Below are positions 1 through 64,000 of a stretch of DNA of 64,000 bases, in pieces (within the stretch, counting starts at the first letter, position 1; every line of letters starts with the position of its first letter). Made by a program: the position numbers and the translations under genes. Below the pieces are notes generated by a model that was given only the letters and a program-made list of their open reading frames with translations, had not been told where the DNA came from and made no database searches. Source of the DNA: an uncultured Gammaproteobacteria bacterium. GTDB taxonomy: Bacteria > Patescibacteriota > Microgenomatia > UBA10105 > UBA927. The stretch covers positions 449,319 through 513,318 of the forward strand of contig CAZVTT010000001.1 in the NCBI GenBank assembly GCA_964629685.1. Reading direction: 5' to 3'.

Positions 1-663
1 AACCAACTATGGTGGGATCTTCCCGCGCAAGAAACCTTTTTGCTACATAAAGAGATTTATAGTATTCCGGATGATGTATATAAAAAAACTCTATCCGAAT
101 TAGTTGAATTATTGGATGTTTCAAATGTATTAACAGTGCAAGTGCGTAAATTATCGCTGGGCGAACGCATGAGAATGGAATTAATTACGTCGTTATTACA
201 TTCGCCAAAAGTTTTTTTCTTAGATGAACCGACAATTGGTTTAGATGTTGTTATGCAGAAGAGACTGCGGGATTTTATTAGCCAATATAATAAACGATTT
301 AACGCTACCATATTACTTACTTCCCATTATATGGAAGACGTAAAACAGTTGGCACAGAGAGTAATAGTAATTGATCACGGAGCAATTATGTTTGACGGTA
401 AATTAAGTGAATTAGTTACACGTTACGCCAAACATAAACTTATTTCATTTTCATTGGACCGCGAATTTTCCCGTCCAGCTTTTCGGGGATTGGGAGATAT
501 CGTGCAATTTGATTTACCTAAAATAGTGCTGAAGACAAAGCGTGAAGAGTCAAATGCAGTTGCGGCTAGGTTACTGGAGTCTTTTCCCATATCTGATATA
601 ACCATAGAGGAGCCGACTACGGAAGATATAATCAGAGATTTGTTTTCTTCGATACACAAATGA
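1..663 (+). CDS. ABC transporter ATP-binding protein, C-terminal part (5' end lies outside window)
   Basis: Frame 1 is open from nt 1. ABC signature LSLGERMRMEL, Walker B FFLDEPTIGLD, H-loop LTSHYMED. Confidence 0.85.
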   Translation, partial: NQLWWDLPAQETFLLHKEIYSIPDDVYKKTLSELVELLDVSNVLTVQVRKLSLGERMRMELITSLLHSPKVFFLDEPTIGLDVVMQKRLRDFISQYNKRFNATILLTSHYMEDVKQLAQRVIVIDHGAIMFDGKLSELVTRYAKHKLISFSLDREFSRPAFRGLGDIVQFDLPKIVLKTKREESNAVAARLLESFPISDITIEEPTTEDIIRDLFSSIHK

Positions 664-666
664 ACA

Positions 667-1464
667 ATGAGAAATATTCGTTTACTGATCCTCCATATTC
701 AAGAAGCCTTCTATGTCCGGAGTCAGGCGTTTGTCTGGTTTCTGATTGTATTAATTAATCCACTTATATACCTAATGTATTGGAAAGCGGCACTACAGGA
801 AAATCCAGCTATTCTCAGCAATCAGAATACCGCGTCGTTAACGACCTATTATGTCATTCTTATTATTGCGGAAGCGTTACTGATGACTCATGTGGAAATT
901 GAAGTGGCTTTTCGCGATATATACGAAGGAAGGCTGTCGCAATATTTACTTAAACCTATTCCTTATATTTTTATGAAATTTTTTCAGGAGATGCCCTGGC
1001 GTTTGGTACAAGCGTTTTTTGGTATTGTTGTGTTTTTCGTTTTATATGCGTTATGGCCTGGTCAAATACACATACAATTCGGGTTCATCCAATTGTTAGT
1101 AATTTTACCTATTTTGTTAAGTGCGTTTATTCTATCTTTTTTATTCAAAATGGTATTGGGATTAACGGCAATTTGGACAACGGATTTTCGCGGTCTTTCC
1201 CAGGTAGTTGCTGTAGTTCTATTTATTATGGCAGGATATGTTATGCCCTTGCATTTATTACCTCCGCCGTTATTCACAGTGGCTAAGTTTTTACCATTTT
1301 TTTATATGATTTATTTTCCGGTTACTGCAGCGCAGGGGAATATTTCGGGTACCGAGCTTTGGAGCGGTATTTGTATTCAACTGTCTTGGCTTGTATTCTT
1401 TGGATGTTTATACCGGTATATGTGGCGGCAGGCCATGAAAAAATATAGCGGTGTGGGAGACTAA
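667..1464 (+). CDS. ABC-2 family transporter permease
   Basis: 265 aa polytopic membrane protein immediately after the ABC ATPase with a 3-nt gap; about 6 hydrophobic helices. Confidence 0.65.
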   Translation: MRNIRLLILHIQEAFYVRSQAFVWFLIVLINPLIYLMYWKAALQENPAILSNQNTASLTTYYVILIIAEALLMTHVEIEVAFRDIYEGRLSQYLLKPIPYIFMKFFQEMPWRLVQAFFGIVVFFVLYALWPGQIHIQFGFIQLLVILPILLSAFILSFLFKMVLGLTAIWTTDFRGLSQVVAVVLFIMAGYVMPLHLLPPPLFTVAKFLPFFYMIYFPVTAAQGNISGTELWSGICIQLSWLVFFGCLYRYMWRQAMKKYSGVGD

Positions 1465-1469
1465 TAACT

Positions 1470-2258
1470 ATGAAAAGGTATTTTAAGGTATATATTTGTT
1501 TGTTAAAGTTAAATTTTAACGCACTTCTAGCGTACCGTGCTAATTTCTATAATAATATCCTATCAAGTCTGGCTTGGGGGATCTTTACGTTTATTTCAAT
1601 GATCTTACTTACTGCCAGAGTTACTTCAGTATCAGGTTGGAGTCGTTATGAAATTTTATTACTCACCGCTGTCTATAGTATTTTCATCGGATTGTTTCAT
1701 ACTTTTTTTTCCCGGAATTTTGAACATGTTGCCAAGGCAATTCGATTTGGAGAAGTAGATCTGCTTTTAGTAAAACCGATAGATACACAATGGTTACTTA
1801 GTGTCTCCCAGGTTAACTTTGCCAGTTTCACCCGGGTAATAGCTGCTATTTTTTTTGTCGGATATCTGCATCAATACACGGATATTCATATTACCGTGTT
1901 GTCAGTACTTTTTACTCTGATGGGATTACTTATTGGTTTATTAACCGTATATTCGATCTGGTATATTGTAGTGACATTGACCATTTGGTCAAATGATTTA
2001 TCCAATTTAGTTGAAGTGCTTTATTCATTAACTAGTATTGGAAGATATCCTACTTCTATGGTTAGAAATGCATTGGGATATGCTTTTGTGTTAATCCTTC
2101 CGTTAAGTCTGGTGGCAGTTGTTCCGACGAAGATATTACTCCGTACGGTTACTGCAGCAGATGGTTTAAGTTTAATGTTTTCATCCGTGCTATTATTTTT
2201 AGTAAGTAGATTGTTTTGGTTTCGTTCGCTTCGTATGTATGCCGGTATGGGGTCTTAA
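1470..2258 (+). CDS. ABC-2 family transporter permease (second subunit)
   Basis: 262 aa polytopic membrane protein, paralogous architecture to the preceding ORF, same operon. Confidence 0.65.
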   Translation: MKRYFKVYICLLKLNFNALLAYRANFYNNILSSLAWGIFTFISMILLTARVTSVSGWSRYEILLLTAVYSIFIGLFHTFFSRNFEHVAKAIRFGEVDLLLVKPIDTQWLLSVSQVNFASFTRVIAAIFFVGYLHQYTDIHITVLSVLFTLMGLLIGLLTVYSIWYIVVTLTIWSNDLSNLVEVLYSLTSIGRYPTSMVRNALGYAFVLILPLSLVAVVPTKILLRTVTAADGLSLMFSSVLLFLVSRLFWFRSLRMYAGMGS

Positions 2259-2327
2259 TAGAAGGTGTTCTACCTATAGTGCATAAGGTCCGATGACAAA
2301 TTTGAAAAAGTTCTGTACACTAACAGT

Positions 2328-3230
2328 ATGCCAATTCCGAAAAAGAAAATTAATCCGGTCGAACCTAAAGATTCCGCACAGGATGTGCAGGATAGACCCG
2401 TGGTACGGCAAGTCATTGAAGTAGTCGAAGTCCTCGATGAGACGCCTTCTCCATCACAGAGAGAAATATCAAATATCAATATGAAGGTAGAGGTGTCACG
2501 TAGTGAGCCTGTAATTCCTCCTGAACCGCCTGTTGAAGTACCCGATGTCCCTGTGGAAAAGACTGTGGGTGAACTGATGCAGGAGGTAGATACAAAGCCA
2601 AGTGAAACCGTTACAGAGTCTTCTGAAGACGTTTCTGTAGAACCGGAACCTTCAATACAGGAAGATGAGATGGTAACCGACAAGCAGAAAGCTACGGTTG
2701 AATCTTTATTCTCTAAAACAGAGCCTGCGGTTTTACCTGAAATTTCCGTACATACACCGAATAATTCGGGAAGAAGCATATTTGTTTGGGCGATGATTAT
2801 GCTGGTTATAGCGTTAGTTATAGGGGGTGCCCTGGTGTTATTTACCGGCAAAACTAACAGGGCGCCACAACTTGCACCGGTCCAACCTACAACCGCTCCG
2901 ACAGCTGTCGCTACTCCTACCGCAACACCGACACCTGTGGCTATGGATAAAGATGCGCTGAAAGTTCAAGTACTAAATGGGGGAGGAAAAACAGGGGCGG
3001 CGGGAAAAATGAAGGAGCTTTTAACCACAAAAGGCTATAAAGTTGCAAATACCGGAAATACTGAAGAATACACGTTCGAAAAATCCGAAGTTCATGTTAA
3101 GCCTGCGTTATCTGCGAATTTGACTGAGATAACCGATGATCTGAAAGAAGATTATACAGTAGGTGAATCGGCTGCCGATCTACCCGCTGATTCCACATAC
3201 GATGTTCAGATTATTGTGGGAAAAGAATAA
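2328..3230 (+). CDS. LytR_C (LytR cell-envelope-related C-terminal) domain membrane protein with acidic Pro/Glu-rich N-terminus
   Basis: Single TM helix (FVWAMIMLVIALVIGGALVLF), then LKVQVLNGGGKTGAAGKMKELL...GYKV motif typical of LytR_C. Overlapping minus ORF 2270-2851 is low complexity. Confidence 0.6.
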   Translation: MPIPKKKINPVEPKDSAQDVQDRPVVRQVIEVVEVLDETPSPSQREISNINMKVEVSRSEPVIPPEPPVEVPDVPVEKTVGELMQEVDTKPSETVTESSEDVSVEPEPSIQEDEMVTDKQKATVESLFSKTEPAVLPEISVHTPNNSGRSIFVWAMIMLVIALVIGGALVLFTGKTNRAPQLAPVQPTTAPTAVATPTATPTPVAMDKDALKVQVLNGGGKTGAAGKMKELLTTKGYKVANTGNTEEYTFEKSEVHVKPALSANLTEITDDLKEDYTVGESAADLPADSTYDVQIIVGKE

Positions 3231-3294
3231 ATTAGACAATTTCTTCCTTCTAGCCTCAGTTTCTGCTAAAATACGGCAGTGTGAATGATGTTTT

Positions 3295-4521
3295 TTGCGC
3301 AAATATATCATGAAATACCATATAATTACGTTTGGATGTGCAGCGAATGAAGCGGATAGTGAACGGATTGCAGCGTCATACGAGGCGCGTGGGTATGAAT
3401 CAGCTACGGATCAGAATGATGCGGATGATATTGTAATAAATACGTGCATGATTCGCGAGAAAGCAGAGAACAGGGTTTATGGGTTGGTTCATAATCTTTC
3501 GAAGGAAAAAGAACGGGGACGTGGTGTAAAAATTGTCGTGACAGGATGTATGGTAGGCATGGCACTTCGGGAGAAAAGTGGGAAAATGTTAGCTTCCTTA
3601 AAACGAAAAATGCCCACAGTCGATGAGTTCCTGCCTATCGAAGAAGTCGGGTTTGATCATGCTCCAGTCCGGACGAGTGCGCAACATGCATGGGTTCCCA
3701 TTTCTAATGGCTGTAATAATTTCTGCACGTTCTGTGTCGTTCCGTTTACCAGAGGTAGAGAAATAAGCAGACCTGTTGAAGATATTCTCAGTGAGTGTCG
3801 GACTTTAGCGGAGAGTGGATATACACAGGTAACGCTTGTGGGACAGAATGTGAATTCTTACGGTGCTGATTTGCTTCTAGGTGAAACGAATATACAGGTT
3901 TTACGTGATATAGATGGAAAAGCATATTTCCCACAACCTGCTATAGATCGGACGTACAAAGTAAATGGAGTTGTAATTAAGCCGACCTTTGTAAAGCATC
4001 TTGGTAGATTGCGTATTCCCACGATGTTTCCTTATCTGCTTGAGCAAATTTGTGCTATACCGGGATTGGAAACTATAGATTTTATTTCCAGTAATCCTTG
4101 GGATTTTTCAGATGAATTGATAGAGTGCATAGCGATGCAGCCAAAAGTATCGCGTCATATTCATTTACCTGTGCAGTCAGGAGACACTGCCTTGTTAAAA
4201 AAGATGAACAGGTGGTATAGCCGTGAGGATTATTTGATCCTGGTAAAAAAATTACGCGAAAGAATTCCAGACGTTACAATCTCTACGGATATTATTGTCG
4301 GTTTCTGCGGTGAATCCGAAGAGCAGTTTAATAATACGGTAGACCTATGTAAACAAGTTGGATTTTCAAAGGCATATGTTGCTATTTATTCCGTTCGGCC
4401 GATGACTTCGGCAACCAAAATATATGAAGATAGTGTCCCGCATACGGTAAAAAAGCAACGTTGGGATGTGCTGGAAGAATTGATAAATAAAACTAATCTG
4501 CGTGCAGGTACTTACAGATAA
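3295..4521 (+). CDS. miaB: MiaB-like tRNA methylthiotransferase (radical SAM MTTase)
   Basis: N-terminal MTTase motif ITFGCAANEADSE; radical SAM CNNFCTFCVVP; 1-nt overlap (TAATG) with miaA. No obvious C-terminal TRAM domain. Confidence 0.7.
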   Translation: MRKYIMKYHIITFGCAANEADSERIAASYEARGYESATDQNDADDIVINTCMIREKAENRVYGLVHNLSKEKERGRGVKIVVTGCMVGMALREKSGKMLASLKRKMPTVDEFLPIEEVGFDHAPVRTSAQHAWVPISNGCNNFCTFCVVPFTRGREISRPVEDILSECRTLAESGYTQVTLVGQNVNSYGADLLLGETNIQVLRDIDGKAYFPQPAIDRTYKVNGVVIKPTFVKHLGRLRIPTMFPYLLEQICAIPGLETIDFISSNPWDFSDELIECIAMQPKVSRHIHLPVQSGDTALLKKMNRWYSREDYLILVKKLRERIPDVTISTDIIVGFCGESEEQFNNTVDLCKQVGFSKAYVAIYSVRPMTSATKIYEDSVPHTVKKQRWDVLEELINKTNLRAGTYR

Positions 4522-5549
4522 TGGAAAGAATTCCGATATTCGTTTTTACCGGTTGCACTGCTACAGGAAAAACTGCGGCAGCGTTATCGTTTGCGAAAGA
4601 TATTGGCGGGGAAATAGTTAGTATTGATTCCAGGCAAATATATCGCCACCTGAACATCGGAACAGGAAAGGATATTCCGTCTGATGCTTTTCTACTTCCC
4701 AATACCGTTGTCGTAAATTTTAGAAAAGAAGAATGTTCAGTTTCTCCATACTCTATCTCAGACGTACCGGTTTGGTTGTATGACAGCATTAATCCAAACC
4801 AACAATGTAACATTGCGCTGTACAGTTTGTTAGCCCGCACTGTGATTCAGCATATACACGAGAGAAATAAACCGGTAATACTAGTTGGCGGAAGCGGGTA
4901 TTACCTTTCGTCCGTACTCATGGATATACCTACAATTCAAGTGCCCAGAAATGAATCATTACGACAGGAATTGAATGTTCTAACAGTTAGTGATTTACAG
5001 CAGCGGTTAATAGATATAAACGAATCGGTATTTACTACCATGAATGGTTCTGACAGATGTAATCCTCATCGCCTTATTCGGAAAATAGAAATAGCTATGT
5101 ATACCGGTTCCTCCATACAGCCAAGCCTGCATCCGGCATCATTGTATAACGCTACAATCGTGGCTTTTATCGCTACGAACGAATCATTAAAACAAAGAGT
5201 TACTCAGCGGGTAGACAAACGGCTAAAACAGGGAATAATATCGGAAATACGAGAGTTATTAAAGATAGGTTATAGCTGGGATTCACCGGGGCTTCAAACA
5301 ATAAGTTATATGGAGTGGAAACAATATATTACTTCTCAACATGAGAATGTACTGACACCGTCAATCCTAACTTCGGTACGGAATGAATGGATACGGCATG
5401 AATATCTTTACGCTAAGCGACAACTAACCTGGTTTCGGAAAATCCCTGATGTACACTGGATATCTGTCGACGATTCAGATTGGTCTGATAAGCTGGCTGC
5501 TTATCAGGATGCATGGTATACTATGGTTAAGAATGACTACAAAAGTTGA
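4521..5549 (+). CDS. miaA: tRNA dimethylallyltransferase
   Basis: P-loop FVFTGCTATGKTAAA and IPPT family motifs (SIDSRQIYRHLNIGTGK). Confidence 0.8.
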   Translation: MERIPIFVFTGCTATGKTAAALSFAKDIGGEIVSIDSRQIYRHLNIGTGKDIPSDAFLLPNTVVVNFRKEECSVSPYSISDVPVWLYDSINPNQQCNIALYSLLARTVIQHIHERNKPVILVGGSGYYLSSVLMDIPTIQVPRNESLRQELNVLTVSDLQQRLIDINESVFTTMNGSDRCNPHRLIRKIEIAMYTGSSIQPSLHPASLYNATIVAFIATNESLKQRVTQRVDKRLKQGIISEIRELLKIGYSWDSPGLQTISYMEWKQYITSQHENVLTPSILTSVRNEWIRHEYLYAKRQLTWFRKIPDVHWISVDDSDWSDKLAAYQDAWYTMVKNDYKS

Positions 5550-6549
5550 AATATCATACCGAACCATACTATTTATATTCGCATTCTTGGCTGCGATTTG
5601 GTTTCTACTTCAAATTCGGGATATAGTTTATCTCTTATTTGTGGCCTTTTTACTCATGACAGCCCTTAGGCCCATGGTTGAATGGCTCGCTAAATATAGG
5701 GTTCCCCGGGTTGTAGCCGTATTGTTGATTTATACGATTGTATTCGGATTTTTTGGTATATCTTTGGCAGGTGCGATACCTTCTTTAGTCTCTCAATCCG
5801 TCAGATTATTTACTGATTTACCGAATTTTGTCAGCCGGATGGTGCCGAATTGGAACATAGATGCCAGAGCATTTACTGAACAGATTGCCCCAATTAGTGA
5901 AAATGTAGTGAAGGTAACTGTCGGAATTTTTTCAAATATCGTTAACTTAATGACGGTTCTCGTGTTTAGTTTTTACTTTATTTTGGAACGTAGACATGCG
6001 GAGAAGATATTAACAGATTCATTCGGTTCTGAGGTTTCAAATCGGGTAATTTCGGTTGCACGGGATGTTGAAATTCGTTTGGGGGCATGGGTACGTGGTC
6101 AGTTGTTGCTTATGGTGATAGTAGGGGTGTTAGTGTATGTAGGATTAACAATTTTACATGTTGATTATGCATTACCCTTGGCAATTATCGCCGGAATATT
6201 GGAAATTCTCCCCATGATCGGGCCAAATTTAGCAGCAGTTCCCGGCATACTGGTAGCCTTAACGGTATCGCCCTTGCTTGCAGTTTCCGTGGCCGCTCTA
6301 TACTTTATTATTCAGCAAATAGAAAACAATATTATTGTTCCGCAGGTAATGAAAAGAAGCGTTGGTTTTTCACCCTTAGTTACTATTCTTTCATTAATGA
6401 TTGGAGCCAGAATGGCGGGGATTGTTGGGGCGGTATTGGCAGTACCGGTTGTTATTACACTGCAGGCAATACTACACGACATTTTGGTAAAGCAACCTAT
6501 TAAATTCGGAAAGCAGAAAAATGAAGACCACTCGTCATCTTCTTCATAA
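5533..6549 (+). CDS. AI-2E family transporter (UPF0118/PerM-like)
   Basis: 8 TM segments, typical AI-2E architecture. Start moved to the ATG at 5533, giving a 17-nt overlap with miaA instead of 101 nt. Confidence 0.65.
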   Translation: MTTKVEISYRTILFIFAFLAAIWFLLQIRDIVYLLFVAFLLMTALRPMVEWLAKYRVPRVVAVLLIYTIVFGFFGISLAGAIPSLVSQSVRLFTDLPNFVSRMVPNWNIDARAFTEQIAPISENVVKVTVGIFSNIVNLMTVLVFSFYFILERRHAEKILTDSFGSEVSNRVISVARDVEIRLGAWVRGQLLLMVIVGVLVYVGLTILHVDYALPLAIIAGILEILPMIGPNLAAVPGILVALTVSPLLAVSVAALYFIIQQIENNIIVPQVMKRSVGFSPLVTILSLMIGARMAGIVGAVLAVPVVITLQAILHDILVKQPIKFGKQKNEDHSSSSS

Positions 6550-6557
6550 TTATTCTA

Positions 6558-6976
6558 TTGTCGATATCTCATAAGCCAGATTCTGTTTTTCCTTTCGGAT
6601 AGACTCTCATTGCTCTAATGCCCGTATACTTTGACTCGCATCCCTGAAAATCAGGTACTGCCGAATGCATGGTCGTCGAGTCGGTCGCCGGTTGCAGTAG
6701 GTGGGATTGTCGCGTTTCATACGTCTTCCATTGCTTACGCTTTAGGAAGTCGATCGTCTCTGTGACTCTCTCACTCTGTCTGTTCAGAGATCGTCCGAGT
6801 ATCTTTCGATGTATCGGCACCAGTAATATACCCTTCGGTATATTATCACCGCTTACGCGGAGTCCCCCGCATTCTACTGTCTGGACTTTCCTCCCACCGG
6901 CACTTCGGCCTGAAACTTACAGTAAGTAAGTTCCAAAGACGAAGTACCGAAAGGCGAGAATCCGGATATCAACGGG
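6558..6976 (-). ncRNA. rnpB: RNase P RNA (bacterial ribozyme)
   Basis: Minus-strand transcript contains GGGAGGAAAGUCCAGAC (P4 5' strand with bulged U) and ACAGAAUCUGGCUUAU (P4 3' strand). A-U replaces the E. coli G-C pair at one P4 position, a compensatory change. It also has an AAUCCCACCUACUGCAA segment resembling the conserved GGUAAACNCCACC region. Terminal P1 pairs UUGAUAUC with GAUAUCGA. Elevated GC; no coding potential, both overlapping ORFs being spurious. Confidence 0.75.
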
Positions 6977-7059
6977 ACTATTATAGCAAATTCAGGCTGG
7001 GATTGATAAAGTTTATGTATCAGTAGCACTTATTTTGTATATATACCAGTGCTATACTG

Positions 7060-8751
7060 TTGAGTATGAAAACACTATTTGAACAGAAAAATTTAGTTGC
7101 AATTGATAAAGAACTGCATGCGTACCCCGAAACGGTGACGATAACCGGTAAAACCTTGTCGCTTACAGAAATTGCAGCGGTTGCCCGTTGTGGAAAACAG
7201 GTAGAATTTACCGACGATAAAGCAGTACGTAATAAACTTGTAGATTGTTATAGCCACATGATCTCCGATGTAAAAGCTGGAATACCAATATATGGATGCA
7301 ATACCGGATATGGAGCACGTGCGGGCAGGGTATTAAATCAAGGGAATGAAGCTCAGCGTCTGAAAATTGCCCGGAAAATTTCGGAAAGTATAGTACACAC
7401 GGATGTGACTGTGGGACCGGAATTGGGAAGGGATGTAATCAGGGCAGCTATGCTCATTCGGATAAATATGCTACTTCAGGGGGTAAGTGCTGTAAGGCTG
7501 GAGGACTTAAATCTTTATCGTACACTTATTAATCGGAATCTTATTCCCGTCGTAAACGCATACGGCGGATTGGGAGCTTCGGGTGATCTTGCCCACAATA
7601 GTCGTGTAGTTAGTGCCTTACGACAACTGCCCGGAACTTTCATGTGGGATGAAAAAGGCAAAAAATATGAAGCCAGAAAATTACTCAGAAAAAATAAAAT
7701 ATTGCCCCTGATTCTGGAGCCAAAAGCCGGTTTAGGATTGGTGAACGGGGATAATTTTTCTACTGCAGCTGCATCGCTTATTGCGATGGATTTAGTTGAT
7801 TGTATGCTTATCGCCGATGTTACCGGAGCGTTAGTCATAGAAGTTTTAAGAGGTTCTAACAGAACGTTTCATCCACTGCTTGCTACTGTCCGTCCTCATG
7901 CCGGGCAAAAGGAAGTAAGCCAAGTGTATAGATTTTTATTGGACGGGAGTAAACTAGCGTATCAGGAAATGACCGGACAATTGCCTCGGGAGAAAGGTGT
8001 AAAGATTCAGGATGCATACAGCCTCCGTTGTTTGGCCCAGTCAGAGGGATTAAATAGGGAGCAGGTTAAATGGGTGTTGGATACAATCGTTTGTAATGCA
8101 AATTCTGTTTCGGATAATCCTTTATGGGTTCCGCCGGGCGAAGAAACACCGGGAGAAACGCCATGGCAATGGGTAAGCGGCGGTAATTTTTTTGCAATGC
8201 ATATGAGTGAAGTTATAGACATCATGCGTAAAATTATGACCAGACTCATTAAACGAAATGATCGACAGCTTCACAGAATGGTATCTCCGCATGAAAACAA
8301 TGGTATGCCTGCTAATTTATCCGATAATCGTGCAATTTCCGCGTGCACATTTAAAGGCGTACAGCTGCAATCGGGAATGTTCGACGTATATTCCATGATA
8401 CTGGCGCAGCCGGTAAATACATTGTTTGGAATTCATGAGGAAAGTAATCAGGATATTACTCCTCATGCTTTAACATCTGCTATTCTTGCATGGGAGAATC
8501 TGAGACTTTTACGGTATTCCCTGTCAATGAATTTACTGGCGGTATCTCAAGCTGTAGATATTCGGGGAGGAAAAAAATTGCTGTCAGAAAAAACTAGACC
8601 GGTATATGAGTTTATCCGCGGACATGCCGGGTATGTAACGAAAGAACAGCCATTGGCTCCGCAAATTGAGCAAATTTCTTCAACTATTGTTGATGGGACG
8701 CTCAGTGAAGTAATACGTAAAGAAGTATTCGGAAATTACCTTCATGAATAA
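7060..8751 (+). CDS. MIO-dependent aromatic amino acid ammonia-lyase/aminomutase family protein (HAL/PAL/TAL-like)
   Basis: 563 aa; Ala-Ser-Gly MIO-forming triad inside GGLGASGDLAHNSR; overall HAL/PAL-like length and motif order. Confidence 0.8.
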   Translation: MSMKTLFEQKNLVAIDKELHAYPETVTITGKTLSLTEIAAVARCGKQVEFTDDKAVRNKLVDCYSHMISDVKAGIPIYGCNTGYGARAGRVLNQGNEAQRLKIARKISESIVHTDVTVGPELGRDVIRAAMLIRINMLLQGVSAVRLEDLNLYRTLINRNLIPVVNAYGGLGASGDLAHNSRVVSALRQLPGTFMWDEKGKKYEARKLLRKNKILPLILEPKAGLGLVNGDNFSTAAASLIAMDLVDCMLIADVTGALVIEVLRGSNRTFHPLLATVRPHAGQKEVSQVYRFLLDGSKLAYQEMTGQLPREKGVKIQDAYSLRCLAQSEGLNREQVKWVLDTIVCNANSVSDNPLWVPPGEETPGETPWQWVSGGNFFAMHMSEVIDIMRKIMTRLIKRNDRQLHRMVSPHENNGMPANLSDNRAISACTFKGVQLQSGMFDVYSMILAQPVNTLFGIHEESNQDITPHALTSAILAWENLRLLRYSLSMNLLAVSQAVDIRGGKKLLSEKTRPVYEFIRGHAGYVTKEQPLAPQIEQISSTIVDGTLSEVIRKEVFGNYLHE

Positions 8752-10141
8752 TTCAACGGCAGTCGACCAGGCTATCGATTTGTTCCGCACCGTTTATGAA
8801 TCCTCTCCAGCATATAAGCATTTTATTGATTCACGGGGTATAGAACCAAAAGCAATAAAATCGGCCAGTGATTATTTCGGTGTACCTATGACCGATAAGG
8901 ATAATTACATTCGTAAGTATCCCTTTCAGGATCGACTGTTCGGTGGTAAATTACCCAGTGATTACTATATGATCTGTTCGAGCTCCGGTACCAGCGGCGA
9001 ACCGACTTTTTGGCCGAGGGATATAAATATTGATGGTAGTTTGGAAAAACGAAAAGAAGCGTTATACGAAGAACATTTTCAAATTGGTAAAAAGAAGACC
9101 TTATGCGTTATTACGTTTGGTTTAGGAGTGTGGACAGCCGGAATGTTAACAGCGAAGCTCTCTTGGGCAGCTGCCCGGGGAAATAAATTTACGGTAGTTA
9201 CCCCCGGGATAAATATTGAAAACACATTCGGACTACTTAAAGGGTTATCTCCGTTTTATGACCAGACACTTATTGTGGGGTATCCGCCATTTTTATCTGA
9301 TTTTGTTGAATATGCGATTTCCCAGAAGCTGTCCCTGAAGCAGTACAGCACTAAATTGTTGTATACCAGTGAATATGTAAGTGAGCAATGGAGAAATGAA
9401 ATGGCGGCACGGATCAGTAAAACCGGCAGTAGATATGATGTCGTTAGTTTCTACGCCTGTTCGGACACCGGGATTATAGGAGCGGAAACCCGAGGAATTA
9501 TCGATTTATTGGACATGTGCGATGCGGATGATACTTTATGTCAGTCTTTATTTAATGCGAGTCAAACTCCCTCACTCGTCCAGTATGATCCGACAAAAAA
9601 ATTTATTGAGTCTATAGACGGAGAAATAATAATAACTGCAAATCAGCCAATGCCGTTAATTCGGTACAACATTCATGACCGCGGAGGTGTTTTGCAGGCC
9701 GATACAGTCAGGGAAGTATTTAAAGCCAGACACAAACATACGCCAAAAACGTTTACCGGCGATAATTACGTCTATATTTTCGGAAGAATTGATGCGGTAA
9801 AACTGACGGCAAATATTTACATAGAAGATATAAAGTATTGTCTGGAGCGATCCCATATTTATGAAAAACTTACCGGTCATTTCCAGTATGGCATAGTTAA
9901 ATCGAAAACGTTAAGGAATCGCCTGAAAGTAAAAGTGTTTATAAAACCGGGTGAATCAATTAGCTCTAACGATAAAATAGTATTTGCAGCTAAATTTTAC
10001 GAACATTTACTCGAAGCAAATAACGATTTTAATATGATTCAAAGCGGAACAAAAATTGAACCTTTTCAGTTTGAATTTACTGATGAGCCCGATGATACGG
10101 CATACAAAAATAGTAAATTAAAGTATTTTCTAAAATCATAG
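8744..10141 (+). CDS. PaaK/coenzyme F390 synthetase-like adenylate-forming ligase
   Basis: SSGTSGEPTFWPR matches the PaaK-family AMP-binding motif SSGTTGKPT; 8-nt overlap with the upstream lyase gene. Confidence 0.65.
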   Translation: MNNSTAVDQAIDLFRTVYESSPAYKHFIDSRGIEPKAIKSASDYFGVPMTDKDNYIRKYPFQDRLFGGKLPSDYYMICSSSGTSGEPTFWPRDINIDGSLEKRKEALYEEHFQIGKKKTLCVITFGLGVWTAGMLTAKLSWAAARGNKFTVVTPGINIENTFGLLKGLSPFYDQTLIVGYPPFLSDFVEYAISQKLSLKQYSTKLLYTSEYVSEQWRNEMAARISKTGSRYDVVSFYACSDTGIIGAETRGIIDLLDMCDADDTLCQSLFNASQTPSLVQYDPTKKFIESIDGEIIITANQPMPLIRYNIHDRGGVLQADTVREVFKARHKHTPKTFTGDNYVYIFGRIDAVKLTANIYIEDIKYCLERSHIYEKLTGHFQYGIVKSKTLRNRLKVKVFIKPGESISSNDKIVFAAKFYEHLLEANNDFNMIQSGTKIEPFQFEFTDEPDDTAYKNSKLKYFLKS

Positions 10142-10145
10142 AAAT

Positions 10146-11222
10146 GTGAAAGTTCCAGTTCAATCCACGATACTCTCATTCAAATCTTTGGCAGACATAG
10201 AATCTTTTGTCAGACGGCAAGAGTATGTTCCGATTATTCATGATATAGCAAAAGACCTATCCCGTGAATTATTTTTGGCAGAGCGTCCTTCCGTATATTA
10301 TGCTTCGCCCGATAGTCAGACATCTGCGTTTGACAAGCATTGGAAAGATTACGCTGGCGTAAACGATATCGAAGCGGGGAAATGGTTATATTGGGAATGG
10401 AGCGGAGATTTATGGCATTTATTGACAGCACCGGAGTATTATCGTCTCAGAACCATCCGGAATCGTAACATTATTTCGCCTGAAGAGCAGGTAAAACTAC
10501 AGAATGTAACCGTTTCGGTAGCCGGATTAAGCGTAGGACTAAATTCATTACTTTCGTTCGTGAGGTTAGGGATTGGAAAATCGTACAGATTAGCGGATTA
10601 TGACAGTGTTTCTCTCAGCAATTTTAACCGTTCCTTGTACTCATTACCGCAACTGCAATCTCAAAAAGTCTTAACTGCGGCTCGGGAAGTACTTTCCGTA
10701 GATCCGTTTATTAGCATCGACATTTTCCCCCAGGGTTTAAAAGAAACGAGTCTCTCTGAGTTTGTAATGGGCTCGGATCTTATTCTGGATACATTTGATA
10801 ACTTTGCTTTAAAACTGCTTTTACGTAAGGTAGCAAAACAATTTCGAATACCCGTGATTTCCGGTTTTGATGTAGAATTCGGTTCGGTATTATTGGTGGA
10901 GAGATATGATACGGAGCCGGATCTTGATGTGGGATTTTTCTTAAATGGAGTTTCCGAGGAATCTCTGTATGAGGTAACCACAGCAGAAAAGAAGACGGCT
11001 GCGTTTATTCATATTATCGGAGAAGAGTATCATTCACAGAGTATGCTTGATTCAGTGCTTGGAGTAGGGAAGCAGCTTACCGGTTATCCGCAATTATCTA
11101 TTGCTACCTCGCTAACTGCCGGAATATTTACTTATGCTGCTCTCCAGGTACTTACCGGAAAGAAAAAACATTCTCATAGACAATATATTTCGCTTCCCGA
11201 TGCGGTTAAAGGCTGGTCGTAA
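10146..11222 (+). CDS. ThiF/MoeB/E1-like fold protein with degenerate nucleotide-binding glycine motif
   Basis: GTG start 5 nt after upstream stop. VSVAGLSVGLNSLLSFVRLGIGKSYRLADYDSVSLSNFNRS aligns with the ThiF Rossmann region (GxGxxG then D.D.VE.SNLNRQ). DLILDTFDNF..IPVISG matches the second ThiF motif. Confidence 0.5.
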   Translation: MKVPVQSTILSFKSLADIESFVRRQEYVPIIHDIAKDLSRELFLAERPSVYYASPDSQTSAFDKHWKDYAGVNDIEAGKWLYWEWSGDLWHLLTAPEYYRLRTIRNRNIISPEEQVKLQNVTVSVAGLSVGLNSLLSFVRLGIGKSYRLADYDSVSLSNFNRSLYSLPQLQSQKVLTAAREVLSVDPFISIDIFPQGLKETSLSEFVMGSDLILDTFDNFALKLLLRKVAKQFRIPVISGFDVEFGSVLLVERYDTEPDLDVGFFLNGVSEESLYEVTTAEKKTAAFIHIIGEEYHSQSMLDSVLGVGKQLTGYPQLSIATSLTAGIFTYAALQVLTGKKKHSHRQYISLPDAVKGWS

Positions 11223-11270
11223 ACGAAATCGTGCTTTGACGTCTTCAAGGGATGACGGTATCATGATGGT

Positions 11271-13397
11271 ATGGGTCTGCTCATTTTGACAGTGTTCGTA
11301 ATTGCTAATACCATTCTTGGCCTAGCAATATACCTCAATAATCCCCGCAACTCAACAAATAAGTTGTTCTCGGTTCTTATTTTTGTTTTAACCCTTTATC
11401 TGGCAATAAACACGCAACTATCCCTGTTTCAGGATGTGACTATCAAGTTATTCCTATCCAGGTTCATTATTTCTTTAGGTTCATTAATAAATCTGTTGGT
11501 ATTTCTTTTTTTGACTACGTTTCCAAAAGAACGGATTACCGTATCCAAGACTGTTCTACTGGTGCTTTATATTCTTACCGCCGGCCTATTTACCGCAGGG
11601 TTTACGCCGTTAATCTTTACCGGGATTGACGTACAAAATAATGTTGTAGTTCCGACCCCCGGCATTTTAATGCCGGTATTTTTGCTCCATACATTGGGTT
11701 TAGTTCTTGCAGGAATAGTATCAATTGGGATTAGGTATTGGAAAAGCCGTGGATTGGAGAAATCCAGGATACGTTATGTGCTGCTTAGCTTCGTGGTGTT
11801 GTTTTCTCTAATTATTTTTTTAAATTTTATTCTGACGGTATTTTTTAAAATAGGTGATTTTGTTCCGTTTTTACCCCTTTATATTCTGGTTTTTAATTTG
11901 CTGGTCAGTTATGCAATCGTAAAGCACAGGTTGATGGATATTCGGGTTTTAGTTGCCCGTGCAGTGGTATATGCATTACTCTTACTTTTTGTAGCTGTAG
12001 TATATGCATCGACGGTATATTTTCTCGGTCAATTATTTTTTACTCTTAAGCTAAATAGTTTGGAAATTGGGATACTTATCGCGCTTTCGGTAGTGATAGC
12101 AATTACATTTCACCCCGTTCAACGTTTACTGGAAAAACACACTACCGGGCTGCTGTTTAAAAATAGATACGATACGGAAAAATTACTGAGTCGCTTAAGT
12201 AAAATAATGTCTTCCACATTCCGGTTGCAGGATTTGACTCACGATATTCTTCAGGAAATCCGACAAGAAGTTAAAATAACCAAAATTGCTTTCATTTTAT
12301 TGGAAAAAGATACAATCGCTGATGTTAAGAGCGAAGGGTTCAGTTCACCGCCAACTTTGGATGAAGATGAAATAAAACGGTTAGTCTCTACCAGAGAAAC
12401 GGTTATCTTTGACGAGTTAGATGAAGGTGAATTAAAAGATATTCTTCGTAAGCTGGGTTTTTCCGTAGTGGTACATTTGCGTACCGAAGGATCTCAGGTC
12501 GGTATATTAGTGCTTGGTGTAAAAGAATCAGGGGATATTTATTCGGATCAAGATTTGGATTTTTTGGAAATTGTTGCCCCTGAAATGGCTGTTGCGATTC
12601 AAAATGCTAAATCTTCAGAAGAGATCCGGAGATTTAACACGACGCTGAAGGACGAAGTCAGTCACGCTACAAGTGATTTAAGAAATGCCAATGAGAAACT
12701 TCAGGAACTTGACAAGCTTAAGGATGAATTCGTTTCCCTTGCATCTCATGAGTTAAGAACACCCATGACTGCAATAAAAGGATCAATCTCGACGATTATA
12801 GAAGGATATGCCGGCGATATATCTCAAGAAGCACGGGAATTCCTGATGTCTGCCTATAATGAGAACGACCGATTAATCAGACTGGTAAATAACCTTCTAA
12901 ATATTTCCAGAATTGAAGCGGGCCGGTTTATTTTTAACCTTCAGAAAGTAAATATGGATACTATTATTACTGAAGTAGTAAAAAATTTACAAATGGCTGC
13001 GAAAGAGAAAAATTTCTATCTTAAGTTTGAACGATTAACGGAGTTAACGGCTGTAAATGCAGACGAAGATAAAGTTAAGGAAGTATTAATCAATTTAATC
13101 GGAAATGCCATTAAATTTACACATGAGGGTGGTATAACCGTACGTGCAAAACGGGAAGGAGATTTTATTATTACCTCAGTCTCCGACACTGGTCACGGTA
13201 TTTCAAAAGAAGACCAGGAAATCTTATTTCAGAAGTTTTCCAGAGTACAGAAAGAATATTCAAAACAGGCTGGTGGAACGGGATTGGGGTTATATATTAG
13301 TAAGCAAATTATCGAAGGACACAAGGGAAAGATTTGGCTGGATTCCGATGTGGGGAAAGGAAGTACGTTTTATTTTTCACTCCCAGTAGCGGCATAG
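11271..13397 (+). CDS. Sensor histidine kinase with N-terminal polytopic (HisKA_7TM-like) domain, GAF-like region, HisKA and HATPase_c
   Basis: About 8 N-terminal TM helices; H-box LASHELRTPMTAIKG; G-boxes GTGLGLYISKQII and GKGSTFYFSLP. Confidence 0.85.
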   Translation: MGLLILTVFVIANTILGLAIYLNNPRNSTNKLFSVLIFVLTLYLAINTQLSLFQDVTIKLFLSRFIISLGSLINLLVFLFLTTFPKERITVSKTVLLVLYILTAGLFTAGFTPLIFTGIDVQNNVVVPTPGILMPVFLLHTLGLVLAGIVSIGIRYWKSRGLEKSRIRYVLLSFVVLFSLIIFLNFILTVFFKIGDFVPFLPLYILVFNLLVSYAIVKHRLMDIRVLVARAVVYALLLLFVAVVYASTVYFLGQLFFTLKLNSLEIGILIALSVVIAITFHPVQRLLEKHTTGLLFKNRYDTEKLLSRLSKIMSSTFRLQDLTHDILQEIRQEVKITKIAFILLEKDTIADVKSEGFSSPPTLDEDEIKRLVSTRETVIFDELDEGELKDILRKLGFSVVVHLRTEGSQVGILVLGVKESGDIYSDQDLDFLEIVAPEMAVAIQNAKSSEEIRRFNTTLKDEVSHATSDLRNANEKLQELDKLKDEFVSLASHELRTPMTAIKGSISTIIEGYAGDISQEAREFLMSAYNENDRLIRLVNNLLNISRIEAGRFIFNLQKVNMDTIITEVVKNLQMAAKEKNFYLKFERLTELTAVNADEDKVKEVLINLIGNAIKFTHEGGITVRAKREGDFIITSVSDTGHGISKEDQEILFQKFSRVQKEYSKQAGGTGLGLYISKQIIEGHKGKIWLDSDVGKGSTFYFSLPVAA

Positions 13398-13430
13398 CAG
13401 TATATAATATAGTATATATAGTGATTAAAT

Positions 13431-13802
13431 ATGGCAAAAATATTATTTGTTGAAGATGACCCGTTAATATTAAAAATATACACGACCAGACTTTCAGCCG
13501 ACGGGCATGAGGTCGTTACTGCAGAAAATGGCGAAGACGGATTGGCTAAAGCCAACGAGAGTAAACCGGACCTAATAGTGCTGGACGTAATGATGCCGAA
13601 AATGGACGGTTTTGCGGTACTGGAAAAACTTAGAATTCAGGAACAGTTTAAAAATATTCCCATTTTGTTGTACTCCAATCTGGGTCAGGAAGAAGAAATT
13701 GCCCGCGCTAAGCAAATGGGGGCCACTGAATTTATTGTGAAAGCTAATATTTCTCCGACAGAAATGGTAAACGTAATTAAGCAGTATTTACATTTAGCGT
13801 AA
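13431..13802 (+). CDS. Single-domain response regulator (CheY-like receiver)
   Basis: ILFVEDDPLI...LIVLDVMMPKMDGF receiver motifs; 123 aa with no output domain. Confidence 0.8.
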   Translation: MAKILFVEDDPLILKIYTTRLSADGHEVVTAENGEDGLAKANESKPDLIVLDVMMPKMDGFAVLEKLRIQEQFKNIPILLYSNLGQEEEIARAKQMGATEFIVKANISPTEMVNVIKQYLHLA

Positions 13803-13856
13803 TTACGGTGTTTGTTCCACAGCGTATGTACCGTGAACGAATTAAAATAAAGACTT

Positions 13857-15533
13857 ATGATACTGCCCGAAATACTTCGTGAAATAATTCTTAAATCCGG
13901 CTTTGTTAGTCAGAAAGACTTCGATCAGGCACAAAAAGCTTCGGAAGAACTTAATAGGGATGTTACGGATGTGCTCATTTACCGCGGGTTAATTAGTCAG
14001 GAAGTATTGGGCCAATTAATTGCCGAATATTACCAGGTACCGTACGCGAAGCTTGCCCACAAAGTGATTCCCGAAAATGTTTTGAAATTAATTCCGATTG
14101 AAGCGGCATCCACCTTTCGGATATTACCGTTTGCGCTTGATGCAACCACGGTAAGTCTGGCAATGGAGGATCCTTCGGATTTGGAAGCCAGGGAGTTCGT
14201 AAAACGAAAATCCGGACTTATGGTGAAACCGTTTTATGCGAGCATGCCTGATTTGTCTGGGGCATTAGGACAATATAAACGAAACATAAAAGATATTTTT
14301 ACGACGATAATTGAGGAAAACGTCCAAAAAAGCTCTGTGGAAACGGATGATATTGCTAAGCTCGCATCTGATATTCCTGTTATTAGAATTCTGGATACCA
14401 TTTTGGAGTATGCATCCGGTGAGGGTTCTTCAGATATACATTTTGAAGCAATGGAATCATCCTTTTTAGTCCGATTTCGTATAGACGGTGTTCTGCGTGA
14501 TATTTTAAATTTGCCGAAGACCATACATGCAGGAATTGTTGCAAGAATAAAAATTCTTTCACAGCTCAAAATCGACGAACATCGGATTCCCCAAGACGGG
14601 AGATTTAAATTTAAAGTACAGGAAAATTATATTGCACTTCGTGTTTCTATTTTGCCTTCTTTTTACGGTGAAAATATTGTATTGCGTATTCTTCCTGAAT
14701 CCGCCAGACCTTTATCTTTGGAAGAATTGGGGCTTACCGGACATAATTTGGAATTAGTTAGGCATAATATCCGAAAACCGCATGGAATGATCCTGGTAAC
14801 CGGGCCAACGGGATCCGGTAAGACTACTACGCTTTATAGTGTTTTAAACATTTTAAATACCACGGAAGTAAAAATTTGTACTGTGGAAGATCCGGTTGAA
14901 TACGGGATAGGTCGGGTTAACCAAACTCAAATAAATCCTCAGGCTGGATTAACGTTTGCAGCAGGACTTCGTTCACTACTAAGACATGATCCCGATATTA
15001 TTATGGTTGGGGAAATTCGTGATAAAGAAACCGCGGAAATGGCTATTCATTCTTCATTGACTGGGCATTTAGTGCTTTCTACATTACACACGAACGATGC
15101 TGCGGGAACTATTCCCCGGTTTCTGGATATGGGCGCGGAAGGTTTTCTGGTTGCTTCGACGTTAAATTTGGTTATTGCCCAACGTTTAGTAAGGAAAATA
15201 TGTACCAGTTGTATTGAGACGTATGTGCCGGGTGAAGAAACGATTGCGTATCTTAAACGATTTTTGGGTGAGGGAGAGTTATCACATCAGTTCTACCGCG
15301 GCAAAGGATGTCAGGAGTGTAATAGAAAAGGATACAAAGGGAGAATAGGCATATATGAAATATTGGAAATAAACGATACCATCCGGGCGCTTATTCTAAA
15401 ACGGGTAGCAGCTGAAGAAATTGCTGAAGCCGGAGTAAAAAATGGTATGACACGCTTACTCCGCGATGGTATAGATAAAGCCAGCGGCGGTCTTACGACA
15501 ATCGAAGAAGTACTGAGGGTGGTACGCGAGTAA
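13857..15533 (+). CDS. pilB: Type IV pilus assembly ATPase PilB (GspE family)
   Basis: Walker A LVTGPTGSGKTTTLY; GspE N-terminal domain; C-terminal tetracysteine CTSC...CQEC. Confidence 0.9.
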   Translation: MILPEILREIILKSGFVSQKDFDQAQKASEELNRDVTDVLIYRGLISQEVLGQLIAEYYQVPYAKLAHKVIPENVLKLIPIEAASTFRILPFALDATTVSLAMEDPSDLEAREFVKRKSGLMVKPFYASMPDLSGALGQYKRNIKDIFTTIIEENVQKSSVETDDIAKLASDIPVIRILDTILEYASGEGSSDIHFEAMESSFLVRFRIDGVLRDILNLPKTIHAGIVARIKILSQLKIDEHRIPQDGRFKFKVQENYIALRVSILPSFYGENIVLRILPESARPLSLEELGLTGHNLELVRHNIRKPHGMILVTGPTGSGKTTTLYSVLNILNTTEVKICTVEDPVEYGIGRVNQTQINPQAGLTFAAGLRSLLRHDPDIIMVGEIRDKETAEMAIHSSLTGHLVLSTLHTNDAAGTIPRFLDMGAEGFLVASTLNLVIAQRLVRKICTSCIETYVPGEETIAYLKRFLGEGELSHQFYRGKGCQECNRKGYKGRIGIYEILEINDTIRALILKRVAAEEIAEAGVKNGMTRLLRDGIDKASGGLTTIEEVLRVVRE

Positions 15534-15534
15534 T

Positions 15535-16752
15535 ATGGCTAATTTTACATATAAGGCGTTGGATACAAACAAAATTGTTTCATCCGGAGTACTTTCTGCA
15601 AAAACCAGGGATGAAGTTGCCCAACTGCTTACAAAAAAAGGATTAACTCCGCTTAGTGTCAGGGAAGTAGCAGAAAAGGCGGTAATTAAAGGAACTATTC
15701 CTCAAATCGAGAAAATTACTTTTTGTAGATATATGGGAATAATGCTCTCCTCGGGTTTATCACTTTCGGAAGGAATAGAAGTACTTCATGAAGAAACGAA
15801 ACATCCGCTCATGAGAAGAATCCTCGGTGATATGACATATAGCCTTGAACAGGGTCAGCAATTGTCTTCAATATTTGAAAGATATCCTGATGTATTTGAA
15901 TCATATTTCCTTACATTAACCCGGGCGGGGGAAATCAGCGGAAAACTAGCGGAAGTGTTCAGATATTTGGAAACGGAACTTCGTGCCGAATATAGTCTAA
16001 ATTCGAAAGTAAAAGGTGCGTTACTTTATCCCGGAATCGTCTTTACAGCCATGTTAGGAATCGGTGTCCTGATGTTCTTTTTCGTACTTCCTCAGATTGG
16101 AAAAGTATTCCTGAGTTTAAAGTTACCGCTTCCGGAAATAACCAGAATGTTATTTGTTGTAAGCATTGCCTTGTCTCAATTTATGATCCCCATATTAGGT
16201 GGAGGTGTAGCAGGTGCTATAGCGCTTTTTTTTATATTAAGACGCCCAGGAGCAAAGTCAGTAATTTTTCTTTTTATTCGGCCATTACCACTGATCCGGA
16301 ATTTAATCCAGAAAGTAGATATGGCCAGATTCAATAGAATATTTGCGACGCTTATCAGGAGTGCCGTACCTATAACGGAGGCGGTGGAAATTTCATTAAA
16401 TACGCTTTCTTGGTACGAGTACCGGAACTTGTCTAAAGAAATACCTGAAGAAATAAAAAAAGGAAAAGCACTTTCGGCTGTAATAAAGGAACATAAGGCT
16501 TTTCCGTCGTTAATGGTGCAAATGATTGCCGCCGGAGAAAAAACCGCAACGCTTGACAGTACTCTGGCTGATCTGGCGAGTTTTTATGAAAATGAAGTTG
16601 AAGAAGAAGTTAAAAGTTTAACGCAAATAATTGAACCCGTGTTGATGTTGCTGGTAGGAGTAGCCGTGGGTGGGATGATTCTCTCAATTATTGCCCCCAT
16701 TTACAGTGTCGTAGGAAGTTTTCAGCAAGCTGCAGGCGGACCCCCGCAATAA
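15535..16752 (+). CDS. pilC: Type IV pilus platform protein PilC (GspF family)
   Basis: 405 aa, two GspF-type repeats with 3 TM segments, directly follows pilB. Confidence 0.85.
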   Translation: MANFTYKALDTNKIVSSGVLSAKTRDEVAQLLTKKGLTPLSVREVAEKAVIKGTIPQIEKITFCRYMGIMLSSGLSLSEGIEVLHEETKHPLMRRILGDMTYSLEQGQQLSSIFERYPDVFESYFLTLTRAGEISGKLAEVFRYLETELRAEYSLNSKVKGALLYPGIVFTAMLGIGVLMFFFVLPQIGKVFLSLKLPLPEITRMLFVVSIALSQFMIPILGGGVAGAIALFFILRRPGAKSVIFLFIRPLPLIRNLIQKVDMARFNRIFATLIRSAVPITEAVEISLNTLSWYEYRNLSKEIPEEIKKGKALSAVIKEHKAFPSLMVQMIAAGEKTATLDSTLADLASFYENEVEEEVKSLTQIIEPVLMLLVGVAVGGMILSIIAPIYSVVGSFQQAAGGPPQ

Positions 16753-16760
16753 CAGGAATA

Positions 16761-18176
16761 CTATTGTTCTTCCCAGGTTATGAATTCATATTCACCCTGT
16801 GTTGGAAAGTATGGTGGCGGATTAAAGTACAGGTTTGGATCATAGGTTATATCTCTTGTTATAAAACCCGATGTTGGACCGGTGCCAAAGTTCCAGTATG
16901 ACTTTTGGTTACTGATGACTGAACCGTATATCGTCAGATTATTCCTGACGGCGCTACCAAACGAGCTACAACCCGAATAATTATAATTATGTCGGATTAT
17001 TCTGCCGTTGGAAGCTAATAGTGCTCCGTCAATTTCAAAATTTGTCGGGACATTATAACCAAAATATATATTATTCTGTGCAAATACACCTAGCTGGGAA
17101 TGTCCGTCTTTTGCGATATAGGTCAAATTGCTCGGTATCCATATATTCATGAAGTTGGTATTTATGGGAAAACGAGCTGCCACGACAGTTGCTCTGCCGT
17201 TTACGGTACCGTTCACCCACAAATGATCTTCTATAAAAATTATTGGTTTGGCATCGAGGCTGTATGTTCCTACGGCAGTTTCTGAAGTAATCTGCTGGTT
17301 AAGATTTTCACAGTTATTCTCTACACTCCAACCTCTTCTGTTATTTGCGGCTGTGACTTTTGTAATGGTTACTGTTCCTACGCTGTTAAAAACGAGATGA
17401 TAACCCAACGCGTTAGAATTACCCAGGTATATTCCGTTTGCTTGAGCTGCCGTTTTCATCACGCTAAAATCGATTGCCAGACTATTGAAATCGACCTGAG
17501 GTACCGGGAACTGCCATAAGCTTTGCGGTCCACCAGCACCCCATACGCCATTTCTGTTCTGTGATGGCGTGCATCCCGTTTCCGTCCCACATGTATACGT
17601 TTGTTTGGCGCTTTGAATTGTTGAATCATTCGTCCCATCCATACGAATTCCACCGTTTGACATTACTTTTCCATGTACGGTAATTCCTGAGCCAAACCAG
17701 ACGTTGGCATTATGGAGAAATGCAAATTTCGAAAGTGAGGGTATTCCGTATTTTGCGTATACAGTTCTTTTAATTTCCGGATGACTATTAATCCAGCCTT
17801 GTGAAGTGATGGTTACGATCGAAGATCCAGAAGCTGGGGGCGTAATAGTAAGACTAAACGTGCCATCAGTATTCCCATATGGGTCATTAAGTGTCTTTAT
17901 GTATGGACCAGGTAACCCTGTTCCGTCTTTAAAGTCTAACGGATCGTGTGCCAAATGCCATCGGTAATACTCAGCACCTGCCTGTGCGATTGTCAGTGAT
18001 TTTTCGAAAGCTTCAGAACGGGTTGCTGCAGTGTATTGTGTCGCGGCGACTAAAACCAACCCACCGACGGTTACGCTAATTACTAATCCGAATACCAGAA
18101 CGAGTATTGAAATACCCCCTGTATGAAACCGTTTATGTATAAACGTATATTGTAGGTATGAAAACAATTTCATCAT
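16761..18176 (-). CDS. Hypothetical pilus-associated secreted protein with N-terminal membrane anchor
   Basis: N-terminal hydrophobic segment without canonical prepilin G-F-T-L-I-E; last gene of the minus-strand pseudopilin operon; Gly/Asn/Thr-rich beta-type composition. Confidence 0.45.
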   Translation of the reverse strand: MMKLFSYLQYTFIHKRFHTGGISILVLVFGLVISVTVGGLVLVAATQYTAATRSEAFEKSLTIAQAGAEYYRWHLAHDPLDFKDGTGLPGPYIKTLNDPYGNTDGTFSLTITPPASGSSIVTITSQGWINSHPEIKRTVYAKYGIPSLSKFAFLHNANVWFGSGITVHGKVMSNGGIRMDGTNDSTIQSAKQTYTCGTETGCTPSQNRNGVWGAGGPQSLWQFPVPQVDFNSLAIDFSVMKTAAQANGIYLGNSNALGYHLVFNSVGTVTITKVTAANNRRGWSVENNCENLNQQITSETAVGTYSLDAKPIIFIEDHLWVNGTVNGRATVVAARFPINTNFMNIWIPSNLTYIAKDGHSQLGVFAQNNIYFGYNVPTNFEIDGALLASNGRIIRHNYNYSGCSSFGSAVRNNLTIYGSVISNQKSYWNFGTGPTSGFITRDITYDPNLYFNPPPYFPTQGEYEFITWEEQ

Positions 18177-18187
18177 ATAAGTATAAG

Positions 18188-18799
18188 TTATAGATTTGTT
18201 TTTAGACTACGGATTTGAACTCCGGAATTGAGTTCAAACGGTTGAGCTTTTGTCGTAGAGCTAATATTAATTCGTAACCGTACTGCGATATATTTGGTAT
18301 TTAATAATCTGTTAGCAGCGGAAAGGGGGTTGTTAACCGTGTCAGCCGGCCATTCACCGTTATAATATGTAAATATTGGTCCAGTCGATGTGTCAACATA
18401 ACTTGCGACAGTAGTAAATTGCTCATTTTGTGAAGGATAAGTTACCGGAACGGCAGTAGGCTGTATGACTCCGCGTACTAAATCGGTTCCGTTTAAAAAA
18501 TACCGTACTCTATCGGATCTATTATCATTTGTAACATCCGAGTAAAAAATTAGCGTCGTATTATCCGTTTGAGCTAAAGGCCATGCGCCATCGTCACCCA
18601 GTCTGGCTTCCCGTATTTCCCGAATCATTCTGGTTAATCCTGTTTGTGCTAATCCAATTGCCTGGTTTTCTTCATATGAGAATGAATAATTGTTAAAGTA
18701 ATAGGCAGAAAATACTGCCACCCCTGCGACAATGGAGGTAAACAGGAACACAGCTATTATAATTTCAAGTAAAGTGAATCCTTTAATATATTTGTGCAT
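18188..18799 (-). CDS. Type IV pilus minor pilin / pseudopilin (prepilin-type N-terminal domain)
   Basis: KGFTLLEIIIAVFLF prepilin cleavage/methylation motif. Confidence 0.7.
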   Translation of the reverse strand: MHKYIKGFTLLEIIIAVFLFTSIVAGVAVFSAYYFNNYSFSYEENQAIGLAQTGLTRMIREIREARLGDDGAWPLAQTDNTTLIFYSDVTNDNRSDRVRYFLNGTDLVRGVIQPTAVPVTYPSQNEQFTTVASYVDTSTGPIFTYYNGEWPADTVNNPLSAANRLLNTKYIAVRLRINISSTTKAQPFELNSGVQIRSLKTNL

Positions 18800-18800
18800 A

Positions 18801-20162
18801 TTATGGTTGAAAGGAATTTAAGGTTACGGATTCCTGATATGAGCCGGATAATGTAATAGACGCAGTTGCATCCTGATAACCCGGAAGAGATACCCGTAAT
18901 TGATATCCCGGGCCCGGTGTTAGTCCGCTGAAAAATACCTGACCATAATCCGGTGTCCCTGTCGCTGCGGTAACCCGTGTCAGATCAACACCCAGTCCGG
19001 TATTAAGTAATTGGGCAGTAGCGGAAGCTTGCGGTATACCAAGGCTGTCTTTGGCAATCACTAATAGGGACGTATTGGTTTTAGGTATGGCCGTAACCGG
19101 AATTGTGATACTGGTATTTGGGAGTAATGTTACCGGAAGTGGCGGGTTTGATCCCGTTAAATTGTGTGCTGAGTTAGAAAAATCTAATGTATATGTATCC
19201 CATTCTAAATTTGGAATACTGACCGTGCCTCCTCCTGTATTCGTAGTATAGCTATATTTATAAACCGGCTGGTCTGCACTGTCATAGCCGATAATCTTGT
19301 TACCTTTTAGGGTGAAAATTACGTTTGCGATCGGTGCATACCCCGGCCCGGGGCCGAACGATTGCACAGTTATATTACTGATTCTGTCGATGGAAAATGA
19401 AATTTGGGTAAGTTGTCCTTCTATTACTGTTGTCAGAGGTTGTAAGGGGTTTGTTACTTCCGCCGTTGTGTGAGTTGAATCGGTTGAATATCCGGATTTA
19501 GTAACGCTAATAGAGTAACAGGTTACACATGCAGGAGCTCCGGGGAGAACAATAAGTCCATTGCTATTGGTAAGCGTTTGCGTATGGATGGCTGGAGTAA
19601 CAACCGTGTTATCTATGGTAACCGTTGCATTCGCTATCGGTTGCGCATTTGAATCAAACACCTGAATATACATGGTGCCGCCACCAACGATAGTTTCTAC
19701 ACCTTTAGGGACGATATTGGTAACGAATGCTAATGGTGTCCGCGATGGATATGCGCCTTCCCATGTTATTTCGACTCTTACCCGTTTATAATCCGTGTTT
19801 ATTAAATCGCTTGGGGCAATAGTATCAAACGGATCATCAACATAGATAACCGATGTTTTAATCGTAAACGGAAGACCGTTAACCGTAAGTACTTCCGTTT
19901 GGGGTAATGCTCCCTGAGGTATCCCACCAGAGGTTCCGACGCTGGCATACGGGAGGTTGCGGACAATTTCCATTTTTTCCTGAGCGAGCGCTACTGCTGT
20001 AGCTCTTACACGTGATTCACCGATATTCATGAGTACCTGTTGTACAATCATTGCGATGGCTGCAAAGAATATACCCAAGACTCCCAAAGCTACCAGGGTC
20101 TCAATAAACGTAAAACCATTGGAGTCCTTGGTCCTTAAAGGTGGGGGCAGAAAGTGTTTCAC
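18801..20162 (-). CDS. Large pseudopilin-like protein (prepilin-type N-terminal domain)
   Basis: NGFTFIETLVALGVLGIFFAA prepilin motif; 453 aa. Confidence 0.7.
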   Translation of the reverse strand: MKHFLPPPLRTKDSNGFTFIETLVALGVLGIFFAAIAMIVQQVLMNIGESRVRATAVALAQEKMEIVRNLPYASVGTSGGIPQGALPQTEVLTVNGLPFTIKTSVIYVDDPFDTIAPSDLINTDYKRVRVEITWEGAYPSRTPLAFVTNIVPKGVETIVGGGTMYIQVFDSNAQPIANATVTIDNTVVTPAIHTQTLTNSNGLIVLPGAPACVTCYSISVTKSGYSTDSTHTTAEVTNPLQPLTTVIEGQLTQISFSIDRISNITVQSFGPGPGYAPIANVIFTLKGNKIIGYDSADQPVYKYSYTTNTGGGTVSIPNLEWDTYTLDFSNSAHNLTGSNPPLPVTLLPNTSITIPVTAIPKTNTSLLVIAKDSLGIPQASATAQLLNTGLGVDLTRVTAATGTPDYGQVFFSGLTPGPGYQLRVSLPGYQDATASITLSGSYQESVTLNSFQP

Positions 20163-20292
20163 TATTTCATCTTACAGAAGGAGACCTAATAGGTACAAGT
20201 CTACGACAGCAACTGGTGTATTCGTGATACAATTCTAGTATACACGTGCGGAACGTGTTATTTGCTGTATACGCGATATTTTAATACTGCCC

Positions 20293-21711
20293 ATGACAAC
20301 ATCATTACCAGATCTGGTATTGCCTAAAATAAGACATTTTGGTCTTTCAATAGATACTAACTCCCTTCATGCTGTTGAATTAGATAAAAATAATGAAATT
20401 AAACATATGGCAGAAATACTGCTTCCTGATGGTGTATTCGCTGATGGAATTCTTAAACAGTCAGCGATATTAACGGAAGGTCTTAAGCGGTTACGTTGGT
20501 CAGCAAAAATAGATACGCCATATATTGCCGTTTGTTTTCCTGAAGCTTTTGCCTTTACCCGTGGCCTCATGCTTCCTGCGATTCCGTTAGAAGAAGTGGG
20601 TGAGGCAGTGCTTTGGAGAGCAAAAGATCTATTTCCTTTTCCGGTTGAGGAAATATATTTTGACTGGAAAGTACTCAGTAAAACTGAAAATGAATATAAA
20701 TTAGCGGTTGTTGCGGTTCAAAAGAAAATTATTGATCCATTAATAGATGTACTTGTTCAGGCTGGTTTACGTCCATTAAGTTTTGAACCGGATGCATCCG
20801 CTATCGCGCGACTGCTTGTACTTAAACCGGATCAACATATATTGGTAGCGGATATTAATAAAAAGGTCGCCTATGTTACGTTAGTAGAGGGACAGAAGGC
20901 GTTATTTACCACCGTGGTAAATTATCCTTTGGAAGGCGGAGTAGCAAAGTACATAGCAAATTTAAATGATACGATCAATGAAATCGGTACGTACTACAAA
21001 CGAAAAGGTGTAGTTAAAGAGGATGTTGTCAATGTTATTCTTACAGGAGAAGTGGCATCCGAAGATTGGTTAAAACAAATACCATATCCTTCAAAATTAT
21101 TAATAACAAAAACGTCTAATACCGGATATAACAAATCTTATGCCGCTGCCATTGGCAAAATTGTACCGCCTACAGATCCTGATACGATAAATTTATTACC
21201 GTCTTCTAAACAGTTATATTACGACAGTGAGCGTAATAATACCTATTATAAAGTGCTTCTAACCAGAATTCTTATTTTTGTCGGTATTTTAGCCGGAATA
21301 TCCGCAGCAGCTTATGCATCCGTATTATTTGAACGGCAAAGGCTAGACACTGAAGTGAAGCGTATGACGACTTTAAACCAATCTCAAACTACCGGTTCCC
21401 AAGGGTTATTACGTTTAAATGCAGAAGCTAAGGCAGTGGTTGCTTTAGCACCACTCCGTAAAACTCAAAAGGATAACATAGCATTACTGGCATCTTTAGT
21501 ACCACCAACTATTAAGTTAACGGAAATGGAATACGACGACTCAAAATTGCTTTTTACGATTAGCGGAGTAGCTACTACAAGAGAGGCATTACTTGAGTTT
21601 AGGGAAAAGCTGGAGAATTCTGAGTCATTTGGAAAAGTTAACATTCCGCTTGGAATTCTGGAAGTACCAGTTAACGTGCGGTTTGCACTGTCATTTGTAA
21701 CAACCAAATAA
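20293..21711 (+). CDS. pilM: Type IV pilus assembly protein PilM fused to PilN-like C-terminal TM/coiled-coil region
   Basis: N-terminal actin-like PilM pattern (FGLSIDTNSLHAVELD...). TM helix ILIFVGILAGISAAAYASVLF near residue 330, then a PilN-like periplasmic region. Confidence 0.7.
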   Translation: MTTSLPDLVLPKIRHFGLSIDTNSLHAVELDKNNEIKHMAEILLPDGVFADGILKQSAILTEGLKRLRWSAKIDTPYIAVCFPEAFAFTRGLMLPAIPLEEVGEAVLWRAKDLFPFPVEEIYFDWKVLSKTENEYKLAVVAVQKKIIDPLIDVLVQAGLRPLSFEPDASAIARLLVLKPDQHILVADINKKVAYVTLVEGQKALFTTVVNYPLEGGVAKYIANLNDTINEIGTYYKRKGVVKEDVVNVILTGEVASEDWLKQIPYPSKLLITKTSNTGYNKSYAAAIGKIVPPTDPDTINLLPSSKQLYYDSERNNTYYKVLLTRILIFVGILAGISAAAYASVLFERQRLDTEVKRMTTLNQSQTTGSQGLLRLNAEAKAVVALAPLRKTQKDNIALLASLVPPTIKLTEMEYDDSKLLFTISGVATTREALLEFREKLENSESFGKVNIPLGILEVPVNVRFALSFVTTK

Positions 21712-21712
21712 A

Positions 21713-22261
21713 ATGGGAAATAAAACAACATTACGGGTGCAGAATACGATTTCGCTTTTCGTAGCTGGCATTGTAGGGCTGACGTTAATGAACATTCTTT
21801 TCTTGTTATTGGTATCGAATGAAGGGAAGACTATTTCTTTGTTGAAAAAACAACTCGTGCAGTTGGAACAGGATAATGTAATTTTAGATTCTTCTGAAGA
21901 GATATCAGAATCGTATACAGAAGAAATTGCACTCCTATCAAAAGTATTTCCGAATGAAGAAACCATTCTTAGCTTTCTTCAATCTCTTGAAGGTTTAACA
22001 AAAGAAAATTCCAGTGAATATTCCGTTAAATTTACGTCGTTAAATCCGCTTGCAGAACAGGACAAATTGTTTCTCGTTTTATCCGTTTTTATGAAGACAG
22101 ATAAAACCCGTTTGGCAAATTTTTTGAAACGGTTGGAACAACTACCGTATATGACACAGGTAAATAGTACAGTTATTCATATGCCGGATGGTTTTGACGG
22201 GAGCTTAGATGTGAGTCAAACCATTAAAGTTTATGTCCAAAATCCCTTTGCTGCAAAATAA
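21713..22261 (+). CDS. PilO-like pilus assembly protein
   Basis: N-terminal TM then coiled coil (LLKKQLVQLEQDNVILDSSEE), position after pilM/N. Confidence 0.5.
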   Translation: MGNKTTLRVQNTISLFVAGIVGLTLMNILFLLLVSNEGKTISLLKKQLVQLEQDNVILDSSEEISESYTEEIALLSKVFPNEETILSFLQSLEGLTKENSSEYSVKFTSLNPLAEQDKLFLVLSVFMKTDKTRLANFLKRLEQLPYMTQVNSTVIHMPDGFDGSLDVSQTIKVYVQNPFAAK

Positions 22262-22439
22262 GGAAAATATAATTACGGTTGCAATACTAACCGTGTTGAT
22301 ATCTCTGGTGTTGGCGAACGTTATGGTATTAGCGCCTTCCGTTATATCTGTATTTTCCCGAACGGAAACGAAAACTAAGACAAATCCGATAGATATAGGT
22401 ACGTTAAATAGTGCGGTGGAAATATTAAATACTCCTTAG
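22233..22439 (+). CDS. Small hydrophobic protein, uncertain
   Basis: 68 aa ORF with one TM segment overlapping the pilO end; no clear RBS. Confidence 0.25.
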   Translation: MSKIPLLQNKENIITVAILTVLISLVLANVMVLAPSVISVFSRTETKTKTNPIDIGTLNSAVEILNTP

Positions 22440-22605
22440 GATAAAAGCAGGCGAATAGAAGAAGATTTTTATTGACAAGCTCTTGATTATTCTGTTACGC
22501 TAAATTTATAACGATGCTCATCACTGATCTCTTTTCCTGAAATGAATACCTGCCTATGGTTAAAAAACTTTTGACTTTTGTTCTTATAGAGAGGGGGTGA
22601 GAGTG

Positions 22606-23049
22606 ATGAAACAACTACTTAGAAAGTTTTCGGGGCGTAAAGGTTTCACCCTCATCGAACTTCTCGTCGTAATCGGAATTATCGGTATTTTAGCCGCAGT
22701 TGTACTTGTCGCAGTAAATCCTGGCCGACAATTTGCTTCCGCACGTGATACACAACGGAGAGCGGATTTGTATGGTATAACAAACGCTATTTACCAGTAC
22801 GCGACGGAGAACAATGGGAATATTCCCACTGTTATTACGGCAACCCCGACAAATATCGGTACTGGGGGCGGTATGATCGATCTTACCGCAACCTTAGTCC
22901 CGACGTATATTGCAGCAATTCCGAGAGATCCATCGAACGGAACGGATGCAAATACACAATACGTAATTTTCAGAAACTCAAGCGGTCGTGTTGTGGCAAG
23001 TGCGTCGAGTGAATTAAATCCTGGTCAGTATATTAGCGTTGTTCGGTAA
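22606..23049 (+). CDS. pilA: Type IV major pilin (PilA-like)
   Basis: Leader MKQLLRKFSGRKG then FTLIELLVVIGIIGILAAV; RBS GAGGGGG upstream of the ATG at 22606. The track start at 22597 is a GTG. Confidence 0.85.
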   Translation: MKQLLRKFSGRKGFTLIELLVVIGIIGILAAVVLVAVNPGRQFASARDTQRRADLYGITNAIYQYATENNGNIPTVITATPTNIGTGGGMIDLTATLVPTYIAAIPRDPSNGTDANTQYVIFRNSSGRVVASASSELNPGQYISVVR

Positions 23050-23070
23050 TGTACTCCTAGATTTTTTTAA

Positions 23071-23106
23071 CGTAGGCCCTCTTCTGAGGGCCTACGTTTT
23101 GTTTGG
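23071..23106 (+). terminator. Rho-independent terminator after pilA
   Basis: CGTAGGCCCTC-ttct-GAGGGCCTACG 11-bp stem followed by TTTTGTTTGG. Confidence 0.7.
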
Positions 23107-23171
23107 ATAGAATAATTCGTGCAGGCGCGATTGCATTATCGTACTTACTCGATTAGGCTAGAATTAGTACT

Positions 23172-23927
23172 ATGAAAACGGTTTTTCACAATAAGATTAT
23201 TGTAATAATCGGTATAGTTTTTTTATTGGTTGTTGTCGGTACTGTTTTTGTAACCGGACAGTTCGGAAATGCTTTAGGTATGCGGTTTAATAGCATTACT
23301 CCACCTATAAATACTGATCCCGTGTCCGGTCGTGAAAAAAAGCAAATAAAACGGGTTACCCTGCAAAGCGATGACGATACAAAATGTATTCAAGTTACTC
23401 CGGATGGCATTATCCGTGTATTCGAAACGTGTGAGGGAGAAGCTACCAACGCAGCGCGTTCACAGGAAAATAAAATTGTACAGGAATTGTTCAAACGGAT
23501 AGAAGAAACGACGTTTACGTCTCAGTATAAAAGACGTCCGAATGGAAAAAGCATTATAGTTACTGTGGAAACTGAGCAGGGTACAGAGGTGTTATACTTG
23601 CCGGTCTCATCCGGGGGAAACGGAAGTGGATTAGATAATCAAATACAACAAATAATAGAAACAATCGATAAAATAACAGAAATAGTGACTCTTCCAACGC
23701 CAACTCCTCAAATAACGGATACGCCAACTCCCACATTACCCCCGGGTGTGACGGCGACACCCACACCAACGACATCGGTCGGGGGACCAACGCCAACAGG
23801 TACGCCTGTGCCGACGGGAACGATTGCGCCACAGCCTTTTACCTGTGGCTTTACCGAAACAAACGGCCCTAAACCATATAATATTTCAAATTATGTCTGC
23901 ACGACGGAGCCCACTCCCGGATTATAA
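23172..23927 (+). CDS. Secreted/membrane-anchored protein with Thr/Pro-rich repeat linker
   Basis: N-terminal TM (IIVIIGIVFLLVVVGTVFV). C-terminal TPTPTPQITDTPTPTLPPGVTATPTPTT...PTGTPVPTGT repeats. Confidence 0.55.
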   Translation: MKTVFHNKIIVIIGIVFLLVVVGTVFVTGQFGNALGMRFNSITPPINTDPVSGREKKQIKRVTLQSDDDTKCIQVTPDGIIRVFETCEGEATNAARSQENKIVQELFKRIEETTFTSQYKRRPNGKSIIVTVETEQGTEVLYLPVSSGGNGSGLDNQIQQIIETIDKITEIVTLPTPTPQITDTPTPTLPPGVTATPTPTTSVGGPTPTGTPVPTGTIAPQPFTCGFTETNGPKPYNISNYVCTTEPTPGL

Positions 23928-23970
23928 GTATCTGTTGCATTTATGTTATGAACAGCGCTACCATTGATGT

Positions 23971-24393
23971 ATGTGGAAATCACGAGGATTTACACTTATA
24001 GAATTGCTTGTTGTTATTGGTATTATCGGTATTCTTGCTGCCGTCGTTCTGGTTGCTGTAAACCCCGGTCGTCAATTTGCAGCGGCACGTGATACTCAGC
24101 GGCGTAGCGACTTATACGGACTTACGAATGCTATTTATCAGTATGCAGTGGAGAATAACGGTAACATTCCTACGGTGATCACAACTACTGCAACAAACGT
24201 AGGTACGGGAGTAGGGCTAATAAATTTGAGTACCGTTCTGGTTCCCACATACATAGCTGCAATTCCGAAAGATCCGTCGAACGGTACTGATGCAAACACA
24301 CTTTATTCAATTTCCCGTAACGATAGTGGCAGAGTTGTGGCAAGTGCTTCCAGTGAATTAAACCCCGGGACATATATTCAAATTGTTCGGTAG
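23971..24393 (+). CDS. Type IV pilin paralog (PilA-like)
   Basis: MWKSRG then FTLIELLVVIGIIGILAAV. About 80% aa identity to the 22606 pilin, but nucleotides diverge at synonymous sites. Confidence 0.85.
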   Translation: MWKSRGFTLIELLVVIGIIGILAAVVLVAVNPGRQFAAARDTQRRSDLYGLTNAIYQYAVENNGNIPTVITTTATNVGTGVGLINLSTVLVPTYIAAIPKDPSNGTDANTLYSISRNDSGRVVASASSELNPGTYIQIVR

Positions 24394-24461
24394 TGTACCG
24401 CGTATCCTCTTGTGCATGGTGTACTGTCTGTATATATCTGGGTTCATTCGTTTTTTGATAT

Positions 24462-25982
24462 ATGCTGGCAAAAGTATATTCTGCTGCGCTGGTAGGCCTT
24501 GACGCTGTTACTGTCGTTGTGGAGGTGGATATAGCATCTCAGGGCTTACCTTCATGCACTATTGTAGGCTTACCGGATAAAGCCATAGAGGAAAGTCGGG
24601 AAAGGGTAAGGTCGGCGTTAAAGAATAGCGGGGCGGATTTTCCGGCCCGTCGCATTACTATAAATTTAGCTCCTGCAGATTTACCTAAAGAGGGACCGGC
24701 TTACGATTTACCGATTGCACTGGGTATACTTGTGGCATCTGGACAGATAAAAGCAATTGATACAACCCCATTTGTATATGGTGAATTATCTTTAGAGGGT
24801 ACCGTTCGAGCAACAAATGGTATTCTGCCCTTGGCATTATTGGCAAAAAAACTAAAAGGTCGCGACATTTTTATTCCGGCAGAAAATACAATGGAAGCGG
24901 CACTGGTTCCGGAAATAACTGCTTATCCTGTGGATTCCCTACAGGTATTATTTGATCATCTTACTGGTGTAAAACGTATTAAACCTGCTGTGCCGGTGTT
25001 ACGTAACAATGATAGTGCCTCGGAAACCGATATAGATTTTGGCGATATTCAAGGGCAGGAACAGGCGAAAAGAGCAGCAGAGATCGCGGTTGCAGGTGGG
25101 CATAACATGTTTATGCACGGTCCTCCAGGTGCAGGAAAAACGTTGCTTGCACGGGCAATTCGGGGAATTCTTCCTCGACTAACGGATCAGGAATTAATTG
25201 AGGTAACACAAATATATTCTGTAGTCGGTTTATTAACGCCTGGTACGACCGTATCAGAAAGGCCTTACCGTTCTCCGCACCATACTACCTCTAAAATCGG
25301 TTTGATTGGTGGTGGGAGTTACCCCAAACCTGGTGAAATATCCCTTGCACATAGGGGAGTATTATTCCTGGACGAAATATTGGAATTTCCGCGGAGTGTT
25401 CTTGAAGCCTTACGGCAGCCGGTTGAAGATGGTGTGGTAACTATCTCACGGGCGTCCGGTGCTGTACGTTTTCCGGCAAAATTTATGCTGGTGGCTGCTG
25501 CAAATCCTTGCCCATGCGGGTATTTCGGTTCGAACACACACCGATGTACGTGTACCATGACGCAGATTAACAGGTATCAGAAACGAATGTCTGGTCCACT
25601 GATGGATCGGATAGATATTCATGTTTCTCTGCCGGCTCTTGAGGTCAAAGACCTTATCTTAAGTACAACCGGGCAAAAAACTTCAAAAGAAATTAATTCG
25701 GAAGTTGAAAAAGCGAGAAGTGCACAGTTAAATCGGGCAAACATAATCGGAGTAACTACGAACGCGGAGTTAAGTTCACGTCAAGTGAAGAAATATTGCC
25801 ATATGACGCAGGAGGCGGAATCTATACTGCAGAAAGCAATAACTGTATACCAATTGTCTGCCAGGACATATTATCGAATAATAAAAGTAAGTCAAACGAT
25901 CGCAGATCTGGAATGTGCCGGTATAATCGAAATGCAGCACATTGCGGAAGCGTTACAATATCGGCCAAGGTTTTCTCAATGA
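24462..25982 (+). CDS. comM: YifB/ComM family Mg-chelatase-like AAA+ ATPase
   Basis: N-terminal Lon-like domain, Walker A HGPPGAGKT, Walker B LFLDE, C-terminal ComM-type region. Confidence 0.85.
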   Translation: MLAKVYSAALVGLDAVTVVVEVDIASQGLPSCTIVGLPDKAIEESRERVRSALKNSGADFPARRITINLAPADLPKEGPAYDLPIALGILVASGQIKAIDTTPFVYGELSLEGTVRATNGILPLALLAKKLKGRDIFIPAENTMEAALVPEITAYPVDSLQVLFDHLTGVKRIKPAVPVLRNNDSASETDIDFGDIQGQEQAKRAAEIAVAGGHNMFMHGPPGAGKTLLARAIRGILPRLTDQELIEVTQIYSVVGLLTPGTTVSERPYRSPHHTTSKIGLIGGGSYPKPGEISLAHRGVLFLDEILEFPRSVLEALRQPVEDGVVTISRASGAVRFPAKFMLVAAANPCPCGYFGSNTHRCTCTMTQINRYQKRMSGPLMDRIDIHVSLPALEVKDLILSTTGQKTSKEINSEVEKARSAQLNRANIIGVTTNAELSSRQVKKYCHMTQEAESILQKAITVYQLSARTYYRIIKVSQTIADLECAGIIEMQHIAEALQYRPRFSQ

Positions 25983-27241
25983 AAAGACCTCAGATTTTCC
26001 AGAAATTCGTTACAGTAGCCATAGGGTTAGTATTGATCATAGGCGCTTTTGTAGCATTTTCGCGCGCGAGTTCTTCGCTAGTATATGTTAACGATGAAGT
26101 CTCATGGTTTTTTCATACGAAGTTTTATGAGCTGGCTATCATTAAACAAGATTTTTCATCATCAGCCTGGCAGTCGTACGAAGCTTACGACCATCCTCCG
26201 TTAGTTAAATATATTTTTGGTTTTGTATTATGGAGATTCGACAAAAAATATGCATTTTACAGAAATGCTCTGGAACAGGAAATTACCCGATGGGATTATT
26301 ATTATGACAGCGAATTTTCAGTCTATTCCTATCCTGAATTAGAGAAATATTTATCTGTTTTACGGGTGTATCAGGTAGGAGTCTCTTCATTAACTGTCGG
26401 GCTTTTTTATAGTATTTTGATGCTGATATTCCGTAGCAGACTTTATAGCTGTATCGGATGTGGATTATTAATAACCAATCCGTTGTTTCAAGCCACAATG
26501 CTGAGGGCAATACCCGACGGTACTATGATACTTCTGGTTTTTACTGTCATTGCTGTCATGTTGTTATTCTTCCGTTCATATAGCTGGAAAACAGCTTTAG
26601 TTTCAGGAATATTTCTTGGTAGTGCAATTTCGGCAAAATTATCCGCACTGGCTATCGTGTTTGGTTTATTGCTTTTTATGGTACTAAAGCAATTTATACA
26701 TTCTCGGGTGCGTTCTATCGCACACCGGCAATTCGGAATTGTACTAATCATAGCTACAATAGTTTGGTTCGGAATTAATCCGTCGCTCTATTCTCATGGT
26801 CTTCAACATTCGTATGAGTATATAACATTTCGGATTGAACAAACCCACAAAATACAGTATGCATATCCTGAATTTACATTAATGTCTTTATCTCAGAAGG
26901 TGGCAGCTAGTTTCTGTGTGGTACTGTATCCGTGTGGATACCCAAACTACCCCAACGGAAGATTTATTGGCTGGGAGGGAATATATATAACTCTTGTACT
27001 GGCGGGTTTTATCAGGGGTATTCGTGCAATACGTATTAAGAATATTCGCGATCCGGATGTGTTTATTTTGAGTATTGGCCTCCAACTTGTTTTTTATACG
27101 GTTATTTATCTTCCTTTAGCGTATGACAGATATTTTTTATTCCTGATTCCCGTAGTCATTGGTACTTGTATAGTAGGGATGCAGGAAATTAGAGAAAGAG
27201 GAGCTCGTTTTATTAACACACTAGCGAAGGTAAAAGGCTAA
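25979..27241 (+). CDS. GT39/GT83-like (PMT_2) polytopic glycosyltransferase
   Basis: ATGA overlap with comM. DHPPLVKY loop motif characteristic of PMT/ArnT-type glycosyltransferases; about 11 TM helices. Confidence 0.6.
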   Translation: MKRPQIFQKFVTVAIGLVLIIGAFVAFSRASSSLVYVNDEVSWFFHTKFYELAIIKQDFSSSAWQSYEAYDHPPLVKYIFGFVLWRFDKKYAFYRNALEQEITRWDYYYDSEFSVYSYPELEKYLSVLRVYQVGVSSLTVGLFYSILMLIFRSRLYSCIGCGLLITNPLFQATMLRAIPDGTMILLVFTVIAVMLLFFRSYSWKTALVSGIFLGSAISAKLSALAIVFGLLLFMVLKQFIHSRVRSIAHRQFGIVLIIATIVWFGINPSLYSHGLQHSYEYITFRIEQTHKIQYAYPEFTLMSLSQKVAASFCVVLYPCGYPNYPNGRFIGWEGIYITLVLAGFIRGIRAIRIKNIRDPDVFILSIGLQLVFYTVIYLPLAYDRYFLFLIPVVIGTCIVGMQEIRERGARFINTLAKVKG

Positions 27242-27577
27242 TATTAGTTCGATGCTGAGAATAGTGCCGGCGAGTATCAATGTTTTGGTTAAATCTTTTC
27301 TTATGGCATTTAATTCCGTTTGATCTATGTTCGCCACCCCGATTCTTGCGACTTGACGGTCGGAAGAACGGGTAAAACTGAATAATGTCGGAGTATTCGG
27401 AGTGTGTGTATTACTTAGGGGTACATCCGGTGCTAGTACGGTACCTACAGTAGGCTTCCGTACTTTATCGGCGTGTTGTTTCTGGCGTTTGGTTTTTTTC
27501 GGCATAAGTTGGTAACAAGGGGAGCCTATCACAGCTGAGTTTTTGTTGTCAAACCCGTAAATTGTACAATTCATTTA

Positions 27578-27607
27578 TTGACAACATCTTCGTCGTAATC
27601 GTAACAT
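27578..27607 (+). promoter_or_regulatory. Putative sigma70-type promoter for the DUF4446-DUF3048 operon
   Basis: TTGACA, 18-nt spacer, TAACAT; 12 nt before the ATG at 27619. Confidence 0.35.
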
Positions 27608-27618
27608 AGTGAATACGA

Positions 27619-28107
27619 ATGGTGTTCAATACTTCCTGGTTTATTGTTTTAGGGATAAGTCTTAGTATTATCTGGCTAAGTATCGTAACTGTATTTTTGA
27701 TACGGTTGCAGAGACACTATAATAACCTGACTCGGGGAGTTTCAAAAAAAGGGCTTATTGAAATACTGACTAAGCTTATTGAAACTCACGAACAAGTAGA
27801 AAATAGAGTAACGGAGTTAGAATCTCAGCTAAATGCCCTGGAGGCAGATGGTGTCTGGCACTACCAGAAACTTGGTATTGTGAGGTTTAATCCATTTTCG
27901 GATACAGGAGGTAGTCAAAGTTTTTCATTGGCTATACTTGATGGTCACAATAATGGGATAGTTATGACATCTCTTCATGCCAGAAGCGGAAACAGGTGGT
28001 ACGTAAAAGAGATTGTACAAGGCAAGGGGATCAACGTAGAATTATCTAAGGAGGAGCAGGCGGCGATCCGTACAGCACAACGGCATCAAGACGACAAATC
28101 AGTATGA
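27619..28107 (+). CDS. DUF4446 family protein
   Basis: N-terminal TM, coiled coil, then VRFNPFSDTGGSQSFSLAILDGHNNGIVMTSLHAR pattern. Confidence 0.6.
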   Translation: MVFNTSWFIVLGISLSIIWLSIVTVFLIRLQRHYNNLTRGVSKKGLIEILTKLIETHEQVENRVTELESQLNALEADGVWHYQKLGIVRFNPFSDTGGSQSFSLAILDGHNNGIVMTSLHARSGNRWYVKEIVQGKGINVELSKEEQAAIRTAQRHQDDKSV

Positions 28108-29276
28108 AAAAACAACAATTGATCACTCTTGGTTTTATAGGGTTAAGTTTGTATCTAATTTCGGCAGGGTTATCTTTTGCCGGATTTAGTTATTTTGGAG
28201 GATCTACGGAAGCTGCTCCGGGGATTACGCTTCCCGATGATAAGAATAATCCAAAGTCCGGTTTTCAAGTTGATCCGGGTGCACCAAAAACGGAAGTGTG
28301 TCCTATAAATGGTCAGATGTTCACCACGGCGGAAAAAGACATTTGGCAAACCAGACGACCACTCGCTGTTATGATTGAAAACCATGAAGAGTCCAGACCT
28401 CAATCGGGTCTTTCGTCTGCTGACGTAGTTTATGAAGCTGTAGCAGAAGGTGGAATTACCAGATTTATGGGAATATTTTACTGCGGGGCGGCTACACCGG
28501 TAACATTGGCTCCCGTACGCAGTGCCCGTGTATATTTTCTTCCTTGGGTGCTTGAGTATGACGCGTTATACAACCACGTCGGCGGTGCGGGTCGGTGCAA
28601 TGATGATACCGTAGACGAACGTGCTAAGGCTTTGTGCAGGATCGAGGAATGGAAAGTTAAAGATATGGATCAGTTCGGTATTTCCTTCCCTACGTGTTAT
28701 CGGAACTACGATAGATTGGATCATCCTGTCGCTACCGAACATACTATGGTGTGTTTTTCGGATAAACTATTTAAATTAGCAGCTGAACGGGGTTGGACAA
28801 ACACTGATGCAACAGGTATCAGTTGGGACAAAAATTATCGATCTTGGAAATTTAAAGATGAAACGAAAGGTGCAGGTACCGTATCAACGATTAGTTATGT
28901 TGCCTGGAAAGGATATGAATCATCCTATGGTGTTAAATGGGATTATGATTCGGCCACAAATACGTATAAGCGATCAAATGGCGGCGTACCGCATGAAGAT
29001 TTGGAAGTAAAACAACAGTTAAGTCCCAAGGCGGTAATAGTGCAATTTGCGAAAGAAATCGGCCCAGTTGATACTCATGCGCATTTGCTTTATAACAACA
29101 TCGGTACGGGAGATGGTTTGTTGTTCCAGGATGGTACTATAACAAAAATATCCTGGAGTAAGCCCAACAGACTGGCACGAACCATTTTTAGTGACGAAAA
29201 GGGTAAAGAGGTTCAGCTCAACCGGGGTCAAATTTGGATTAGCATGTTACCTGTAGGTACAGTTGTTTCGTATTAA
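28104..29276 (+). CDS. DUF3048 (YerB-like) secreted/lipoprotein
   Basis: Signal/anchor sequence. RPLAVMIENHEESRPQSGLSSADVVYEAVAEGGITRF matches DUF3048 N-domain. ATGA overlap with upstream gene. Confidence 0.6.
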   Translation: MKKQQLITLGFIGLSLYLISAGLSFAGFSYFGGSTEAAPGITLPDDKNNPKSGFQVDPGAPKTEVCPINGQMFTTAEKDIWQTRRPLAVMIENHEESRPQSGLSSADVVYEAVAEGGITRFMGIFYCGAATPVTLAPVRSARVYFLPWVLEYDALYNHVGGAGRCNDDTVDERAKALCRIEEWKVKDMDQFGISFPTCYRNYDRLDHPVATEHTMVCFSDKLFKLAAERGWTNTDATGISWDKNYRSWKFKDETKGAGTVSTISYVAWKGYESSYGVKWDYDSATNTYKRSNGGVPHEDLEVKQQLSPKAVIVQFAKEIGPVDTHAHLLYNNIGTGDGLLFQDGTITKISWSKPNRLARTIFSDEKGKEVQLNRGQIWISMLPVGTVVSY

Positions 29277-29318
29277 AAATACATCGTATAAATTAGACCT
29301 GCCCCGGGAGGAGAACAC

Positions 29319-29906
29319 ATGATTTTAGAAGATATCATTATCTCCAGAGTCCGGGTAAAAATACTTACTCTTTTTTTATCGAACCCTGGTCACATATTTC
29401 ATGTTCGCGATATTGTCCGCAAGGTCGGCGAAGAAATTAATGCCGTTCGGCGTGAGCTTGCTCATATGGAAAAAGCCGGCATGGTGGCGAAGGAACAACG
29501 AGCCAACAGATTGTTCTACGGATTCAGAAAAGATTATCCTTTGTACTATGAATTTCTTGAGCTGGTGGGAAAAACGACAGGATTAGGTTGGGATATTCTT
29601 AAGCAGAAAGCGAAATTAGGTAAGATAAAGTTCGCTATGCTTTCCGGAAGATATTTACGGAGTGATACGAAAAAATCTCCAACCGATGTGGATTTGCTCA
29701 TTGTCGGAACTGTGGTCCTTCCCGAATTGGCGCAACTGGTTAAAGCTGAGGAAGTCAGGAAGGAACGGGAATTAAATTATACCGTAATGACGGATGATGA
29801 ATTTACCTTCAGAAAACGTCGACGGGATCCCTTTGTGCTGGCTATATTGGAAGGTTCCCGGGTTATGGTAGTCGGTGATGAGGAGGAACTTACTTCAGCA
29901 GCGTAA
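29319..29906 (+). CDS. Winged-helix DNA-binding domain protein
   Basis: N-terminal wHTH (RVKILTLFLSNPGHIFHVRDIVRKVGEEINAVRRELAHMEKAGMV); C-terminal about 100 aa unassigned. Confidence 0.5.
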   Translation: MILEDIIISRVRVKILTLFLSNPGHIFHVRDIVRKVGEEINAVRRELAHMEKAGMVAKEQRANRLFYGFRKDYPLYYEFLELVGKTTGLGWDILKQKAKLGKIKFAMLSGRYLRSDTKKSPTDVDLLIVGTVVLPELAQLVKAEEVRKERELNYTVMTDDEFTFRKRRRDPFVLAILEGSRVMVVGDEEELTSAA

Positions 29907-29930
29907 TCTGCTCATGGTACAATACCCACT

Positions 29931-31304
29931 ATGGTAAAAAAACCGATGCGAATTTTTTTTGGGTTAATATTGTTTACGGCGCTTTTGGTTTTGCTGTGTT
30001 TACCTGAAAACTACCGGATTAAATTTAATTTAGGTCCGATTTCGGTTGATCGTATTATTAATCCTCCCGTAATAAACATACCTCTCGGTCAGAGTGTGAT
30101 GTACAAAGAATTTAAAACCAGACTCGGGTTAGATTTGGCCGGAGGAACTCACGTAACGTTGCAGGCGGATATGCACGATATTCCTGCAACAGACAGGGCA
30201 AATGCACTGGAGTCTGCAAAACAGGTCATTGAGCGACGGGTAAATTTTTTCGGGATTGCTGAACCGACAGTGCAAACATCTCAAACTCAGGACGCATACA
30301 GGATTATTGTCGAATTACCGGGAGTCACCGACGTTGAAGCGGCAGTTCAAACTATCGGGCAGACTGCCAGACTGGAATTTAGGGAATTTACCGATTTTGC
30401 TTCCGCAACTCAGGCTGCCTCACCAGCGGCTTTACTGGCAGCTACCAAACCGGTTGATATCACCGGAAAAGATTTGAAGCGGGCACAGATGATTTTTAGT
30501 ACTCAGACCAGTGAACCCGAAGTTGCGATAGAATTTACGGCAGATGGTGGGAAGAAATTTGCAGAGGTAACCAAACGACTTATCGGTCAGCCATTAGCCA
30601 TTTTTCTTGACGAGCTAATTATTTCCGCGCCGGTCGTAAATGCGGAAATTACAGACGGAAATGCCGTCATTTCGGGACAGTTTACCCGTGAAGGAGCAAA
30701 ATATCTCGCATTACAATTAAATGCCGGTGCATTGCCGGTTCCTGTCGACGTTGTCGAAAAGCGAACAGTGGGCGCAACATTAGGGGCAGAATCTGTTCAA
30801 AAGAGTATCCGTGCCGGAATTATCGGTTTGACATTAGTTATGGTATTTATGATTCTGCGGTATAAGTGGTTGGGTGTTTTTGCAACTGCAGCGTTATGTA
30901 TCTACGGACTGTTAAATTTTGCGTTATATAGATTTATTCCCATTACGCTTACTTTACCGGGAATTGCCGGGTTCATTCTGTCTATAGGAATGGCTGTAGA
31001 CAGTAATATCCTTATTTTCGAGCGATATAGGGAAGAACTCAGACGCGGTAAACCTTGGCAAATTGCTATGGAACAGGCTTTTGGTCGCGCGTGGGACAGT
31101 ATACGCGATGCAAATCTTACTACGCTTATTACCTGTCTTATATTATTTAACCCGGGAAATTGGTCTATTTTACCGAGTTCAGGGCTAGTACGTGGTTTTG
31201 CCCTGAATCTATTTATCGGTGTAATTACCAGCTTGTTTACCGGTATTGTAGTAACCAGAACCTTAATTCGGGTATTATATCGTCCCCGGGAGGCAAAATC
31301 ATGA
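29931..31304 (+). CDS. secD: Protein translocase subunit SecD
   Basis: LGLDLAGGTHVTLQAD motif, C-terminal 6-TM SecDF domain. Confidence 0.85.
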   Translation: MVKKPMRIFFGLILFTALLVLLCLPENYRIKFNLGPISVDRIINPPVINIPLGQSVMYKEFKTRLGLDLAGGTHVTLQADMHDIPATDRANALESAKQVIERRVNFFGIAEPTVQTSQTQDAYRIIVELPGVTDVEAAVQTIGQTARLEFREFTDFASATQAASPAALLAATKPVDITGKDLKRAQMIFSTQTSEPEVAIEFTADGGKKFAEVTKRLIGQPLAIFLDELIISAPVVNAEITDGNAVISGQFTREGAKYLALQLNAGALPVPVDVVEKRTVGATLGAESVQKSIRAGIIGLTLVMVFMILRYKWLGVFATAALCIYGLLNFALYRFIPITLTLPGIAGFILSIGMAVDSNILIFERYREELRRGKPWQIAMEQAFGRAWDSIRDANLTTLITCLILFNPGNWSILPSSGLVRGFALNLFIGVITSLFTGIVVTRTLIRVLYRPREAKS

Positions 31305-32188
31305 TTCGTTTTTCTAAATATATTTGGATATATTTTTTGGTTTCCGCAGTGGTTTTGGTGCCGGGATTATTTTCATTGTTTCGTTTTGGGTTAAGACAGT
31401 CGATAGATTTTACGGGCGGTGCGTTTTTGGAAGTGCGATTTGATAACTCAGTATCCGAAGAAGCAATTAACTCTGCGGTTGAACAAGAACAGATACCGAT
31501 TGTTAATCTGCAAACGTCATCCGGAAATACGTATCTTTTCAGAATTAAACCGGAAGGGAACGACAAAGTTTTTTCGTTTATTGAAAAACTTGCGCAGACA
31601 ACGAACCAAACACCCGTTGTACTCCGAAATGAGACTGTTGGACCTATTTTGGGGAAAGAACTGTTAAGTAAAACGGTTACTGCTGGTTTTTTTGCATTGG
31701 CCGTAATATTGGCTTACGTGGCCTACGCATTCAAGAATATTAAATATGGAGTTTCCGCAATTATCGCACTCATACACGATCTGTTAGTTGTCCTTGGAGT
31801 TTTTTCGTTATTGGGCTACTTTTCCGGTGTGGAGGTAGATACTCTGTTTGTTACTGCATTCCTTACCACCATGAGTTTTTCAGTTCATGACACCATCGTG
31901 GTATTTGACCGTATTCGTGAATTAACGCATAAAAACTCCCGTCTTCCTTTTGAAGAAATTACCGATTTGGCTATGACGCAGACAATGGGCAGGTCACTAG
32001 CGAATTCGTTTACGATTATATTTATGTTACTTGCCTTAGTACTCCTGGGTGGCACGTCCGTGCACTGGTTTGCAGTAGCACTGCTTATTGGGACTGTTTC
32101 CGGTACGTATTCTTCTCCATTTATCGCGACACCGGTACTTATATTGTGGGATAGATGGGAAAAACGCAAAAAGCTGCACGTCAAATAA
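31301..32188 (+). CDS. secF: Protein translocase subunit SecF
   Basis: ATGA overlap with secD; IDFTGGAFLEV motif; 6 TM. The track ORF begins upstream at 31160, but the in-frame ATG at 31301 fits coupling. Confidence 0.85.
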   Translation: MIRFSKYIWIYFLVSAVVLVPGLFSLFRFGLRQSIDFTGGAFLEVRFDNSVSEEAINSAVEQEQIPIVNLQTSSGNTYLFRIKPEGNDKVFSFIEKLAQTTNQTPVVLRNETVGPILGKELLSKTVTAGFFALAVILAYVAYAFKNIKYGVSAIIALIHDLLVVLGVFSLLGYFSGVEVDTLFVTAFLTTMSFSVHDTIVVFDRIRELTHKNSRLPFEEITDLAMTQTMGRSLANSFTIIFMLLALVLLGGTSVHWFAVALLIGTVSGTYSSPFIATPVLILWDRWEKRKKLHVK

Positions 32189-33574
32189 TTAAGAATCGGG
32201 AGTAAGTAGTTCGGGCTTTAACTCATGCAGACGCTGTAATAGTGCTGCTTCCGTATTTTGAAGGTTACCGGCTTCCACTTCAGCAAATAGTCTATCCAGT
32301 GCGATACCTATAAGAGGCCCGGGTTTAATTCCGAGTTCTTTCATCACCATATAGCCATCTATAAGTAAATCCGGAACGCCGAATGGCTGTTGTTGTACTT
32401 CCTCAAGTCTTTTTTTGAAGAGTTCCAACCGCCAAGAAGTTTCCAGTGCACCGCCACCCAAACGGTCACCGATCCTGAGAGCAAGCATATCGGGTAAATA
32501 TTCTTTTGTGACATGCCGAATAAACCGGCGAATGGCACTATCCGTTTGTCTCTCGTCTACCGTAAATTGGTGCCATCTGATAAGTGTAATGAGTTTCTCC
32601 GATTGTTTTTTTGACAAACGGAGTCTGACGGCGATAGATTTGGCTATTTTTGCTCCGACTACCTCGTGATTGTAAAACGTAATAACCCCATCCGGTGTTT
32701 TTCTGAACGTAGCAGGTTTGCCTATATCGTGGAGTAACGTAGCCAGCCTAACCAGCGGATCATCGGAAGGACAATTGCGTAACGCCATAACTAAATGTGT
32801 GCCAACATCATAAAGGTGATGTCGTTTTGGACTTTTTTGTGGAGTATCAAATGCTAATTCCAATTCCGGAAGAATCTCATGCAATATCCCGCTGTTTTTT
32901 AGCACCAGGACTCCGTCTGCAGCAAAATTACTTGCCAGAAGTTTAAAAAGTTCGTCTCTTATCCGTTCCGCAGAAATTGTGTTAAGTCGACCAGCTGACT
33001 CCTGAATTGCAGTCATAGTTCCAGGTTCAATCATAAATCCCAACTGAGCAGCTATCCGTACAGCCCGCATCATACGGAGTGCGTCTTCGGCAAATCGTTC
33101 CTTGGGAGCTCCTACTGTTCTGATGATTTTAGCGCGTATGTCAGTTTGCCCGTTATACGGATCTATAATTTCAACCCCATCACTGGCGATTGCATTGATA
33201 GTGAAATCCCGCCGCGAGAGATCATCCCGAAGAGTTTTTCCCCAGGAAATTACATCCGGATGGCGGTTATCCGTATATCCTTGTTCACTTCTGTATGTAG
33301 TAATTTCAAAAATGTCTATTAACTCCGGTTCGGTATGCTCTGACGGTGGTGATGCATAAATTTTAATACCAACTGTGCCGAATTGATTATCGTAAAAACT
33401 GTCCGGAAAAATACTTAAAATTTGTTCCGGTGTGGCGTTTGTCGTAAAGTCCCAACCCTTGGTGGGCCGGTTCATCAGCGTATCACGAATTGATCCTCCG
33501 ACAGCATAAATTTCGTACCCTGCGGCTTTTAGTGATGCGATAATCTCCAATACTTTACCCGGTAGCGTTATCAT
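32189..33574 (-). CDS. cca: CCA-adding tRNA nucleotidyltransferase with HD domain
   Basis: GGSIRDTLMNRPTKGWDFTT polymerase-beta head; HD motif HLYDVGTHL...LLHDIGKP. Confidence 0.8.
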   Translation of the reverse strand: MITLPGKVLEIIASLKAAGYEIYAVGGSIRDTLMNRPTKGWDFTTNATPEQILSIFPDSFYDNQFGTVGIKIYASPPSEHTEPELIDIFEITTYRSEQGYTDNRHPDVISWGKTLRDDLSRRDFTINAIASDGVEIIDPYNGQTDIRAKIIRTVGAPKERFAEDALRMMRAVRIAAQLGFMIEPGTMTAIQESAGRLNTISAERIRDELFKLLASNFAADGVLVLKNSGILHEILPELELAFDTPQKSPKRHHLYDVGTHLVMALRNCPSDDPLVRLATLLHDIGKPATFRKTPDGVITFYNHEVVGAKIAKSIAVRLRLSKKQSEKLITLIRWHQFTVDERQTDSAIRRFIRHVTKEYLPDMLALRIGDRLGGGALETSWRLELFKKRLEEVQQQPFGVPDLLIDGYMVMKELGIKPGPLIGIALDRLFAEVEAGNLQNTEAALLQRLHELKPELLTPDS

Positions 33575-33596
33575 GGCCCTATGATATCATAAGGCA

Positions 33597-35249
33597 ATGA
33601 AGAAATGGGATATTTTACCTCAAATACCGAAATCATTTTCAAATCCGGAAGAAATACTTCAACAACTTTTACAAAATAGGGGATTGGCAAATAGCAAAGA
33701 TGCAAATATTTTCCTGCGTCCTCCTGCTGCGTTTGATTTGAAGGCTGCAGATGTGGGAATAGATACGAAAGCTCTAAATTTAGCGGTAAAACGGATTCGG
33801 AAGGCGATTACTGCAAAAGAGTCAATTGTGGTATATGCAGACTATGATGCTGATGGTATAACCGCGGGAGCAATTATGTGGGAAACACTTTACGCTATGG
33901 GTGCACGTGTAATGCCATACATTCCCCATAGAGTAGAAGAAGGTTATGGGTTATCCATAAAGGGTATAGATAACGTACGGGCACAGTATGATCCCACACT
34001 GGTTATAACAGTAGATCATGGTATTACGGCATGGGAAAAGGTTGAATACGCCAAATCGTTGGGTATGGATGTTATTGTAACGGATCATCATACGAAACCG
34101 GAGAAGGTTCCTGATGCTATTACCGTTCACACCACGCAACTTGCCGGTTCAGGGGTGAGTTGGTTTTTGGCAAAAGAGGTATCCGGTATTCGTAATGAAG
34201 AACTTACTGCGTTGGCAACCATTGGTACTGTTGCTGACTTAGTTCCGCTTATTGGACCCAATCGCGCGATAGTAAAAGAAGGGCTTACCGCATTGAATCG
34301 AACTTCCAGGGTCGGTTTATTGGCAATGCTTACGGATGCCGGTTTAAGTCGTGGAGCATTGAGTACATACAGTATTTCGCATGTTCTTGCTCCCAGGCTG
34401 AATGCTATGGGAAGAATTGTTCATGCTATGGATGCTCTGCGTTTGCTCTGTACCAAACAAGAGGATAAGGCGATGATTCTGGCCAGGCAGTTGGGGCTAA
34501 CTAACAAAGAACGGCAACGCTTAACAGAAGATGCTTCACTTCGGGCGAAAGAATCGCTCTATGCGTTAGGAAACACTAGTAATAGTAAAAAATTATTATT
34601 TCTCGCTCATACGGAATATAACCAGGGTATAATCGGTCTTGTCGCGGGCAGGTTAGTGGAAGAATATTATCGTCCGGCAATTGTGGTGGCAATAGGCGAA
34701 GACATTTCTAAAGCGTCAGCCAGGTCTATATCCGGGTTTAATATTGTTGAAGCGATAAAAAGCTGCAGCGATCTGCTGATAGACGTCGGCGGTCATCCTA
34801 TGGCTGCCGGATTTACCGTAGAAACTAAAAATCTAACCACACTACAGCAACGGCTTGAACAGGTAGCTGAAGAACAGCTCGATCAGGAATTGTTAACCAG
34901 AAGACTCCGCATAGATGCTGAAATACCGTTAGGACTCGTAAGTGAAACGTTATGCAGCATGTTGGAACAAATGGAACCTTTTGGGTTTGGTAATCCTGAG
35001 CCGGTTTTTGTTTCCGGGCAAGTACAATTACGTGACGTCCAACTGCTGGGATCTGAAGGCAAACATTTAAAAATAAGAGTTCGCCAAGGTGAAGGACCAC
35101 TCTTTCAGGCAGTGGCATTTAGTATGGGCGATTTATACCCAAAGTTATTTCCCAATATGGTTTTTGATGTAGCATATACGGTTGAAATGAACGAATGGAA
35201 CGGAAAAAAACGACTACAATTGAAGATAAAAGATATTCATTTTGAGTAG
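33597..35249 (+). CDS. recJ: Single-stranded-DNA-specific exonuclease RecJ
   Basis: DHH motifs VVYADYDADGITAG, ITVDHG, VIVTDHH; DHHA1 GGHPMAAG. Confidence 0.85.
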   Translation: MKKWDILPQIPKSFSNPEEILQQLLQNRGLANSKDANIFLRPPAAFDLKAADVGIDTKALNLAVKRIRKAITAKESIVVYADYDADGITAGAIMWETLYAMGARVMPYIPHRVEEGYGLSIKGIDNVRAQYDPTLVITVDHGITAWEKVEYAKSLGMDVIVTDHHTKPEKVPDAITVHTTQLAGSGVSWFLAKEVSGIRNEELTALATIGTVADLVPLIGPNRAIVKEGLTALNRTSRVGLLAMLTDAGLSRGALSTYSISHVLAPRLNAMGRIVHAMDALRLLCTKQEDKAMILARQLGLTNKERQRLTEDASLRAKESLYALGNTSNSKKLLFLAHTEYNQGIIGLVAGRLVEEYYRPAIVVAIGEDISKASARSISGFNIVEAIKSCSDLLIDVGGHPMAAGFTVETKNLTTLQQRLEQVAEEQLDQELLTRRLRIDAEIPLGLVSETLCSMLEQMEPFGFGNPEPVFVSGQVQLRDVQLLGSEGKHLKIRVRQGEGPLFQAVAFSMGDLYPKLFPNMVFDVAYTVEMNEWNGKKRLQLKIKDIHFE

Positions 35250-35274
35250 TTTTAGTATTCTAAACTGAACAGGA

Positions 35275-35322
35275 AAAATCCCCACATATGATGAGTGCAT
35301 ATACTCAGATATGTGGGGATTT
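35275..35322. repeat. Strong hairpin (14-bp stem plus inner 5-bp stem), putative bidirectional terminator after recJ
   Basis: AAATCCCCACATAT...ATATGTGGGGATTT; minus-strand reading is followed by TTTTCC. Confidence 0.55.
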
Positions 35323-35342
35323 CCTATAGTCTTGGTTCATAA

Positions 35343-35403
35343 CCACCTACCTGTAATTTTCAGACGTAAAGATATCTTACGACTGGAAAAGGCAGGCAGG
35401 TGG
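35343..35403. repeat. Inverted repeat, 11-bp arms with one mismatch, 38-bp spacer containing a near-palindrome
   Basis: CCACCTACCTG ... CAGGCAGGTGG; the spacer holds CGTAAAGATATCTTACG. Confidence 0.45.
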
Positions 35404-35539
35404 TAGGAAAAAAAGAACAGAGAAACAGGGATGAATAATAGAGTAAAAAATTGCAAAAAAAACGAAACCCCGGAGGGTGAGATCCGACTTCTGGCGGGCA
35501 TAGTGCCGGATCTCAAATACTGGTGGGTTTCTCGTTCGG

Positions 35540-35743
35540 TTAGCTTTGTTGTGCGGGTATTTCTTCATCGGGGAAACTTTGTGGTTCGGCAGAACCGAGA
35601 AGACTCACCAGTCTTCTTTTCCAGTTTTTACCGAGCATCTCTGCCACTTCACCTGCACTCATATTTACGCCGCAAATTTTTGCGACGGCAGGTCTGTTTC
35701 CGACTGCGTTCCCATCCGGTGACTGAATATCGCTATTGCTTAC
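35540..35743 (-). CDS. Small hypothetical protein (68 aa) with HTH-like segment
   Basis: Start at the internal ATG preceded by AAGGAGA 8 nt upstream. AVAKICGVNMSAGEVAEMLGKNWKRRLV looks HTH-like. The track extends it 16 codons upstream without an RBS. Confidence 0.4.
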   Translation of the reverse strand, partial: VSNSDIQSPDGNAVGNRPAVAKICGVNMSAGEVAEMLGKNWKRRLVSLLGSAEPQSFPDEEIPAQQS

Positions 35744-35900
35744 CATTTGAAAATCTCCTTGTTGTATATCTGACGTATTCGAGAACCCTTTCATCTCCTG
35801 TTCTTAGTTTTCCAAGAACCGAGACCATATAGCCACCAAGAATGATGGATATATGGTCCCGGTCCTCTTTACTTGTTAATGTGCAAACTACCATTTTTGT

Positions 35901-35930
35901 TCAAAAAAAACCTCCTGTTGAGAGGAGGTT
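35901..35930 (-). terminator. Rho-independent terminator (minus orientation), repeat family member 1
   Basis: Minus strand reads AACCTCCTCTCAACAGGAGGTT followed by TTTTTTTT. Confidence 0.6.
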
Positions 35931-36065
35931 TCTTATGTACTGTTTAGTGTTATCAGTACCTCAAAACCTCCCCATCGCTGAGGAGAATAAGAATTGTAAT
36001 GACGTTTAAAATATGTATGTTCATAAATACTATGTATTACTATTTGTTAATTTGTTAAAACGATT

Positions 36066-36117
36066 AATACATCCCCGTTGTTGATCAGCGCTTCGGCTTA
36101 CAGAACGGGGATGTATT
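36066..36117. repeat. Hairpin with 14-bp stem and 24-nt loop
   Basis: AATACATCCCCGTT ... AACGGGGATGTATT; T-rich downstream on plus strand. Confidence 0.55.
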
Positions 36118-36126
36118 TATACTTCT

Positions 36127-36193
36127 GTTTCTTCTTGTCTGTGATGAACAGTTGTTAGGTTTTAACAACTAATAAAAACAGACAAGAAGAAAC
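36127..36193. repeat. Nested perfect inverted repeats (16-bp outer arms, 8-bp inner arms)
   Basis: GTTTCTTCTTGTCTGT ... ACAGACAAGAAGAAAC enclosing AGTTGTTA-ggttt-TAACAACT. Confidence 0.6.
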
Positions 36194-36285
36194 GATAACG
36201 GAGGAAAACAAAAAAATAAAAGGAAGGGACGGTCCAGCAGACGCTGTATATATTCCACTGGACCATTCTCCTGATTATGCTGGTT

Positions 36286-36570
36286 TCAGCTCTTTTTTTT
36301 CGGCTTGCGCGGATTCGTTTGTTTTTTAAGTGCCATTGCAACTTTCTGAGGTGATACTCCGGTTTCAAGCATTTCAACGACGCGGGTGAGATGAGTTATA
36401 TATCCCTCATTTGCACGGCTGGCGAGACAACCTTGCCCATGTCTAGGTGATAATGCCAGATTCCGTTCGCGGTTTAACAGTGAGAGAATATGACTTCCCG
36501 TTTGCTGATCTGCTTTTGCATAGAGCCTTTCGATTAGTTGCTGATCATCCAGTACACTGACGGTACCCAT
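36286..36570 (-). CDS. Small hypothetical protein (94 aa)
   Basis: Strong RBS GGAGGT 8 nt upstream of ATG; no recognised family. Confidence 0.5.
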   Translation of the reverse strand: MGTVSVLDDQQLIERLYAKADQQTGSHILSLLNRERNLALSPRHGQGCLASRANEGYITHLTRVVEMLETGVSPQKVAMALKKQTNPRKPKKKS

Positions 36571-36683
36571 TACTAGTTACCTCCGATATGTGAACTACCG
36601 AGCGGGCAAAACACATTTATTCAACAATATTGTTTTAAACAAAAGTGTTTTGTTCCGATCAGTAGTGTGTTAATGTGCTACGC

Positions 36684-36716
36684 AACAAAAAAACCTCCTG
36701 GTTCTTTCAGGAGGTT
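36684..36716 (-). terminator. Rho-independent terminator (minus orientation), repeat family member 2
   Basis: Minus strand reads AACCTCCTGAAAGAACCAGGAGGTT followed by TTTTTTT; about 70% identical with flanks to the 35901 element. Confidence 0.6.
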
Positions 36717-36826
36717 ACTTGGTAGTTAGTTTTTGTTACTTTCTCTACGCCACGCAACCTCCGTCCGAAATTCGGAGGACGGTAATAAAGGACATGGTCT
36801 GTTTAGCGTAGGTATTCATACAACAA
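36686..36826 (-). ncRNA. Candidate small RNA (promoter-to-terminator unit, about 140 nt)
   Basis: Bounded by a near-consensus promoter (36831-36859) and the 36684-36716 terminator; contains a stable internal hairpin CCGUCC..GGACGG; only a 24-codon ORF without an RBS. Confidence 0.35.
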
Positions 36827-36830
36827 CTAG

Positions 36831-36859
36831 ATTGTATAATGACGTCAGAATAATGTCAA
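36831..36859 (-). promoter_or_regulatory. Near-consensus sigma70 promoter on minus strand
   Basis: Minus strand reads TTGACA, 17-nt spacer, TACAAT. Confidence 0.45.
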
Positions 36860-36950
36860 ACTAGGAATACTTAAGAGCAAAATGACAAGGTTTTCAGGGG
36901 TATATGCATGTAGTGAAAAATGACTGCTTGCCGTACAATAGAAACAGCCT

Positions 36951-37451
36951 ATGGATACGGTCTCCCCAGCTCATAAATTCGCTAGCGGTAATGATGTGTA
37001 TTCCGCTATTTGTCAACTTCTTGAGCGTGAAGGTGTAGAGTTTACCGCGTATGAACATGAAGCTGTTAAAACATCACTGGAGGCTGCCGCTATCAGAAAT
37101 TCCCCCTTACATGCCGGAGCTAAGGCTATGGTATTCTATGGGGATCGGCAACCGTTGATGATTGTACTTCCGGCTGACCGTAAGGTGGATATAAAAGTAT
37201 TTAAGCATATGTACGGTATTCGGGACCTACGTATGGCATCTGCTGATGAGGTAGTTCAGCTCACGGCGGTAACAGTAGGAGCAGTTCCACCATTCGGAGG
37301 ATTATTCGGTTTACCGGTATATGTCGATGTATCTCTTTCGGAAAATGAAATTATTTTTTTTAATGCCGGGTTACATACCAAATCGTTATCCCTAAAAGAG
37401 GCTGAATACGAACGTATAATCAAACCCGTACGAGGTAATTTTAGTATTTGA
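36951..37451 (+). CDS. YbaK/ProX-type aminoacyl-tRNA deacylase domain protein
   Basis: TVGAVPPFGG and overall YbaK-domain pattern, 166 aa. Confidence 0.7.
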   Translation: MDTVSPAHKFASGNDVYSAICQLLEREGVEFTAYEHEAVKTSLEAAAIRNSPLHAGAKAMVFYGDRQPLMIVLPADRKVDIKVFKHMYGIRDLRMASADEVVQLTAVTVGAVPPFGGLFGLPVYVDVSLSENEIIFFNAGLHTKSLSLKEAEYERIIKPVRGNFSI

Positions 37452-37454
37452 TAT

Positions 37455-38474
37455 ATGGCACCAAAGCGAAAAAGAAAACATCCCCGTACTTTTATTGTAA
37501 AAGAGCGCGAGCTAGTTCGTTCCGTATGGTGGAAAAAAGCATGGAGTAAAATTCTCTTTTTATTTGTGCTTGCTGTATTTATTCTGGGATATCCTGGTCA
37601 CAACGTCTATATGCGGAATGGAGAAACTATACCGGAAGTGCCGTTGGAACAACATCCGTCGATTTCTTTGCCATCTCCTGCACCGTATCCCGTAAATACC
37701 ACCGGCTTTTTTCCGGGTTCGGCAATTACAGCTTCTGGCATCGTAATTTTAGATATTAATTCGGGAGTATTTCTCTACAAACGCAATGAGCTGGAACCGT
37801 TGTTTCCAGCCTCGACTACGAAAATAATGACAGCGCTGGTGGCTTTCGATCAATTTCAATTGGACGACGTTTTAACGGTTAAAGAAATACCCACGGAAGG
37901 GCAAATGATGGGATTGGTCTTGGGAGAAAAAATGACGTTTGAGAATTTGCTTTACGGAGCCTTAATTCATTCCGGTAATGATGCTGCCTATGTTATCGCG
38001 GATAATTTCCCGGGCGGAGTGGCTTCTTTTGTAGCAGCAATGAACGAGAAAGCAGTGGAGCTTCATCTAACCGGAACCCATTTTACGAATCCGGTAGGAT
38101 ATGATGATCCAGAGCATAGAATGACTCCGATTGATTTAGCCAGACTGGCAAGCTTTGCTCTAAACAACAAGACTATTGCCAAAATGGTTTCTATTCCCCA
38201 AATTACCATCTCTGATGTTTCACACACGTATTTTCATGCCTTAAAAAACGTAAACGAACTGTTGGGAAAAATTCCGGGTGTGGGGGGAATAAAAACCGGT
38301 TGGACGGAGCAGGCAGGAGAGAATTTAGTATCTTTGGTAGACCGGAATAATCACAAAGTCATTATTGTATTACTTAAGAGTCAGGATCGCTTCGGGGAAA
38401 CTGCAATTCTAATAGACTGGATTTTTGGCAATCATGCCTGGGAAACGATTACTCCACCTGTTCCGGTTGAATAG
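37455..38474 (+). CDS. D-alanyl-D-alanine carboxypeptidase (peptidase S11, PBP5-like)
   Basis: SXXK (ASTTKIMT), SXN (HSGNDAA) and KTG (KTGWT) motifs in correct order; N-terminal anchor. Confidence 0.85.
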   Translation: MAPKRKRKHPRTFIVKERELVRSVWWKKAWSKILFLFVLAVFILGYPGHNVYMRNGETIPEVPLEQHPSISLPSPAPYPVNTTGFFPGSAITASGIVILDINSGVFLYKRNELEPLFPASTTKIMTALVAFDQFQLDDVLTVKEIPTEGQMMGLVLGEKMTFENLLYGALIHSGNDAAYVIADNFPGGVASFVAAMNEKAVELHLTGTHFTNPVGYDDPEHRMTPIDLARLASFALNNKTIAKMVSIPQITISDVSHTYFHALKNVNELLGKIPGVGGIKTGWTEQAGENLVSLVDRNNHKVIIVLLKSQDRFGETAILIDWIFGNHAWETITPPVPVE

Positions 38475-38479
38475 CTATG

Positions 38480-39559
38480 TTATTGTGTCGGAGTAGTACT
38501 GCTTTCTACCCATTCAGACGCAATTGCCGGTACGTACGCCATAAAACCGTTATCACCTTCAAATACAAATATTGGCTGTAGATAGTTCTGAGGTTCGTAG
38601 CTGTCATAGTACCCCAGACTTACTTGTCGGATGGTGGCAGTAGTTGCTCCGGTATTCGGGTATCTGGCAATATAGCCTCCGCCACTTTGGAGTTCCTGCC
38701 ATGCCTGCATGCTTGTTTTAAGGCTATATGTGGCATATTCCTGATAATCTACCGGCCAGTAGGTGTATACGAACTCCAATAGCCGTTTTTTTGAATTACG
38801 TGAGCCGGAATAGATCATGTTTATCTGGCCTTCATCCGGGTATGGTGTATACACGTTCATACCGGCGATTCCGCGACGGAAAAAATCTACCCGCACCCCG
38901 TCTGCCTGTGAAAGACTGGTAGTAGGCACCAACGTATCGCTGACTAAGCGCAGAAAGGTGACTTTGCTTCTTCCTCGGGCGAAATCATCCTTATACAGCC
39001 GAAGTGTGGTAAGTTGCTCCGTTGAGCGGACTATTGCTTCCCGTTCATTCATAATCTCTTTTTCGTTAAACAAGCCTGTATCCTGTTCGAAGTTGTATTT
39101 CAGAATAAAATTATTTGAAATAATGTCGTAGCGAAGGTTCCGGAGTTTCGTGGTACCGTCTTCGAATCGATAAAGGTTCTTCGTTTCCTGGATAGGATTA
39201 GGGTTCAGCTCAAGTTGAGATGCAAATTGTTGCGTATTTGTTAACCCCAACAAGTTTGCGGCTGCTTTCGGCATGAAGAATACATATGCGGATTCGGATG
39301 CCCGTGGCACGGATCCGGATATCGTTTCCAATTGAAACGTTAATTGACCCGTCGGAGGTGTTTTCGGTTGGGGAAATTTGAGTGCGGAAAGTTTTCCGAA
39401 CCGATGGTTTGGTGGCGGCGGTTTTGGTGGAAAGAAATAGAGCCAGAGAGCAACGAATACGCTCCAGAATAAACGGAGAATAAGGTAAAGAATAACTGCG
39501 AGAATGGCCCAGTTAATGCTTTTTCTTGTATAGTAGGCAGTTTCGGTTAAAGAGGCCAT
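38480..39559 (-). CDS. Hypothetical membrane-anchored extracytoplasmic protein
   Basis: Start at the ATG (MASLTE) with AAAGGGGA RBS. One N-terminal TM, proline-rich stretch PPKPPPPNHRF. The longer track ORF would overlap gltX. Confidence 0.5.
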   Translation of the reverse strand: MASLTETAYYTRKSINWAILAVILYLILRLFWSVFVALWLYFFPPKPPPPNHRFGKLSALKFPQPKTPPTGQLTFQLETISGSVPRASESAYVFFMPKAAANLLGLTNTQQFASQLELNPNPIQETKNLYRFEDGTTKLRNLRYDIISNNFILKYNFEQDTGLFNEKEIMNEREAIVRSTEQLTTLRLYKDDFARGRSKVTFLRLVSDTLVPTTSLSQADGVRVDFFRRGIAGMNVYTPYPDEGQINMIYSGSRNSKKRLLEFVYTYWPVDYQEYATYSLKTSMQAWQELQSGGGYIARYPNTGATTATIRQVSLGYYDSYEPQNYLQPIFVFEGDNGFMAYVPAIASEWVESSTTPTQ

Positions 39560-39610
39560 AGCACATCGTCCCCTTTGAGTATAAAGTCCGGAGGTGCTAG
39601 AATCAATCCC

Positions 39611-41008
39611 ATGAAGACGGTCAGGACGCGCATTGCGCCTTCTCCAACAGGAGATGATTTTCACATCGGAAATGCGTATACAGCGCTTATAAATTATGTA
39701 TTTGCCAGAAAAAACGGCGGTAAATTTATAATCCGGATAGAGGATACTGACAGAACCAGATTGGTAGAAGGTGCAGAAAAGCGTATATTAGCCTCATTAT
39801 CCTGGCTAGGTATACCTCATGACGAAGGTCCGGATAAAGATGGACCATTTACCCCCTACAGACAGTCGGAGCGCTTACCGATCTACAGAAAATATGCGGA
39901 AGAACTAGTTTCGAAGGGGCATGCGTATTATTGTTTTTGTACCTCGGAGCGCTTAGATACCATGCGTAAAGATCAGGAAGCACGGCATCTTCCTCCCATG
40001 TACGATGGCACGTGTAAGCATTTAAATCCGGAAGAAGCTAAAAAACAGGCAGCATCGGGTACTCCGCATGTAATCCGGCTAAATGTACCTGACGATGGCA
40101 TGACAGTATTTCAGGATATTGTCCGGGGAGAGATTTCTTTTGAAAACAAATTGATAGATGATCAGGTTCTGATTAAGTCGGATAATTTCCCCACATACCA
40201 TCTGGGAGTGGTTGTAGACGATCACTTGATGGGAATTTCCCACATAATCCGGGGTGAAGAGTGGATTTCTTCGACACCTAAGCATGTGTTGCTTTATGAT
40301 TTTTTCGGCTGGGAGATGCCTCAATTGGCGCACATGCCCGTATTGCGTAATCCGGATAAGAGTAAACTAAGTAAGCGCAAAAACCCAGTGTGGGTTTCCT
40401 GGTTCAGACAACAAGGGATATTACCAGAAGCAATCAGAAATTATTTAGGGACACTCGCCTGGACGTACCCGGGAAAAGAAATATTCAGCCTAGAAGAAAT
40501 GATTGCCCAGTTTGATCTTGCTCATATTCAGACAACGGCTCCGATTTTTAACATGGAAAAATTGCGCTGGATGAACGGTGAATATCTGCGGCTAAAAAGT
40601 GAGAATGAACTTTATGCACTACTATCCGATTTTTTGGGAAATAAAATGAAGCCGGAATGGCAGGAGAAATTGCCTTTGATTCTGCCACTAATTCATGAAC
40701 GGATGAAAACGTTAGCAGAATTTGAGTCGCTGGCGTGGTTTTTCTTTGTTAAGCCCACGGAATTTGAACGGCCGCTTCGGGCAGATATCGTGTCATTGCT
40801 GAAATCTACACTTACGTCCGTTCACTGGACTCATGACGAGATGGAACAAGCGATCAGAAAGACAGCAGATGAGCATTCGTTAAAACCAAAAGACATTTTT
40901 ATGGAGCTTCGAATAGCTATAACCGGTAAAACTGTCGGACCGCCTCTTTTGGAATCCCTGGAAGTATTAGGACAGCCGGAAACACTGGCGCGATTGCATG
41001 TGGAGTAA
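39611..41008 (+). CDS. gltX: Glutamyl-tRNA synthetase
   Basis: RIAPSPTGDDFHIGNAYTA (HIGH region) and KLSKRK (KMSKS). Start at the ATG at 39611 matches canonical GluRS N-termini; the track start at 39575 is a TTG. Confidence 0.85.
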   Translation: MKTVRTRIAPSPTGDDFHIGNAYTALINYVFARKNGGKFIIRIEDTDRTRLVEGAEKRILASLSWLGIPHDEGPDKDGPFTPYRQSERLPIYRKYAEELVSKGHAYYCFCTSERLDTMRKDQEARHLPPMYDGTCKHLNPEEAKKQAASGTPHVIRLNVPDDGMTVFQDIVRGEISFENKLIDDQVLIKSDNFPTYHLGVVVDDHLMGISHIIRGEEWISSTPKHVLLYDFFGWEMPQLAHMPVLRNPDKSKLSKRKNPVWVSWFRQQGILPEAIRNYLGTLAWTYPGKEIFSLEEMIAQFDLAHIQTTAPIFNMEKLRWMNGEYLRLKSENELYALLSDFLGNKMKPEWQEKLPLILPLIHERMKTLAEFESLAWFFFVKPTEFERPLRADIVSLLKSTLTSVHWTHDEMEQAIRKTADEHSLKPKDIFMELRIAITGKTVGPPLLESLEVLGQPETLARLHVE

Positions 41009-41021
41009 ATGCCTTATCTTT

Positions 41022-41396
41022 TTATTTGTGCTTCTCCAGAAATTTTTCCAAGGCGTTCAATGTTTCGTTGCTTAAGTGATGTTCGAGGCCGTCAATGTCT
41101 TTCTCCATTACCGAAGCAGATACTCCCAATAATGTAAAAAAGTCTATCAGAATTTCATGTCGCTTGCGGATGCTTACTGCAATTTTTTTACCCTGAGGTG
41201 TAAGCGTAAATCCACGATAAGGCTCACGAATCAGATATCCGGCTGTTTCCAATCTTTGCAGCATTCTGGTAACGGAGGCAGGTCTGACGGATAACCGTTC
41301 GGATATATCGCTTACTCTGGCGTATCCTTTCTCCTGAACCAGTTCTAACGTTCGTTCCAGGTAATCTTCGTTTGGTACCGATGGTGTTTCTGACAT
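41022..41396 (-). CDS. DtxR/MntR family metal-dependent transcriptional regulator
   Basis: wHTH plus dimerisation helix pattern (YLERTLELVQEKGYARVSDISERLSVRPASVTRMLQRL). Start at the internal ATG avoids overlap with mntH. Confidence 0.8.
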   Translation of the reverse strand: MSETPSVPNEDYLERTLELVQEKGYARVSDISERLSVRPASVTRMLQRLETAGYLIREPYRGFTLTPQGKKIAVSIRKRHEILIDFFTLLGVSASVMEKDIDGLEHHLSNETLNALEKFLEKHK

Positions 41397-41404
41397 AAGG
41401 CGTA

Positions 41405-42748
41405 TTATACCCCGCGTATGGTTGCGACCAACAGCCAAGTGTTTAATGCTGCAATTATGGTAGCAATGGTAAATGCCAGGTATTTCAGCGGGTTGCTGTT
41501 TACAAACGGGCCCATTTTATGTTTATCACTGGTAAACATTACCAGCGGGAACACGGCAAAGGATAATTGTAGGCTCAGTACTACCTGGCTGAGTATGAGT
41601 AATTGCGCCAGTCCGTGTGCTCCATATAACAGAATAACAATCATAGCCGGAATTATGGCTAAACTTCTGGTAATTATCCGACGTAACCACGGTTTTATAC
41701 GTAAATGTATAAAACCCTCCATAATTATTTGTCCGGCCAGTGTTCCGGTAATTGTAGAATTATGTCCGGATGCAAATAAGGCAAGTGCAAAAACGATACT
41801 GGCGACGGATGTACCTAATGTTGGCGCCAAAAGCTTATACGCGTCCTGGATTTCCGCTACTTCGCCTATACCCCGAAAATGAAATACGGAAGCGGAAAGA
41901 ATCAGAATGGCTGCGTTTACGAAAAACGCTAATATTAACGCGATAGTTGAATCTACTGTGGCAAAATGTATCGCTTGCTTTTTTGACGAAACCGCTGTAG
42001 ATATTTTTCTGGTTTGGACGATGGAAGAATGCAGATACAAATTATGTGGCATTACCGTGGCGCCCAGAATTCCTACGGCTATGTATAGCATCTCGGGATT
42101 GTAAATAAGTTCAACTGAAGGAAATAGTCCCTGAAAGACATCACTCCACGCAGGTTGTGATAACCATAACTCTATACCAAAACAGAGCATTATGATGCTT
42201 ATCAGCGATATTACCAGCGCTTCCAGGTAGCGAAAACCCTTGTGTTCTAGTAGCATCAAAATAAATACGTCCAGAACGGTTACGATAACGCCGATTGGTA
42301 GCGGAAGGTTAAAAAGTAAGTTAAGCGCTATTGCAGATCCGATAACTTCAGCTAAATCGCAAGCCGTAATTGCAATTTCTGCCAGAATCCAGAGAATAAA
42401 ACTGATTGGTTTGGAATAGTGATCTCTACTTGCTTGGGCTAAATCACGACCTGTGACTATTCCTAACTTTAAGGAAAGATGTTGAAGTACTATGGCCATC
42501 AGGTTTGAAAGGAAAATGACAAAGAGCAAAGTGTAGCCGAATTTAGATCCCCCGGCAAGATCGGTTGCCCAGTTACCGGGATCCATGTACCCAACTGCTA
42601 CTAAGAATCCAGGGCCGCTAAATGCCAGTAGTTTTTTCCACCAGGAAAAATGATGTGGTACGGGTATACTTCCATGTACCTCTTCCAGACTTTTACCAAG
42701 TTGTTCATGTCTCCACCCTGAGGATATAAAGTCAATTTCATTCTGCAT
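41405..42748 (-). CDS. mntH: NRAMP family divalent metal (Mn2+/Fe2+) transporter
   Basis: GPGFLVAVGYMDPGNWATDLAGG signature, 11 TM. Confidence 0.9.
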   Translation of the reverse strand: MQNEIDFISSGWRHEQLGKSLEEVHGSIPVPHHFSWWKKLLAFSGPGFLVAVGYMDPGNWATDLAGGSKFGYTLLFVIFLSNLMAIVLQHLSLKLGIVTGRDLAQASRDHYSKPISFILWILAEIAITACDLAEVIGSAIALNLLFNLPLPIGVIVTVLDVFILMLLEHKGFRYLEALVISLISIIMLCFGIELWLSQPAWSDVFQGLFPSVELIYNPEMLYIAVGILGATVMPHNLYLHSSIVQTRKISTAVSSKKQAIHFATVDSTIALILAFFVNAAILILSASVFHFRGIGEVAEIQDAYKLLAPTLGTSVASIVFALALFASGHNSTITGTLAGQIIMEGFIHLRIKPWLRRIITRSLAIIPAMIVILLYGAHGLAQLLILSQVVLSLQLSFAVFPLVMFTSDKHKMGPFVNSNPLKYLAFTIATIIAALNTWLLVATIRGV

Positions 42749-42756
42749 ACAAAAAT

Positions 42757-42784
42757 ATTATATAGTGTAAAAAAAGTTAGTCAA
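42757..42784 (-). promoter_or_regulatory. Sigma70-type promoter for mntH-dtxR, with possible overlapping metalloregulator operator
   Basis: Minus strand reads TTGACT, 16-nt spacer, TATAAT ending about 9 nt before the ATG, implying a leaderless or very short leader. TAGCGTTGACTAAC partly resembles a DtxR-type palindrome. Confidence 0.5.
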
Positions 42785-42816
42785 CGCTAAAATACAGTGA
42801 AAAAAAATGGTTCTGA

Positions 42817-43677
42817 TTACGTATACTCTATCCAATGAGGATCGGTTTCCACGCTTAATTCTACATATACCTTTTTATTCGTTGCTGTCTCCATTTCTTT
42901 TCTGCTGGCCATGCTGATTTCTTTTATCATGGAGCCTTTAGCACCGATAATCATGGCTTTATACCGATCATCACCGGTAAGAATCCTGGCTTTAATATAA
43001 AGTGAACCTTTTTCCCGTTCAGCGATTTCGTCAACCATAACCGTCAGCATATACGGTAGTTCAGCTCGGAGGAACAGAAATGCTTTTTCTCTGATTATTT
43101 CGGATACGAATGTTTTACTATCCAAATTTAAACCTGGCTGTACTAATGTGGTGGTATCTATAAACGATTCCTGCTCCGGTAAATGGGAGAATATGGCTTC
43201 CGTTAGCAGATTTAGATTATGACGTTTCAATGCGGAAACATGAATAACATCATCAAACTCTTCTTCCATGAATTTATACTGAACTATATGCGAGGGGTGC
43301 TTAATATCCGATTTGTTAATGACTAATATTTTAGGTGCCTTAATGCTACGTACTATACCTAATGCTTTATTTTCTTCAAAACTTCGTTCTCTCGTATGGT
43401 CTACAACATAGCACACGACATCTATCCCCTGAGCAATGGCTTCGGTTGTGCGGGGAGTAATTCGCTTTGCCATTTCGTCTTCATTTTTTGCAAATATTCC
43501 GGGAGTGTCTATAAACAGAATTTGTCCCCGGTCATCCTGGTACACGGCCTGAATTGCAAACCTAGTGGTTTGGGGTTTGGGTGAGGTAATGGTTACTTTA
43601 TGGCCCACGATAGCATTAACAAGTGTAGACTTGCCAGCGTTTGGACGGCCAATTAAACAGACGACTCCGGCTTTCAT
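42817..43677 (-). CDS. era: GTPase Era
   Basis: G1 GRPNAGKST, G3 DTPG, G4 NKSD, C-terminal KH domain. Confidence 0.9.
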   Translation of the reverse strand: MKAGVVCLIGRPNAGKSTLVNAIVGHKVTITSPKPQTTRFAIQAVYQDDRGQILFIDTPGIFAKNEDEMAKRITPRTTEAIAQGIDVVCYVVDHTRERSFEENKALGIVRSIKAPKILVINKSDIKHPSHIVQYKFMEEEFDDVIHVSALKRHNLNLLTEAIFSHLPEQESFIDTTTLVQPGLNLDSKTFVSEIIREKAFLFLRAELPYMLTVMVDEIAEREKGSLYIKARILTGDDRYKAMIIGAKGSMIKEISMASRKEMETATNKKVYVELSVETDPHWIEYT

Positions 43678-43847
43678 ACGCGTATTGTACTATACTTAGC
43701 CTATTCTATGAACCTAAAGTTAATTTTTGAGCCTAAACTGAATCACTCCGCAGTAAACTATTGGTGGATATGAAGAATACGATATGATAGATGTATATAA
43801 TTTGTAGTTGAGAGTGTGGGGTGTGTTAAGAAGGAAAGGATGGCTGC

Positions 43848-44309
43848 ATGAAGGGAAACACCAAAGTTGTTATTCTGGCCGTAGGGTTATTGTTGATAGC
43901 TGTGGGTTGGTTTGTAAGAAATGGATTGGTGTCTTCCGGTCGCGCCGGAAATACTACAGTCTCTCTAACGGATTCTGAAAATAATAAGGCGCAATCTGTT
44001 ATCCCTACGTCCATAGCGAAAGAAGTAACAACAAATGCACCGATACCTAACGTTACTGTCCCATTGCTGGTAAGTGCGCCTGTGGAAGGGTTGACTGTTA
44101 AATCTGCAACGACAGTCGTGAAAGGTAAAACTGCCAAAGGAATAGATGTATTTGTAAACGATACTGAAGTTCGTTCTGATGGAAACGGCAATTTTAGTGC
44201 AACGGTTTCTTTAGATGAAGGGGAAAACACTATTATCGTGGTGGTTACGGATAACGAAGGGAATGTAGCAGAAGAAACGGTAACGGTTATATACGATTCC
44301 GGAAATTAA
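43848..44309 (+). CDS. Secreted protein with bacterial Ig-like beta-sandwich domain
   Basis: Signal/anchor MKGNTKVVILAVGLLLIAVGW; GNGNFSATVSLDEGENTIIVVVTDNEGN pattern. Overlapping minus ORF rejected. Confidence 0.5.
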   Translation: MKGNTKVVILAVGLLLIAVGWFVRNGLVSSGRAGNTTVSLTDSENNKAQSVIPTSIAKEVTTNAPIPNVTVPLLVSAPVEGLTVKSATTVVKGKTAKGIDVFVNDTEVRSDGNGNFSATVSLDEGENTIIVVVTDNEGNVAEETVTVIYDSGN

Positions 44310-44358
44310 TATATCGGAGTATGGTAAATATTCCGACTATCCTAAGAAGGAGGAAAAT

Positions 44359-45063
44359 ATGTATTTGTTAATACGCGGTATTACGTTTGCTGCTGTTTTG
44401 TATTTTGCCGTGACGTTCGTACAACCGGTAAAGGCTACAATTTCGGATATCCGTTCGGAAACAAAGCAGATAAAAGAAGAACGCGTAGAAGCACGCAAGG
44501 AGTTCCGTCAGGAAATACAGACTAGTGTGGATGAAAGAAAATCTTCGATATCATCTGCACTATCTAAACGAGTGCTGCTGAGTTCAGCTACACTTACAGC
44601 CAAAAGTGGGGATACTTTTACGGTAACCAAAGACAGTAAGAGTTATTCTGTGTTAACAAATTCAGAGACACAATTACGGCGAAGATTTTGGGGAAAAGCC
44701 ACACTCGACGAAATGCAGGTAGGCGATAGTGTAAATATTATCGGAGTCTGGACAGATGATACCAAAACTACTATTCAAGCCCGATTAGTACGCGATATAT
44801 CCATACAAAAACGTTTTGGCATATTTGTTGGTGTTATAAAATCGATGAGCGGGAATACGTTCATTCTGGAAGCAGTGCAACGTGGGCCCCAGACGGTTAC
44901 AGTCGATAGTGCAACGAAAATAACAAATCGTAACGGTCAAACAATACCGCAGTCTGATTTGACAGTAGGGCATAGGGTTCGCGTTCGCGGTATGTGGAAC
45001 AATGCCAATTCAACAATTACGGAAGTTGTCGGAATTAAGGATTACAGTCTTCCGGTTAAATAG
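44359..45063 (+). CDS. Hypothetical secreted protein with two internal repeats
   Basis: N-terminal TM; two about 60 aa segments share the pattern T.T..S.T.I..........L..G..V.V.G.W. Confidence 0.5.
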   Translation: MYLLIRGITFAAVLYFAVTFVQPVKATISDIRSETKQIKEERVEARKEFRQEIQTSVDERKSSISSALSKRVLLSSATLTAKSGDTFTVTKDSKSYSVLTNSETQLRRRFWGKATLDEMQVGDSVNIIGVWTDDTKTTIQARLVRDISIQKRFGIFVGVIKSMSGNTFILEAVQRGPQTVTVDSATKITNRNGQTIPQSDLTVGHRVRVRGMWNNANSTITEVVGIKDYSLPVK

Positions 45064-45184
45064 TTAGCAGTTTAAGCTCTCTGGTGCTAAGTAGAGGTTT
45101 TGCTTACTAGTACCTGCTCCCGCATGGGGATTCTTTAAGTTTTTTTGTTGTCAAAATGTGTTTTATTGATGATAAACTAATGCA

Positions 45185-46009
45185 ATGAAACTATCGGAAG
45201 GTCAGATCCGCTCCTTTCAGGTATTTATCCTGGATTGGTGGGCAAAAAATAAGCGTGATTTGCCATGGCGTAAGACCAGGAACCCGTACAAAATACTGGT
45301 GTCGGAAATGATGCTCCAGCAGACACAGGTAAGTCGGGTGCTTCCAACCTATGTCGCTTTTCTTTTACGATTCCCTGACGTGAATGCCCTTGCGGGAGCA
45401 AGTACGGCAGATGTCCTGAAAGCCTGGAAAGGTATGGGGTATAATCGTCGGGCTCTGTACTTGCAGCGTACGGCCTATACGGTGGTGCAGGAGCACGGAG
45501 GAGTATTCCCCCGGAATGAACAATTACTGCGTAAGTTACCAGGTTTGGGTAAATATACTGTTCGAGCAATTATGGTGTTCGCATATGAGGAAAATGTTTC
45601 CGTTATAGATACAAACGTGCGGAAAATTTTAGAATATTATTTTTTCTCCGGGAGCAAGCCGGAGCAGCAGGTGTTGGAGGCAGTAGCAGATCAGTTAGTA
45701 CCACCGGGAAATTCCTGGAATTGGCATCAGGCACTCATGGATTATGGCGCGTTAGAAATGTCTAAGCTCGTGCCACGCATCCGTACAGGAGCAGCAGCAA
45801 AAATTCCATTTAAAGAGACGGCCAGATTTTATCGCGGCAGGGTAGTAGATGTGTTGCGGGAACGATCAATAGAGCAATCACAATTAGTGCATGATTTTTC
45901 TGCTGAATATGGAAAATCATTGGAGTACATAGAGGATATTATTAACGGGTTAGCCCGAGATGGCTTACTATTCCGTGATACTGATGGTATAATCTCGTTA
46001 CCGAAATAG
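45185..46009 (+). CDS. HhH-GPD superfamily base-excision DNA glycosylase (Nth/MutY-like)
   Basis: HhH LLRKLPGLGKYTVRAIMVFA followed by Gly/Pro-Asp loop; C-terminal region lacks the usual 4-Cys cluster. Confidence 0.7.
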   Translation: MKLSEGQIRSFQVFILDWWAKNKRDLPWRKTRNPYKILVSEMMLQQTQVSRVLPTYVAFLLRFPDVNALAGASTADVLKAWKGMGYNRRALYLQRTAYTVVQEHGGVFPRNEQLLRKLPGLGKYTVRAIMVFAYEENVSVIDTNVRKILEYYFFSGSKPEQQVLEAVADQLVPPGNSWNWHQALMDYGALEMSKLVPRIRTGAAAKIPFKETARFYRGRVVDVLRERSIEQSQLVHDFSAEYGKSLEYIEDIINGLARDGLLFRDTDGIISLPK

Positions 46010-46026
46010 ACGGTAATTCTATCATT

Positions 46027-46097
46027 TGCGGGATCGTATAATGGTAGTACGCATCCCTCTGGAGGATGTTATCTAGGTTCGAGTCCTAGTCCCGCAG
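46027..46097 (+). tRNA. tRNA-Gln (anticodon CUG)
   Basis: Cloverleaf folds: acceptor UGCGGGA/UCCCGCA with U1-A pair and G discriminator (both typical of bacterial tRNA-Gln). Anticodon stem CAUCC/GGAUG with loop CUCUGGA. T-arm CUAGG-UUCGAGU-CCUAG. D-loop has the GG. CCA not encoded exactly (CCCA follows). Confidence 0.75.
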
Positions 46098-46131
46098 CCC
46101 ATCCTTCGCTAAAGCTACGGAGTGGCTGCCT

Positions 46132-46425
46132 ATGTACTACGCGTACATTTTGCTAAGTTCAAAATCGCATATCTTCTATTACGGATTTACCCAAGACTTG
46201 AAGAACAGATATAAAATGCACTCCGAAGGAAAGGTTCCCTCAACGAAACCTCATATTCCGTGGAAATTAGTATGGTATGGAGCCTTTGAGACGGAGAAAC
46301 AAGCAAGAGATTTTGAACTTTATCTAAAAAGTGGTGCGGGTAAAGCATTTGCTTATAAACGGTTAGTGTCCGTAGCTTTGGCAAAGGATTTGGTTGAAGG
46401 ACGAAAAAGTGTTCCGAAGCTTTAG
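46132..46425 (+). CDS. GIY-YIG nuclease superfamily small protein
   Basis: YYAYILLSSKSHIFYYGFTQDLKNRYKMH matches the GIY-(10)-YIG spacing; 97 aa. Confidence 0.75.
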   Translation: MYYAYILLSSKSHIFYYGFTQDLKNRYKMHSEGKVPSTKPHIPWKLVWYGAFETEKQARDFELYLKSGAGKAFAYKRLVSVALAKDLVEGRKSVPKL

Positions 46426-46435
46426 CGTAGGACAT

Positions 46436-46448
46436 CTAGTCCCGCAGC
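46436..46448 (+). repeat. Direct repeat of tRNA-Gln 3' end (att-like)
   Basis: CTAGTCCCGCAGC identical to 46086-46098 (T-stem 3' half plus acceptor 3' strand). Followed by a GGGAGACTTGGACCGCAGAACCTAAAC motif that recurs at 47268-47292. Confidence 0.6.
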
Positions 46449-46573
46449 TGAGTCAAAGTAAGTACAAAACAAGGACAGGGAGACTTGGACCGCAGAACCT
46501 AAACAATCTTCTTCAATAAATACGTTATAATTCTTCATAAAACATAGAATTCTCCGTGTAACGCCTTAACTAT

Positions 46574-47197
46574 ATGGATAAACGTCAATTTATTTTTTAT
46601 CATAAAATTATTTCCTCAAGACTAAATGCATTTTTGGATCAATGGGATTTTCTAAATGTAGTTCCCCAAGGGATTGTTAATGAATATTCGGATCTAATCG
46701 GACCAATATTAGAGGAGTTACAAGTAAATAATGAAAAAGAATCATTAATTAGATTTGTGAATTATATTGTGGAAAGTCGATACGGATGTAAACCAAGTCG
46801 TACTGAATCATTTGTGAAGAGCATCTTATTGTGGTGGGTACAACAAAATACTGAAGTAGATCAAAGAGACATGGCAAGTAAACATAAAGTTCCTTTTTCT
46901 CCGATCGCACCACTGTCTATTATTGGTTTATCAGATAATACGGATGGTCTCATGATTCCCATAAATGGATTACGTCATCCTTCAAAAGAAAATTCAAATG
47001 GCTGGTTTATTTGGTCAGGAGAAGAATTAAAAGAAGATAAGGATTTTTTCAAACCGACTCATGTCGTTCACTTAAACGAAAGATGTCCTCAAGTATTAAA
47101 GTATCTCTGCCTACCACCAGGCTACAGGTTTCTTATTGATAATAAAGGATATGAAGATGTTTGGTTTGATGAAAAATTGCTGCAGATATTGGAATAA
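46574..47197 (+). CDS. Hypothetical protein (207 aa), possible immunity-protein-like fold
   Basis: No confident family; C-terminal GWFIWSGEE...THVVHLNERCPQVLKYLCLPPGYRF segment; bounded by tRNA-end-like repeats. Confidence 0.5.
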   Translation: MDKRQFIFYHKIISSRLNAFLDQWDFLNVVPQGIVNEYSDLIGPILEELQVNNEKESLIRFVNYIVESRYGCKPSRTESFVKSILLWWVQQNTEVDQRDMASKHKVPFSPIAPLSIIGLSDNTDGLMIPINGLRHPSKENSNGWFIWSGEELKEDKDFFKPTHVVHLNERCPQVLKYLCLPPGYRFLIDNKGYEDVWFDEKLLQILE

Positions 47198-47317
47198 TTT
47201 GAGTTGTAATAGGTTATAACTTGGGACACGTAGCCCAGCTAACTTTGAGCGAGTACAATATTGAACAGGAAGACCTGGACTTAGAACCTAACTTCGATAT
47301 CCGCTATAATCCGTTGC

Positions 47318-47776
47318 ATGAAGTATGAAATCCCCAATTATAAAACGATAGAAATACATACCATTATTTTGGATTTGAATGGGACACTTAGTGTAGGTGG
47401 AGTGTTAGTTGAAGGTGTTAAAGAAAGAATTCTGGAGTTGAAAAACCGTTTCAATTTCTATTTATTTTCAGGTGATACTCGGGGAAATGGGCAATTGATT
47501 GCAGATGAATTGGGAATCAATTTTGTAAAGGCGGGAACAGGAGAAGAAAAAAAGGCGGAATTAATGAAACTTAATCCTAATACATGTGTTAGTATAGGAA
47601 ACGGTTTAATAGATCTTGAGATTACTAAACTAGCACAATTAGGGATTATTACACTTCAGTCCGAAGGAATACACACGCAAACTCTTCTTGCCGCAGATAT
47701 TGTAGTACCCACTGTTAACGATGCATTAGATTTATTTCTTGACGAAAGAAGATTAATTGCGACTTTACGTAAATAA
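47318..47776 (+). CDS. HAD-superfamily-like small protein (motif I D-x-N variant)
   Basis: ILDLNGTL (motif I with Asn replacing second Asp), LFSGDT, conserved Lys, GNGLID (motif IV-like). Confidence 0.5.
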   Translation: MKYEIPNYKTIEIHTIILDLNGTLSVGGVLVEGVKERILELKNRFNFYLFSGDTRGNGQLIADELGINFVKAGTGEEKKAELMKLNPNTCVSIGNGLIDLEITKLAQLGIITLQSEGIHTQTLLAADIVVPTVNDALDLFLDERRLIATLRK

Positions 47777-47847
47777 CCGAACGTATAATTTGGGACACCC
47801 AGGGTATCCGAATGTTGAAATAGGAAATACCGGGCTTTTTATGCCGT

Positions 47848-47882
47848 AAAAAAAACGAGGTATCACTTCTCATGATACCTCG
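47848..47882 (-). terminator. Rho-independent terminator for the arsR-yciI-like operon (minus orientation)
   Basis: Minus strand reads CGAGGTATCA-tgagaag-TGATACCTCG followed by TTTTTTTT. Confidence 0.6.
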
Positions 47883-47903
47883 TTTATGCGGGTAGATAAA
47901 ATA

Positions 47904-48194
47904 TTACATCGGCATTGCTTCATACACACGCACACTTGTGATTATTGGACATTTTTCAAGAAGTTTTTCGACTTCTTTCATACTTACCGCGTTAATGATC
48001 GTATATCCAACGGTAGCATTCATGTCCTGTGGCAAATCTTTATTTCCTGTTTTAGTTACTTCTATTCCTGGACCGAAAGGATTACCACTATCTACTACTC
48101 TGTTTCCAAGCACTTCAAACCACTTTTTCCATCCTTCCATAACTTCCGGGGTATATTCCCACATACCTACATATAAGAGCATAAATTTTTTCAT
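47904..48194 (-). CDS. Small alpha+beta barrel protein (YciI/Dabb-like), uncertain family
   Basis: 96 aa, 7 nt downstream of arsR on the same strand; pattern MLLYVGM...GNPFGPG...GYTIINAVSMKEVEKLLEKCP. Confidence 0.4.
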   Translation of the reverse strand: MKKFMLLYVGMWEYTPEVMEGWKKWFEVLGNRVVDSGNPFGPGIEVTKTGNKDLPQDMNATVGYTIINAVSMKEVEKLLEKCPIITSVRVYEAMPM

Positions 48195-48200
48195 ATGATT

Positions 48201-48545
48201 TCACCTCCTTTCTTGTTTAAGATATTCGGTATAGTTACTTAAACGTTCTGCATCTGTACCCCAATATGCCTGGTATTGGGTTAACCACTGCTGAAGTGTG
48301 TAGAGCGATTTTCTATTTAGCGTCAGGAATACAATTCTTCCAGTCTTCTTGCGCAATATGATACCGGCATGATCAAGTATTTTTATATGTTTATGAATTG
48401 CAGGAAGTGATAACCCCTGCATTGATGCCAGGCGACTTATTGAAGTCGGTTGAAGACTTAACGTGTAGACAATATCTCTTCTGTGTTGATTGGCAAGTGC
48501 TTCTAAAATAATGTCTAATTGTTTAGTAGAATAACTTTTGGCCAT
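48201..48545 (-). CDS. ArsR/SmtB family transcriptional regulator
   Basis: wHTH with RRDIVYTLSLQPTSISRLASMQGLSLPAIHKHIKILDHAGII. Confidence 0.8.
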   Translation of the reverse strand: MAKSYSTKQLDIILEALANQHRRDIVYTLSLQPTSISRLASMQGLSLPAIHKHIKILDHAGIILRKKTGRIVFLTLNRKSLYTLQQWLTQYQAYWGTDAERLSNYTEYLKQERR

Positions 48546-48546
48546 A

Positions 48547-48570
48547 ATACTTAACTAATTAGTTAAGTAT
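48547..48570. promoter_or_regulatory. Perfect 24-bp palindrome abutting arsR start, candidate operator
   Basis: ATACTTAACTAATTAGTTAAGTAT is its own reverse complement; lies 2 nt upstream of the arsR start codon. Confidence 0.5.
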
Positions 48571-48841
48571 AGCGAATACATTATTATCTGACAATTCTCT
48601 TGTAACTTCTGAAAATTTAAGCTAATGACATATAAGAAGACGTATAACCTGGGGCATACAAGACGAAACCTATAACGAATGCTATGCTAGGGTAGTAAGC
48701 CTATAAGATATTTGTGTAGGAAATACCGTTTAAACAAGGTTAAAATGGAATTCAGAAAACCTAATATAGAGAATTGCAAAAGCATTTCGGTATTAATGTA
48801 ATAAAAAAAATACGATTAGAAAAAGCATATTTCATAGTGTT

Positions 48842-49249
48842 TTGTTATCCGTTGCAAGTGGTATTGTCTTTGTTAGCGGGATGTACTTCATAGCAAGTGT
48901 CCGGGGTTTATCCCATGCAACTCCCGCGAGTCTGCTACTATTTTGTATCCCTCTATTGGTGTTTTCGTGGCGTAAACAGGTAAAGACGGTTAAAGAAATA
49001 TTTGTATCTAATTTTTTTACCAGTCTGTGGATAATCGTCCCGGTATGTCTGTTAGTAGGGTATTTTTTTGCAACCTTTCAGTTTGACGAATTTGATTCCT
49101 ACAATGGTTTTAATGTGCGCGAGTTTTTTACATTTTCTGCGCTAATTTGTATTCCTGTTTTTCAGATTACGTACATTACCTTGTGTATCGGTAGTGGTAT
49201 AAAATTAGTTTTATACAAAAGGAAATTACGGTCACGTCCGTCCTGCTAA
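48842..49249 (+). CDS. Hypothetical membrane protein
   Basis: 135 aa with 4 predicted TM helices. Confidence 0.4.
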   Translation: MLSVASGIVFVSGMYFIASVRGLSHATPASLLLFCIPLLVFSWRKQVKTVKEIFVSNFFTSLWIIVPVCLLVGYFFATFQFDEFDSYNGFNVREFFTFSALICIPVFQITYITLCIGSGIKLVLYKRKLRSRPSC

Positions 49250-49306
49250 GTAATTGCTCGCGTAAAGCAAATATTCTTTTTGCTAAAGTCAGCATATAAT
49301 TGATTT

Positions 49307-49813
49307 ATGACTGATGAAGATTACATGTTGGCAGCAATTGCTCAAGCACAAAAGGCCGGCACAAATGGTGGGTTACCGTTAGGAGCCGTAGTAGTAAAAG
49401 AGGGCGAAATCATTGTTTCGGGAACCAGTCACGTCGGTGATTTTATGGACCCGACGGCACATGGTGAGTCTCTGGCAATCAGAAACGCCTGCAAAAAATT
49501 AAATACCTTAAATCTTTCGGAATGTATTCTATATACTACGCTTGAGCCTTGTTCCATGTGCTTGGCATGTGCCAGTTGGTGCGGGCTAAAACGTATTGTT
49601 TTTGGATCATACCGTACGGATATACCGGAAAATCCATATGAAATGGATAACTACCATGCCGAAGCACATGCTCGCCAATTAACGCCGATTGGCGGGGGTT
49701 CCATGATTGTAGATGGTGGCGTTCTCCGTAAAGAATGTGCTGCATTAATGCAGCATATGGTGAACTGGACAATCTCTGATGAGTTACAAACTATACATGA
49801 TGCGATGAAATAA
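49307..49813 (+). CDS. CMP/dCMP-type zinc deaminase (TadA/guanine deaminase-like)
   Basis: HGE...(about 28 aa)...PCSMC zinc-binding motif pair (H-x-E and PCxxC). Confidence 0.8.
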   Translation: MTDEDYMLAAIAQAQKAGTNGGLPLGAVVVKEGEIIVSGTSHVGDFMDPTAHGESLAIRNACKKLNTLNLSECILYTTLEPCSMCLACASWCGLKRIVFGSYRTDIPENPYEMDNYHAEAHARQLTPIGGGSMIVDGGVLRKECAALMQHMVNWTISDELQTIHDAMK

Positions 49814-49816
49814 TTG

Positions 49817-49859
49817 AGGTGGCTAGTTGGTTAGTCTGAACCAGAAGATAGCCACCTCT
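49817..49859 (+). terminator. Hairpin terminator between convergent deaminase and ytxH-like genes
   Basis: GAGGTGGCTA ... TAGCCACCTC 10-bp stem, 23-nt loop, T-rich tail. Confidence 0.45.
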
Positions 49860-49869
49860 ATTATCCTAC

Positions 49870-50127
49870 CTATTTTTCTACCGCTTTACGTACTTCCTTT
49901 TGTTCTTTCGCAGCTTTGTTTTTCAACGAATCTAAAGAATCTTCTATTGAATTTCCAGTATTTTTTACGGTATCAGCTACACGATCTTTTATATCTGAAA
50001 CGGTGTTGTTTATAGCAGTCCTTTTCTTTTTATCAGACAGTATCGCAGCTGCTGCAACTGCAATTCCGGCCACTACTGCACCCGTTGCTGCTCCCGCTAC
50101 TGCGGCGTTCTTATTGTTATTTTTCAT
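49870..50127 (-). CDS. YtxH-like (DUF948) general stress protein
   Basis: N-terminal Ala/Gly-rich helix NAAVAGAATGAVVAGIAVAAAAIL then charged coiled-coil tail. Confidence 0.6.
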   Translation of the reverse strand: MKNNNKNAAVAGAATGAVVAGIAVAAAAILSDKKKRTAINNTVSDIKDRVADTVKNTGNSIEDSLDSLKNKAAKEQKEVRKAVEK

Positions 50128-50161
50128 ATATTTATTCTTTCATTAAATAGTGTTAATAGCT

Positions 50162-50404
50162 TTATTTATGCAGTGCGCGTCCTAAGAAAATTAGGATGAT
50201 TGCACCAATCACGGCGACCACCAGACTGTAAAGATTAAATCCGGTTACACCTGGTTGTCCCAGGGTATTCATAACGAAACCACCAACGAATGCACCGACT
50301 ATTCCAAGTAAAATGTCTTCCAGCATCCCATGATTACTTTTCATGAGAACGTCTGCTATAAAACCTGCTAATGCTCCCAGTACAATCCAAAATATAATGT
50401 CCAT
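50162..50404 (-). CDS. GlsB/YeaQ/YmgE family stress-response membrane protein
   Basis: IVLGALAGFIADVLM...GIVGAFVGGFV...VVAVIGAIILIFL signature; RBS AAAGGA. Confidence 0.8.
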   Translation of the reverse strand: MDIIFWIVLGALAGFIADVLMKSNHGMLEDILLGIVGAFVGGFVMNTLGQPGVTGFNLYSLVVAVIGAIILIFLGRALHK

Positions 50405-50440
50405 ATTTTTCCTTTCTTAAAAATGTAATGTATTAACGTA

Positions 50441-50674
50441 TTAAGGCTCTTGATTAATATTTACGTCAATTTTATCCGGAACGTTAATCTGCGGCGTTTG
50501 AGATCCAGTTTGTGAATTATTAGATCTATCAGGTATGAACGTTTCCCGGAGTATTGGAATTCCAAACACCAGAAATAGAACTACGAAACCTATCAGGAAT
50601 ATCATTGCGAAAACGAGAGTAAAGTTATTTCCTGAATCCGTAGATGTTGCCGGATTATTTACTACTGTGGTCAT
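50441..50674 (-). CDS. Small membrane protein
   Basis: 77 aa, one TM, strong RBS AGGAGG 5 nt upstream. Confidence 0.5.
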   Translation of the reverse strand: MTTVVNNPATSTDSGNNFTLVFAMIFLIGFVVLFLVFGIPILRETFIPDRSNNSQTGSQTPQINVPDKIDVNINQEP

Positions 50675-50708
50675 ATATTCCTCCTAAATGATTAACGGGC
50701 AATAGTAT

Positions 50709-51212
50709 TTATTTTTTTTCAGTTTTTACACGCGCTTGAATAGTTACTTCCACATCGGCGATGTGCGATAATGTTTCATCTGCGTTTTCTTCATCCTCTA
50801 AGGTTAAACGTAAGAGTTCCGCTACATTCTCTTCTCCCAAAGCTAATGCAAATGCTAGAGCAGAACCATAACCGGCTATTTCATAATGTTCTACTCGTTG
50901 CGCAGCAGATATAATAGCTGCGTCAAGCGCATAAGACTGATCTTCTTCTAATAATTTGGCACCTTCTTGTAACAATCCTTCCATTCCTTTGCATTTTTCA
51001 CCACCTGTTTTAACTTTCAACTCTTCAGCTGCCTGTTCCAGGCGTATTACGTGCTCACGTGTCTGTTCTAAATGTTCTTCCAATGCTTCACGCAACGCTT
51101 TTGACGTGCATATTTTCGTCATTTTTGGTAAAGCTGCAATAATTTGTTTTTCTGCACTGTAAAGGTCCTGAATTTCATGGACCAGCACATCATCTAGTGT
51201 TTCAATTTTCAT
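50709..51212 (-). CDS. YciE/YciF-like ferritin-like (DUF892) stress protein
   Basis: IQDLYSAEKQ...ALEEHLEQTREHVIRLE...HYEIAGYGSALAFA pattern; RBS AGGAGA. Confidence 0.75.
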   Translation of the reverse strand: MKIETLDDVLVHEIQDLYSAEKQIIAALPKMTKICTSKALREALEEHLEQTREHVIRLEQAAEELKVKTGGEKCKGMEGLLQEGAKLLEEDQSYALDAAIISAAQRVEHYEIAGYGSALAFALALGEENVAELLRLTLEDEENADETLSHIADVEVTIQARVKTEKK

Positions 51213-51229
51213 GTTTTATCTCCTATTAA

Positions 51230-51310
51230 TTAAAAGAAATGGGTAACGACATAAAATAGAATTAATACGGATAAAGGAACTCCGAGTAACCATGCAAGTA
51301 TGTATCCCAT
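51230..51310 (-). CDS. 26-aa hydrophobic micropeptide (MGYILAWLLGVPLSVLILFYVVTHFF)
   Basis: ATG preceded by AAAGGAG 7 nt upstream; stop TAA 18 nt before the yciE-like RBS; below the ORF-track length cut-off. Confidence 0.45.
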   Translation of the reverse strand: MGYILAWLLGVPLSVLILFYVVTHFF

Positions 51311-51457
51311 ATTGACGCTCCTTTCACTTTTGAAACTTTTATTACTTTTAAGTGTAGTTAACGTCGGTGGGAATTCTGTCAGAAAAATGATAGAAAAACG
51401 TAAGAATGATTATTCCAGAAAGCTGATAATAGTAGCTTAGAATGGTATAATATATGT

Positions 51458-52129
51458 ATGATTCCTTACATTGTCTTGATTGAAGACGACAACGATATAC
51501 AAAAATATTTGAAGGAGTTACTGGTAGATAATAATTTTACCGTAAAAACCGCAACTACCGGAATTGCCGGTCTTACATTGGTAAAACGTGCGGAACCAAA
51601 TCTGGTGTTATTGGATTTAACGTTACCAGATATGAAAGGGGAAAGTGTTTGTACGGAAATACGAAAAGAATACCCTAATCTCCCGATAATTATGTTAACG
51701 GCCAAAGACCAAGTATCCGATAAACTTAAGGGGTTTACCTTAGGAGCCGATGATTATATTACCAAGCCATTTGTAGCTGACGAGTTGTTAGCCAGAATAC
51801 GAGCTAGGTTAAAGCATCTTATTGCAGACAATCCCACAATGAGTATAGATGATTTAACTTTGAATATCGCTACATTTGAAGTTAAACGGGGAGAAAAACC
51901 TATTCAGCTTACTCCACAGGAATTTAAACTTCTAGAGTTTCTTATAAGAAACAAAGGAACCGTTTTAACCCGAGATGTTATTTTGAATCGTATCTGGATG
52001 TATTCGCCTGACGTGGAAAGCCGAGTGGTGGACGTTTATATGGGTTACCTGCGTAAGAAAATTGATGCCGGTTACAAAAAGAAATTGCTGCACTCAATAA
52101 GGGGTTTCGGGTATACGGTTAAAGACTAG
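51458..52129 (+). CDS. OmpR-family response regulator
   Basis: Receiver (LIEDDNDI...LLDLTLPDMKG) plus winged-helix output (LTPQEFKLLEFL...GFGY). Extended -10 TGGTATAAT lies 9 nt upstream of the ATG. Confidence 0.85.
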   Translation: MIPYIVLIEDDNDIQKYLKELLVDNNFTVKTATTGIAGLTLVKRAEPNLVLLDLTLPDMKGESVCTEIRKEYPNLPIIMLTAKDQVSDKLKGFTLGADDYITKPFVADELLARIRARLKHLIADNPTMSIDDLTLNIATFEVKRGEKPIQLTPQEFKLLEFLIRNKGTVLTRDVILNRIWMYSPDVESRVVDVYMGYLRKKIDAGYKKKLLHSIRGFGYTVKD

Positions 52130-52133
52130 TTAT

Positions 52134-52508
52134 TTAATTCACTTCTTTTGCGGTATATCTGTTTACCTGTGAAATAAATTCATCGATTTCAAATGGTTTA
52201 CCAAGGAATATCTCGGCTCCTACATCTTTGGCAAGTTGCTGCATATTCTTCTGATTTGCGGACATAAGAAAAACGGGTACATTCTTTGTGGCGGCTTGGG
52301 ACTTAATTTCTTTTATTAATTTAGATCCATTTTTACCGGGCAATCTGTAGTCAATAATTATAAGTGCGGGAAAGTTTTGCTGTATGTGGGCTTTAAGTGT
52401 TTTACCGTTAGATAAAGAGATAACAGTATACCCTTCATACTCCAGATTTATTCGAAGAGCTTCAGAAAATGACTCGTCATCTTCAACCAGGATTATTGTT
52501 TTATTCAT
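52134..52508 (-). CDS. Single-domain response regulator (receiver only)
   Basis: ILVEDDESF...IIDYRLPGKNG receiver motifs, 124 aa. Confidence 0.75.
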   Translation of the reverse strand: MNKTIILVEDDESFSEALRINLEYEGYTVISLSNGKTLKAHIQQNFPALIIIDYRLPGKNGSKLIKEIKSQAATKNVPVFLMSANQKNMQQLAKDVGAEIFLGKPFEIDEFISQVNRYTAKEVN

Positions 52509-52527
52509 AGTATTAAATAGACAAATG

Positions 52528-54927
52528 TTAATTTAACGTTTTAGGAACCAGGGGGATAGTAAAGTAAAAGGTTGATCCTTTATGAAGTTCACTGTCTACC
52601 CAGATTTTACCACCACTCTTTTTAACTATTTCCGCGGCGATATACAAACCCACACCTAATCCAGAAGATGTGGTTTTTTCTGTAGAATTACTCCGGTAGA
52701 AAATATCAAATATTTTTTTAAAATCTTTCTTGGGAATGCCTACACCGAAATCCTGAACACTTATTTGTACTTCTTCATTCTCTATTTTTACATTTATATT
52801 TATACGGTTTGAATTGGGTGAATACTTTATGGCATTTTGAACTAAATTAATTAATACTTGAGCAAGTCTGTTTTTATCTGCCACAATATCCTGTTTTACC
52901 ATTCCCGTTCTATGAATGCTATGTGAAGGTACAGTGAACTGTAGTTCCTTTATTTGTTCGTCTAAAAATGTATCAATAGAAAACATTTCATAAAATAAAT
53001 CAAGTTTGTTATTCTGGATTCTGGTCATATCCAGCAAGTCCTTTATGAGACGAGCCAGATTGTCTGCCTTTGCATCTATCTTTGAAAGATACTCCTGACT
53101 TTTACTATCCTGAACTTTTGATAAATGCTTATTGAGTATGGCAACAAATGCTTTAATACTGGCTAACGGTGTCGTAAGTTCATGACTGGCAATCCCCAGT
53201 AAATGTTCCTGTCTTTTTTCTTCTACTTTCCGTTTGCTAATGTCACGCAATATCCACAGTTGCTGGTTAGGCAATACTTCGGTTTTAACGCTATACTCAA
53301 TTGGTATAATGTTTCCTTCATGAGAAACCATTTCCATTTCGCCACGGCCGTATCCGTGTGCGATATGGCTCTTAAGTTTTTTGGCTACAGCTTTTTTTCC
53401 GTTTGTGTGCAAGCGATCTGATAATTTGGAAAAAAGTAGCTGTGCACGGGGAAACTTAAACACATCGACTCCGGCTTTGTTTAAGTCAACTATTGTCAGA
53501 TTTTTATCCGTGATAATAATGGGATCTAAAGATGATTCAAAAACCGATTTAAATTTTTTCTCACTGTGCTTTAATCTCTCTTCAGAAATTTTTCTTTCAG
53601 TAATGTCCATCCCTATCCCCATCATTCTCAGAGAATTATTTTGCTTATCCTTAATAACTTCACCCTTTTTATATATCCATTTTACTTCTCCGTTGGGTAG
53701 TGCGATGCGAAATTCCTTTTCAAATCCGGAGCCAGTTTTTATTGCTTTCACCAACTCTTTCTGAACAGCTTTCCGATCTTCCGGATAAATACGATCCAGG
53801 AATTTTATTAGCGTACTGTCTTTGCTTTTACTGGAAATACCGTAAATCGATTTAAAACTTTCCGATAAGGCAAAAACATCATCGGAATAATTCCAGTCCC
53901 AGGTACTCATTTTTCCCATTTCTAACGCCAGACGTAACGATTTATCATACGTGTGCAGCACTCTGTACGTATTTTTCTGCTTTTTAATAATTCTTTTTGC
54001 ATGCTCATAAATTCGTGAATTGTCAAATAACGTAGCGGCGCGATGGGCGAAAAGTTCCAACATCTCCAAATCATCCGAGGTATATCTTCTGTCAGATTCG
54101 GAATATGCGAACGTTATTAATCCTAAAGCCCGTTTTCTTGTTATCAGGGGGACAGTGATTATTGAACGAATATTTAATTGTGAGAGTAAACGCAGATGTT
54201 CGTCATCTTTGGCTGCATTTTTAATATCAGTTTCGGTTATTTCCGGAAATAATACGGGTTTTTTGTTCTTTAATATTTGTATCAGGTTACTGTTGTTTTT
54301 TACCGAGGGGTATTTTTGATGAAGAATATCTGCAATCTTTATTTTCTTTGGATCGATATGTGAAATAGCTTTCCGTACCAGCGTTCCTTTCTCAGTTAAC
54401 ATGTCTATAGCACACCAATCGGCCATTTCAGGAACGATTAATTCTGCTAAACGCTTTACCCGACTTTCATAGTTAAGTATGGAAGCGAGCGAGCTGTTTA
54501 TATTTGTGAGTAGTGTAAAGGTTTTTTCCGAGCGTTTAAACTTGGTTAAGTCGTAAAAACTGTTTATAACACCGTTTATAACACCGGCCGAATCCGTGAA
54601 TGGTATTGCTTTAACCCAAGACCAATTATTCTTATTCTCGGATATATTCTTAAACCGAAGTATAGCTTCTTCGGGTAATCCGCTAAGGAGTGCCCTTCTA
54701 CCCGGAAGTTTTTGATATGGAAGCGGGTTTCCTGATTCGTCCAGTATCGTAAAGTTTTTCATAAGTTCGCCGGGTGGTAATTGAAAAAATTTTTCTGATG
54801 AAGAGAATCCCATAACGCGTAAGGCTTCTTTGTTTGCATAGAGTACTTTCCCTGACGTGTCCTGTATGGTTATTCCGTGGGGTAAAATGTCTAATATTTT
54901 CTCTATCGAAGTTGAAGTGATTTCCAT
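52528..54927 (-). CDS. Multi-PAS/GAF sensor histidine kinase
   Basis: H-box LGIASHELTTPLASIKA; G-boxes GVGLYIAAEIV and GSTFYFTIP; at least three PAS-like blocks and a GAF-like block upstream. Confidence 0.85.
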   Translation of the reverse strand: MEITSTSIEKILDILPHGITIQDTSGKVLYANKEALRVMGFSSSEKFFQLPPGELMKNFTILDESGNPLPYQKLPGRRALLSGLPEEAILRFKNISENKNNWSWVKAIPFTDSAGVINGVINSFYDLTKFKRSEKTFTLLTNINSSLASILNYESRVKRLAELIVPEMADWCAIDMLTEKGTLVRKAISHIDPKKIKIADILHQKYPSVKNNSNLIQILKNKKPVLFPEITETDIKNAAKDDEHLRLLSQLNIRSIITVPLITRKRALGLITFAYSESDRRYTSDDLEMLELFAHRAATLFDNSRIYEHAKRIIKKQKNTYRVLHTYDKSLRLALEMGKMSTWDWNYSDDVFALSESFKSIYGISSKSKDSTLIKFLDRIYPEDRKAVQKELVKAIKTGSGFEKEFRIALPNGEVKWIYKKGEVIKDKQNNSLRMMGIGMDITERKISEERLKHSEKKFKSVFESSLDPIIITDKNLTIVDLNKAGVDVFKFPRAQLLFSKLSDRLHTNGKKAVAKKLKSHIAHGYGRGEMEMVSHEGNIIPIEYSVKTEVLPNQQLWILRDISKRKVEEKRQEHLLGIASHELTTPLASIKAFVAILNKHLSKVQDSKSQEYLSKIDAKADNLARLIKDLLDMTRIQNNKLDLFYEMFSIDTFLDEQIKELQFTVPSHSIHRTGMVKQDIVADKNRLAQVLINLVQNAIKYSPNSNRININVKIENEEVQISVQDFGVGIPKKDFKKIFDIFYRSNSTEKTTSSGLGVGLYIAAEIVKKSGGKIWVDSELHKGSTFYFTIPLVPKTLN

Positions 54928-55054
54928 AAATATAAACCTGTTTTACATGAATATAGAAAGTTTGTATGCATATGTAGGTAACCGTGGGCTAAAAATATTT
55001 ATTATAATTCGGTTATAGTATGCACTATTTGCATCCGTATAAAGCAAGGTTTGT

Positions 55055-55076
55055 GTAAGAATACGGTAAGAATACG
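55055..55076. promoter_or_regulatory. Perfect tandem direct repeat, candidate response-regulator binding site
   Basis: GTAAGAATACG twice in tandem. A GTAAGAAT half-site also occurs at 51400-51407 upstream of the OmpR-type regulator gene. Confidence 0.4.
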
Positions 55077-55138
55077 CGCTAATTCCAAATGTATGATATA
55101 TTACGTTTATTATAAGGTCAAAATTAGAGGGAGATACT

Positions 55139-55555
55139 ATGAAAACTACACTAAATCCATATATCGGTTTTAAATCAAATGCCCGGGAAGCTATGGAATT
55201 TTATAAAACGGTATTTGGCGGAAAACTTACCATAAGCACGTTTAAAGATTTTCATGCTTCACAGGATGTTGCTGAAGATAACAAGATTATGCACGCCATG
55301 TTAGTTGCTGACAATGGAATTACGTTAATGGGTTCTGATACGCCAAATAGTATGACGTACAACGAAGGCAGCAGAATAAGTATCTCTTTAAGCGGAGATA
55401 ATGATTCTGAACTTCGGACGTACTGGGATAAACTGGCTGATGGCGGAACTGTTATTATGCCTTTTGATAAAGCCCCTTGGGGAGATACCTTCGGGATGCT
55501 ATCCGATAAATTCGGAATAGTCTGGATGGTTAATGTTATGGCTCCGAAAGCCTAA
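55139..55555 (+). CDS. VOC/glyoxalase-family protein (PhnB-like)
   Basis: 138 aa, GGKL...HAMLVADNGITLMGSD pattern. Confidence 0.65.
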   Translation: MKTTLNPYIGFKSNAREAMEFYKTVFGGKLTISTFKDFHASQDVAEDNKIMHAMLVADNGITLMGSDTPNSMTYNEGSRISISLSGDNDSELRTYWDKLADGGTVIMPFDKAPWGDTFGMLSDKFGIVWMVNVMAPKA

Positions 55556-55576
55556 AATACATCTGGTTAAATAGCC

Positions 55577-55834
55577 TTAATCGAATGGGGTTTTGATCGT
55601 CTTTTTCATGGGTCCCCATGTTTTGGTCCAACCTTTCGTCTTCCAACGAAATAGGAAGTGGATACTTACTCCGAGAAGGGCGCCGAGGATTATCCATGCT
55701 GCAACCCCATCCCAACCCCACCAGAGAAATATGCAGTAAGTGAGGACTATGAGGACAATCCATTTTATAACCCGAAATCTTGCCGATTGTCCATGTAGGG
55801 CTATGTATGACTCGCGTTGTAGAATTTTTTTCAT
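55577..55834 (-). CDS. Hypothetical membrane protein
   Basis: 85 aa, 2 TM. Confidence 0.35.
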   Translation of the reverse strand: MKKILQRESYIALHGQSARFRVIKWIVLIVLTYCIFLWWGWDGVAAWIILGALLGVSIHFLFRWKTKGWTKTWGPMKKTIKTPFD

Positions 55835-55924
55835 AATCTAATCAGCTTATCCATCATCCGCTTTATAGTTCGATAAATCTATTTAATTATAGAATACTTA
55901 ACTATTTATGATAAAGTAGGGTTT

Positions 55925-56518
55925 ATGCAAACTTATGTAGCTTTGTTGCGCGGGATTAATGTGGGTGGTAATTCGAAAGTGGAAATGTCCAAGCTTAAAT
56001 CCGTTATGGAAGAATTAGGTTATATACATGTATCTACCTACATTAATTCCGGGAACGTTATTTTTTCACATGTACAGCAGGAACCGGCTTTACTGGAAAA
56101 AAATATTGAAATTGCCGTGGAGCGGGTATTTGGTTTTCCCATTCCTGTTGTGGTGAGGAGTGCTCATAGTATTGCTTCTCTTTGCGCGGTAATTCCCAAA
56201 ACATGGAAGAATGACGATGATATGAAAACGGATGTGCTATTTTTACGTGAAGGATTTAAATCAAGTAGTACATTAGAAAAAATAAAAAGTAACCCGGATG
56301 TTGACACGATGAAATATTCACACGGAGCTATCGTGTGGAATTTAGACAGAAAAAAATACAATAAGAGCGGCATGCGAAAGTTTATCGGCACTTTGGTATA
56401 TAAAAACATGACAGCCAGGAACATAAATACGGTTAGGAAGCTAAATGAACTTATGAATGGGGAGGTTAAATCTGAAAAAAGTTTCAAAATTACCGGTAAA
56501 AAAACTCATTATTTGTAG
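55925..56518 (+). CDS. DUF1697 family protein
   Basis: YVALLRGINVGGNSKVEMSKLKSVMEELGY...YINSGNVIF signature. Confidence 0.7.
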   Translation: MQTYVALLRGINVGGNSKVEMSKLKSVMEELGYIHVSTYINSGNVIFSHVQQEPALLEKNIEIAVERVFGFPIPVVVRSAHSIASLCAVIPKTWKNDDDMKTDVLFLREGFKSSSTLEKIKSNPDVDTMKYSHGAIVWNLDRKKYNKSGMRKFIGTLVYKNMTARNINTVRKLNELMNGEVKSEKSFKITGKKTHYL

Positions 56519-56795
56519 CAGGGGACACAAATTCTATAAAAGCAGTGATTGTCCTGTTTGTCCAAAGTGCTGGTCCGGGTATTACCGAAAAACCATTACT
56601 CATGAATTTCCGGAAACTATCAGTTCACCAGCGCTCAGGGCGTTACTTAACGCTAAAATTACAACATTATCGCAGTTGGCAAAACATACAGAAACAGAAC
56701 TTCTCGCATTGCATGGTATGGGGCCAAGTACTATTCCCAAACTTCGGGTAGCTTTAAAAGCCAAAGGGTTGGCGTTTAAACCGGAAAAGTTTTAG
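56457..56795 (+). CDS. Hypothetical Zn-ribbon plus helix-hairpin-helix protein
   Basis: CxxC...CPKC pair and C-terminal HhH-like LALHGMGPSTIPKL. The start is uncertain because it overlaps DUF1697 by 62 nt. Confidence 0.4.
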   Translation: MGRLNLKKVSKLPVKKLIICSRGHKFYKSSDCPVCPKCWSGYYRKTITHEFPETISSPALRALLNAKITTLSQLAKHTETELLALHGMGPSTIPKLRVALKAKGLAFKPEKF

Positions 56796-57370
56796 TATAT
56801 TTTTTCTTTCGCTTTCATGAGCGAAAGAAGTGCTTCGAATCTTCTTTTTCTTGTTTCCGGTTTTACCGCCGTATTTAGTCGGAAGGCAATAGCGAAGGTA
56901 TTTGCTTTTGTTAAAGTACTATAAAATTCAAAAGCATCCGGATATTTGCGTAATTCCTTCACAAAATCATTAGGAACTTTCATGTCTTTAGGTGAATCAT
57001 ATGCACGCTCCCATCTACCGTCTGACTTTGCAGCTTCTACTTCTTTTAATCCACCGGGTTTCATTTTATTTTCGATAATTAGGTTTTCAACAATATTTCT
57101 GTTAATTTTTGACCAGATGCTTTTTTGCCTTCTGGGGGAAACCTTTTGTAAATATTCTTTGGAATCCAAACTATTTACCACACTATCTATCCACCCGTAT
57201 ATTAAGCATCCTTCACGCAGTTCTTCGTAGGTAATGGATGTTATGCCGCTGTCTTTTTTTGCCAGCTTTATCCATACAGCTGAGGAGTAATTAGCAGCAT
57301 TCTTTTCGAGCCATTTAATCCAATCAGGGTAAGTAGGAAATTGAAGAACTTCTAATCCTTTATGTGTCAT
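56792..57370 (-). CDS. YdeI/OmpD-associated family protein
   Basis: 192 aa; pattern YPDWIKWLEKNA...VWIKL..K......ITY.E..E..L..GWID. Confidence 0.55.
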   Translation of the reverse strand: MTHKGLEVLQFPTYPDWIKWLEKNAANYSSAVWIKLAKKDSGITSITYEELREGCLIYGWIDSVVNSLDSKEYLQKVSPRRQKSIWSKINRNIVENLIIENKMKPGGLKEVEAAKSDGRWERAYDSPKDMKVPNDFVKELRKYPDAFEFYSTLTKANTFAIAFRLNTAVKPETRKRRFEALLSLMKAKEKIY

Positions 57371-57523
57371 ATATATAGACTTGTGTTTGTTAGATATGAT
57401 AACAAATCATACTAGGAAATTATAATGTCAAAATGTATTTAATATGCACCTAAAATTGTACTTTAGTAATATTGTTATATAATCACTTCGAATCTTTCCC
57501 AAAATCCAATCCGTGCAATTCAT

Positions 57524-57742
57524 ATGAATCAACTAATACATAATTCTGTGCTAGCAAAACGACTACAACACAAAATAACGCAGGAAGAATTGGCGCGAGC
57601 AGTTAGCGTCACGCGTCAAACAATTATTGCCATTGAAAAAGGAAATTATACCCCATCCGTAGTATTGGCTCTAAAATTGGCAAAATATTTTAAGACTAGT
57701 GTGGAATCATTATTTGGATTGGAGGAAGAGTATGTTGGTTGA
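57524..57742 (+). CDS. XRE-family HTH transcriptional regulator
   Basis: [39 protein letters not shown] Cro/C1 HTH. Confidence 0.8.
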
Positions 57743-58085
57743 AACTCTAAGCGCGTTAATTATTCTGGGAATCGCAATTCTTTTCTTAAATCCGGGTAAT
57801 TTGTCTATGCCGGAGAGTATGGTTTCGATAATGATTGTTACGATTATTATTGCGTTTTTGGCTTTTGCGGCTTTTTTGTTGAAAGAGCAGTCATCTGATG
57901 AACGTGAAGCCATACACGTACTGACTGCAGGTAGAATATCATATTTAGCAGGTGTGGGAGCGCTTATTCTCGGAATAATAATCCAGGGTTTAAAGCATGA
58001 AATCGATGCTTGGCTAGTTATTTCTCTTTGTGTAATGGTTTTTACGAAGCTTCTTTCACGTATATACTCTCACTTTAGAATGTAA
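57732..58085 (+). CDS. Membrane protein partner of the XRE regulator (DUF2178-like)
   Basis: Start at the ATG with GGAGGAAGAG RBS, overlapping the regulator's stop; 3 TM. Confidence 0.5.
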
Positions 58086-58092
58086 AGTCGAC

Positions 58093-58121
58093 TTGACATT
58101 CGCATCGCTATTCACTACGAT
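58093..58121 (+). promoter_or_regulatory. Sigma70-type promoter for the thioredoxin-like gene
   Basis: TTGACA, 17-nt spacer, TACGAT. Confidence 0.45.
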
Positions 58122-58150
58122 AGAAAAATGATCGGAGGTGGATTTAGTAT

Positions 58151-58717
58151 ATGAAAAATCCAGTAATAATTTTCGTAGTAATTGCAGTTGTTGCAGTTCT
58201 TGGCATGGGTGCATATTCGATGTTTCAGAATTCTTCTCAATCTGATTCCACGATGAAAAAGGATGAGAACATGATGCGCAAGGAAGATGAAGGAATGGAT
58301 AACGGAGATGGCGCGATGATGAAAAAGGATGAGGCCACAATGCAAGACGACAAAATGATGAAAGACGACGGAATGATGGATGAAAAAATGGGCAAAGGCG
58401 GATACGTTCAGTATTCCAAAGCGACTCTTGATGAAGCAGCCGGTAATCGTCGAGTACTGTTTTTCTATGCATCATGGTGTCCAACTTGCAAACCAGCGGA
58501 TGTAAGCTTTACGCAAAACGTAAGTAAAATTCCTGAGGATGTAACGTTAATTCGGGTTAACTACAACGATCCTGAAACGGACCAAGAGGAAAAAGATCTT
58601 GCAAAGAAGTACGCTATAACTTATCAACACACATTTGTGCAGTTAGATGAAACCGGAAAAGAAGTAACAAAGTGGAATGGTGGACAAATAGACGAATTAC
58701 TTTCAAATATTAGGTAA
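58151..58717 (+). CDS. Membrane-anchored thioredoxin-like protein with Met/Asp/Lys-rich low-complexity linker
   Basis: TM anchor; MMRKEDEGMDNGDGAMMKKDEATMQDDKMMKDDGMMDEKMGKG stretch; thioredoxin fold with WCPTC. Confidence 0.75.
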   Translation: MKNPVIIFVVIAVVAVLGMGAYSMFQNSSQSDSTMKKDENMMRKEDEGMDNGDGAMMKKDEATMQDDKMMKDDGMMDEKMGKGGYVQYSKATLDEAAGNRRVLFFYASWCPTCKPADVSFTQNVSKIPEDVTLIRVNYNDPETDQEEKDLAKKYAITYQHTFVQLDETGKEVTKWNGGQIDELLSNIR

Positions 58718-58783
58718 TTTGCGGTTCTGGTTTTTGTCTTACACAGAAGCCAGTATCAGAGGTAATATAATAATAAAACAGTT

Positions 58784-60511
58784 ATGGTATTACTTATCGT
58801 TTTTGCATTTTTAGCAGGGGTCGTGACGATCCTGTCTCCGTGTATTTTGCCGATACTCCCGATAATATTATCTTCGTCGGTCGATTCGTCCGGTAAGCGT
58901 AGACCGTTTGGTGTAGTTACCGGGTTTGTTGTAAGCTTTACTTTTTTTACATTGTTTCTTTCAACGATTGTAAAATTTAGCGGCATTCCTGCTGAATCTC
59001 TCAGATATTTATCCATTGTGTTATTAATTCTTTTTGGATTAAGTCTTTTTGTTCCAGGATTACAGCTATTTGTTGAAACTATTTTGAGCAAGCTAACATC
59101 ACATGTCCCACACGGGAAGAAACGAGATGGGTTTGCCGGAGGTATTCTGGTAGGATTATCGCTTGGCCTATTGTGGACACCGTGTGTGGGTCCCATTTTG
59201 GCTTCCGTTATAAGTTTGGCGTTATCCGGCAGTGTTAACTCTCAGGCAGTGTTAATTACCGTTGCCTATTCACTGGGAACGGCTATTCCTATGTTTATCA
59301 TCATGCAATCGGGGGCCACGGCGTTAAAGAACGTACCCTGGTTACTGAAAAATACTGCTAATATACAAAAAATATTTGGTTTCGTCATGGTTATCACAGC
59401 CACAGGAATATTCTTTAATATCGATCGGCAATTTCAAACATTTATTATCACTAAATTCCCCCAATATGGTACAGGTCTGACTGCATTAGAAGATAATGAT
59501 CTGGTAAAGAATGCGATTACCCGGATAACTCAGCAGCCCGTGAATTCTTCTCTGCTCGGCAAGCCAATGCCGGAAAATTCGCAACCGAAAGGACCGTTAG
59601 CATCGGAGATTATTCCCGGAGGAGAATGGTTTAATACTCCCGGAGGCTCGGCTTTAACGGTAGCCGAATTAAAAGGCAAAGTAGTACTTATAGATTTTTG
59701 GACATATAGCTGTATAAATTGTCAGCGGACATTACCGTATTTACGGCAATGGTGGGAGAAATATAAAAATAACGGATTGATGATTATAGGTGTACATGCT
59801 CCGGAATTTGAATTTGAGAAAAATGCAAAAAATGTACAGCAGGCAATCCATGATTTTTCCATAACCTATCCGGTAGTGCAGGATAATAATTTTGCCACTT
59901 GGCGGGCATATAATAACCGGTATTGGCCAGCAAAATATTTAATAGATAAGGACGGATACGTCCGTTATACCCATTTCGGTGAGGGTGAGTATGATGCTAC
60001 GGAAAAGGTAATCCAACAACTGCTGAAAGAAGCCGGTGAAAATGTTAACACGCAAGTAAACAATCCGAAATACTCTATTTATTCGGCAACTCCTGAAACA
60101 TATTTGGGATATGCAAGGATAGATAATTTTGCTTCCCCGGAGCGTATTGTTCCGGATACGAGTATGACGTATACATTGCCCAAAAATTTAGCCTCCAATC
60201 ACGTAGCTTTTTCCGGTACTTGGGAAATTATGGAAGAATATGCTAATCCGCAACCTGGTGCTGGCCTTTCATTTAATTTTGAATCCCGGGAAGTTTTTTT
60301 GGTAATGAAACCTAAGAAAACGACTGCACGAGTCAGGGTATATGTGGATAATACAATGCAGTATTTTGGGGAAGATACTATAGACGGTACGGTTACGGTA
60401 AACGCTGATAGGCTGTATAGAATTATCTCTCTGCCATCTCCCGGAAAACATATTTTACGGTTAGAATTTCCCGATGGTGAAGTGGAATTATTTGCATTTA
60501 CTTTCGGATAG
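58784..60511 (+). CDS. CcdA/DsbD-type transmembrane thiol-disulfide transporter fused to a thioredoxin-like (redoxin) domain
   Basis: TM cysteines SPCILPILP and TPCVGPIL; periplasmic redoxin FWTYSCINCQRTLPYL; extra C-terminal beta-rich domain of about 150 aa. Confidence 0.8.
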   Translation: MVLLIVFAFLAGVVTILSPCILPILPIILSSSVDSSGKRRPFGVVTGFVVSFTFFTLFLSTIVKFSGIPAESLRYLSIVLLILFGLSLFVPGLQLFVETILSKLTSHVPHGKKRDGFAGGILVGLSLGLLWTPCVGPILASVISLALSGSVNSQAVLITVAYSLGTAIPMFIIMQSGATALKNVPWLLKNTANIQKIFGFVMVITATGIFFNIDRQFQTFIITKFPQYGTGLTALEDNDLVKNAITRITQQPVNSSLLGKPMPENSQPKGPLASEIIPGGEWFNTPGGSALTVAELKGKVVLIDFWTYSCINCQRTLPYLRQWWEKYKNNGLMIIGVHAPEFEFEKNAKNVQQAIHDFSITYPVVQDNNFATWRAYNNRYWPAKYLIDKDGYVRYTHFGEGEYDATEKVIQQLLKEAGENVNTQVNNPKYSIYSATPETYLGYARIDNFASPERIVPDTSMTYTLPKNLASNHVAFSGTWEIMEEYANPQPGAGLSFNFESREVFLVMKPKKTTARVRVYVDNTMQYFGEDTIDGTVTVNADRLYRIISLPSPGKHILRLEFPDGEVELFAFTFG

Positions 60512-60616
60512 CTTCCTGATGCGTTAGATTTGTAAGAATTCTTACAGTTTATTGGTTCGTTTTCTATTTAAATCTTTCAAAGAAGCGAAACCTATTTCAG
60601 CAAATCTTCAGATGGA

Positions 60617-61033
60617 TTGCGTATCATTATGCGTATGAAAACAAATATTTTAGGCGGAATAATTATTAGTATAGTATTGCTGATAGCCGGTTTAGCGCTC
60701 GTGTTTTATCCTAAATCTTCCCCAACTCAGTCCACAACTGCAGTTTCTACTCAAACCGTAAGTCCTACAGCTTCGGTTATTACCCCGGAATCCGGAATGC
60801 AGATATATTCTGAAGCTCAGGTGTCGGCACATAATTCCAGCCAAAGCTGTTGGAGCATTATTGAAGGCAAAGTATATGATCTGACGGCCTACATTCCCCG
60901 TCATAAAGGTGGTCCTGAAAAAATAATAGCTATTTGCGGAAAAGACGGAACGGCAGAATTTAGCGAAGAACATGACGGAAAACAGAAACCGGCAATTGAA
61001 TTAGCCAAAATGTACCTCGGCGATTTACAGTAA
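60617..61033 (+). CDS. Membrane-anchored cytochrome b5-like heme-binding domain protein
   Basis: TM anchor; HNSSQSCWSIIEGKVYDLTAYIPRHKGGPEKI (HPGG-like) and a second His in EEHDG. Confidence 0.6.
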   Translation: MRIIMRMKTNILGGIIISIVLLIAGLALVFYPKSSPTQSTTAVSTQTVSPTASVITPESGMQIYSEAQVSAHNSSQSCWSIIEGKVYDLTAYIPRHKGGPEKIIAICGKDGTAEFSEEHDGKQKPAIELAKMYLGDLQ

Positions 61034-61080
61034 CTGAAAACAACTTCCGGCAAACAAAGTGTAACATATCTAACAGATTA

Positions 61081-61102
61081 TATATTAGAAAATGCTAATA
61101 TA
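61081..61102. promoter_or_regulatory. Inverted repeat upstream of arsR, candidate operator
   Basis: TATATTAG-aaaatg-CTAATATA (8-bp arms, 6-bp spacer), 6 nt upstream of the ATG. Confidence 0.35.
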
Positions 61103-61107
61103 AAAAA

Positions 61108-61374
61108 ATGTCTGATAACATTTATTCAGCGTTAGGAAACAAAACCAGAACTAAACTGGTGTTATGTTTAGCGCAAAAGTCAAAAAATGTCAGTGAACTT
61201 ATTGCTACCTGTGGGTTAGCTCAGTCTGCGGTATCTCAGCATTTATCCAAATTAAAACAATCAGGTTTAGTAAGTGCCAAAAAACAAGGAAAAGAAGTTT
61301 GGTATTCGTTAAGGTTTTCCAAGGCGGCTACTATTTGTAAATTATTTCTGGTGTTAGAACAGGAGGCAAAATGA
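61108..61374 (+). CDS. ArsR/SmtB family transcriptional regulator
   Basis: ALGNKTRTKLVLCLAQKSKNVSELIATCGLAQSAVSQHLSKLKQSGLV wHTH. Confidence 0.8.
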   Translation: MSDNIYSALGNKTRTKLVLCLAQKSKNVSELIATCGLAQSAVSQHLSKLKQSGLVSAKKQGKEVWYSLRFSKAATICKLFLVLEQEAK

Positions 61375-61994
61375 ATCTAGCATATTTTCGGAAAAGTACG
61401 GTAGATAAAGAAACGGCGGTAACACGGGTTAAATCACAAGCAAAAAAAGTAGGTTTAACGGTATTAGGAGAAACCGCAATTTCCGGCGGTAAACATACCG
61501 TAATTCATGTAAGTAATCCTATCTGGTTCGGTAATCTGCTGGCAGCAGATAATAATTTGGTTGGACTGCTTCCAACAGCCGTAACCGTAATGGAAAAAAA
61601 TAGTGAGGTGCTGGTGGGAGTAGGAAGTGCGGCGGTATTGGGCGGAGTTACACAGGATCCCGCAATCCAGAAATTAGCCGGCGAAATAGAACAGGTATAT
61701 AAAGAGCTGGTCCATCATGCCGCTGGTGTGGGACCCCGGAAACCTGAGGGAATTAAATTGTACTCAACCACCACCTGTCCGTACTGTAAAATGGAAGCCT
61801 CATGGTTAGACAGTCACAAAGTAAAGTACTCTGAGGTAAAAGTAGATACAAATCAGTCGGAAGCGGATGAAATGGTGAAAAAAACAGGGCAAATGGGTGT
61901 TCCGGTAACGGAAGTACGATATGAGGACGGAGAGGAAGAATACATTGTGGGATTTGATCAACGGAAATTAGCACAAATATTAGGCATTGTTTAA
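61371..61994 (+). CDS. DUF302 domain fused to glutaredoxin-like domain
   Basis: N-terminal DUF302 pattern (IHVSNPIWFGNLL...LVGLLPTAVTVME). C-terminal IKLYSTTTCPYCKMEASWL glutaredoxin CPYC motif. ATGA overlap with arsR. Confidence 0.7.
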   Translation: MNLAYFRKSTVDKETAVTRVKSQAKKVGLTVLGETAISGGKHTVIHVSNPIWFGNLLAADNNLVGLLPTAVTVMEKNSEVLVGVGSAAVLGGVTQDPAIQKLAGEIEQVYKELVHHAAGVGPRKPEGIKLYSTTTCPYCKMEASWLDSHKVKYSEVKVDTNQSEADEMVKKTGQMGVPVTEVRYEDGEEEYIVGFDQRKLAQILGIV

Positions 61995-62223
61995 AACAAA
62001 GTATATGAAAATAGCTAAAAATGTGGGTGAGTCAGACAGGACAATCCGAGGGGTGATAGGTATTGTGCTCATGGCTGTAGCATTACTTGGACTACAGGGT
62101 GGATTGCAGATTCTGGTTGGTACTATCGGAGTAGTTGTTCTGATAACGGGGTTAGTGGGGTATTGCGGTATATATACGCTTTTAGGAATTCAGTCTTGTC
62201 CGATTCAGAAGAAAGGAAAATAA
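61987..62223 (+). CDS. DUF2892 (YgaP-like) small membrane protein
   Basis: SDRTIRGVIGIVLMAVALLG...GYCGIYTLLGIQSCP pattern. Confidence 0.65.
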   Translation: MFKTKYMKIAKNVGESDRTIRGVIGIVLMAVALLGLQGGLQILVGTIGVVVLITGLVGYCGIYTLLGIQSCPIQKKGK

Positions 62224-62225
62224 TC

Positions 62226-62561
62226 GTGTCAGACATAAATCAGGTAATACCGGAAGTTACGGTTGAAGAAGTAAAGCGTGCAATGGATGTTAAAGAATCG
62301 TTTATTCTTCTGGATGTCAGAACTGCCGGTGAATTTGCACGCGGAGCCTTAAAAGGAAGTGTTAATGTACCGGTTGATGAGGTGGAACGGAGAATTTTAA
62401 CCGTCATACCGGATTTACATGCTAAAGTGTATGTGTATTGTCTAAGCGGATCACGTAGTACATACGCTGTCGGTGAAATGCTGAAATTGGGTTATACCCA
62501 GGTGTTTGATGTTTCTCACGGATTACTAGCCTGGAGAGTAAAAGGGTATCAGGTAGGCTAG
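62226..62561 (+). CDS. Rhodanese-like sulfurtransferase domain protein
   Basis: LLDVRTAGEFARG...VYVYCLSGSRS (active-site Cys loop CLSGSRS). GTG start chosen 3 nt after the upstream stop with GAAAGGAAAA RBS. Confidence 0.7.
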   Translation: MSDINQVIPEVTVEEVKRAMDVKESFILLDVRTAGEFARGALKGSVNVPVDEVERRILTVIPDLHAKVYVYCLSGSRSTYAVGEMLKLGYTQVFDVSHGLLAWRVKGYQVG

Positions 62562-63134
62562 TTACACCTGATTATACCGAAAGCAGGAAACGACATGGTC
62601 GTTAACTATTCCTACTGCCTGCATAAATGCATAACAGATAGTGGGGCCCACAAATTTAAATCCATGGTCCAATAAATCTTTACTCATTTTTTCTGCAATT
62701 TCCGTTTTGGCGGGTATTTCCTGAAGTGATTTGAATGCATGTTTTATGGTTTTTCCATCCGTAAAATTCCAAATATATGTATCAAAACTACCGAATTGTC
62801 GTTGTATTGTTATAAATGACTGTGCGTTACGGATGGTTGCCGCGATTTTGAGTTTATTTCTGATAATTCCCGGATCTGCCAATAATCTGGCAGTATCTGT
62901 TGCGTCGTACCGGGATATTTTTTCAGCGCTAAAGTTATCGAACACCTTTCGGTAATGCTTTCGTTTATGAAGAACGGTGGACCAAGATAGTCCCGCCTGG
63001 GCGCCTTCCAATATAAGCATTTCAAACAGTTTCTGGTCGTGGTGTTCGGGAACTCCCCACTCCAAATCATGGTAGTCAATATATTGTTGGTCCCCGCCGG
63101 ACCAACTGCAGCGAATTACGGTATTTTCCGTCAT
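62562..63134 (-). CDS. tag: DNA-3-methyladenine glycosylase I
   Basis: RCSWSGGDQQYIDYHDLEWGVP...LILEGAQAGLSWSTVL signature. Confidence 0.85.
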   Translation of the reverse strand: MTENTVIRCSWSGGDQQYIDYHDLEWGVPEHHDQKLFEMLILEGAQAGLSWSTVLHKRKHYRKVFDNFSAEKISRYDATDTARLLADPGIIRNKLKIAATIRNAQSFITIQRQFGSFDTYIWNFTDGKTIKHAFKSLQEIPAKTEIAEKMSKDLLDHGFKFVGPTICYAFMQAVGIVNDHVVSCFRYNQV

Positions 63135-63172
63135 AGGTATAACCTTTTGTTATGTGACATACTACTATATAT

Positions 63173-64000
63173 ATGATAGAAATCCTATTTGTCTATCTCT
63201 TATCTTTCATTGTTATCTGGTTCGGTGCAGGTTTAATTATTTCTGCTGTAGATATACTTTCCAAAAATTTACGTATTTCCCGTTTTGCCTTGTCGTTTGT
63301 GGTACTAGGGCTATTAACGTCTATACCTGAGTTTGCAGTCGGATTGACCGCTATACACGAACGAACTCCGGAAATTTTTGTGGGCAACCTGCTTGGCGGA
63401 ATTCCGGTTATATTTCTGTTTGTTATACCGGTGTTGGCGATTCTGGGAAATGGTATCCGAATTAATCATGAATTTAACGGATGGAAAATGCCGCTTACGT
63501 TTGCGGCGATAATTATTCCTTCCCTGCTTGTTCTGGACGGTTCTGTAAATAATGCTGAAGGTATCGTAATGATCCTTATGTATTTTATATCGTTAGCGCT
63601 GATAGAAAATAAAAATCGCAAGAACGTATTAAAATCTCCGCAAAAAAAGACTCAGACCATTAAATTGGGTATGCTGTTTCTGAAAGCAGTAATCGGAGTA
63701 ATTCTTATATATGGATCAAGTCAGATTATTGTAAGCAGAACAATTTATCTGGCAAAAGTTCTGCAGGTTTCTTCTTTTTACATAAGTTTGATTGGTGTTT
63801 CTTTGGGAACAAACTTACCAGAGCTGTCTTTAGCAATAAGATCTATTTTGCAGAAGAAGAAAGATATAGCCTTCGGGGATTATATGGGTTCGGCTGCTGC
63901 CAATACGTTGTTATTCGGAGTATTTACGCTAGTAAACCATGGGGAATCATTTAAAGTGGGAAACTTCGTATTTACTTTTCTTATAATTCTAACGGGACTA
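63173..64000 (+). CDS. CaCA-family cation/Ca2+ antiporter (YrbG-like), 3' end beyond window
   Basis: Open frame from the ATG at 63173 to the window edge. Alpha-repeat motifs GLTAIHERTPEIFVGNLLGG and SLGTNLPELSLAI; 10 TM. Missing from the ORF track because no stop falls in the window. Confidence 0.7.
   Translation, partial: MIEILFVYLLSFIVIWFGAGLIISAVDILSKNLRISRFALSFVVLGLLTSIPEFAVGLTAIHERTPEIFVGNLLGGIPVIFLFVIPVLAILGNGIRINHEFNGWKMPLTFAAIIIPSLLVLDGSVNNAEGIVMILMYFISLALIENKNRKNVLKSPQKKTQTIKLGMLFLKAVIGVILIYGSSQIIVSRTIYLAKVLQVSSFYISLIGVSLGTNLPELSLAIRSILQKKKDIAFGDYMGSAAANTLLFGVFTLVNHGESFKVGNFVFTFLIILTGL

Follow-up and report, generated by a model that had tools for sequence, protein, structure and literature searches.

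Three intact, co-directional and closely packed genes, for an MIO-dependent enzyme, a PaaK-like ligase and a ThiF-like enzyme, lie in a 64-kb stretch of DNA (the window, from the genome, roughly 950 kb in size, of an ultra-small bacterium of CPR/Patescibacteria type), and are followed on the same strand by genes for a sensor histidine kinase, a response regulator and type IV pilus proteins (Table 1). The three family assignments of the preliminary description were right, and all three reading frames are present as placed there; for the MIO gene, though, ATG 7066 is a likelier start than TTG 7060 (the recorded sequence is the 561-aa form). Read from the DNA, the MIO stop codon (8749–8751) and the PaaK-like ATG (8744) give the 8-nt overlap described earlier; the PaaK-like stop codon (10139–10141) and the ThiF-like GTG (10146) are separated by 4 nt instead of 5. 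The kinase gene starts 48 nt past the ThiF-like gene, and the response regulator gene 33 nt past the kinase gene. Scans for promoters and terminators did not outperform shuffled sequence, so that the operon structure is putative.

Table 1 Genes of the module and adjoining pilus genes; coordinates are those of the window.
Feature	Coordinates	Strand	Basis
MIO-dependent aromatic amino-acid ammonia-lyase (or aminomutase), distinct clade (type 1)	7066–8751	+	Pfam, ASG triad
PaaK-family adenylate-forming ligase, distinct subfamily	8744–10141	+	Weak PaaK profiles, AlphaFold model
ThiF-like ATP-dependent cyclase (predicted), oxazolone-synthetase clade (TrzS/Rv1355c-type ThiF half)	10146–11222	+	Profile scores
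Sensor histidine kinase, HisKA_7TM + GAF + HisKA + HATPase	11271–13397	+	Pfam domains
Single-domain response regulator, receiver alone, 123 aa	13431–13802	+	Pfam Response_reg
pilB, type IV pilus motor ATPase with MshEN domain	13857–15533	+	Profile matches
pilC, type IV pilus platform protein	15535–16752	+	Profile matches

The MIO protein, with its Ala-Ser-Gly (ASG) MIO triad, inner-loop Tyr (IYG) and the Arg of YSLRC, matches Pfam Lyase_aromatic at 336 bits (E 3.7e-100). No NCBIfam equivalog threshold is reached (HAL subfamily, 268 bits; PAL, 265 bits; HutH, 244 bits), the PAL and HAL models being about equidistant; the HutH model requires 539 bits, and the enzyme is not an ordinary HutH. Among solved structures, cyanobacterial PALs come closest (E 1.4e-51), and at 169 bits on the FlxA model the enzyme is not FlxA-like. 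Asn-Gln-Asp is present, which we take to be the PAL/TAL form and not the HAL form; His-Thr is found at the PAL Phe-Leu selectivity positions, and NGD where the solved relatives and the type-2 enzymes of related loci have NGT. The His, as read from the sequence, suggests tyrosine or a similar ring as substrate. As the active-site residues of this clade are unusual (His-Thr, NGD), any such substrate is putative, and the enzyme could be an aminomutase.

For the PaaK-like protein, the Pfam search gave no match, and matches to the PaaK model TIGR02155 (48 bits, cut-off 646) and to PaaK1 (E 3.6e-8) were weak. Its AlphaFold model (pLDDT 90.2) is closest to PaaK1/PaaK2; best Foldseek matches are PaaK1/2, BT_0428, NatL2/AjiA1, ClxA and HCL. 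The P-loop SSGTSGEPT, RYNIHD, GRxD and the C-terminal Lys458 are invariant or almost so across 32 relatives, and the family numbers 647 representatives at E ≤ 1e-30. NatL2, AjiA1 and ClxA, enzymes of benzoxazole pathways in the PaaK fold family, need no CoA to form an ester or amide bond. Their aromatic acid substrates are activated as adenylates, and they share the fold of the window ligase (Foldseek E about 1e-18) at only 15–18% identity. Instead of forming an amide, the PaaK-like enzyme could be a CoA ligase supplying an unlinked acyltransferase. In one paralogous setting the PaaK-like gene has DAHP-synthase-family, DHQ synthase and DHQ dehydratase genes alongside, another aromatic-acid supply.

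The third protein, described earlier as E1-like, belongs to the ThiF family (Pfam ThiF, 85 bits) but is not a generic E1: the Rv1355c/TrzS profile is its clear best match (194 bits, against at most 84 for ThiF/MoeB-type models), and it falls with the oxazolone cyclases TrzS/Rv1355c, TyzB and OxzB rather than with ThiF/MoeB. These cyclases convert N-acyl amino acids into oxazolones with ATP, and the Asp of their adenylation motif is needed for activity (PMC12856293, PMC10404671, preprint 10.1101/2020.06.11.147165). The family-invariant D218 of the window protein, within LILDTFDN and aligned with MoeB LDCTDN, sits in this motif, in keeping with an oxazolone cyclase. The oxidase of related loci matches the C-terminal half of the Rv1355c/TrzS profile (190 bits), and ThiF::oxidase fusions occur in loci L072, arranged MIO-PaaK-[ThiF::oxidase], and L023.

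Conservation was assessed in 81 loci with a relative of the PaaK-like gene, neighbours being counted within four genes. A ThiF-like gene was found in 51 loci, a histidine kinase gene in 52, an MIO gene in 33 and an oxidase gene in 27; PaaK, ThiF and kinase occur together in 42/81, and all four with MIO in 27/81. The genes are almost always co-directional, in several orders (MPTH, MTPFH, TPMFH and others). The adjacency of MIO, PaaK and ThiF is thus far beyond chance, and the coincidence that the preliminary description had allowed for fails, synteny being kept in so many relatives. Natural fusions join ThiF::PaaK (P0270) and Glu/Leu/Phe/Val-dehydrogenase::PaaK::ThiF (P0272), and the ThiF portions of both share 30–32% identity with the ThiF-like protein of the window (E 1e-40 and 4e-45); in Nocardia a PaaK–ThiF pair has overlapping genes (26% identity, E 2e-53). 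The partner enzyme is exchanged among loci, being a type-1 MIO enzyme, an FlxA-like tyrosine ammonia-lyase (the type-2 MIO enzymes, 639 bits on the FlxA model), a class I/II aminotransferase or an ELFV dehydrogenase, all of which, by family, take off an amino group. In many relatives the module also has methyltransferases and a flavin oxidase of nitroreductase type, neither of which accompanies the window module; exporters (ABC, MFS) and assorted tailoring genes also occur. The trio is a real unit, kept in many CPR/Patescibacteria-type genomes and usually coupled to a membrane sensor kinase. The end at 11222 first given for the module was too early, as the conserved unit extends through the kinase and response regulator genes.

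The HisKA_7TM membrane region of the window kinase (about nine hydrophobic segments, residues 1–287) is shared by 44 of the 46 kinases adjoining PaaK-like genes. A second kinase in the window is of a soluble PAS/GAF type. The response regulator (Pfam Response_reg, 88.5 bits) has no output domain; regulators accompany the module in 30 related loci and are mostly 120–154 aa long. Directly downstream lie pilB and pilC, with pilin-like genes and a PilM/PilN fusion further on (18188–21711); in 16 of the related loci, pilus genes are no more than 8 kb away, several modules being inside a pilus cluster. By this context pilB/pilC are a candidate output of the two-component pair and a putative part of the module.

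OxzAB (Pseudoalteromonas rubra), TyzACB and TrzAS (Mycobacterium tuberculosis; TrzS is Rv1355c) have a ThiF protein of the same clade as that of the window, with a conserved Asp-containing adenylation motif (PMC12856293, PMC10404671). In these systems as in the CPR module its gene is closely coupled to that of the presumed N-acyl amino acid-forming enzyme, and related CPR loci likewise have a nitroreductase/Acg-type flavin oxidase, adjoining or fused; the window, unlike them, has no oxidase. Further differences are the CPR hosts and the 7TM kinase, response regulator and pilus link, not reported for the oxazolone systems. Those systems use an acyl-CoA N-acyltransferase, whereas the CPR module has a PaaK-family ATP-dependent ligase and a deaminating enzyme in its place, so that the acyl group here is probably aryl-acrylate rather than fatty acyl. 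Clusters for N-acyl (dehydro)tyrosines (NasY, ThiF, nitroreductase and methyltransferase; stieleriacines, thalassotalic and kyonggic acids) have the same accessory set as the CPR relatives, without a described PaaK-like ligase, MIO enzyme or kinase, and their products influence other microbes (PMC12479983). Flexirubin biosynthesis shows the same lyase/ligase pairing for an aryl acid, in FlxA (tyrosine ammonia-lyase) and FlxY (putative acyl-CoA ligase; matched by the window ligase weakly, E 1.5e-4), but proceeds by polyketide-type assembly, machinery that the CPR module lacks; there a ThiF-like cyclase comes next. In CqsA/CqsS, LuxM/LuxN and AgrBD/AgrC, signal-synthesis genes adjoin a multi-pass membrane histidine kinase that senses via its membrane region. 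The CPR module resembles these quorum-sensing synthase–receptor pairs in gene arrangement; there is no sequence relation, the enzymes, sensor family (HisKA_7TM) and presumed chemistry differ, and CPR signalling is putative. The preliminary description knew of no described pathway of this kind, and our literature search found no paper on a MIO/PaaK/ThiF/7TM-kinase module; oxazolone formation by TrzS-type ThiF proteins, on the other hand, is described chemistry (PMC12856293, PMC10404671).

We tentatively propose, at a likelihood somewhat short of even, that the module makes an amino-acid-derived oxazolone-type compound, perhaps self-sensed by the 7TM kinase to control type IV pili. The small aryl-acid-derived metabolite suggested earlier is the favoured reading here too, each chemical step being drawn from homology. 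The MIO enzyme would deaminate an aromatic amino acid to an aryl-acrylic acid, as expected of its family. The PaaK-like ligase would adenylate this acid and couple it, directly or via a thioester, to the amino group of an amino acid, replacing the acyl-CoA N-acyltransferases (OxzA/TyzA/TrzA/NasY) of known systems; family, context and fusions point to an N-(aryl-acryloyl) amino acid. Like its closest characterised homologues, the ThiF-like enzyme would activate the carboxylate of the amino acid as an adenylate, with ring closure by the amide oxygen to give a 5(4H)-oxazolone. The flavin oxidase of many relatives would desaturate the product; as the window has neither oxidase nor methyltransferases, its product would be a saturated oxazolone or the hydrolysed N-acyl amino acid. 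The compound, or its build-up outside the cell, may be detected by the HisKA_7TM region, as conserved adjacency suggests, and the kinase would then phosphorylate the receiver-only regulator. In the weakest step, the regulator may work by protein contact, most plausibly on the adjoining type IV pilus machinery. Against this model stand the lack of a homologue of the flavin oxidase, the partner of known oxazolone cyclases, within the 64-kb window, a saturated oxazolone being labile, and some ten loci with PaaK and kinase but no ThiF and some nine with PaaK and ThiF but no kinase (several of them truncated at contig ends).

The kinase adjacency fits the sensing of an outside cue equally well and cannot separate it from a self-made ligand. 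The same pathway might thus make a compound that is not the kinase ligand, an effector, antimicrobial or surface/lipid-like molecule aimed at a host, with the 7TM kinase sensing host contact or a host-derived aromatic and coordinating product and pilus. CPR bacteria live attached to hosts, in keeping with such a role. Stieleria N-acyl dehydrotyrosines change biofilms of other species (PMC12479983) and tryptazolones are mostly found within cells (PMC12856293). We consider this rather unlikely: the regulator lacks a DNA-binding domain, so that nothing points to its controlling transcription of the enzyme genes directly, and the kinase stays with the enzymes through varied gene orders and enzyme swaps, like receptor–synthase pairs. 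Peptide or protein modification, an option raised in the preliminary description, is not favoured and seems improbable. Here the ThiF-like enzyme would activate a C-terminus or side chain (cf. MccB, PaaA, GrcB, IndF) and the PaaK-like enzyme attach the aryl acid; oxazolone enzymes apart, those ThiF-like enzymes that have been characterised in secondary metabolism have peptide substrates (PMC12596934), methyltransferases and exporters occur among the relatives, and the ThiF-like protein has an extra N-terminal domain of ~100 aa. This domain, however, could not be superposed on the domains with which MccB and PaaA bind peptides, and no precursor-peptide reading frame fits within the operon.

An MIO lyase and an aryl-CoA ligase also open the coumarate and phenylacetate routes, and JGI labels relatives phenylacetate-CoA ligase; a catabolic or salvage route, in which an aromatic amino acid or histidine is deaminated, the acid is broken down via its CoA thioester and the kinase detects how much substrate is available, is nevertheless very doubtful, given the PaaK score far below cut-off, the lack of downstream catabolic genes in the window and related loci, and a ThiF-like cyclase, flavin oxidase, methyltransferases and exporters that do not suit breakdown. 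Chromophore supply to a light sensor is barely credible: p-coumarate made by TAL would be attached by the ligase to a cysteine in the GAF domain that the window kinase has, as for photoactive yellow protein, where the tal-pcl-pyp arrangement likewise sets both beside a sensor protein, but this leaves the ThiF-like enzyme without a role, GAF, unlike the 7TM region, is present in only 14 of the 46 associated kinases, and thioester attachment is ruled out, the window kinase having no cysteine anywhere in its sequence.

For the proposed oxazolone-type product, oxazolones and N-acyl tyrosines are already suspected as signals (PMC12856293, PMC12479983). That the enzyme genes are linked with type IV pilus genes and with those of a 7TM kinase and its response regulator, which the preliminary description missed, is the most interesting feature of the module.

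Seven genes follow one another on the forward strand between 7066 and 16752, from the gene of the MIO enzyme to pilC, with an 8-nt overlap at the first junction and then gaps of 4, 48, 33, 54 and 1 nt, in that order. The preliminary description gave the same overlap between the MIO and PaaK-like genes, but its 5-nt gap before the ThiF-like gene is 4 nt on the DNA, and in place of its MIO start at TTG 7060 the ATG at 7066 is more likely, being preferred because the form on record has 561 aa. No free-standing small ORF fits into any of the spaces between the module genes, and a promoter and terminator scan did no better than on shuffled sequence. The apparent 500-nt space 5' of the MIO gene is taken up by a gene for RNase P RNA that lies on the opposite strand (class A bacterial; entire model 1-367 matched, E 2.4e-13), which at 46.8 bits against the Rfam gathering score of 100 was missed by the default Rfam scan; this space was accordingly rejected as a regulatory or precursor region, and two ORFs of 86 and 83 aa are spurious because they lie inside the RNA gene.

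Coordinates of features in the window (positions within the stretch)
Feature	Position	Strand
miaA	4521-5549	
AI-2E family transporter	5449-6549	+
RNase P RNA	6556-6973	-
ORF, 83 aa (spurious)	6569-6820	-
ORF, 86 aa (spurious)	6669-6929	+
MIO enzyme	7066-8751	+
PaaK-like ligase	8744-10141	+
ThiF-like enzyme	10146-11222	+
Histidine kinase	11271-13397	+
Receiver-only response regulator	13431-13802	+
pilB (MshEN domain in PilB)	13857-15533	+
pilC	15535-16752	+
Unannotated gene, 471 aa	16761-18176	-
Pilin-like protein, N-terminal methylation motif	18188-18799	-
Pilin-like protein, N-terminal methylation motif, CarboxypepD_reg/SpaA-like domains	18801-20162	-
PilM/PilN fusion	20293-21711	
Second two-component set	51458-54927	
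OmpR-type regulator	51458-52129	+
Second receiver-only regulator	52134-52508	-
Soluble PAS/GAF/PAS histidine kinase	52528-54927	-

The AI-2E family transporter gene stands 5' of the module, with the RNase P RNA gene in between, and its ORF shares about 100 nt with the end of miaA; one of the two boundaries is therefore probably wrong. It is syntenic with the MIO gene only in the two closest relatives (L007, which keeps the order miaA, transporter, MIO; L086, which begins at the transporter and has it before MIO) and was therefore left out of the module; it could conceivably export the product. The G+C content of the window is about 40%, and the nearest protein relatives belong to assemblies of Patescibacteria/CPR (Roizmanbacteria, Woesebacteria, Saccharibacteria, 'Patescibacteria group'); proteins identical to those of the window are encoded on a contig of 953,690 bp. 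The same proteins in the same order are found in CAYSQE010000001.1 (L001/L005), titled 'uncultured Gammaproteobacteria bacterium', and in JACQHW010000100.1 (L002), Candidatus Roizmanbacteria; 'Gammaproteobacteria' or 'Pseudomonadales' titles also stand on many loci whose gene content is CPR-like, and such record titles look unreliable.

The assignment of the first enzyme to the MIO family was borne out by a full-length match to PF00221 (336 bits, E 3.7e-100, profile positions 1-465 of 466); the Ala-Ser-Gly triad, the inner-loop catalytic Tyr and the carboxylate-binding Arg are all present. The motifs GGLGASGDLAHNS, IYGCNTGYG and QDAYSLRC are kept in 17 of 17 relatives of the window-type clade (type 1), L003 alone having Ser-Ser-Gly for Ala-Ser-Gly. 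An ordinary HutH was rejected on a score of 244 bits against the equivalog cut-off of 539, on the His-Thr pair and on the Asn-Gln-Asp motif. We take HAL to have a Ser-His selectivity pair and an Asn-Gln-Glu-Asp motif with a HAL-specific Glu, where the MIO enzyme has Gln, and the selectivity residues are thus not of the HAL type. Scores also fell below the cut-offs of the equivalog models for PAL (265 bits, cut-off 519), D-beta-Phe mutase (220, 800), BagA TAL (198, 1000), Tyr 2,3-mutase (188, 501) and FlxA (169, 700); as every curated cut-off was missed, the enzyme is placed in a separate clade, and from its sequence it may be either a lyase or an aminomutase. The HAL and PAL models lie at about the same distance from it, and its best solved relatives are cyanobacterial PALs. 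Where those PALs have Phe-Leu, the enzyme and the 16 relatives nearest to it show His-Thr or His-Val, with few exceptions (His-Ile in L012 and L007, Leu-Val in L072). All type-1 enzymes (the window and 16 relatives, e.g., L001, L031, L037) read 'NGD' where solved PAL/HAL relatives read 'NGT'; the type-2 MIO enzymes of related CPR loci carry 'NGT', like the solved relatives. The His at the first TAL selectivity position may point to a phenolic substrate. Type-2 enzymes have a Ser-His pair and score 639 bits (cut-off 700) against the model for the tyrosine ammonia-lyase of the flexirubin pathway, so at least the type-2 modules very probably begin with tyrosine.

The PaaK-like protein is, as judged from sequence and predicted model, a full adenylate-forming enzyme: the PaaK fold is predicted with pLDDT 90; the PaaK-type two-domain fold, P-loop, hinge and C-terminal Lys are all found; Foldseek returns PaaK1 (E 1e-21, TM about 0.6); and S80, G82, G85, R307, D312, G347 and K458 are invariant. 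It has no Pfam AMP-binding match and stands far from phenylacetate-CoA ligase PaaK, with 48 bits on TIGR02155 against a cut-off of 646. Its structural neighbours in Foldseek include NatL2, AjiA1 and ClxA, which we take to couple aromatic acids to nucleophiles without CoA. The partner of the PaaK-like gene varies among loci (type-1 MIO enzyme, FlxA-like TAL, class I/II aminotransferase or amino-acid dehydrogenase), and all these partners convert an amino acid into the carboxylic acid minus the amino group; the simplest reading of such deaminating partners, in a context of aromatic-acid supply, is that the PaaK-like enzyme would activate that acid. Paralogues of 35-40% identity occupy another conserved context (L004, L008-L011; e.g., L009:5374-11053), where the next genes encode DHQ synthase, type I DHQ dehydratase (dehydroquinase), a member of the DAHP-synthase family and a second AMP-binding enzyme; nearby are genes for an ABC-2 transporter, a QueC-like protein and a methyltransferase. 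Here the aromatic acid would have a different source, and CPR genomes thus seem to hold a further pathway that starts from such an acid.

The ThiF-like enzyme is the key to the interpretation of the module. It matched NF005901 (Rv1355c family) with 193.7 bits over residues 70-355, on the ThiF half of the model, whose full-length cut-off of 476 is for a two-domain protein and beyond the reach of a single domain; ThiF, MoeB and other models gave at most 84 bits. Profile scores thus suggest that it is closest to the OxzB/TyzB/TrzS clade and not to ThiF/MoeB/TcdA. A word-indexed homologue search with this protein reached few non-CPR relatives, and its best structural match is AclA (9egb). Residues D218 (in LILDTFDN), D151, D153, N159, R162 and K174 each show conservation of at least 90% across 52 ThiF-like relatives; the Asp of the adenylation motif is required in TrzS (PMC12856293). 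TrzS (Rv1355c) converts N-acyl tryptophan to tryptazolone by ATP-dependent cyclisation and then O2-dependent desaturation (PMC12856293), and the same conversion is carried out on N-acyl tyrosine or phenylalanine by TyzB/TyzC and by OxzB (PMC10404671; preprint 10.1101/2020.06.11.147165); according to a 2025 review, the oxazolone enzyme is the sole ThiF-like enzyme known for a small-molecule substrate (PMC12596934). We predict that the ThiF-like enzyme uses ATP to close the ring of an oxazolone from an N-acyl amino acid.

Unlike OxzB, TyzB and TrzS, the enzyme of the window has no adjacent or fused oxidase; related loci have one. In 27-30 of these, a 350-aa protein encoded 3' of the ThiF-like gene matches the other half of the Rv1355c model (190 bits) and also the Acg family of FMN oxidoreductases, and in L072 and L023 the ThiF-like protein and the nitroreductase-type oxidase are fused. 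Neither a nitroreductase-type flavin oxidase nor a methyltransferase was found in the 64-kb window; the four closest relatives (L001, L003, L006, L007) likewise have neither, yet L018 and L066, with the MIO type of the window, have the oxidase, which therefore looks like optional tailoring. The product in the window would be a saturated oxazolone or an open N-acyl amino acid; acid and alcohols break oxazolones down (PMC12856293). In known oxazolone clusters the cyclase goes together with an N-acyltransferase that depends on acyl-CoA, whereas the CPR loci have a PaaK-like ligase and a deaminating enzyme instead; no recurrent acyltransferase cluster in the place of OxzA/TyzA/TrzA/NasY was found in 81 loci, whose ORFs were partly profile-scanned. 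CPR bacteria are generally without fatty-acid synthesis, and an ATP-activated, amino-acid-derived acyl donor would make sense for them.

Linkage of the genes was assessed with an alignment of PaaK-like proteins, which, searched against 185,579 species genomes, gave 80 loci, whose ORFs were called and clustered; neighbours were counted within four genes of the PaaK-like gene in 81 non-identical loci, some closely related to each other. A histidine kinase gene was present in 52 of the 81, a ThiF-like gene in 51, a MIO gene in 33, a nitroreductase-type protein gene in 27 and a receiver-only regulator gene in 25; PaaK-like, ThiF-like and kinase genes occurred jointly in 42, and these three with MIO in 27. 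The genes are almost always on the same strand in variable order (MIO-PaaK-ThiF-kinase, MIO-ThiF-PaaK-oxidase-kinase, ThiF-PaaK-MIO-oxidase-kinase, and others), and shifting order with shared direction speaks for genes tied together by function and against an operon passed on in fixed form. When 1.84 billion representative proteins were searched by profile, 647 members of the PaaK-like family were found at E<=1e-30, among them two natural fusions, ThiF-like::PaaK-like (P0270, 880 aa) and Glu/Leu/Phe/Val dehydrogenase::PaaK-like::ThiF-like (P0272, 1242 aa), whose ThiF parts are 30-32% identical to the ThiF-like protein of the window and share its family motifs. In a Nocardia sp. (L085:4574-7143), a PaaK-like gene (476 aa, no Pfam match) overlaps a ThiF-like gene (380 aa), with TetR- and LuxR-type regulator genes on either side and no oxidase, MIO enzyme or kinase nearby; the pair is therefore present in Actinomycetota too. 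A MAG labelled Acidobacteriota (L072:6204-11620) has MIO, PaaK-like and a ThiF::nitroreductase fusion of 770 aa in a row, its MIO enzyme 52% identical to that of the window and its locus without a kinase; this gene set ties the module directly to the two-domain OxzB/TrzS architecture. The coincidental adjacency considered in the preliminary description was rejected on the 81-locus counts, the varied orders, the fusions and the Nocardia pair.

The kinase and regulator of the module have HisKA, HATPase_c, the phospho-acceptor His and the receiver domain; H493 is invariant in an alignment of 46 kinases. HisKA_7TM is present in 44 of the 46 full-length kinases adjoining PaaK-like genes, GAF in only 14. 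The window holds a second two-component set, whose kinase is a soluble PAS/GAF protein, unlike the HisKA_7TM kinase of the module. Module-linked regulators are nearly all receiver-only, and output would therefore be by protein contact. The kinase/regulator pair is followed by pilB and pilC, the type IV pilus cluster (13857-21711) adjoining the module; pilus genes occur in 16 loci, several with the module between pilBC and pilins. Different relatives carry exporters of the ABC or MFS type and methyltransferases of at least five unrelated kinds; communication systems show variation of this sort.

From the adjacency of their genes, we propose that the linked enzymes make the compound to which the kinase responds. 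The kinase may instead respond to a cue from outside, with the product acting on a host, and the adjacency data fit this and self-sensing alike. Peptide modification by the ThiF-like and PaaK-like enzymes, one of the roles considered for them, is weakened: there is no precursor ORF in the module of the window, the fold comparison is also against it, and the N-terminal peptide-recognition domain with nearby precursor peptide gene of RiPP ThiF enzymes (MccB, PaaA, GrcB, IndF) was not found. A catabolic operon was rejected, as downstream catabolic genes are absent from the window and the related loci and the cyclase, oxidase, methyltransferases and exporters would be left unexplained. A PYP-like chromophore system is excluded too: a p-coumarate thioester would need a cysteine, and the kinase contains none.

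There is a fair chance that the module is a new signalling system. Its fullest form, which we put forward tentatively and with more doubt than confidence, is a widespread, diversifying self-signalling of CPR bacteria, in which a deaminating enzyme, the PaaK-like and the ThiF-like enzyme would make an aryl-acyl amino acid or oxazolone from amino acids only; a dedicated 7TM kinase would detect it and act through the receiver-only regulator on type IV pili; the optional oxidase and methyltransferase would tailor the compound. The three enzyme families are known already, and for the chemistry of the cyclase there are close relatives that have been characterised. The literature searched yielded no partnership of a PaaK-like ligase with an oxazolone-type cyclase, no interchangeable deaminating enzymes or distinct MIO clade, and no HisKA_7TM two-component pair with pilus genes linked to such enzymes in CPR bacteria; nor was the module described in the literature searched on CPR lyase/kinase/pili, CPR quorum sensing, HisKA_7TM and Saccharibacteria genetics/pili. 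The oxazolone papers mention no ligases, CPR or kinases; they give the role of the compounds as unknown and a signal function as speculation only (PMC12856293; preprint 10.1101/2020.06.11.147165).

The PaaK-like/ThiF-like pair and its fusions hint at a route, perhaps independent of CoA, to N-acyl amino acids and possibly to new oxazolones, which is of interest to enzyme discovery. CPR bacteria are a large share of bacterial diversity, with tiny genomes generally without lipid and cofactor synthesis, so that a conserved multi-gene secondary-metabolite pathway is unexpected in them and must pay its way. In dozens of genomes an oxazolone-clade cyclase has one particular type of membrane sensor kinase beside it, often near or within pilus genes, and through this linkage the role of oxazolones becomes a matter of experiment, with a candidate receptor and a candidate output now named. 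The self-signalling reading, if true, would bring the first endogenous small-molecule signal proposed in CPR bacteria; oxazolone/N-acyl amino acid metabolites would gain their first receptor, and oxazolones a role in physiology. In cultivated CPR bacteria, attachment to the host depends centrally on type IV pili (PMC11623550), and a signal that controls them would therefore bear on the episymbiotic lifestyle.

Follow-up and report, generated by a model that had tools for sequence, protein, structure and literature searches.

RESULTS

Gene content of the region between recJ and ybaK

In the 64,000-nucleotide stretch of DNA analyzed here (the window), which comes from a small-genome Patescibacteria bacterium, no gene-poor stretch is larger than the region between recJ and ybaK (35250-36950), and the question is what this region encodes. 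A first reading, made from the letters alone (the sequence-only reading), had called the region gene-poor, and this was borne out: open reading frames (ORFs) ≥100 aa long account for 24% of its length compared with 89% of the remainder of the window, and the gap is the longest of its kind. The second-longest gap without such ORFs, at 49814-50708, contains three small genes. The G+C content is locally lower at 35850-36300 (0.35). Where at least five strong inverted repeats had been claimed, we counted at least nine, and the hairpin density is above chance: folding of four non-coding blocks gave z = -5.1, -6.7, -9.6, and -8.8 against dinucleotide shuffles, with 0/200 shuffles equal. The two related intrinsic terminators and the near-consensus promoter proposed earlier were also located (terminators A and B, which have a common pattern, and promoter PA; Table 1).

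The earlier description had overlooked two leader ORFs, a second promoter (PB), and the organization of the region. Promoter, hairpins, and terminator make up one repeated unit, present as two paralogous leader modules, one upstream of each small gene. The minus-strand small-gene cluster is best explained as two units, one consisting of PA, leader A, and ORF94 and the other of PB, leader B, and ORF68.

Table 1. Features of the recJ-ybaK region, in the order of minus-strand transcription
Feature	Coordinates	Strand	Description
YbaK/tRNA_edit protein	36951-37451		flank
Promoter PA	36859-36831	-	TTGACA 36859-36854, 17-nt spacer, TACAAT 36836-36831; 11/12 matches
Leader ORF A	36819-36745	-	24 codons + TAG, MNTYAKQTMSFITVLRISDGGCVA; no Shine-Dalgarno
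Module A region 1 + hairpin P1	36782-36763	-	CCGUCCUCCG aauuu CGGAC; anti-antiterminator side, within leader ORF
Module A region 2	36762-36750	-	GGAGGUUGCGUGG; antiterminator 5' strand; ends 2 nt before leader stop
Module A region 3	36722-36710	-	CCAAGUAACCUCC; partner, region 2 or region 4
Terminator A	36716-36687	-	AACCUCCUG aaagaac CAGGAGGUU + U7
Conserved 11-mer	36678-36668	-	GCACATTAACA; 3' of terminator A
Stem-loop, ORF94 5' UTR	36656-36604	-	GGAACAAAACAC...GUGUUUUGCCC; conserved
ORF94	36570-36286	-	SD GGAGGT 36584-36579; predicted small four-helix protein, basic tail
Stem-loop immediately 3' of ORF94	36264-36231	-	GGUCCAG...CUGGACC; conserved
Long nested hairpin	36193-36127	-	31-nt arms; compensatory C-G to U-A in L005
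Conserved stem-loop	36116-36067	-	AUACAUCCCCGUU...AACGGGGAUGUAU
Promoter PB	36058-36031	-	TTAACA 36058-36053, 16-nt spacer, TACATA 36036-36031
Leader ORF B	36024-35953	-	23 codons + TGA, MNIHILNVITILILLSDGEVLRY
Module B region 1	35985-35980	-	CUCCUC
Module B region 2	35973-35963	-	GGGGAGGUUUU
Module B region 3	35934-35922	-	AAGAAACCUCCUC
Terminator B	35930-35903	-	AACCUCCU cucaac AGGAGGUU + U8
11-mer, second copy	35884-35874	-	GCACATTAACA
Stem-loop, ORF68 5' UTR	35865-35816	-	conserved
ORF68	35746-35540	-	SD AAGGAGA 35760-35754; small protein, poor structure model
Stem-loop 3' of ORF68	35514-35479	-	GAGAUCCGGC...GUCGGAUCUC; conserved
Long conserved hairpin	35407-35343	-	CCUACCACCUGCCUG...CAGGUAGGUGG; covarying inner stem
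Bidirectional terminator	35276-35322	both	perfect 14-bp hairpin, A and T runs either side
RecJ	33597-35249		flank; domains DHH/DHHA1/RecJ_OB

ORF94 and ORF68

Only two credible genes lie between recJ and ybaK, ORF94 and ORF68, both on the minus strand. As had been stated, each has a Shine-Dalgarno sequence and neither has a recognized family; Pfam, PHROGs, and NCBIfam gave no match to either or to a 133-aa antisense ORF. The sole match in a PDB sequence search was eS6 for ORF68, which was insignificant (E = 0.05), and the predicted model of ORF94, whose C-terminal tail is rich in lysine and arginine, gave no fold match. We judge both to be real genes because each has two clusters of same-length homologues and the substitutions are most frequent at third codon positions. 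Against the two clusters, the substitutions at the first, second, and third positions were 7, 4, 31 and 26, 12, 53 for ORF94, and 3, 3, 18 and 16, 13, 25 for ORF68. Direct comparison showed that the two are not paralogues.

Several other ORFs were considered and rejected. For the 133-aa ORF on the plus strand and those of 71 and 76 aa on the minus strand, either the frame is lost between relatives or there is no codon-position bias. The 34-aa/71-aa ORF over 36377-36161 also lacks such a bias, and indels in a T-tract shift its frame between close relatives; the same applies to the 76-aa ORF called in the related loci L001 and L002 (48 aa in L005). No overlooked frame encodes a conserved protein of sizeable length; the conserved frames that had been missed are the two mini-ORFs of the leaders.

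Two paralogous leader modules

In module A, the ATG of the leader ORF follows the end of the PA -10 element by 11 nt, and the ORF is presumably leaderless or nearly so. L005 has PA without a single change (100% identity), L001 and L029 also conserve it, and in all three the start, frame, and length of leader ORF A are unchanged. The alternative helix formed by regions 2 and 3 (2:3) spans 13 positions, with 11 Watson-Crick pairs, one G.U pair, and one G.A mismatch, and terminator A, including its loop, is identical in three lineages. In module B, the corresponding distance from the -10 end to the ATG is 6 nt, and the counterparts of leader ORF B are MNIQIFSVIIALTLLSNGEVLRY in L005 and MEYTYRNTIFIVRIILLNREGGCVE in L029. 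Module B alone varies in presence or absence, being deleted in one lineage.

Further conserved hairpins accompany the modules. The stem-loop in the ORF94 5' UTR shows a compensatory C-G to U-A change in L001 and has an analogous hairpin in L029, and the G.U pairs of the one in the ORF68 5' UTR (A-U in L005) are compatible with minus-strand RNA only. In the stem-loop at 36116-36067, five of 16 pairs are changed on both sides across four lineages; in the inner stem of the hairpin at 35407-35343, four pairs are changed on both sides, including G.U to G-C. The hairpin at 35276-35322 is a terminator common to recJ on the plus strand and the small-gene operon on the minus strand. Most simply, the remaining conserved stem-loops are mRNA-stabilizing or processing structures of these transcripts. 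The 11-mer GCACATTAACA was rejected both as the -35 element of an internal promoter, as an acceptable -10 element is missing at 16-18 nt, and as part of a conserved mini-ORF, as its reading frame is not constant.

The leader family and its covarying helices

We built a covariance model on P1 and the terminator only, which scored 116 bits for module A and 91 bits for module B. One or two copies were present in about 10 relatives (L001, L005, L007, L008, L010-L013, L015, L017, L019, and L029), always between recJ and aspS/ybaK, on the strand opposite to those genes, wherever the flanks are visible. In addition, 12 metagenome contigs matched at ≥78 bits and about 25 more weakly. The window copies have a σ70-type promoter 6-11 nt before the ATG, no Shine-Dalgarno sequence, an ORF of 24 or 23 codons, and four segments (CCUCC / GGAGG+extension / extension+AACCUCC / GGAGGUU+U7) with the possible pairings 1:2, 2:3, or 3:4. 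Two occurrences of the terminator pattern AACCTCCT..AGGAGGTTTTT were counted in the window and none in the shuffles. Across the family, the terminator helix is 98.6% paired and is followed by U5-8, a conservation of 3:4 that is partly built in by the choice of metagenome loci via the terminator pattern; neither the ORF nor the 2:3 helix served as a basis for selection. For terminator and P1 together, 94% of cells are paired and 11 of 14 pairs are changed on both sides (0/500 shuffles match; slid controls, ≤70%), including all six pairs of P1.

The 2:3 helix was examined separately. A one-nucleotide bulge distinguishes window-type from Gottesmanbacteria-type leaders, and one fixed register under-counts the pairs; therefore, we used an alignment-free partner-permutation test that left out the invariant GGAGG/CCUCC core. 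The 2:3 extensions pair with their own partner at -8.4 kcal/mol compared with -5.0 ± 0.4 kcal/mol for permuted partners (0/10,000). Copy A of the window, with its G.A mismatch, is average for the family in this respect (-5.2 kcal/mol, rank 17/32). Counted by columns, 76-78% are paired versus ≤57% when slid, and the number of cells with changes on both sides is 80, where 29.5 ± 4.3 would be expected (0/500). Regions 2, 3, and 4 change jointly in L012, L019, and L015 (GCGAGG/CCCCGC/GCGGGG etc.).

In 36 of 37 copies, the small ORF runs from the 5' end of the model to a stop codon 5-26 nt past the region-2 core, and in 28 unique leaders the stop codons in frames 0, +1, and +2 number 1, 32, and 28. 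In 29 of 41 copies, the leader start is preceded by a TTGACA-16/18-TAnnnT promoter whose end is 6-13 nt away; the interval contains a Shine-Dalgarno-like tetramer in only two copies. What is conserved is frame and length, not peptide sequence: substitutions in leader ORF A between lineages are distributed 7, 10, 5 over the codon positions, with no third-position bias. Over the nine codons that precede region 2, isoleucine, leucine, valine, and phenylalanine together account for 56%, compared with 31% in the long ORFs of the window and 18% in the N-terminal parts of the leaders, a bias that is partly forced by complementarity to the purine-rich region 2. The putative control codons form a mixed hydrophobic stretch with no single-amino-acid run.

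By contrast with the leader, which remains, the downstream cargo varies among relatives; in L017, the next gene is tRNA-Gly. When clustered, the downstream small ORFs were mostly singletons, and the only common cargo was ORF94, ORF68, and a few zinc-ribbon-like proteins. ORF94 is missing from most loci carrying the leader. In many family members, region 4 also lies 7-8 nt before a start codon, which is not convincingly so in this window.

Predicted switching and a model of attenuation

Structure prediction for the free RNA gave the terminator in 32 of 42 members. When all sequence 5' of region 2 was masked, the antiterminator was predicted in 27 of 42, the terminator still being preferred in 15 of 42 at equilibrium, and when the mask was placed at the stop codon, the terminator returned in 32 of 35. 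The predicted folds of both window copies obey all three masking states. RNA cut before region 4 adopts 2:3 in 12 of 13 copies.

These modules contain several features of an attenuator: a short ORF at the 5' end, a terminator between the ORF and the gene, an antiterminator exclusive with it, a competing upstream segment, and a stop codon positioned so that a ribosome terminating there would mask region 2. We consider it probable that ORF94 and ORF68 are each under the control of a transcription attenuator of the ribosome-mediated trp/leu type, with a leaderless leader ORF. Several points count against this reading: the cargo is neither biosynthetic nor otherwise interpretable, the putative control codons are mixed, the leader peptide sequence is not conserved, the 2:3 extension of copy A is only average, the conservation of 3:4 is partly built in, and 15 of 42 members keep the terminator under the upstream mask. 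From sequence and predicted folds, we infer the transcription start sites, termination, leaderless initiation, and the role of the ribosome as follows. Transcription would start a few nucleotides before, or at, the leader AUG, and a ribosome would load on the 5' end and trail RNA polymerase. Smooth translation to the stop codon, 2-7 nt past region 2, would cover region 2, and the GC-rich 3:4 terminator hairpin with its U-tract would end the transcript after ~135 nt in A and ~122 nt in B. If there were no translation, region 1/P1 would pair with region 2, likewise leading to termination. A ribosome stalled ~8-15 codons in, on the hydrophobic stretch (TMSFITVL in A, VITILILL in B), would instead cover region 1 and leave region 2 free; the 2:3 helix of 13-14 bp would form before region 4 is made, the terminator would be blocked, and the polymerase would enter ORF94 or ORF68. 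That stalling signals a short supply of charged Ile, Leu, Val, or Phe tRNA is a possibility that we put forward only tentatively.

Alternative explanations of the locus

The promoter-to-terminator units might instead be independent small RNA genes of ~125-135 nt, possibly dual-function with a 23-24-aa peptide, which act in trans, e.g., through exposed CCUCC/GGAGG segments on ribosome-binding sites, with ORF94 and ORF68 transcribed separately. Short terminated RNAs would be expected to build up, the terminator being the predicted minimum of the free RNA in 32 of 42 members, and the exchange of cargo under a constant leader, as with tRNA-Gly in L017, would also fit. Trans functions of attenuator-derived RNAs and leader peptides are documented for rnTrpL/peTrpL of Sinorhizobium (PMC6614838 and PMC7298713); likewise, the terminated leader RNA and peptide here could have functions of their own, although we see no sequence relationship to that system and no evidence of trans targets in our case. 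However, the covariation maintains a 2:3 helix exclusive with the terminator, which is hard to explain without a switch in cis, the distance of the stop codon from region 2 is fixed, and our search between each terminator and its ORF found no convincing promoter. We regard independent small RNA genes as unlikely; such a role is compatible with attenuation and could coexist with it instead of replacing it. The "regulatory RNA locus" of the sequence-only reading therefore holds in the sense of cis-acting leader/attenuator modules with tiny ORFs, which are predicted to be translated, and not in that of a free-standing non-coding RNA gene.

Alternatively, the switch could be real and respond to a ligand or RNA-binding protein bound at P1/region 2, in the manner of a riboswitch or of PyrR/LicT antitermination, perhaps by autoregulation through ORF94, with the small ORF incidental. 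P1 is indeed a conserved, covarying hairpin adjoining the switching sequence, the ORF94 tail is basic, and the leader peptide shows no visible purifying selection. Yet the ORF is open in one frame only (one stop compared with 32 and 28), and in 36 of 37 copies it starts at the promoter and stops just past region 2. The family alignment, unlike those of ligand-binding aptamers, contains no conserved unpaired pocket outside the helices, no Rfam family matches, and most leader-bearing loci do not have ORF94. This makes a ligand- or protein-set switch improbable.

Least likely, and to our mind highly improbable, are the readings of the region as a type I/III toxin-antitoxin locus, a replication origin, an att site, or a mobile element in decay, despite its many inverted repeats, its local G+C of 0.35, the absence of the aspS part of the relatives' aspS-ybaK fusion (which implies that the locus was remodeled), and an order of promoter, RNA, terminator, and ORF superficially like that of type III toxin-antitoxin loci. 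The arrangement of ybaK or aspS-ybaK, leader, small ORFs, and recJ is syntenic in L029 and in relatives with RecJ identities as low as 55-63%, with order and orientation kept in relatives that retain aspS-ybaK; this, together with the lack of an integrase, a transposase, or terminal direct repeats, speaks against the remnant of a small mobile element proposed earlier. No similarity was found to 50,697 phage and 72,556 plasmid records, and the terminator motif had no match in viral contigs. An origin or att-like site, also suggested earlier, is not supported either: the cumulative GC skew rises smoothly across the region, with no inflection, and neither a tRNA nor an integrase adjoins it. A ToxIN-like type III system was rejected as there are no tandem RNA repeats and ORF94 and ORF68 match no toxin family, and the G.U pairs show selection at the level of minus-strand RNA. 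Nor is the region a decayed aspS gene: tblastn showed no remnant of it where relatives have the AspRS-YbaK fusion.

DISCUSSION

Comparison with known systems

A search of the window and 12 related loci against Rfam, at gathering and permissive thresholds, gave nothing relevant: one tRNA (46027-46097) passes the gathering threshold in the window, and one tRNA was found in the related loci. Within 35150-37050, no family matched, the Trp/Leu/Phe/His/Thr leaders, T-box, riboswitches, OLE, GOLLD, ROOL, and HEARO included, and the best hits were far below threshold; among the leaders, the best was Phe_leader, which scored 22 bits where 55 is the gathering score.

The predicted design follows the trp/leu/ilv/his/phe/thr attenuators in having a short ORF over region 1, exclusive helices 1:2, 2:3, and 3:4, of which 3:4 is an intrinsic terminator, and a stop codon that lets the terminating ribosome mask region 2. 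The hydrophobic leaders recall those of ilv and leu. Unlike in classical attenuators, the leader ORF has no Shine-Dalgarno sequence and begins 6-13 nt past the -10 element, an extra hairpin, P1, lies between regions 1 and 2, and there is no clean single run of regulatory codons. Moreover, the cargo consists of small proteins without a family instead of a biosynthetic operon, and the host belongs to a Patescibacteria (CPR) lineage. We found no report of attenuators in Patescibacteria (CPR) in the literature.

In mycobacteria, a leaderless polycysteine short ORF serves as the first cistron, and stalled ribosomes remodel the downstream RNA and raise operon expression, according to Canestrari et al. 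(bioRxiv 10.1101/834739). The modules described here resemble that system in having a putatively leaderless short ORF as first cistron, and differ in that a canonical terminator with a U-tract takes the part of the competing structure and there is no clear codon signal. In the translational attenuation of erm and cat, too, the position of the ribosome on a leader peptide selects among alternative hairpins, as is predicted here, and in both cases a GGAGG Shine-Dalgarno sequence forms an arm of the last hairpin. However, the erm and cat systems sense ribosomes stalled by antibiotics and regulate resistance genes with no termination of transcription, whereas our locus has no resistance gene and its hairpin has a U-tract.

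Implications for gene regulation in Patescibacteria

Patescibacteria (CPR) account for much of bacterial diversity and are mostly uncultured and host-dependent, and to our knowledge, almost nothing is known of their gene regulation. On our best reading, the leader modules are a new RNA family, absent from Rfam, of an established type and noted for the first time in Patescibacteria. They provide a cis-regulatory RNA family supported by covariation, with about 40 examples and a clear mechanism open to testing. The mechanism would be a variation on the classical trp/leu paradigm and would extend known biology without overturning it. The locus also suggests, from the position of the leader start codons, that leaderless translation initiation is put to regulatory use in a Patescibacteria lineage, and it points to small, fast-evolving proteins under careful cellular control.

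A further conjecture, which we think doubtful, is that the module is a single instance of an unrecognized class of leaderless ribosome-coupled attenuators that is widespread in Patescibacteria. Such attenuators, built from a quartet of Shine-Dalgarno-like and anti-Shine-Dalgarno-like segments, would report translation status (host-derived amino acids) and switch on fast-evolving small acidic and Cys-rich proteins, and the terminated RNA, which would be abundant, or the peptide might act in trans. If true, this would link a regulatory RNA class to the host-dependent lifestyle for the first time and would give an experimental handle on sensing.

The present covariance models would allow annotation of the element throughout CPR genomes, after which leader codons could be linked to downstream genes. 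One such pairing, which we count in favor of the attenuator reading, is seen in L045, a weaker match to the model located upstream of DAHP synthase, in which the leader (MSIQTQWYYFYFTPSK...) carries a textbook run of aromatic codons including WYYFYF.

Gene content of the recJ-ybaK interval

In positions 35250-36950, 24% of the sequence lies in ORFs of 100 aa or longer, compared with 89% in the remaining window, and this interval is the longest gap without such ORFs in the window. The sequence-only reading had described a gene-poor, hairpin-dense stretch between recJ and ybaK that held two small minus-strand ORFs with ribosome-binding sites and no recognised family, two related terminators, and a near-consensus promoter, and all of these were recovered (see table). 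The runner-up gap, 49814-50708, is an ordinary stretch with three small minus-strand genes (85, 80, and 77 aa), by eye alone a YtxH-like protein and two membrane proteins. RecJ is 55-63% identical to proteins from Gottesmanbacteria, Woesebacteria, and other Patescibacteria genome bins; therefore, the source organism is a Microgenomates-group CPR bacterium.

Features of the recJ-ybaK interval and its flanks, in window coordinates
Feature	Position	Strand	Description
RecJ	33597-35249		DHH, DHHA1, RecJ_OB domains
Bidirectional terminator	35322-35276		perfect; end of small-gene cluster, common to recJ
Stem-loop	35407-35343
Stem-loop	35514-35479
ORF68	35746-35540	minus	good Shine-Dalgarno
Stem-loop	35865-35816
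Conserved 11-mer	35884-35874, 36678-36668	minus	GCACATTAACA, identical copies, 8-18 nt past both leader terminators
Terminator B	35930-35903	minus
Leader ORF B	36024-35953	minus	23 codons, MNIHILNVITILILLSDGEVLRY
PB (promoter of leader B)	36058-36031	minus	TTAACA-16-TACATA
Stem-loop	36116-36067
Stem-loop	36193-36127
Stem-loop	36264-36231
ORF94	36570-36286	minus	good Shine-Dalgarno
Stem-loop	36656-36604
Terminator A	36716-36687	minus
Leader ORF A	36819-36745	minus	24 codons, MNTYAKQTMSFITVLRISDGGCVA
PA (promoter of leader A)	36859-36831	minus	TTGACA-17-TACAAT, near-consensus
YbaK/tRNA_edit protein	36951-37451		166 aa, stand-alone gene

No match to ORF94 or ORF68 was found in Pfam, PHROGs, or NCBIfam, and a set of 5.8 billion proteins contained only two further clusters at 90% identity for each. 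Substitutions relative to these homologues pile up at the third codon position (first, second, and third positions: 7, 4, 31 and 26, 12, 53 for ORF94; 3, 3, 18 and 16, 13, 25 for ORF68), and both are therefore genuine genes. One remote ORF94 homologue (E = 1e-11), on the related contig L029, was found by profile search among 1.84 billion representatives. ORF94 was predicted to be a four-helix protein with a basic tail (pLDDT 79, pTM 0.67), without a significant fold match; no usable model was obtained for ORF68. A 133-aa ORF antisense to ORF68 (35431-35832, plus strand) is almost certainly spurious: neither a homologue nor a family is known for it, and the substitutions follow the ORF68 frame.

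Many inverted repeats were present. The four non-coding blocks of the minus strand gave fold z-scores of -5.1, -6.7, -9.6, and -8.8 against dinucleotide shuffles, and none of 200 shuffles folded as well. Another seven stem-loops keep their position in as many as four lineages. Some compensatory changes occur in them, and their G.U pairs are compatible with a minus-strand RNA only, with modest support from four sequences. Our reading is that these structures serve to stabilise or process the two transcripts.

Two leader modules with mutually exclusive helices

Upstream of ORF94 and ORF68 lie modules of one common type (A and B, respectively), each consisting of a promoter, an ATG without a Shine-Dalgarno sequence 11 nt (A) or 6 nt (B) past the -10 element, a mini-ORF, and four segments. 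Region 1 contains CCUCC and forms hairpin P1; region 2, at the 3' end of the mini-ORF, is GGAGG with an extension; region 3 is an extension with AACCUCC; and region 4 is GGAGGUU with U7-8 behind it. The terminator is formed by pairing of regions 3 and 4. The alternative pairing of regions 2 and 3 (2:3) spans 13 positions in copy A (11 Watson-Crick, one G.U, and one G.A mismatch) and comprises 11 base pairs in copy B when drawn by hand and 14 in the masked fold. The 11-mer beyond the terminators is kept in L005, L001/L002, and L029 and not in Gottesmanbacteria-type relatives; it was not convincing as a promoter element, and its frame relative to the short post-terminator ORFs is not constant.

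A covariance model of the module family (R1), built on P1 and the terminator only with the 2:3 helix not included, gave scores of 116 and 91 bits for the two window copies and detected no further copy in the 64-kb window. In the alignment of 37 sequences to this model, P1 and the terminator were 94% paired and 11 of the 14 pairs had changed on both sides; none of 500 shuffles reached this pairing, and slid controls reached at most 70%. The 2:3 helix was evaluated by a matched-partner test with the invariant core left out. The region-2 extension paired with its own region-3 extension at a mean of -8.4 kcal/mol, compared with -5.0 +/- 0.4 for swapped partners (0/10,000 permutations as good). Fixed-column counts, although weakened by a register offset of one nucleotide between subfamilies, gave 76-78% pairing (slid controls, at most 57%); changes on both sides were seen in 80 cells, where 29.5 +/- 4.3 were expected. 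In L012, L019, and L015, the core itself is altered, and regions 2, 3, and 4 have changed together. RNA truncated ahead of region 4 adopted the 2:3 fold in 12 of 13 copies.

Probable leader translation and the proposed attenuation

The mini-ORF was found in 36 of 37 copies (the remaining one is interrupted by a contig end), with its start no more than a few nucleotides from the model's 5' end and its stop 5-26 nt past the region-2 core. Between start and region 2, the 28 unique leaders contain one stop codon in the reading frame and 32 and 28 in the other two. The peptide sequence is poorly conserved, with frame, length, and stop position kept; changes by codon position between the window and L001 (7, 10, 5) show no third-position bias. 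A TTGACA-16/18-TAnnnT promoter precedes the start codon in 29 of 41 unique copies, with 6-13 nt separating the two, and an SD-like tetramer lies in this spacer in only two copies. Translation of the mini-ORF therefore probably begins on an mRNA that is leaderless or nearly so.

Three attenuator states were simulated by constrained folding. The terminator was the minimum-energy fold of the unmasked RNA in 32 of 42 members. Masking 5' of region 2, as by a ribosome stalled upstream, let the 2:3 antiterminator take over in 27 of 42, and a footprint on the stop codon brought the terminator back in 32 of 35. Copies A and B followed all three states. In the proposed mechanism, a ribosome would load straight onto the 5' end of the nascent RNA; stalling upstream of region 2 would favour the antiterminator, and arrival at the stop codon the terminator. 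The same three-state logic operates in the trp/leu/ilv attenuators. Direct 5'-end loading is likewise described for mycobacterial leaderless polycysteine short ORFs, which are reported to control access to a ribosome-binding site (10.1101/834739), whereas the modules here would act on termination.

The regulatory RNA locus suggested from sequence was essentially the right reading. We consider it fairly likely that the locus comprises two paralogous, ribosome-dependent cis transcription attenuators, each with a leaderless leader ORF, that control ORF94 and ORF68. The main rival holds that the functional product is the terminated leader RNA or the peptide itself; this reading does not conflict with attenuation, and both could apply.

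As for the signal that these attenuators would sense, Ile/Leu/Val/Phe supply is a tentative candidate. These residues make up 56% of the nine codons ahead of region 2 (..TMSFITVL in A, ..VITILILL in B), compared with 31% in the long ORFs of the window and 18% in the N-terminal parts of the leaders, and the bias partly follows from complementing a purine-rich segment. L045 (8495-8628), a weaker R1 member on a metagenome contig, lies ahead of a DAHP synthase, and its leader (MSIQTQWYYFYFTPSKKEAGLSGCK; MSIQTQWYYFYFTPSK...) has an unmistakable aromatic run, which supports amino-acid sensing as a general function of the architecture. Other members lie upstream of M20 peptidases (L030, L082, L098), a PheRS-alpha-like gene (L038), and an amino-acid kinase (L050), and all of these metagenome elements look like amino-acid-specific attenuators. 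The leaders ahead of M20 peptidases share NMW.YRFH.

Distribution of the family

R1 found one or two copies in each of 12 related contigs (L001, L005, L007, L008, L010, L011, L012, L013, L015, L017, L019, and L029). Wherever flanks were visible, the copies lay in the gap from recJ to aspS/ybaK, on the opposite strand and divergent from aspS-ybaK. Among 101 metagenome stretches retrieved with a degenerate terminator pattern and scored with R1, 12 scored 78 bits or higher and a further 25 or so scored 35-65 bits over the full model length. The Rfam scan proposed with the sequence-only reading gave no match at the locus, in the window or in relatives, and a full-text literature search found no report of attenuators in Patescibacteria/CPR. 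The modules would be a well-known kind of regulator, in a family that is absent from Rfam and conserved in Microgenomates-group Patescibacteria.

The genes behind the leader in relatives encode differing small proteins, many acidic or Cys-rich and zinc-ribbon-like, mostly singletons in clustering. In L017 (3842-3485, minus strand), a tRNA-Gly(UCC) gene on that strand comes next after the leader and terminator, in place of a small protein gene. Many members (e.g., L071 5876-5890, L012, L019, L125, and L053) carry a mini-ORF of 3-6 codons (MAR*, MAS*, MDIYL*, MAERR*) 7-8 nt past the GGAGG of the terminator 3' arm, which may therefore double as a ribosome-binding site for coupled or translational control in those members. 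The window has only a non-conserved 8-9-codon TTG ORF at this position.

Conservation of the locus in relatives

The order ybaK, ORF94, ORF68, recJ is kept on the contigs with homologues of both ORFs (L005/L006, ~86% nucleotide identity; L001-L004, about 70-75%), and in L029 the remote ORF94 homologue again sits between aspS-ybaK and recJ. An insertion, a remnant of a small mobile element, or an att-like site, as had been proposed for this gap, is countered by this arrangement shared among L001-L006 and L029, the lack of any recombinase at the locus, empty phage, plasmid, and viral-contig searches, and a GC skew that runs smoothly through it.

In a three-way alignment, several non-coding blocks were conserved as well as, or better than, the flanking genes: leader A shared 96% and 78% identity with its two counterparts (ybaK, 78% and 64%), and its terminator was identical, loop included. 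Module B (36056-35886, ~170 nt) is missing in the L001/L002 lineage and present in the outgroup L029; the absence is therefore a lineage-specific deletion that left ORF67 behind ORF94 without its own leader.

ybaK also stands alone in L005 and L001. In more distant relatives (L007, L008, L012, L015, L017, L019, and L029), this position is occupied by an AspRS-YbaK fusion of 613-647 aa, with the YbaK/tRNA_edit domain at its C-terminus. Neither 35250-36950 nor the rest of the 64-kb window contains a remnant of aspS; the synthetase part has thus been lost from the locus or has moved out of it. A conserved TACAAT (36934-36939, plus strand) ends 11 nt ahead of the ybaK ATG with no Shine-Dalgarno sequence (36909-36953), the same geometry as in the leader ORFs. 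The ybaK mRNA may also be leaderless, which, if so, suggests that leaderless initiation is common in this organism.

Follow-up and report, generated by a model that had tools for sequence, protein, structure and literature searches.

The window analysed here, a stretch of 64 kb, carries a tRNA-Gln(CTG) gene followed by a short GIY-YIG nuclease gene and then by a series of accessory genes (Table 1). The tRNA was called at 46026-46101 by ARAGORN and at 46027-46097 by Rfam (60 bits). In our numbering U1 pairs with A72, G73 lies at 46097 and C74 at 46098, and the gene is intact despite the insertion described below. The last 13 nt of the tRNA, CTAGTCCCGCAGC, are present as two exact copies in the whole window (46086-46098 and 46436-46448), as the original prediction had noticed, and this pair brackets the 97-aa GIY-YIG ORF at 46132-46425.

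PF01541 spans residues 1-67 of the GIY-YIG protein, and the AF2 model (pLDDT 83.7) consists of one GIY-YIG domain and a C-terminal helix, with UPF0213 (PDB 1ZG2) and Slx1 nuclease domains as the nearest structural matches (Foldseek on the AF2 model). Residues Y5, Y16 and E62 are invariant. The ORF is under purifying selection, with a dN/dS of 0.05-0.16 and a saturated dS; given this saturation between elements, the high protein identity seen across phyla could reflect constraint and not recent transfer. A phage homologue of the protein was looked for and not found. This GIY-YIG gene is the sole ORF of the unit that we delimit below, which encodes no DDE, HUH, serine or tyrosine transposase. 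Among the genes further downstream, the Imm33-like protein has one full-length homologue, which is itself located among immunity-type genes.

Table 1. Features of the tRNA-Gln locus, with positions counted from the first letter of the 64-kb window.
Feature	Position	Strand	Basis
tRNA-Gln(CTG), insertion target	46027..46098	+	ARAGORN; Rfam RF00005, 60 bits; numbering read off the sequence
DR1, tRNA positions 61-74, CCTAGTCCCGCAGC	46085..46098	+	last 13 nt exact in DR2
GIY-YIG mini-element, 337 nt (LE, ORF, IRi, RE)	46099..46435	+	conserved junctions; empty sites in relatives
LE, left terminal repeat ATCCTTCGCTAAAGCTACGGAGT	46101..46123	+	inverted-repeat search; hairpin covariation; fold
Gene for 97-aa single-domain GIY-YIG nuclease, UPF0213/Slx1/Ssn-like	46132..46425	+	PF01541, E 5e-13
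IRi, internal inverted LE copy in 3' part of ORF (codons SVALAKD)	46367..46389	+	22 nt complementary to LE
RE, right terminal repeat/hairpin TCCGAAGC-TTTA-GCGTAGGA + CAT	46411..46435	+	inverted-repeat search; junctions; covariation
Intergenic unit 1: RE end, DR2, ~55 nt (..GGAGACTTGGACCGCAGAACCTAAAC..), TATAAT	46429..46533	+	MAFFT; local alignment
DR2, exact second copy, tRNA positions 62-74	46436..46448	+	exact repeat of DR1 end
207-aa protein, C-terminal Imm33-like immunity domain, accessory	46574..47197	+	PF24719, E 4e-37
Intergenic unit 2, diverged paralogue of unit 1: TATAACTTGGGACAC-GTAGCCCAGC-..GAAGACCTGGACTTAGAACCTAAC..TATAAT	47215..47312	+	MAFFT; local alignment
152-aa HAD-like hydrolase, fragment-like, accessory	47318..47776	+	PF00702 below cut-off; weak P-type ATPase HAD-domain matches
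Third TATAAYYTGGGRCA copy	47784..47797	+	no more homology to unit 1 or 2
Bidirectional terminator	47853-47885
Unknown 96-aa protein and ArsR/SmtB-type regulator, two-gene unit	47904..48545	-	ORF calls, Pfam
Fourth, weaker copy of TATAAYYTGGGRCA motif	48643..48656	+	motif search

Terminal repeats around the GIY-YIG gene

A 20-nt inverted repeat, TCCTTCGCTAAAGCTACGGA, is arranged around the GIY-YIG gene, at 46102 on the plus strand and at 46369 and 46413 on the minus strand, where 0 copies are expected by chance. The original prediction did not contain this repeat. We placed the boundaries of the element at the junctions GC/N-ATCC... and ...GGATA/CC (slashes mark the boundary), which are found in 30+ loci, and at the empty sites of relatives. 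In full, the conserved left junction reads GC/N-ATCCTTCGCTAAAGCTACGGAAT and the right one TCCGAAGC..GCGTAGGATA/CC. Terminal inverted repeats, (N)ATCCTTCGC...GCG(A/T)AGGATA, mark both ends and are kept across phyla, as in insertion sequences. In the window the end of RE is mutated (GGACAT vs the consensus GGATAC). The original 3' flank of the tRNA comes after DR2, and this flank, TGAGTCAAAGTAAGTACA, resembles the flank CTGAGCGAAGCCAAGTCA of a relative without the element (L176).

The repeats are conserved in sequence and in pairing. LE is near-invariant although dS between elements is saturated; its extended hairpin (46096-46127) pairs with G73-C74 of the tRNA, and the N-N' pair of the hairpin covaries (AU 18, CG 5, UA 5, unpaired 0). 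LE and IRi are 90% paired across 28 loci, as good a pairing being reached in 0 of 500 shuffles, with double changes at five pairs, synonymous-codon changes among them, and their pairing is present in the RNA MFE fold. The inner stem of RE covaries as well (GC/GC, GT/AC, GTC/GAC, AC/GT, ACC/GGT), while its loop holds the stop codon of the ORF. Three observations count against reading the unit as a mobile element: taken one by one, the hairpins have little thermodynamic stability (z-scores near 0), guide-like complementarity to the target was sought inside the element and not found, and the 64-kb window holds only one copy.

Homologous loci and empty sites in Patescibacteria

The same kind of element is found behind tRNA genes in dozens of other ultra-small (CPR/Patescibacteria) bacteria. 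Our homologue set comprises 52 loci from different Patescibacteria genomes (274 kb). A same-strand tRNA ends at most 250 nt upstream in 31 of these, and at most 100 nt upstream in 27 of the 31. The tRNAs concerned are Ser-GCT/GGA/CGA, Gln-CTG/TTG, Asn, Leu, Gly and others; Thr and Lys occur among more distant homologues, and a tmRNA precedes three of the latter (L042, L043 and L046). About one third of the loci have no recognisable upstream tRNA and their flanks do not match, which speaks against the element reading.

In 21 of the 52 loci an exact repeat of 13 nt or more from the 3' end of the local tRNA lies 1-40 nt past the stop codon, and this downstream repeat stops at the tRNA end. At every tRNA that is hit the duplication runs from ~61 to 74 and has a length of 13-14 nt, reaching up to 16 nt through a coincidental CCA. 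Given that the sequence of the repeat varies with the tRNA, the repeat is derived from the target; given that its register is the same whichever tRNA is used, it fits a target duplication of fixed geometry and not an att core. Such a target-dependent duplication of fixed length, another trait of insertion sequences, is seen in the window, L181, L187 and L199 in addition to the 21 loci. The nearest relative, L199 (92% aa identity), comes from another genome, where it follows a different tRNA-Gln(CTG) gene; its repeat is exact over 14 nt and its RE has the canonical end GGATA/CC.

Empty sites, a check that the original prediction had proposed, were found in three relatives (L176, L177 and L179), which share the synteny Era-...-HhH-GPD-tRNA-Gln and lack the element. 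Their tRNA-Gln is identical to that of the window in L176 and L177 and has the same 3' end in L179; the three are different species and not strains. The element is therefore polymorphic for presence and absence at orthologous sites, and the predicted insertion at the tRNA-Gln 3' end, leaving a direct repeat, is borne out. Among 120 metagenomic loci carrying this tRNA 3' end, none has LE directly after it.

Decayed and rearranged copies are also present. One and the same protein (P0042) is encoded behind tRNA-Ser(GCT) in five places that show an exact repeat of 14 nt, and in L182 the left flank is replaced; another protein (P0035) is found with at least four different right flanks. L008 has a solo LE and then a DUF1801 gene, and L085 has a 109-nt derivative without the ORF in which LE, IRi and RE are kept. 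Metagenome contigs often break at the element, which is only a hint of several copies per genome.

Alternative readings and the downstream genes

Judging from the sequences compared here, the segment 46099-46435 is probably a mobile element of the IS-like type, bordered by a duplication that derives from its target. This reading draws on its anatomy, its conservation at many loci, the association with tRNAs, the locus-specific 13-14-nt duplication, the empty sites, the products of decay and rearrangement, and the purifying selection on ORF and repeats. The original prediction had instead seen an array of cassettes, that is, serial site-specific integrations by an integrase at the tRNA-Gln 3' end (comparable to a genomic islet or tycheposon), with att remnants left behind and the integrase lost or acting in trans. 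The surroundings lend this some appeal: GC is lower downstream of the tRNA, the flank past DR2 varies between relatives and strains, swapped blocks directly follow DR2 in L181 and L183, and in L195, from one unrelated population, a large serine recombinase gene abuts DR2. Additionally, in L085 tRNA-Gln is followed by a 230-aa ORF and then by a degenerate tRNA-end copy, and a degenerate tRNA-end-like block is found in unit 2 of the window. The accessory nature predicted for the genes after the tRNA agrees with the lower GC and the variability between relatives and strains. For the GIY-YIG unit itself, however, an array is hard to reconcile with a repeat whose length and register (~61-74) are fixed across unrelated tRNAs, with termini that are conserved inverted repeats, and with 52 genome loci in which no integrase adjoins the element. 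Instead of a product of repeated integrase-mediated integration, this first unit is self-contained, with terminal inverted repeats and a fixed duplication register.

For the remaining genes the array finds only partial support. Intergenic region 1 (46426-46573) is homologous to region 2 (47198-47317), with a local score of 30 vs a maximum of 27 in 300 shuffles, and MAFFT extends the homology to ~75 nt (GGACAY, the tRNA-end-like block, ~55 nt and TATAAT). The motif GGARACYTGGAC..GAACCTAA, which had been proposed for the following intergenic regions, is confined to regions 1 and 2 and found nowhere else in the window; all that regions 2, 3 and 4 share is the 15-nt motif TATAAYYTGGGRCA (47215, 47784 and 48643). 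Diverged tRNA-end copies had been predicted in the next two intergenic regions. Unit 2 does contain a degenerate copy, visible only through the homology of regions 1 and 2, but direct comparison with the tRNA is non-significant for both GTAGCCCAGC in region 2 (p 0.54) and CCCAGGG in region 3 (p 0.05), and regions 3 and 4 have no significant similarity to the tRNA. Bracketing by tRNA-end copies is exact for the first unit, degenerate for the Imm33-like gene and non-significant for the third and fourth units; the notion that each gene is enclosed by att-like remnants is not supported at the HAD-like gene and the ArsR pair, which lack demonstrable tRNA-derived repeats. Moreover, the intergenic motifs are private to this genome: in ~1 Mb of related DNA they recur in L053-L055, its strain copies, and in no other sequence. 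A Pfam scan of the ORFs of 44-64 kb and of the ten largest upstream ORFs (0-35 kb) found no integrase, in line with the absence noted in the original prediction. We consider the array unlikely. The Imm33-like and HAD-like genes and the ArsR pair lie outside the element, in a strain-variable hot spot that starts after the duplicated tRNA end.

Alternatively, the GIY-YIG gene might be a non-mobile host gene linked to the tRNA, with flanking structures that act at the RNA level: LE as a 5' stabiliser hairpin at an end processed by RNase Z/P, LE:IRi as a regulatory or RNase III stem, RE as a 3' hairpin and DR2 as a functional mimic of the tRNA end. Such roles would suit the covariation of the LE hairpin pairing with G73-C74 and that of LE:IRi, which persists even through codon changes. 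They would also suit the fold of the tRNA plus element RNA (MFE z = -3.7), in which LE:IRi is formed and the 5' acceptor strand of the tRNA pairs with DR2, and there is no promoter-like site between the tRNA and the ATG. In most loci DR2 is an exact copy despite the saturated dS, and it could be functional and not a neutral scar. Nonetheless, a host gene would hardly be patchy among syntenic relatives, occur with many tRNA species while DR2 is always a copy of the local one, or leave a solo LE, a derivative that lacks the ORF and copies whose flanks are rearranged. RE is an inverted copy of LE, as expected of DNA ends and not of 5' and 3' RNA elements, and SsnA, a relative that has been characterised, shows no RNA binding (PMC11893778). 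We regard this possibility as improbable, more so than the array. Least probable, and in our judgement very unlikely, is a non-autonomous, MITE-like element moved in trans by a transposase with specificity for the ATCCTTCGC termini and a target duplication of 13-14 bp, with the GIY-YIG gene as a passenger. Terminal inverted repeats together with a fixed-length target duplication are a hallmark of DDE-type transposition, L085 offers an ORF-less derivative, and a hydrolytic nuclease of 97 aa is unlikely as a stand-alone transposase. A passenger, however, would not be expected to be under strong purifying selection or to contain IRi and the 5' arm of RE within its coding region; nearly every LE in ~1 Mb of related DNA precedes a GIY-YIG ORF or a truncated remnant, the one exception being the solo LE relic in L008, and no transposase gene was seen beside any copy.

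Known systems and a possible way of moving

The nearest known system to the IS-like element is the Ssn family (cd10448) with its NTS-ssnA-NTS modules (Chenal et al. 2025, Nat Commun, PMC11893778). Ssn proteins are GIY-YIG proteins of 94 aa, flanked by hairpin repeats, that cleave ssDNA only, at a site lying a few nt 5' of the hairpin, and the authors themselves point to an IS-like architecture (PMC11893778). In both systems the protein is a single GIY-YIG domain of ~94-100 aa with no extra DNA-binding domain, the catalytic spacing is almost identical (Y6/Y17/E64 in N. meningitidis SsnA, PMC11893778, vs Y5/Y16/E62 here), and hairpin-forming inverted repeats of 20-50 nt lie on both sides of the gene (here LE upstream, and IRi and RE downstream, conserved and covarying in at least 28 loci). 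The hairpins described here differ by an interrupted stem with a 3x3 internal loop, and the repeats are single-copy ends of an element, whereas the Ssn repeats have hundreds of genomic copies. The SRM consensus HGTCWYN(0-2)YYVSBRHN(0-5)WNVSBRGN(0-2)RNCYNB, run as a regular expression, recovered the NTS control sequence but gave 0 hits both in the 64-kb window and in the 274 kb of the 52 loci. The main text of the Ssn study contains no hits for tRNA, duplication or Patescibacteria and treats mobility as a hypothesis only (PMC11893778). Mobility, duplication and tRNA targeting are not reported for the Ssn family.

Other systems share individual traits. IS200/IS605 and REP/RAYT are small elements with imperfect hairpin ends that are recognised as ssDNA, and they insert site- and orientation-specifically beside a short target; they use HUH tyrosine transposases, carry both hairpins on the same strand and produce no target duplication. 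Here, in contrast, the ends are inverted, the enzyme is a GIY-YIG nuclease and 13-14 nt are duplicated. Both systems are also cited in the Ssn study (PMC11893778). Free-standing GIY-YIG homing endonucleases occur in tRNA clusters, T4 SegB being an example (for context see PMC13096335). The likeness lies in a GIY-YIG nuclease gene among or behind tRNA genes and in selfish spread; the single domain and the presence of terminal inverted repeats and a duplication do not fit a homing endonuclease of this kind. Seg proteins exceed 200 aa, have DNA-binding domains and spread through double-strand-break repair between homologous alleles, and their genes have neither terminal repeats nor target duplications. 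Integrative islands that target tRNAs, tycheposons and phage att sites regenerate the tRNA, leave a direct repeat of its end and build arrays and hot spots downstream; they need tyrosine or serine recombinases and have identity blocks of varying length. The element described here, unlike these, encodes no recombinase, keeps a fixed register and measures only 0.34 kb. Casposons insert site-specifically, often at tRNA 3' ends, with a target duplication of 14-15 bp. They resemble our element in site-specific insertion with an unusually long target duplication and have no homology to it. Casposons are 8-20 kb in size, use a Cas1 integrase and carry a polymerase (PMC4046053). Finally, GIY-YIG ORFs have been described in insertions of CPR rRNA genes, and these insertions belong to neither of the intron groups I and II (Tsurumaki et al. 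2024, PMC11270868). The host group is the same and the GIY-YIG genes are likewise found at genes for structured RNAs, but those insertions interrupt the rRNA genes (PMC11270868).

How might such an element move? It probably inserts right behind a tRNA (or tmRNA) gene, in the same orientation, and so separates the tRNA from the flank or terminator that belongs to it; tRNA positions ~61-74 are duplicated on insertion. Because of this duplication the tRNA is preserved, and its promoter probably drives transcription of the element. If the enzyme acts like the Ssn proteins, it may bind the end hairpins as single-stranded DNA and nick 1-2 nt 5' of ATCC on each strand, that is, at both boundaries of the element; the boundaries lie at just this distance, which would fit Ssn-like ssDNA cleavage 5' of a hairpin. 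The target strands would be cut 13-14 nt apart, the top strand after C74 and the bottom strand opposite 60/61, and repair synthesis and ligation by the host would yield the duplication. Host ligation or repair is assumed since a hydrolytic nuclease of 97 aa is unable to join DNA alone. In a variant, the 14-nt repeat would travel with the element and provide the homology by which it re-inserts at a tRNA end of the same kind. Taken by itself, this specific mechanism of nicking and joining, modelled on Ssn, is a tentative proposal.

Our observations suggest a compact selfish element, widespread in Patescibacteria, that carries only a nuclease gene and points to an undescribed way of moving. We put forward with caution the possibility of a new class of prokaryotic insertion sequences that encode no enzyme other than an Ssn-type GIY-YIG nuclease of 97 aa, with movement through ssDNA hairpin ends, targeting of tRNA/tmRNA 3' ends (61-74), joining of the target 3'-OH to the 5' ends of the element, and a 13-14-nt duplication. 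If this is true, the polarity of joining would be opposite to that of DDE transposition, and the duplication would both preserve the tRNA and give the element the use of its promoter.

The tRNA-Gln locus and the element behind it

The only tRNA gene in the window, tRNA-Gln(CTG), is followed by a short GIY-YIG ORF and then by a second copy of its own 3' end (the two copies are called DR1 and DR2). This 13-nt repeat, noticed in the original prediction, is real and far beyond chance. A 20-nt inverted repeat that had been overlooked also brackets the ORF, the chance expectation being none. Within the window the 13-mer, the inverted repeat and the intergenic motifs are confined to this locus, contrary to a genome-wide intergenic motif, and in about 1 Mb of related loci the intergenic motifs are found nowhere outside the strain copies of this genome. 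Judged from sequence, the first unit is a putative nuclease-only IS-like element, a variant of the Ssn-type modules in which hairpin repeats flank a single-domain GIY-YIG ssDNA nuclease. An integrase is indeed absent from the window ORFs scanned against Pfam, and the integrase-type cassette proposed for this unit gives way to an element with a fixed tRNA-end duplication.

Nucleotide conservation of the junctions extends across phyla; their order is tRNA-LE-ORF/IRi-RE-tRNA end, where LE and RE are the left and right terminal hairpin repeats and IRi is an inverted LE copy inside the ORF. The closest relative of the window element (L199, 92% amino acid identity) has a canonical RE end and an exact 14-nt repeat. 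The right ends of L007, L013, L016, L020, L021 and L037 carry tandem RE halves (e.g. GCGTAGGATG-CTAA-GCGTAGGATA) or two full REs before DR2. In L022, L029 and L041 the LE loop is enlarged by 35-45-nt hairpin-like insertions, with both LE arms intact. A tRNA intron of group I/II or BHB type was rejected, since the whole tRNA precedes the insert and the non-coding part is below ribozyme size; no RNA family besides tRNA was found in the 45-50 kb stretch of the window (E <= 1).

Features of the tRNA-Gln locus, of the conserved element and of related loci (L numbers denote loci or contigs from other genomes or metagenomes)
Feature	Source	Position	Sequence or content	Adjoining
Type IV pilus ATPase, PilM, ComM-like Mg-chelatase, RecJ	window	13857-15533, 20293-21711, 24462-25982, 33597-35249		
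tRNA-Gln(CTG)	window	46026-46101 (ARAGORN); 46027-46097 (Rfam, 60 bits)	U1 = 46027, G73 = 46097, C74 = 46098	
13-mer, tRNA positions 62-74	window	46086-46098, 46436-46448	CTAGTCCCGCAGC; exactly 2 copies in 64 kb	
Element	window	46099-46435	RE end GGACAT where canonical is GGATAC	
20-nt inverted repeat	window	46102 (+), 46369 (-), 46413 (-)	TCCTTCGCTAAAGCTACGGA	
GIY-YIG ORF	window	46132-46425	97 aa; PF01541, E 5e-13	between the 13-mer copies
Imm33-like gene	window	46574-47197	Imm33-like domain, residues 97-199	
Left junction	conserved form		tRNA ...C61...G73 C74	then LE
LE	conserved form		N-ATCCTTCGCTAAAGCTACGGAAT-N'-GC	then 8-60 nt, then ATG
IRi	conserved form		TCCGTAGCTTTAGCGAAGGAT inside ORF, codons SVALAKD	then about 25 nt
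RE	conserved form		TCCGAAGC-loop-GCG(T/A)AGGATA	stop codon often within RE
Right junction	conserved form		C61...C74 repeated, often + CA = original CCA and flank	terminator hairpin frequent
Post-tRNA segment	L177	2848-2862	CCCATTCTTGATAAG	after tRNA
Large serine recombinase gene	L195	448-1950 (-)		abuts DR2
Variable block	L181	2800-3400		right after DR2
Variable block	L183	1388-1830		right after DR2
Solo 20-nt LE	L008	3376-3395		
Locus of the ORF-less derivative	L085	4150-4603		

Targets, selection and turnover in the family

Hundreds of relatives share 71-79% identity with the window protein and carry only the annotation "GIY-YIG nuclease family protein"; they occur in Pacebacteria, Portnoybacteria, Moranbacteria, Shapirobacteria, Saccharibacteria, Woesebacteria and other groups. 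Scanning one genome per species gave 52 homologous loci, in 31 of which a same-strand tRNA ends at most 250 nt upstream (at most 100 nt in 27). These tRNAs are Ser, Gln, Asn, Leu and Gly; more distant homologues add Thr and Lys, and L042, L043 and L046 are preceded by tmRNA. The last 13-16 nt of the locus's own tRNA are repeated exactly in 21 loci, 1-40 nt past the stop codon, and the repeat terminates at the tRNA end; by our own estimate, a match of at least 13 nt between such short segments would arise by chance at roughly 1e-4 per locus. Since the repeated sequence varies by locus and is always that of the local tRNA, it must be derived from the target. The protein tree is not congruent with host taxonomy and partly tracks the target, with a Gln cluster across Parcubacteria and Saccharibacteria, a Gly cluster, and the window protein placed with L033; switches between tRNA types are visible in it. 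A tblastn search of 50,697 phage records gave no match, the LE motif is absent from IMG/VR, and the one weak plasmid match, a Sphingomonas pseudogene without the SRM hairpins of Ssn genes, is uninformative.

The repeats and the ORF both bear signs of selection. Aligned across 28 loci, the LE hairpin shows 96% pairing; the N-N' pair is AU in 18, CG in 5, UA in 5 and never unpaired, and the two basal pairs use the tRNA's own G73-C74. The 22-nt complementarity between LE and IRi is 90% paired in the same loci (34-47% in slid controls), and double-sided changes in 5 pairs fill 38 cells against 12.9 in shuffles, a value reached by 0 of 500 shuffles. Several IRi changes are synonymous (GCT to GCC, AAG to AAA, TTA to TTG), and one Val-to-Glu change is mirrored in LE. 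RE combines a 3-bp outer stem and a conserved 3x3 purine internal loop with an inner stem that covaries (GC/GC, GT/AC, GTC/GAC, AC/GT, ACC/GGT). Purifying selection on the ORF is strong (median dN/dS 0.08; 0.05 for pairs that include the window copy). LE is near-invariant even though dS is saturated, so selection acts on the DNA or RNA itself. Isolated hairpins have little stability (ΔG -0.1 to -4.8 kcal/mol, z about 0), which suggests that they are stabilised by protein or act as duplex or long-range pairings.

The empty sites to be looked for in relatives exist. Upstream synteny (Era, Glucodextran_B-like, DUF5666, HhH-GPD, then tRNA-Gln(CTG)) is kept in L176, L177 and L179, with HhH-GPD identities of 87, 70 and 66%; the tRNA is identical in the first two and shares its 3' end in the third. 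All three are without the element, and their downstream genes differ in each. The window flank after DR2 resembles the L176 flank after the tRNA, which identifies DR2 plus flank as the original tRNA 3' context. In 120 metagenomic loci that share this tRNA 3' end, LE never adjoins the tRNA. The L177 segment after the tRNA is 8/9 identical to window CCCATCCTT, a stretch that takes in the start of LE; the likeness could be fortuitous or the footprint of an excision. A strain-level empty allele, sought on contigs with an identical HhH-GPD protein, yielded a contig break in one sample: in SRR14271365 the assembly of the source population breaks (L198 3'-end, L055 5'-end) within the tRNA-Gln 3' end, precisely where the element joins. 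Occupied and empty alleles side by side could lie behind this, a hint rather than evidence.

Turnover is also visible in other populations. An identical element, encoding nuclease P0042, stands behind tRNA-Ser(GCT) with an exact 14-nt repeat in 5 places; in L182 (= L008) its left flank is swapped for non-tRNA sequence and its right flank retained, the pattern expected of recombination between copies. Another identical element (nuclease P0035; one population, L187-L196) has at least 4 different right flanks, starting at most 5 nt from DR2. A large serine recombinase gene abuts DR2 in L195, and the duplicated tRNA end may double as a secondary attachment site. Strains with otherwise identical flanks (L181 and L183) carry wholly different 0.4-0.5-kb blocks right after DR2; one such block holds a pseudo-tRNA end, a solo LE and a DUF1801 gene. 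In L085 a 109-nt ORF-less derivative keeps LE, the ATG plus 5 codons, IRi and RE, flanked by degenerate and one-mismatch copies of the tRNA-Gln end. Some 720 nt, including a 230-aa ORF, separate it from tRNA-Gln, and right behind it comes a second, classical UPF0213-type GIY-YIG gene (88 aa).

Tandem partial 3' copies stand behind many Patescibacteria tRNA-Gln genes (L084, L101, L107, L109, L129, L154, L166), three of them with a 124-nt period in L109. Their spacers are short, hairpin-rich and begin with TTTGG, and in L088/L092 a 52-nt insert is bracketed by exact CCTAGTCCCGCAGC. Without LE/RE or a GIY-YIG gene, these copies are a second, different kind of tRNA-end duplication. GC-rich CTTCG/CTCAGG repeats directly follow the tRNA or DR2 in L002, L025, L033, L049, L059, L067, L081, L136 and L144, genomes in which many tRNA genes are trailed by them, and similar CTTCGC-containing hairpins precede tmRNA-associated distant GIY-YIG genes (L043, L046).

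Downstream genes and the proposed mechanism

The original prediction extended the tRNA-end repeats to the later intergenic gaps (regions 1-4 behind tRNA-Gln), and there only part of it stands. Regions 1 and 2 are homologous (alignment score 30; shuffle maximum 27), making the second repeat partly real; the others are unsupported, as regions 3 and 4 share only TATAAYYTGGGRCA and regions 2-4 show no significant resemblance when compared directly with the tRNA. The homologous segments, units 1 and 2 (~75 nt), run from the mutated RE end through a tRNA-end block and about 55 nt to a TATAAT box; they diverge by ~30%, whereas DR1 and DR2 are identical. No tRNA-derived flanks surround the HAD-like gene or the ArsR pair. 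The Imm33-like gene has a single full-length homologue (L180), which lies among immunity-type genes with neither tRNA nor repeats; its domain is fused to a ~95-aa N-terminal region without family match, and nearly all homologues consist of the 115-aa domain alone, largely from non-CPR bacteria. Integron or CALIN attC sites between the genes look unlikely: by eye there are no R''/R' (RYYYAAC/GTTRRRY) pairs, and the motifs are not common to other genomes. G+C falls from ~0.43-0.45 upstream of the tRNA to 0.35-0.39 downstream (window 46001-58000), consistent with an accessory region beginning at the tRNA. Given units 1 and 2, the strain-variable flanks after DR2 elsewhere, the L085 arrangement and the G+C drop after 46 kb, the safest reading would be that the tRNA end and its duplicated copy form a hot spot for recombination and integration, with the downstream genes as probable accessory cargo.

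How could such an element insert? Its left boundary lies 1 nt 5' of ATCC on the top strand (2 nt in the window) and its right boundary 1 nt 5' of ATCC on the bottom strand, and they would be the expected nick sites of an Ssn-like enzyme on each strand's Y-type hairpin. Duplicating positions 61-74 would require the empty tRNA gene to be cut on its top strand after C74 and on its bottom strand opposite 60/61, leaving 13-14-nt 3' overhangs; joining of the target 3'-OH to the element 5'-phosphate and subsequent fill-in would reproduce the arrangement seen, with an intact tRNA. Alternatively, the 14-nt repeat might move with the element, for instance as an RE-DR-LE junction made by DR1/DR2 slippage, with the LE:IRi stem drawing DR1 and DR2 together. 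Re-insertion at a tRNA end of the same kind could then rely on homology with the carried repeat, and this would account for sub-lineages keeping partly to one repeat sequence. Comparing the element interior with the target repeat for guide-like complementarity gives no signal (4.52 for its own repeat, 4.54 for others), and the DR1:post-IRi pairing in the window's minimum free energy (MFE) fold is therefore idiosyncratic. A role of the repeats at the RNA level is a live rival that does not exclude insertion: the tRNA plus element has an RNA MFE of z = -3.7, with LE:IRi formed. The element sits between tRNA and terminator, and the ~30 nt from the tRNA to the ATG contain no promoter-like site, implying co-transcription with the tRNA; the LE hairpin, starting at the processed tRNA 3' end, may additionally stabilise the mRNA. 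Genes upstream in the window encode pilus, ComM-like and RecJ proteins (see table), and it is plausible that such machinery for ssDNA uptake and processing offers an ssDNA-nuclease element its entry route and substrate.

Relation to Ssn modules and implications

By sequence the only solved relative of the nuclease is UPF0213 protein BH0048 (1ZG2, E 1e-4), and no NCBIfam model matches. The AlphaFold model (pLDDT 83.7) matches 1ZG2 and the Slx1 nuclease domain at 26-30% identity, and I-TevI and UvrC weakly. We know of no prokaryotic transposable element with a GIY-YIG nuclease as its only enzyme. The nearest described system is Ssn, a 94-aa single-domain GIY-YIG protein (cd10448) whose gene has hairpin repeats (NTS/SRM) on both sides; Ssn proteins bind the hairpin only as ssDNA and on one strand only, cut a few nt upstream, and are inactive on dsDNA and RNA (Chenal et al., 2025; PMC11893778). 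The architecture is the same here and the catalytic residues are similarly spaced (Y5, Y16 and E62; Y6, Y17 and E64 in SsnA), but the Patescibacteria hairpins give no match to the SRM pattern. The NTS-ssnA-NTS arrangement was likened to an insertion sequence by its authors, who propose domestication; tRNA, duplication and Patescibacteria are absent as terms from the main text (PMC11893778). Insertions in CPR rRNA genes that belong to neither intron group, I or II, are reported to carry GIY-YIG ORFs (Tsurumaki et al., 2024; PMC11270868), and these may be relatives. Nowhere in the literature searched were tRNA-end duplications described around GIY-YIG genes or elements.

The 2025 description left open whether the IS-like architecture of Ssn is that of a domesticated element. 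To that picture the Patescibacteria elements add a fixed target (tRNA/tmRNA 3' ends), a target-derived duplication, empty sites and decay products, thereby making the question of mobility directly testable; this is, to our knowledge, the first evidence of Ssn-type modules inserting and turning over. A defined ssDNA specificity, if true, would add to the programmable tools for cutting ssDNA. In practical terms, these 0.35-kb units create recombination hot spots beside tRNAs, and they break metagenome assemblies at tRNA genes.
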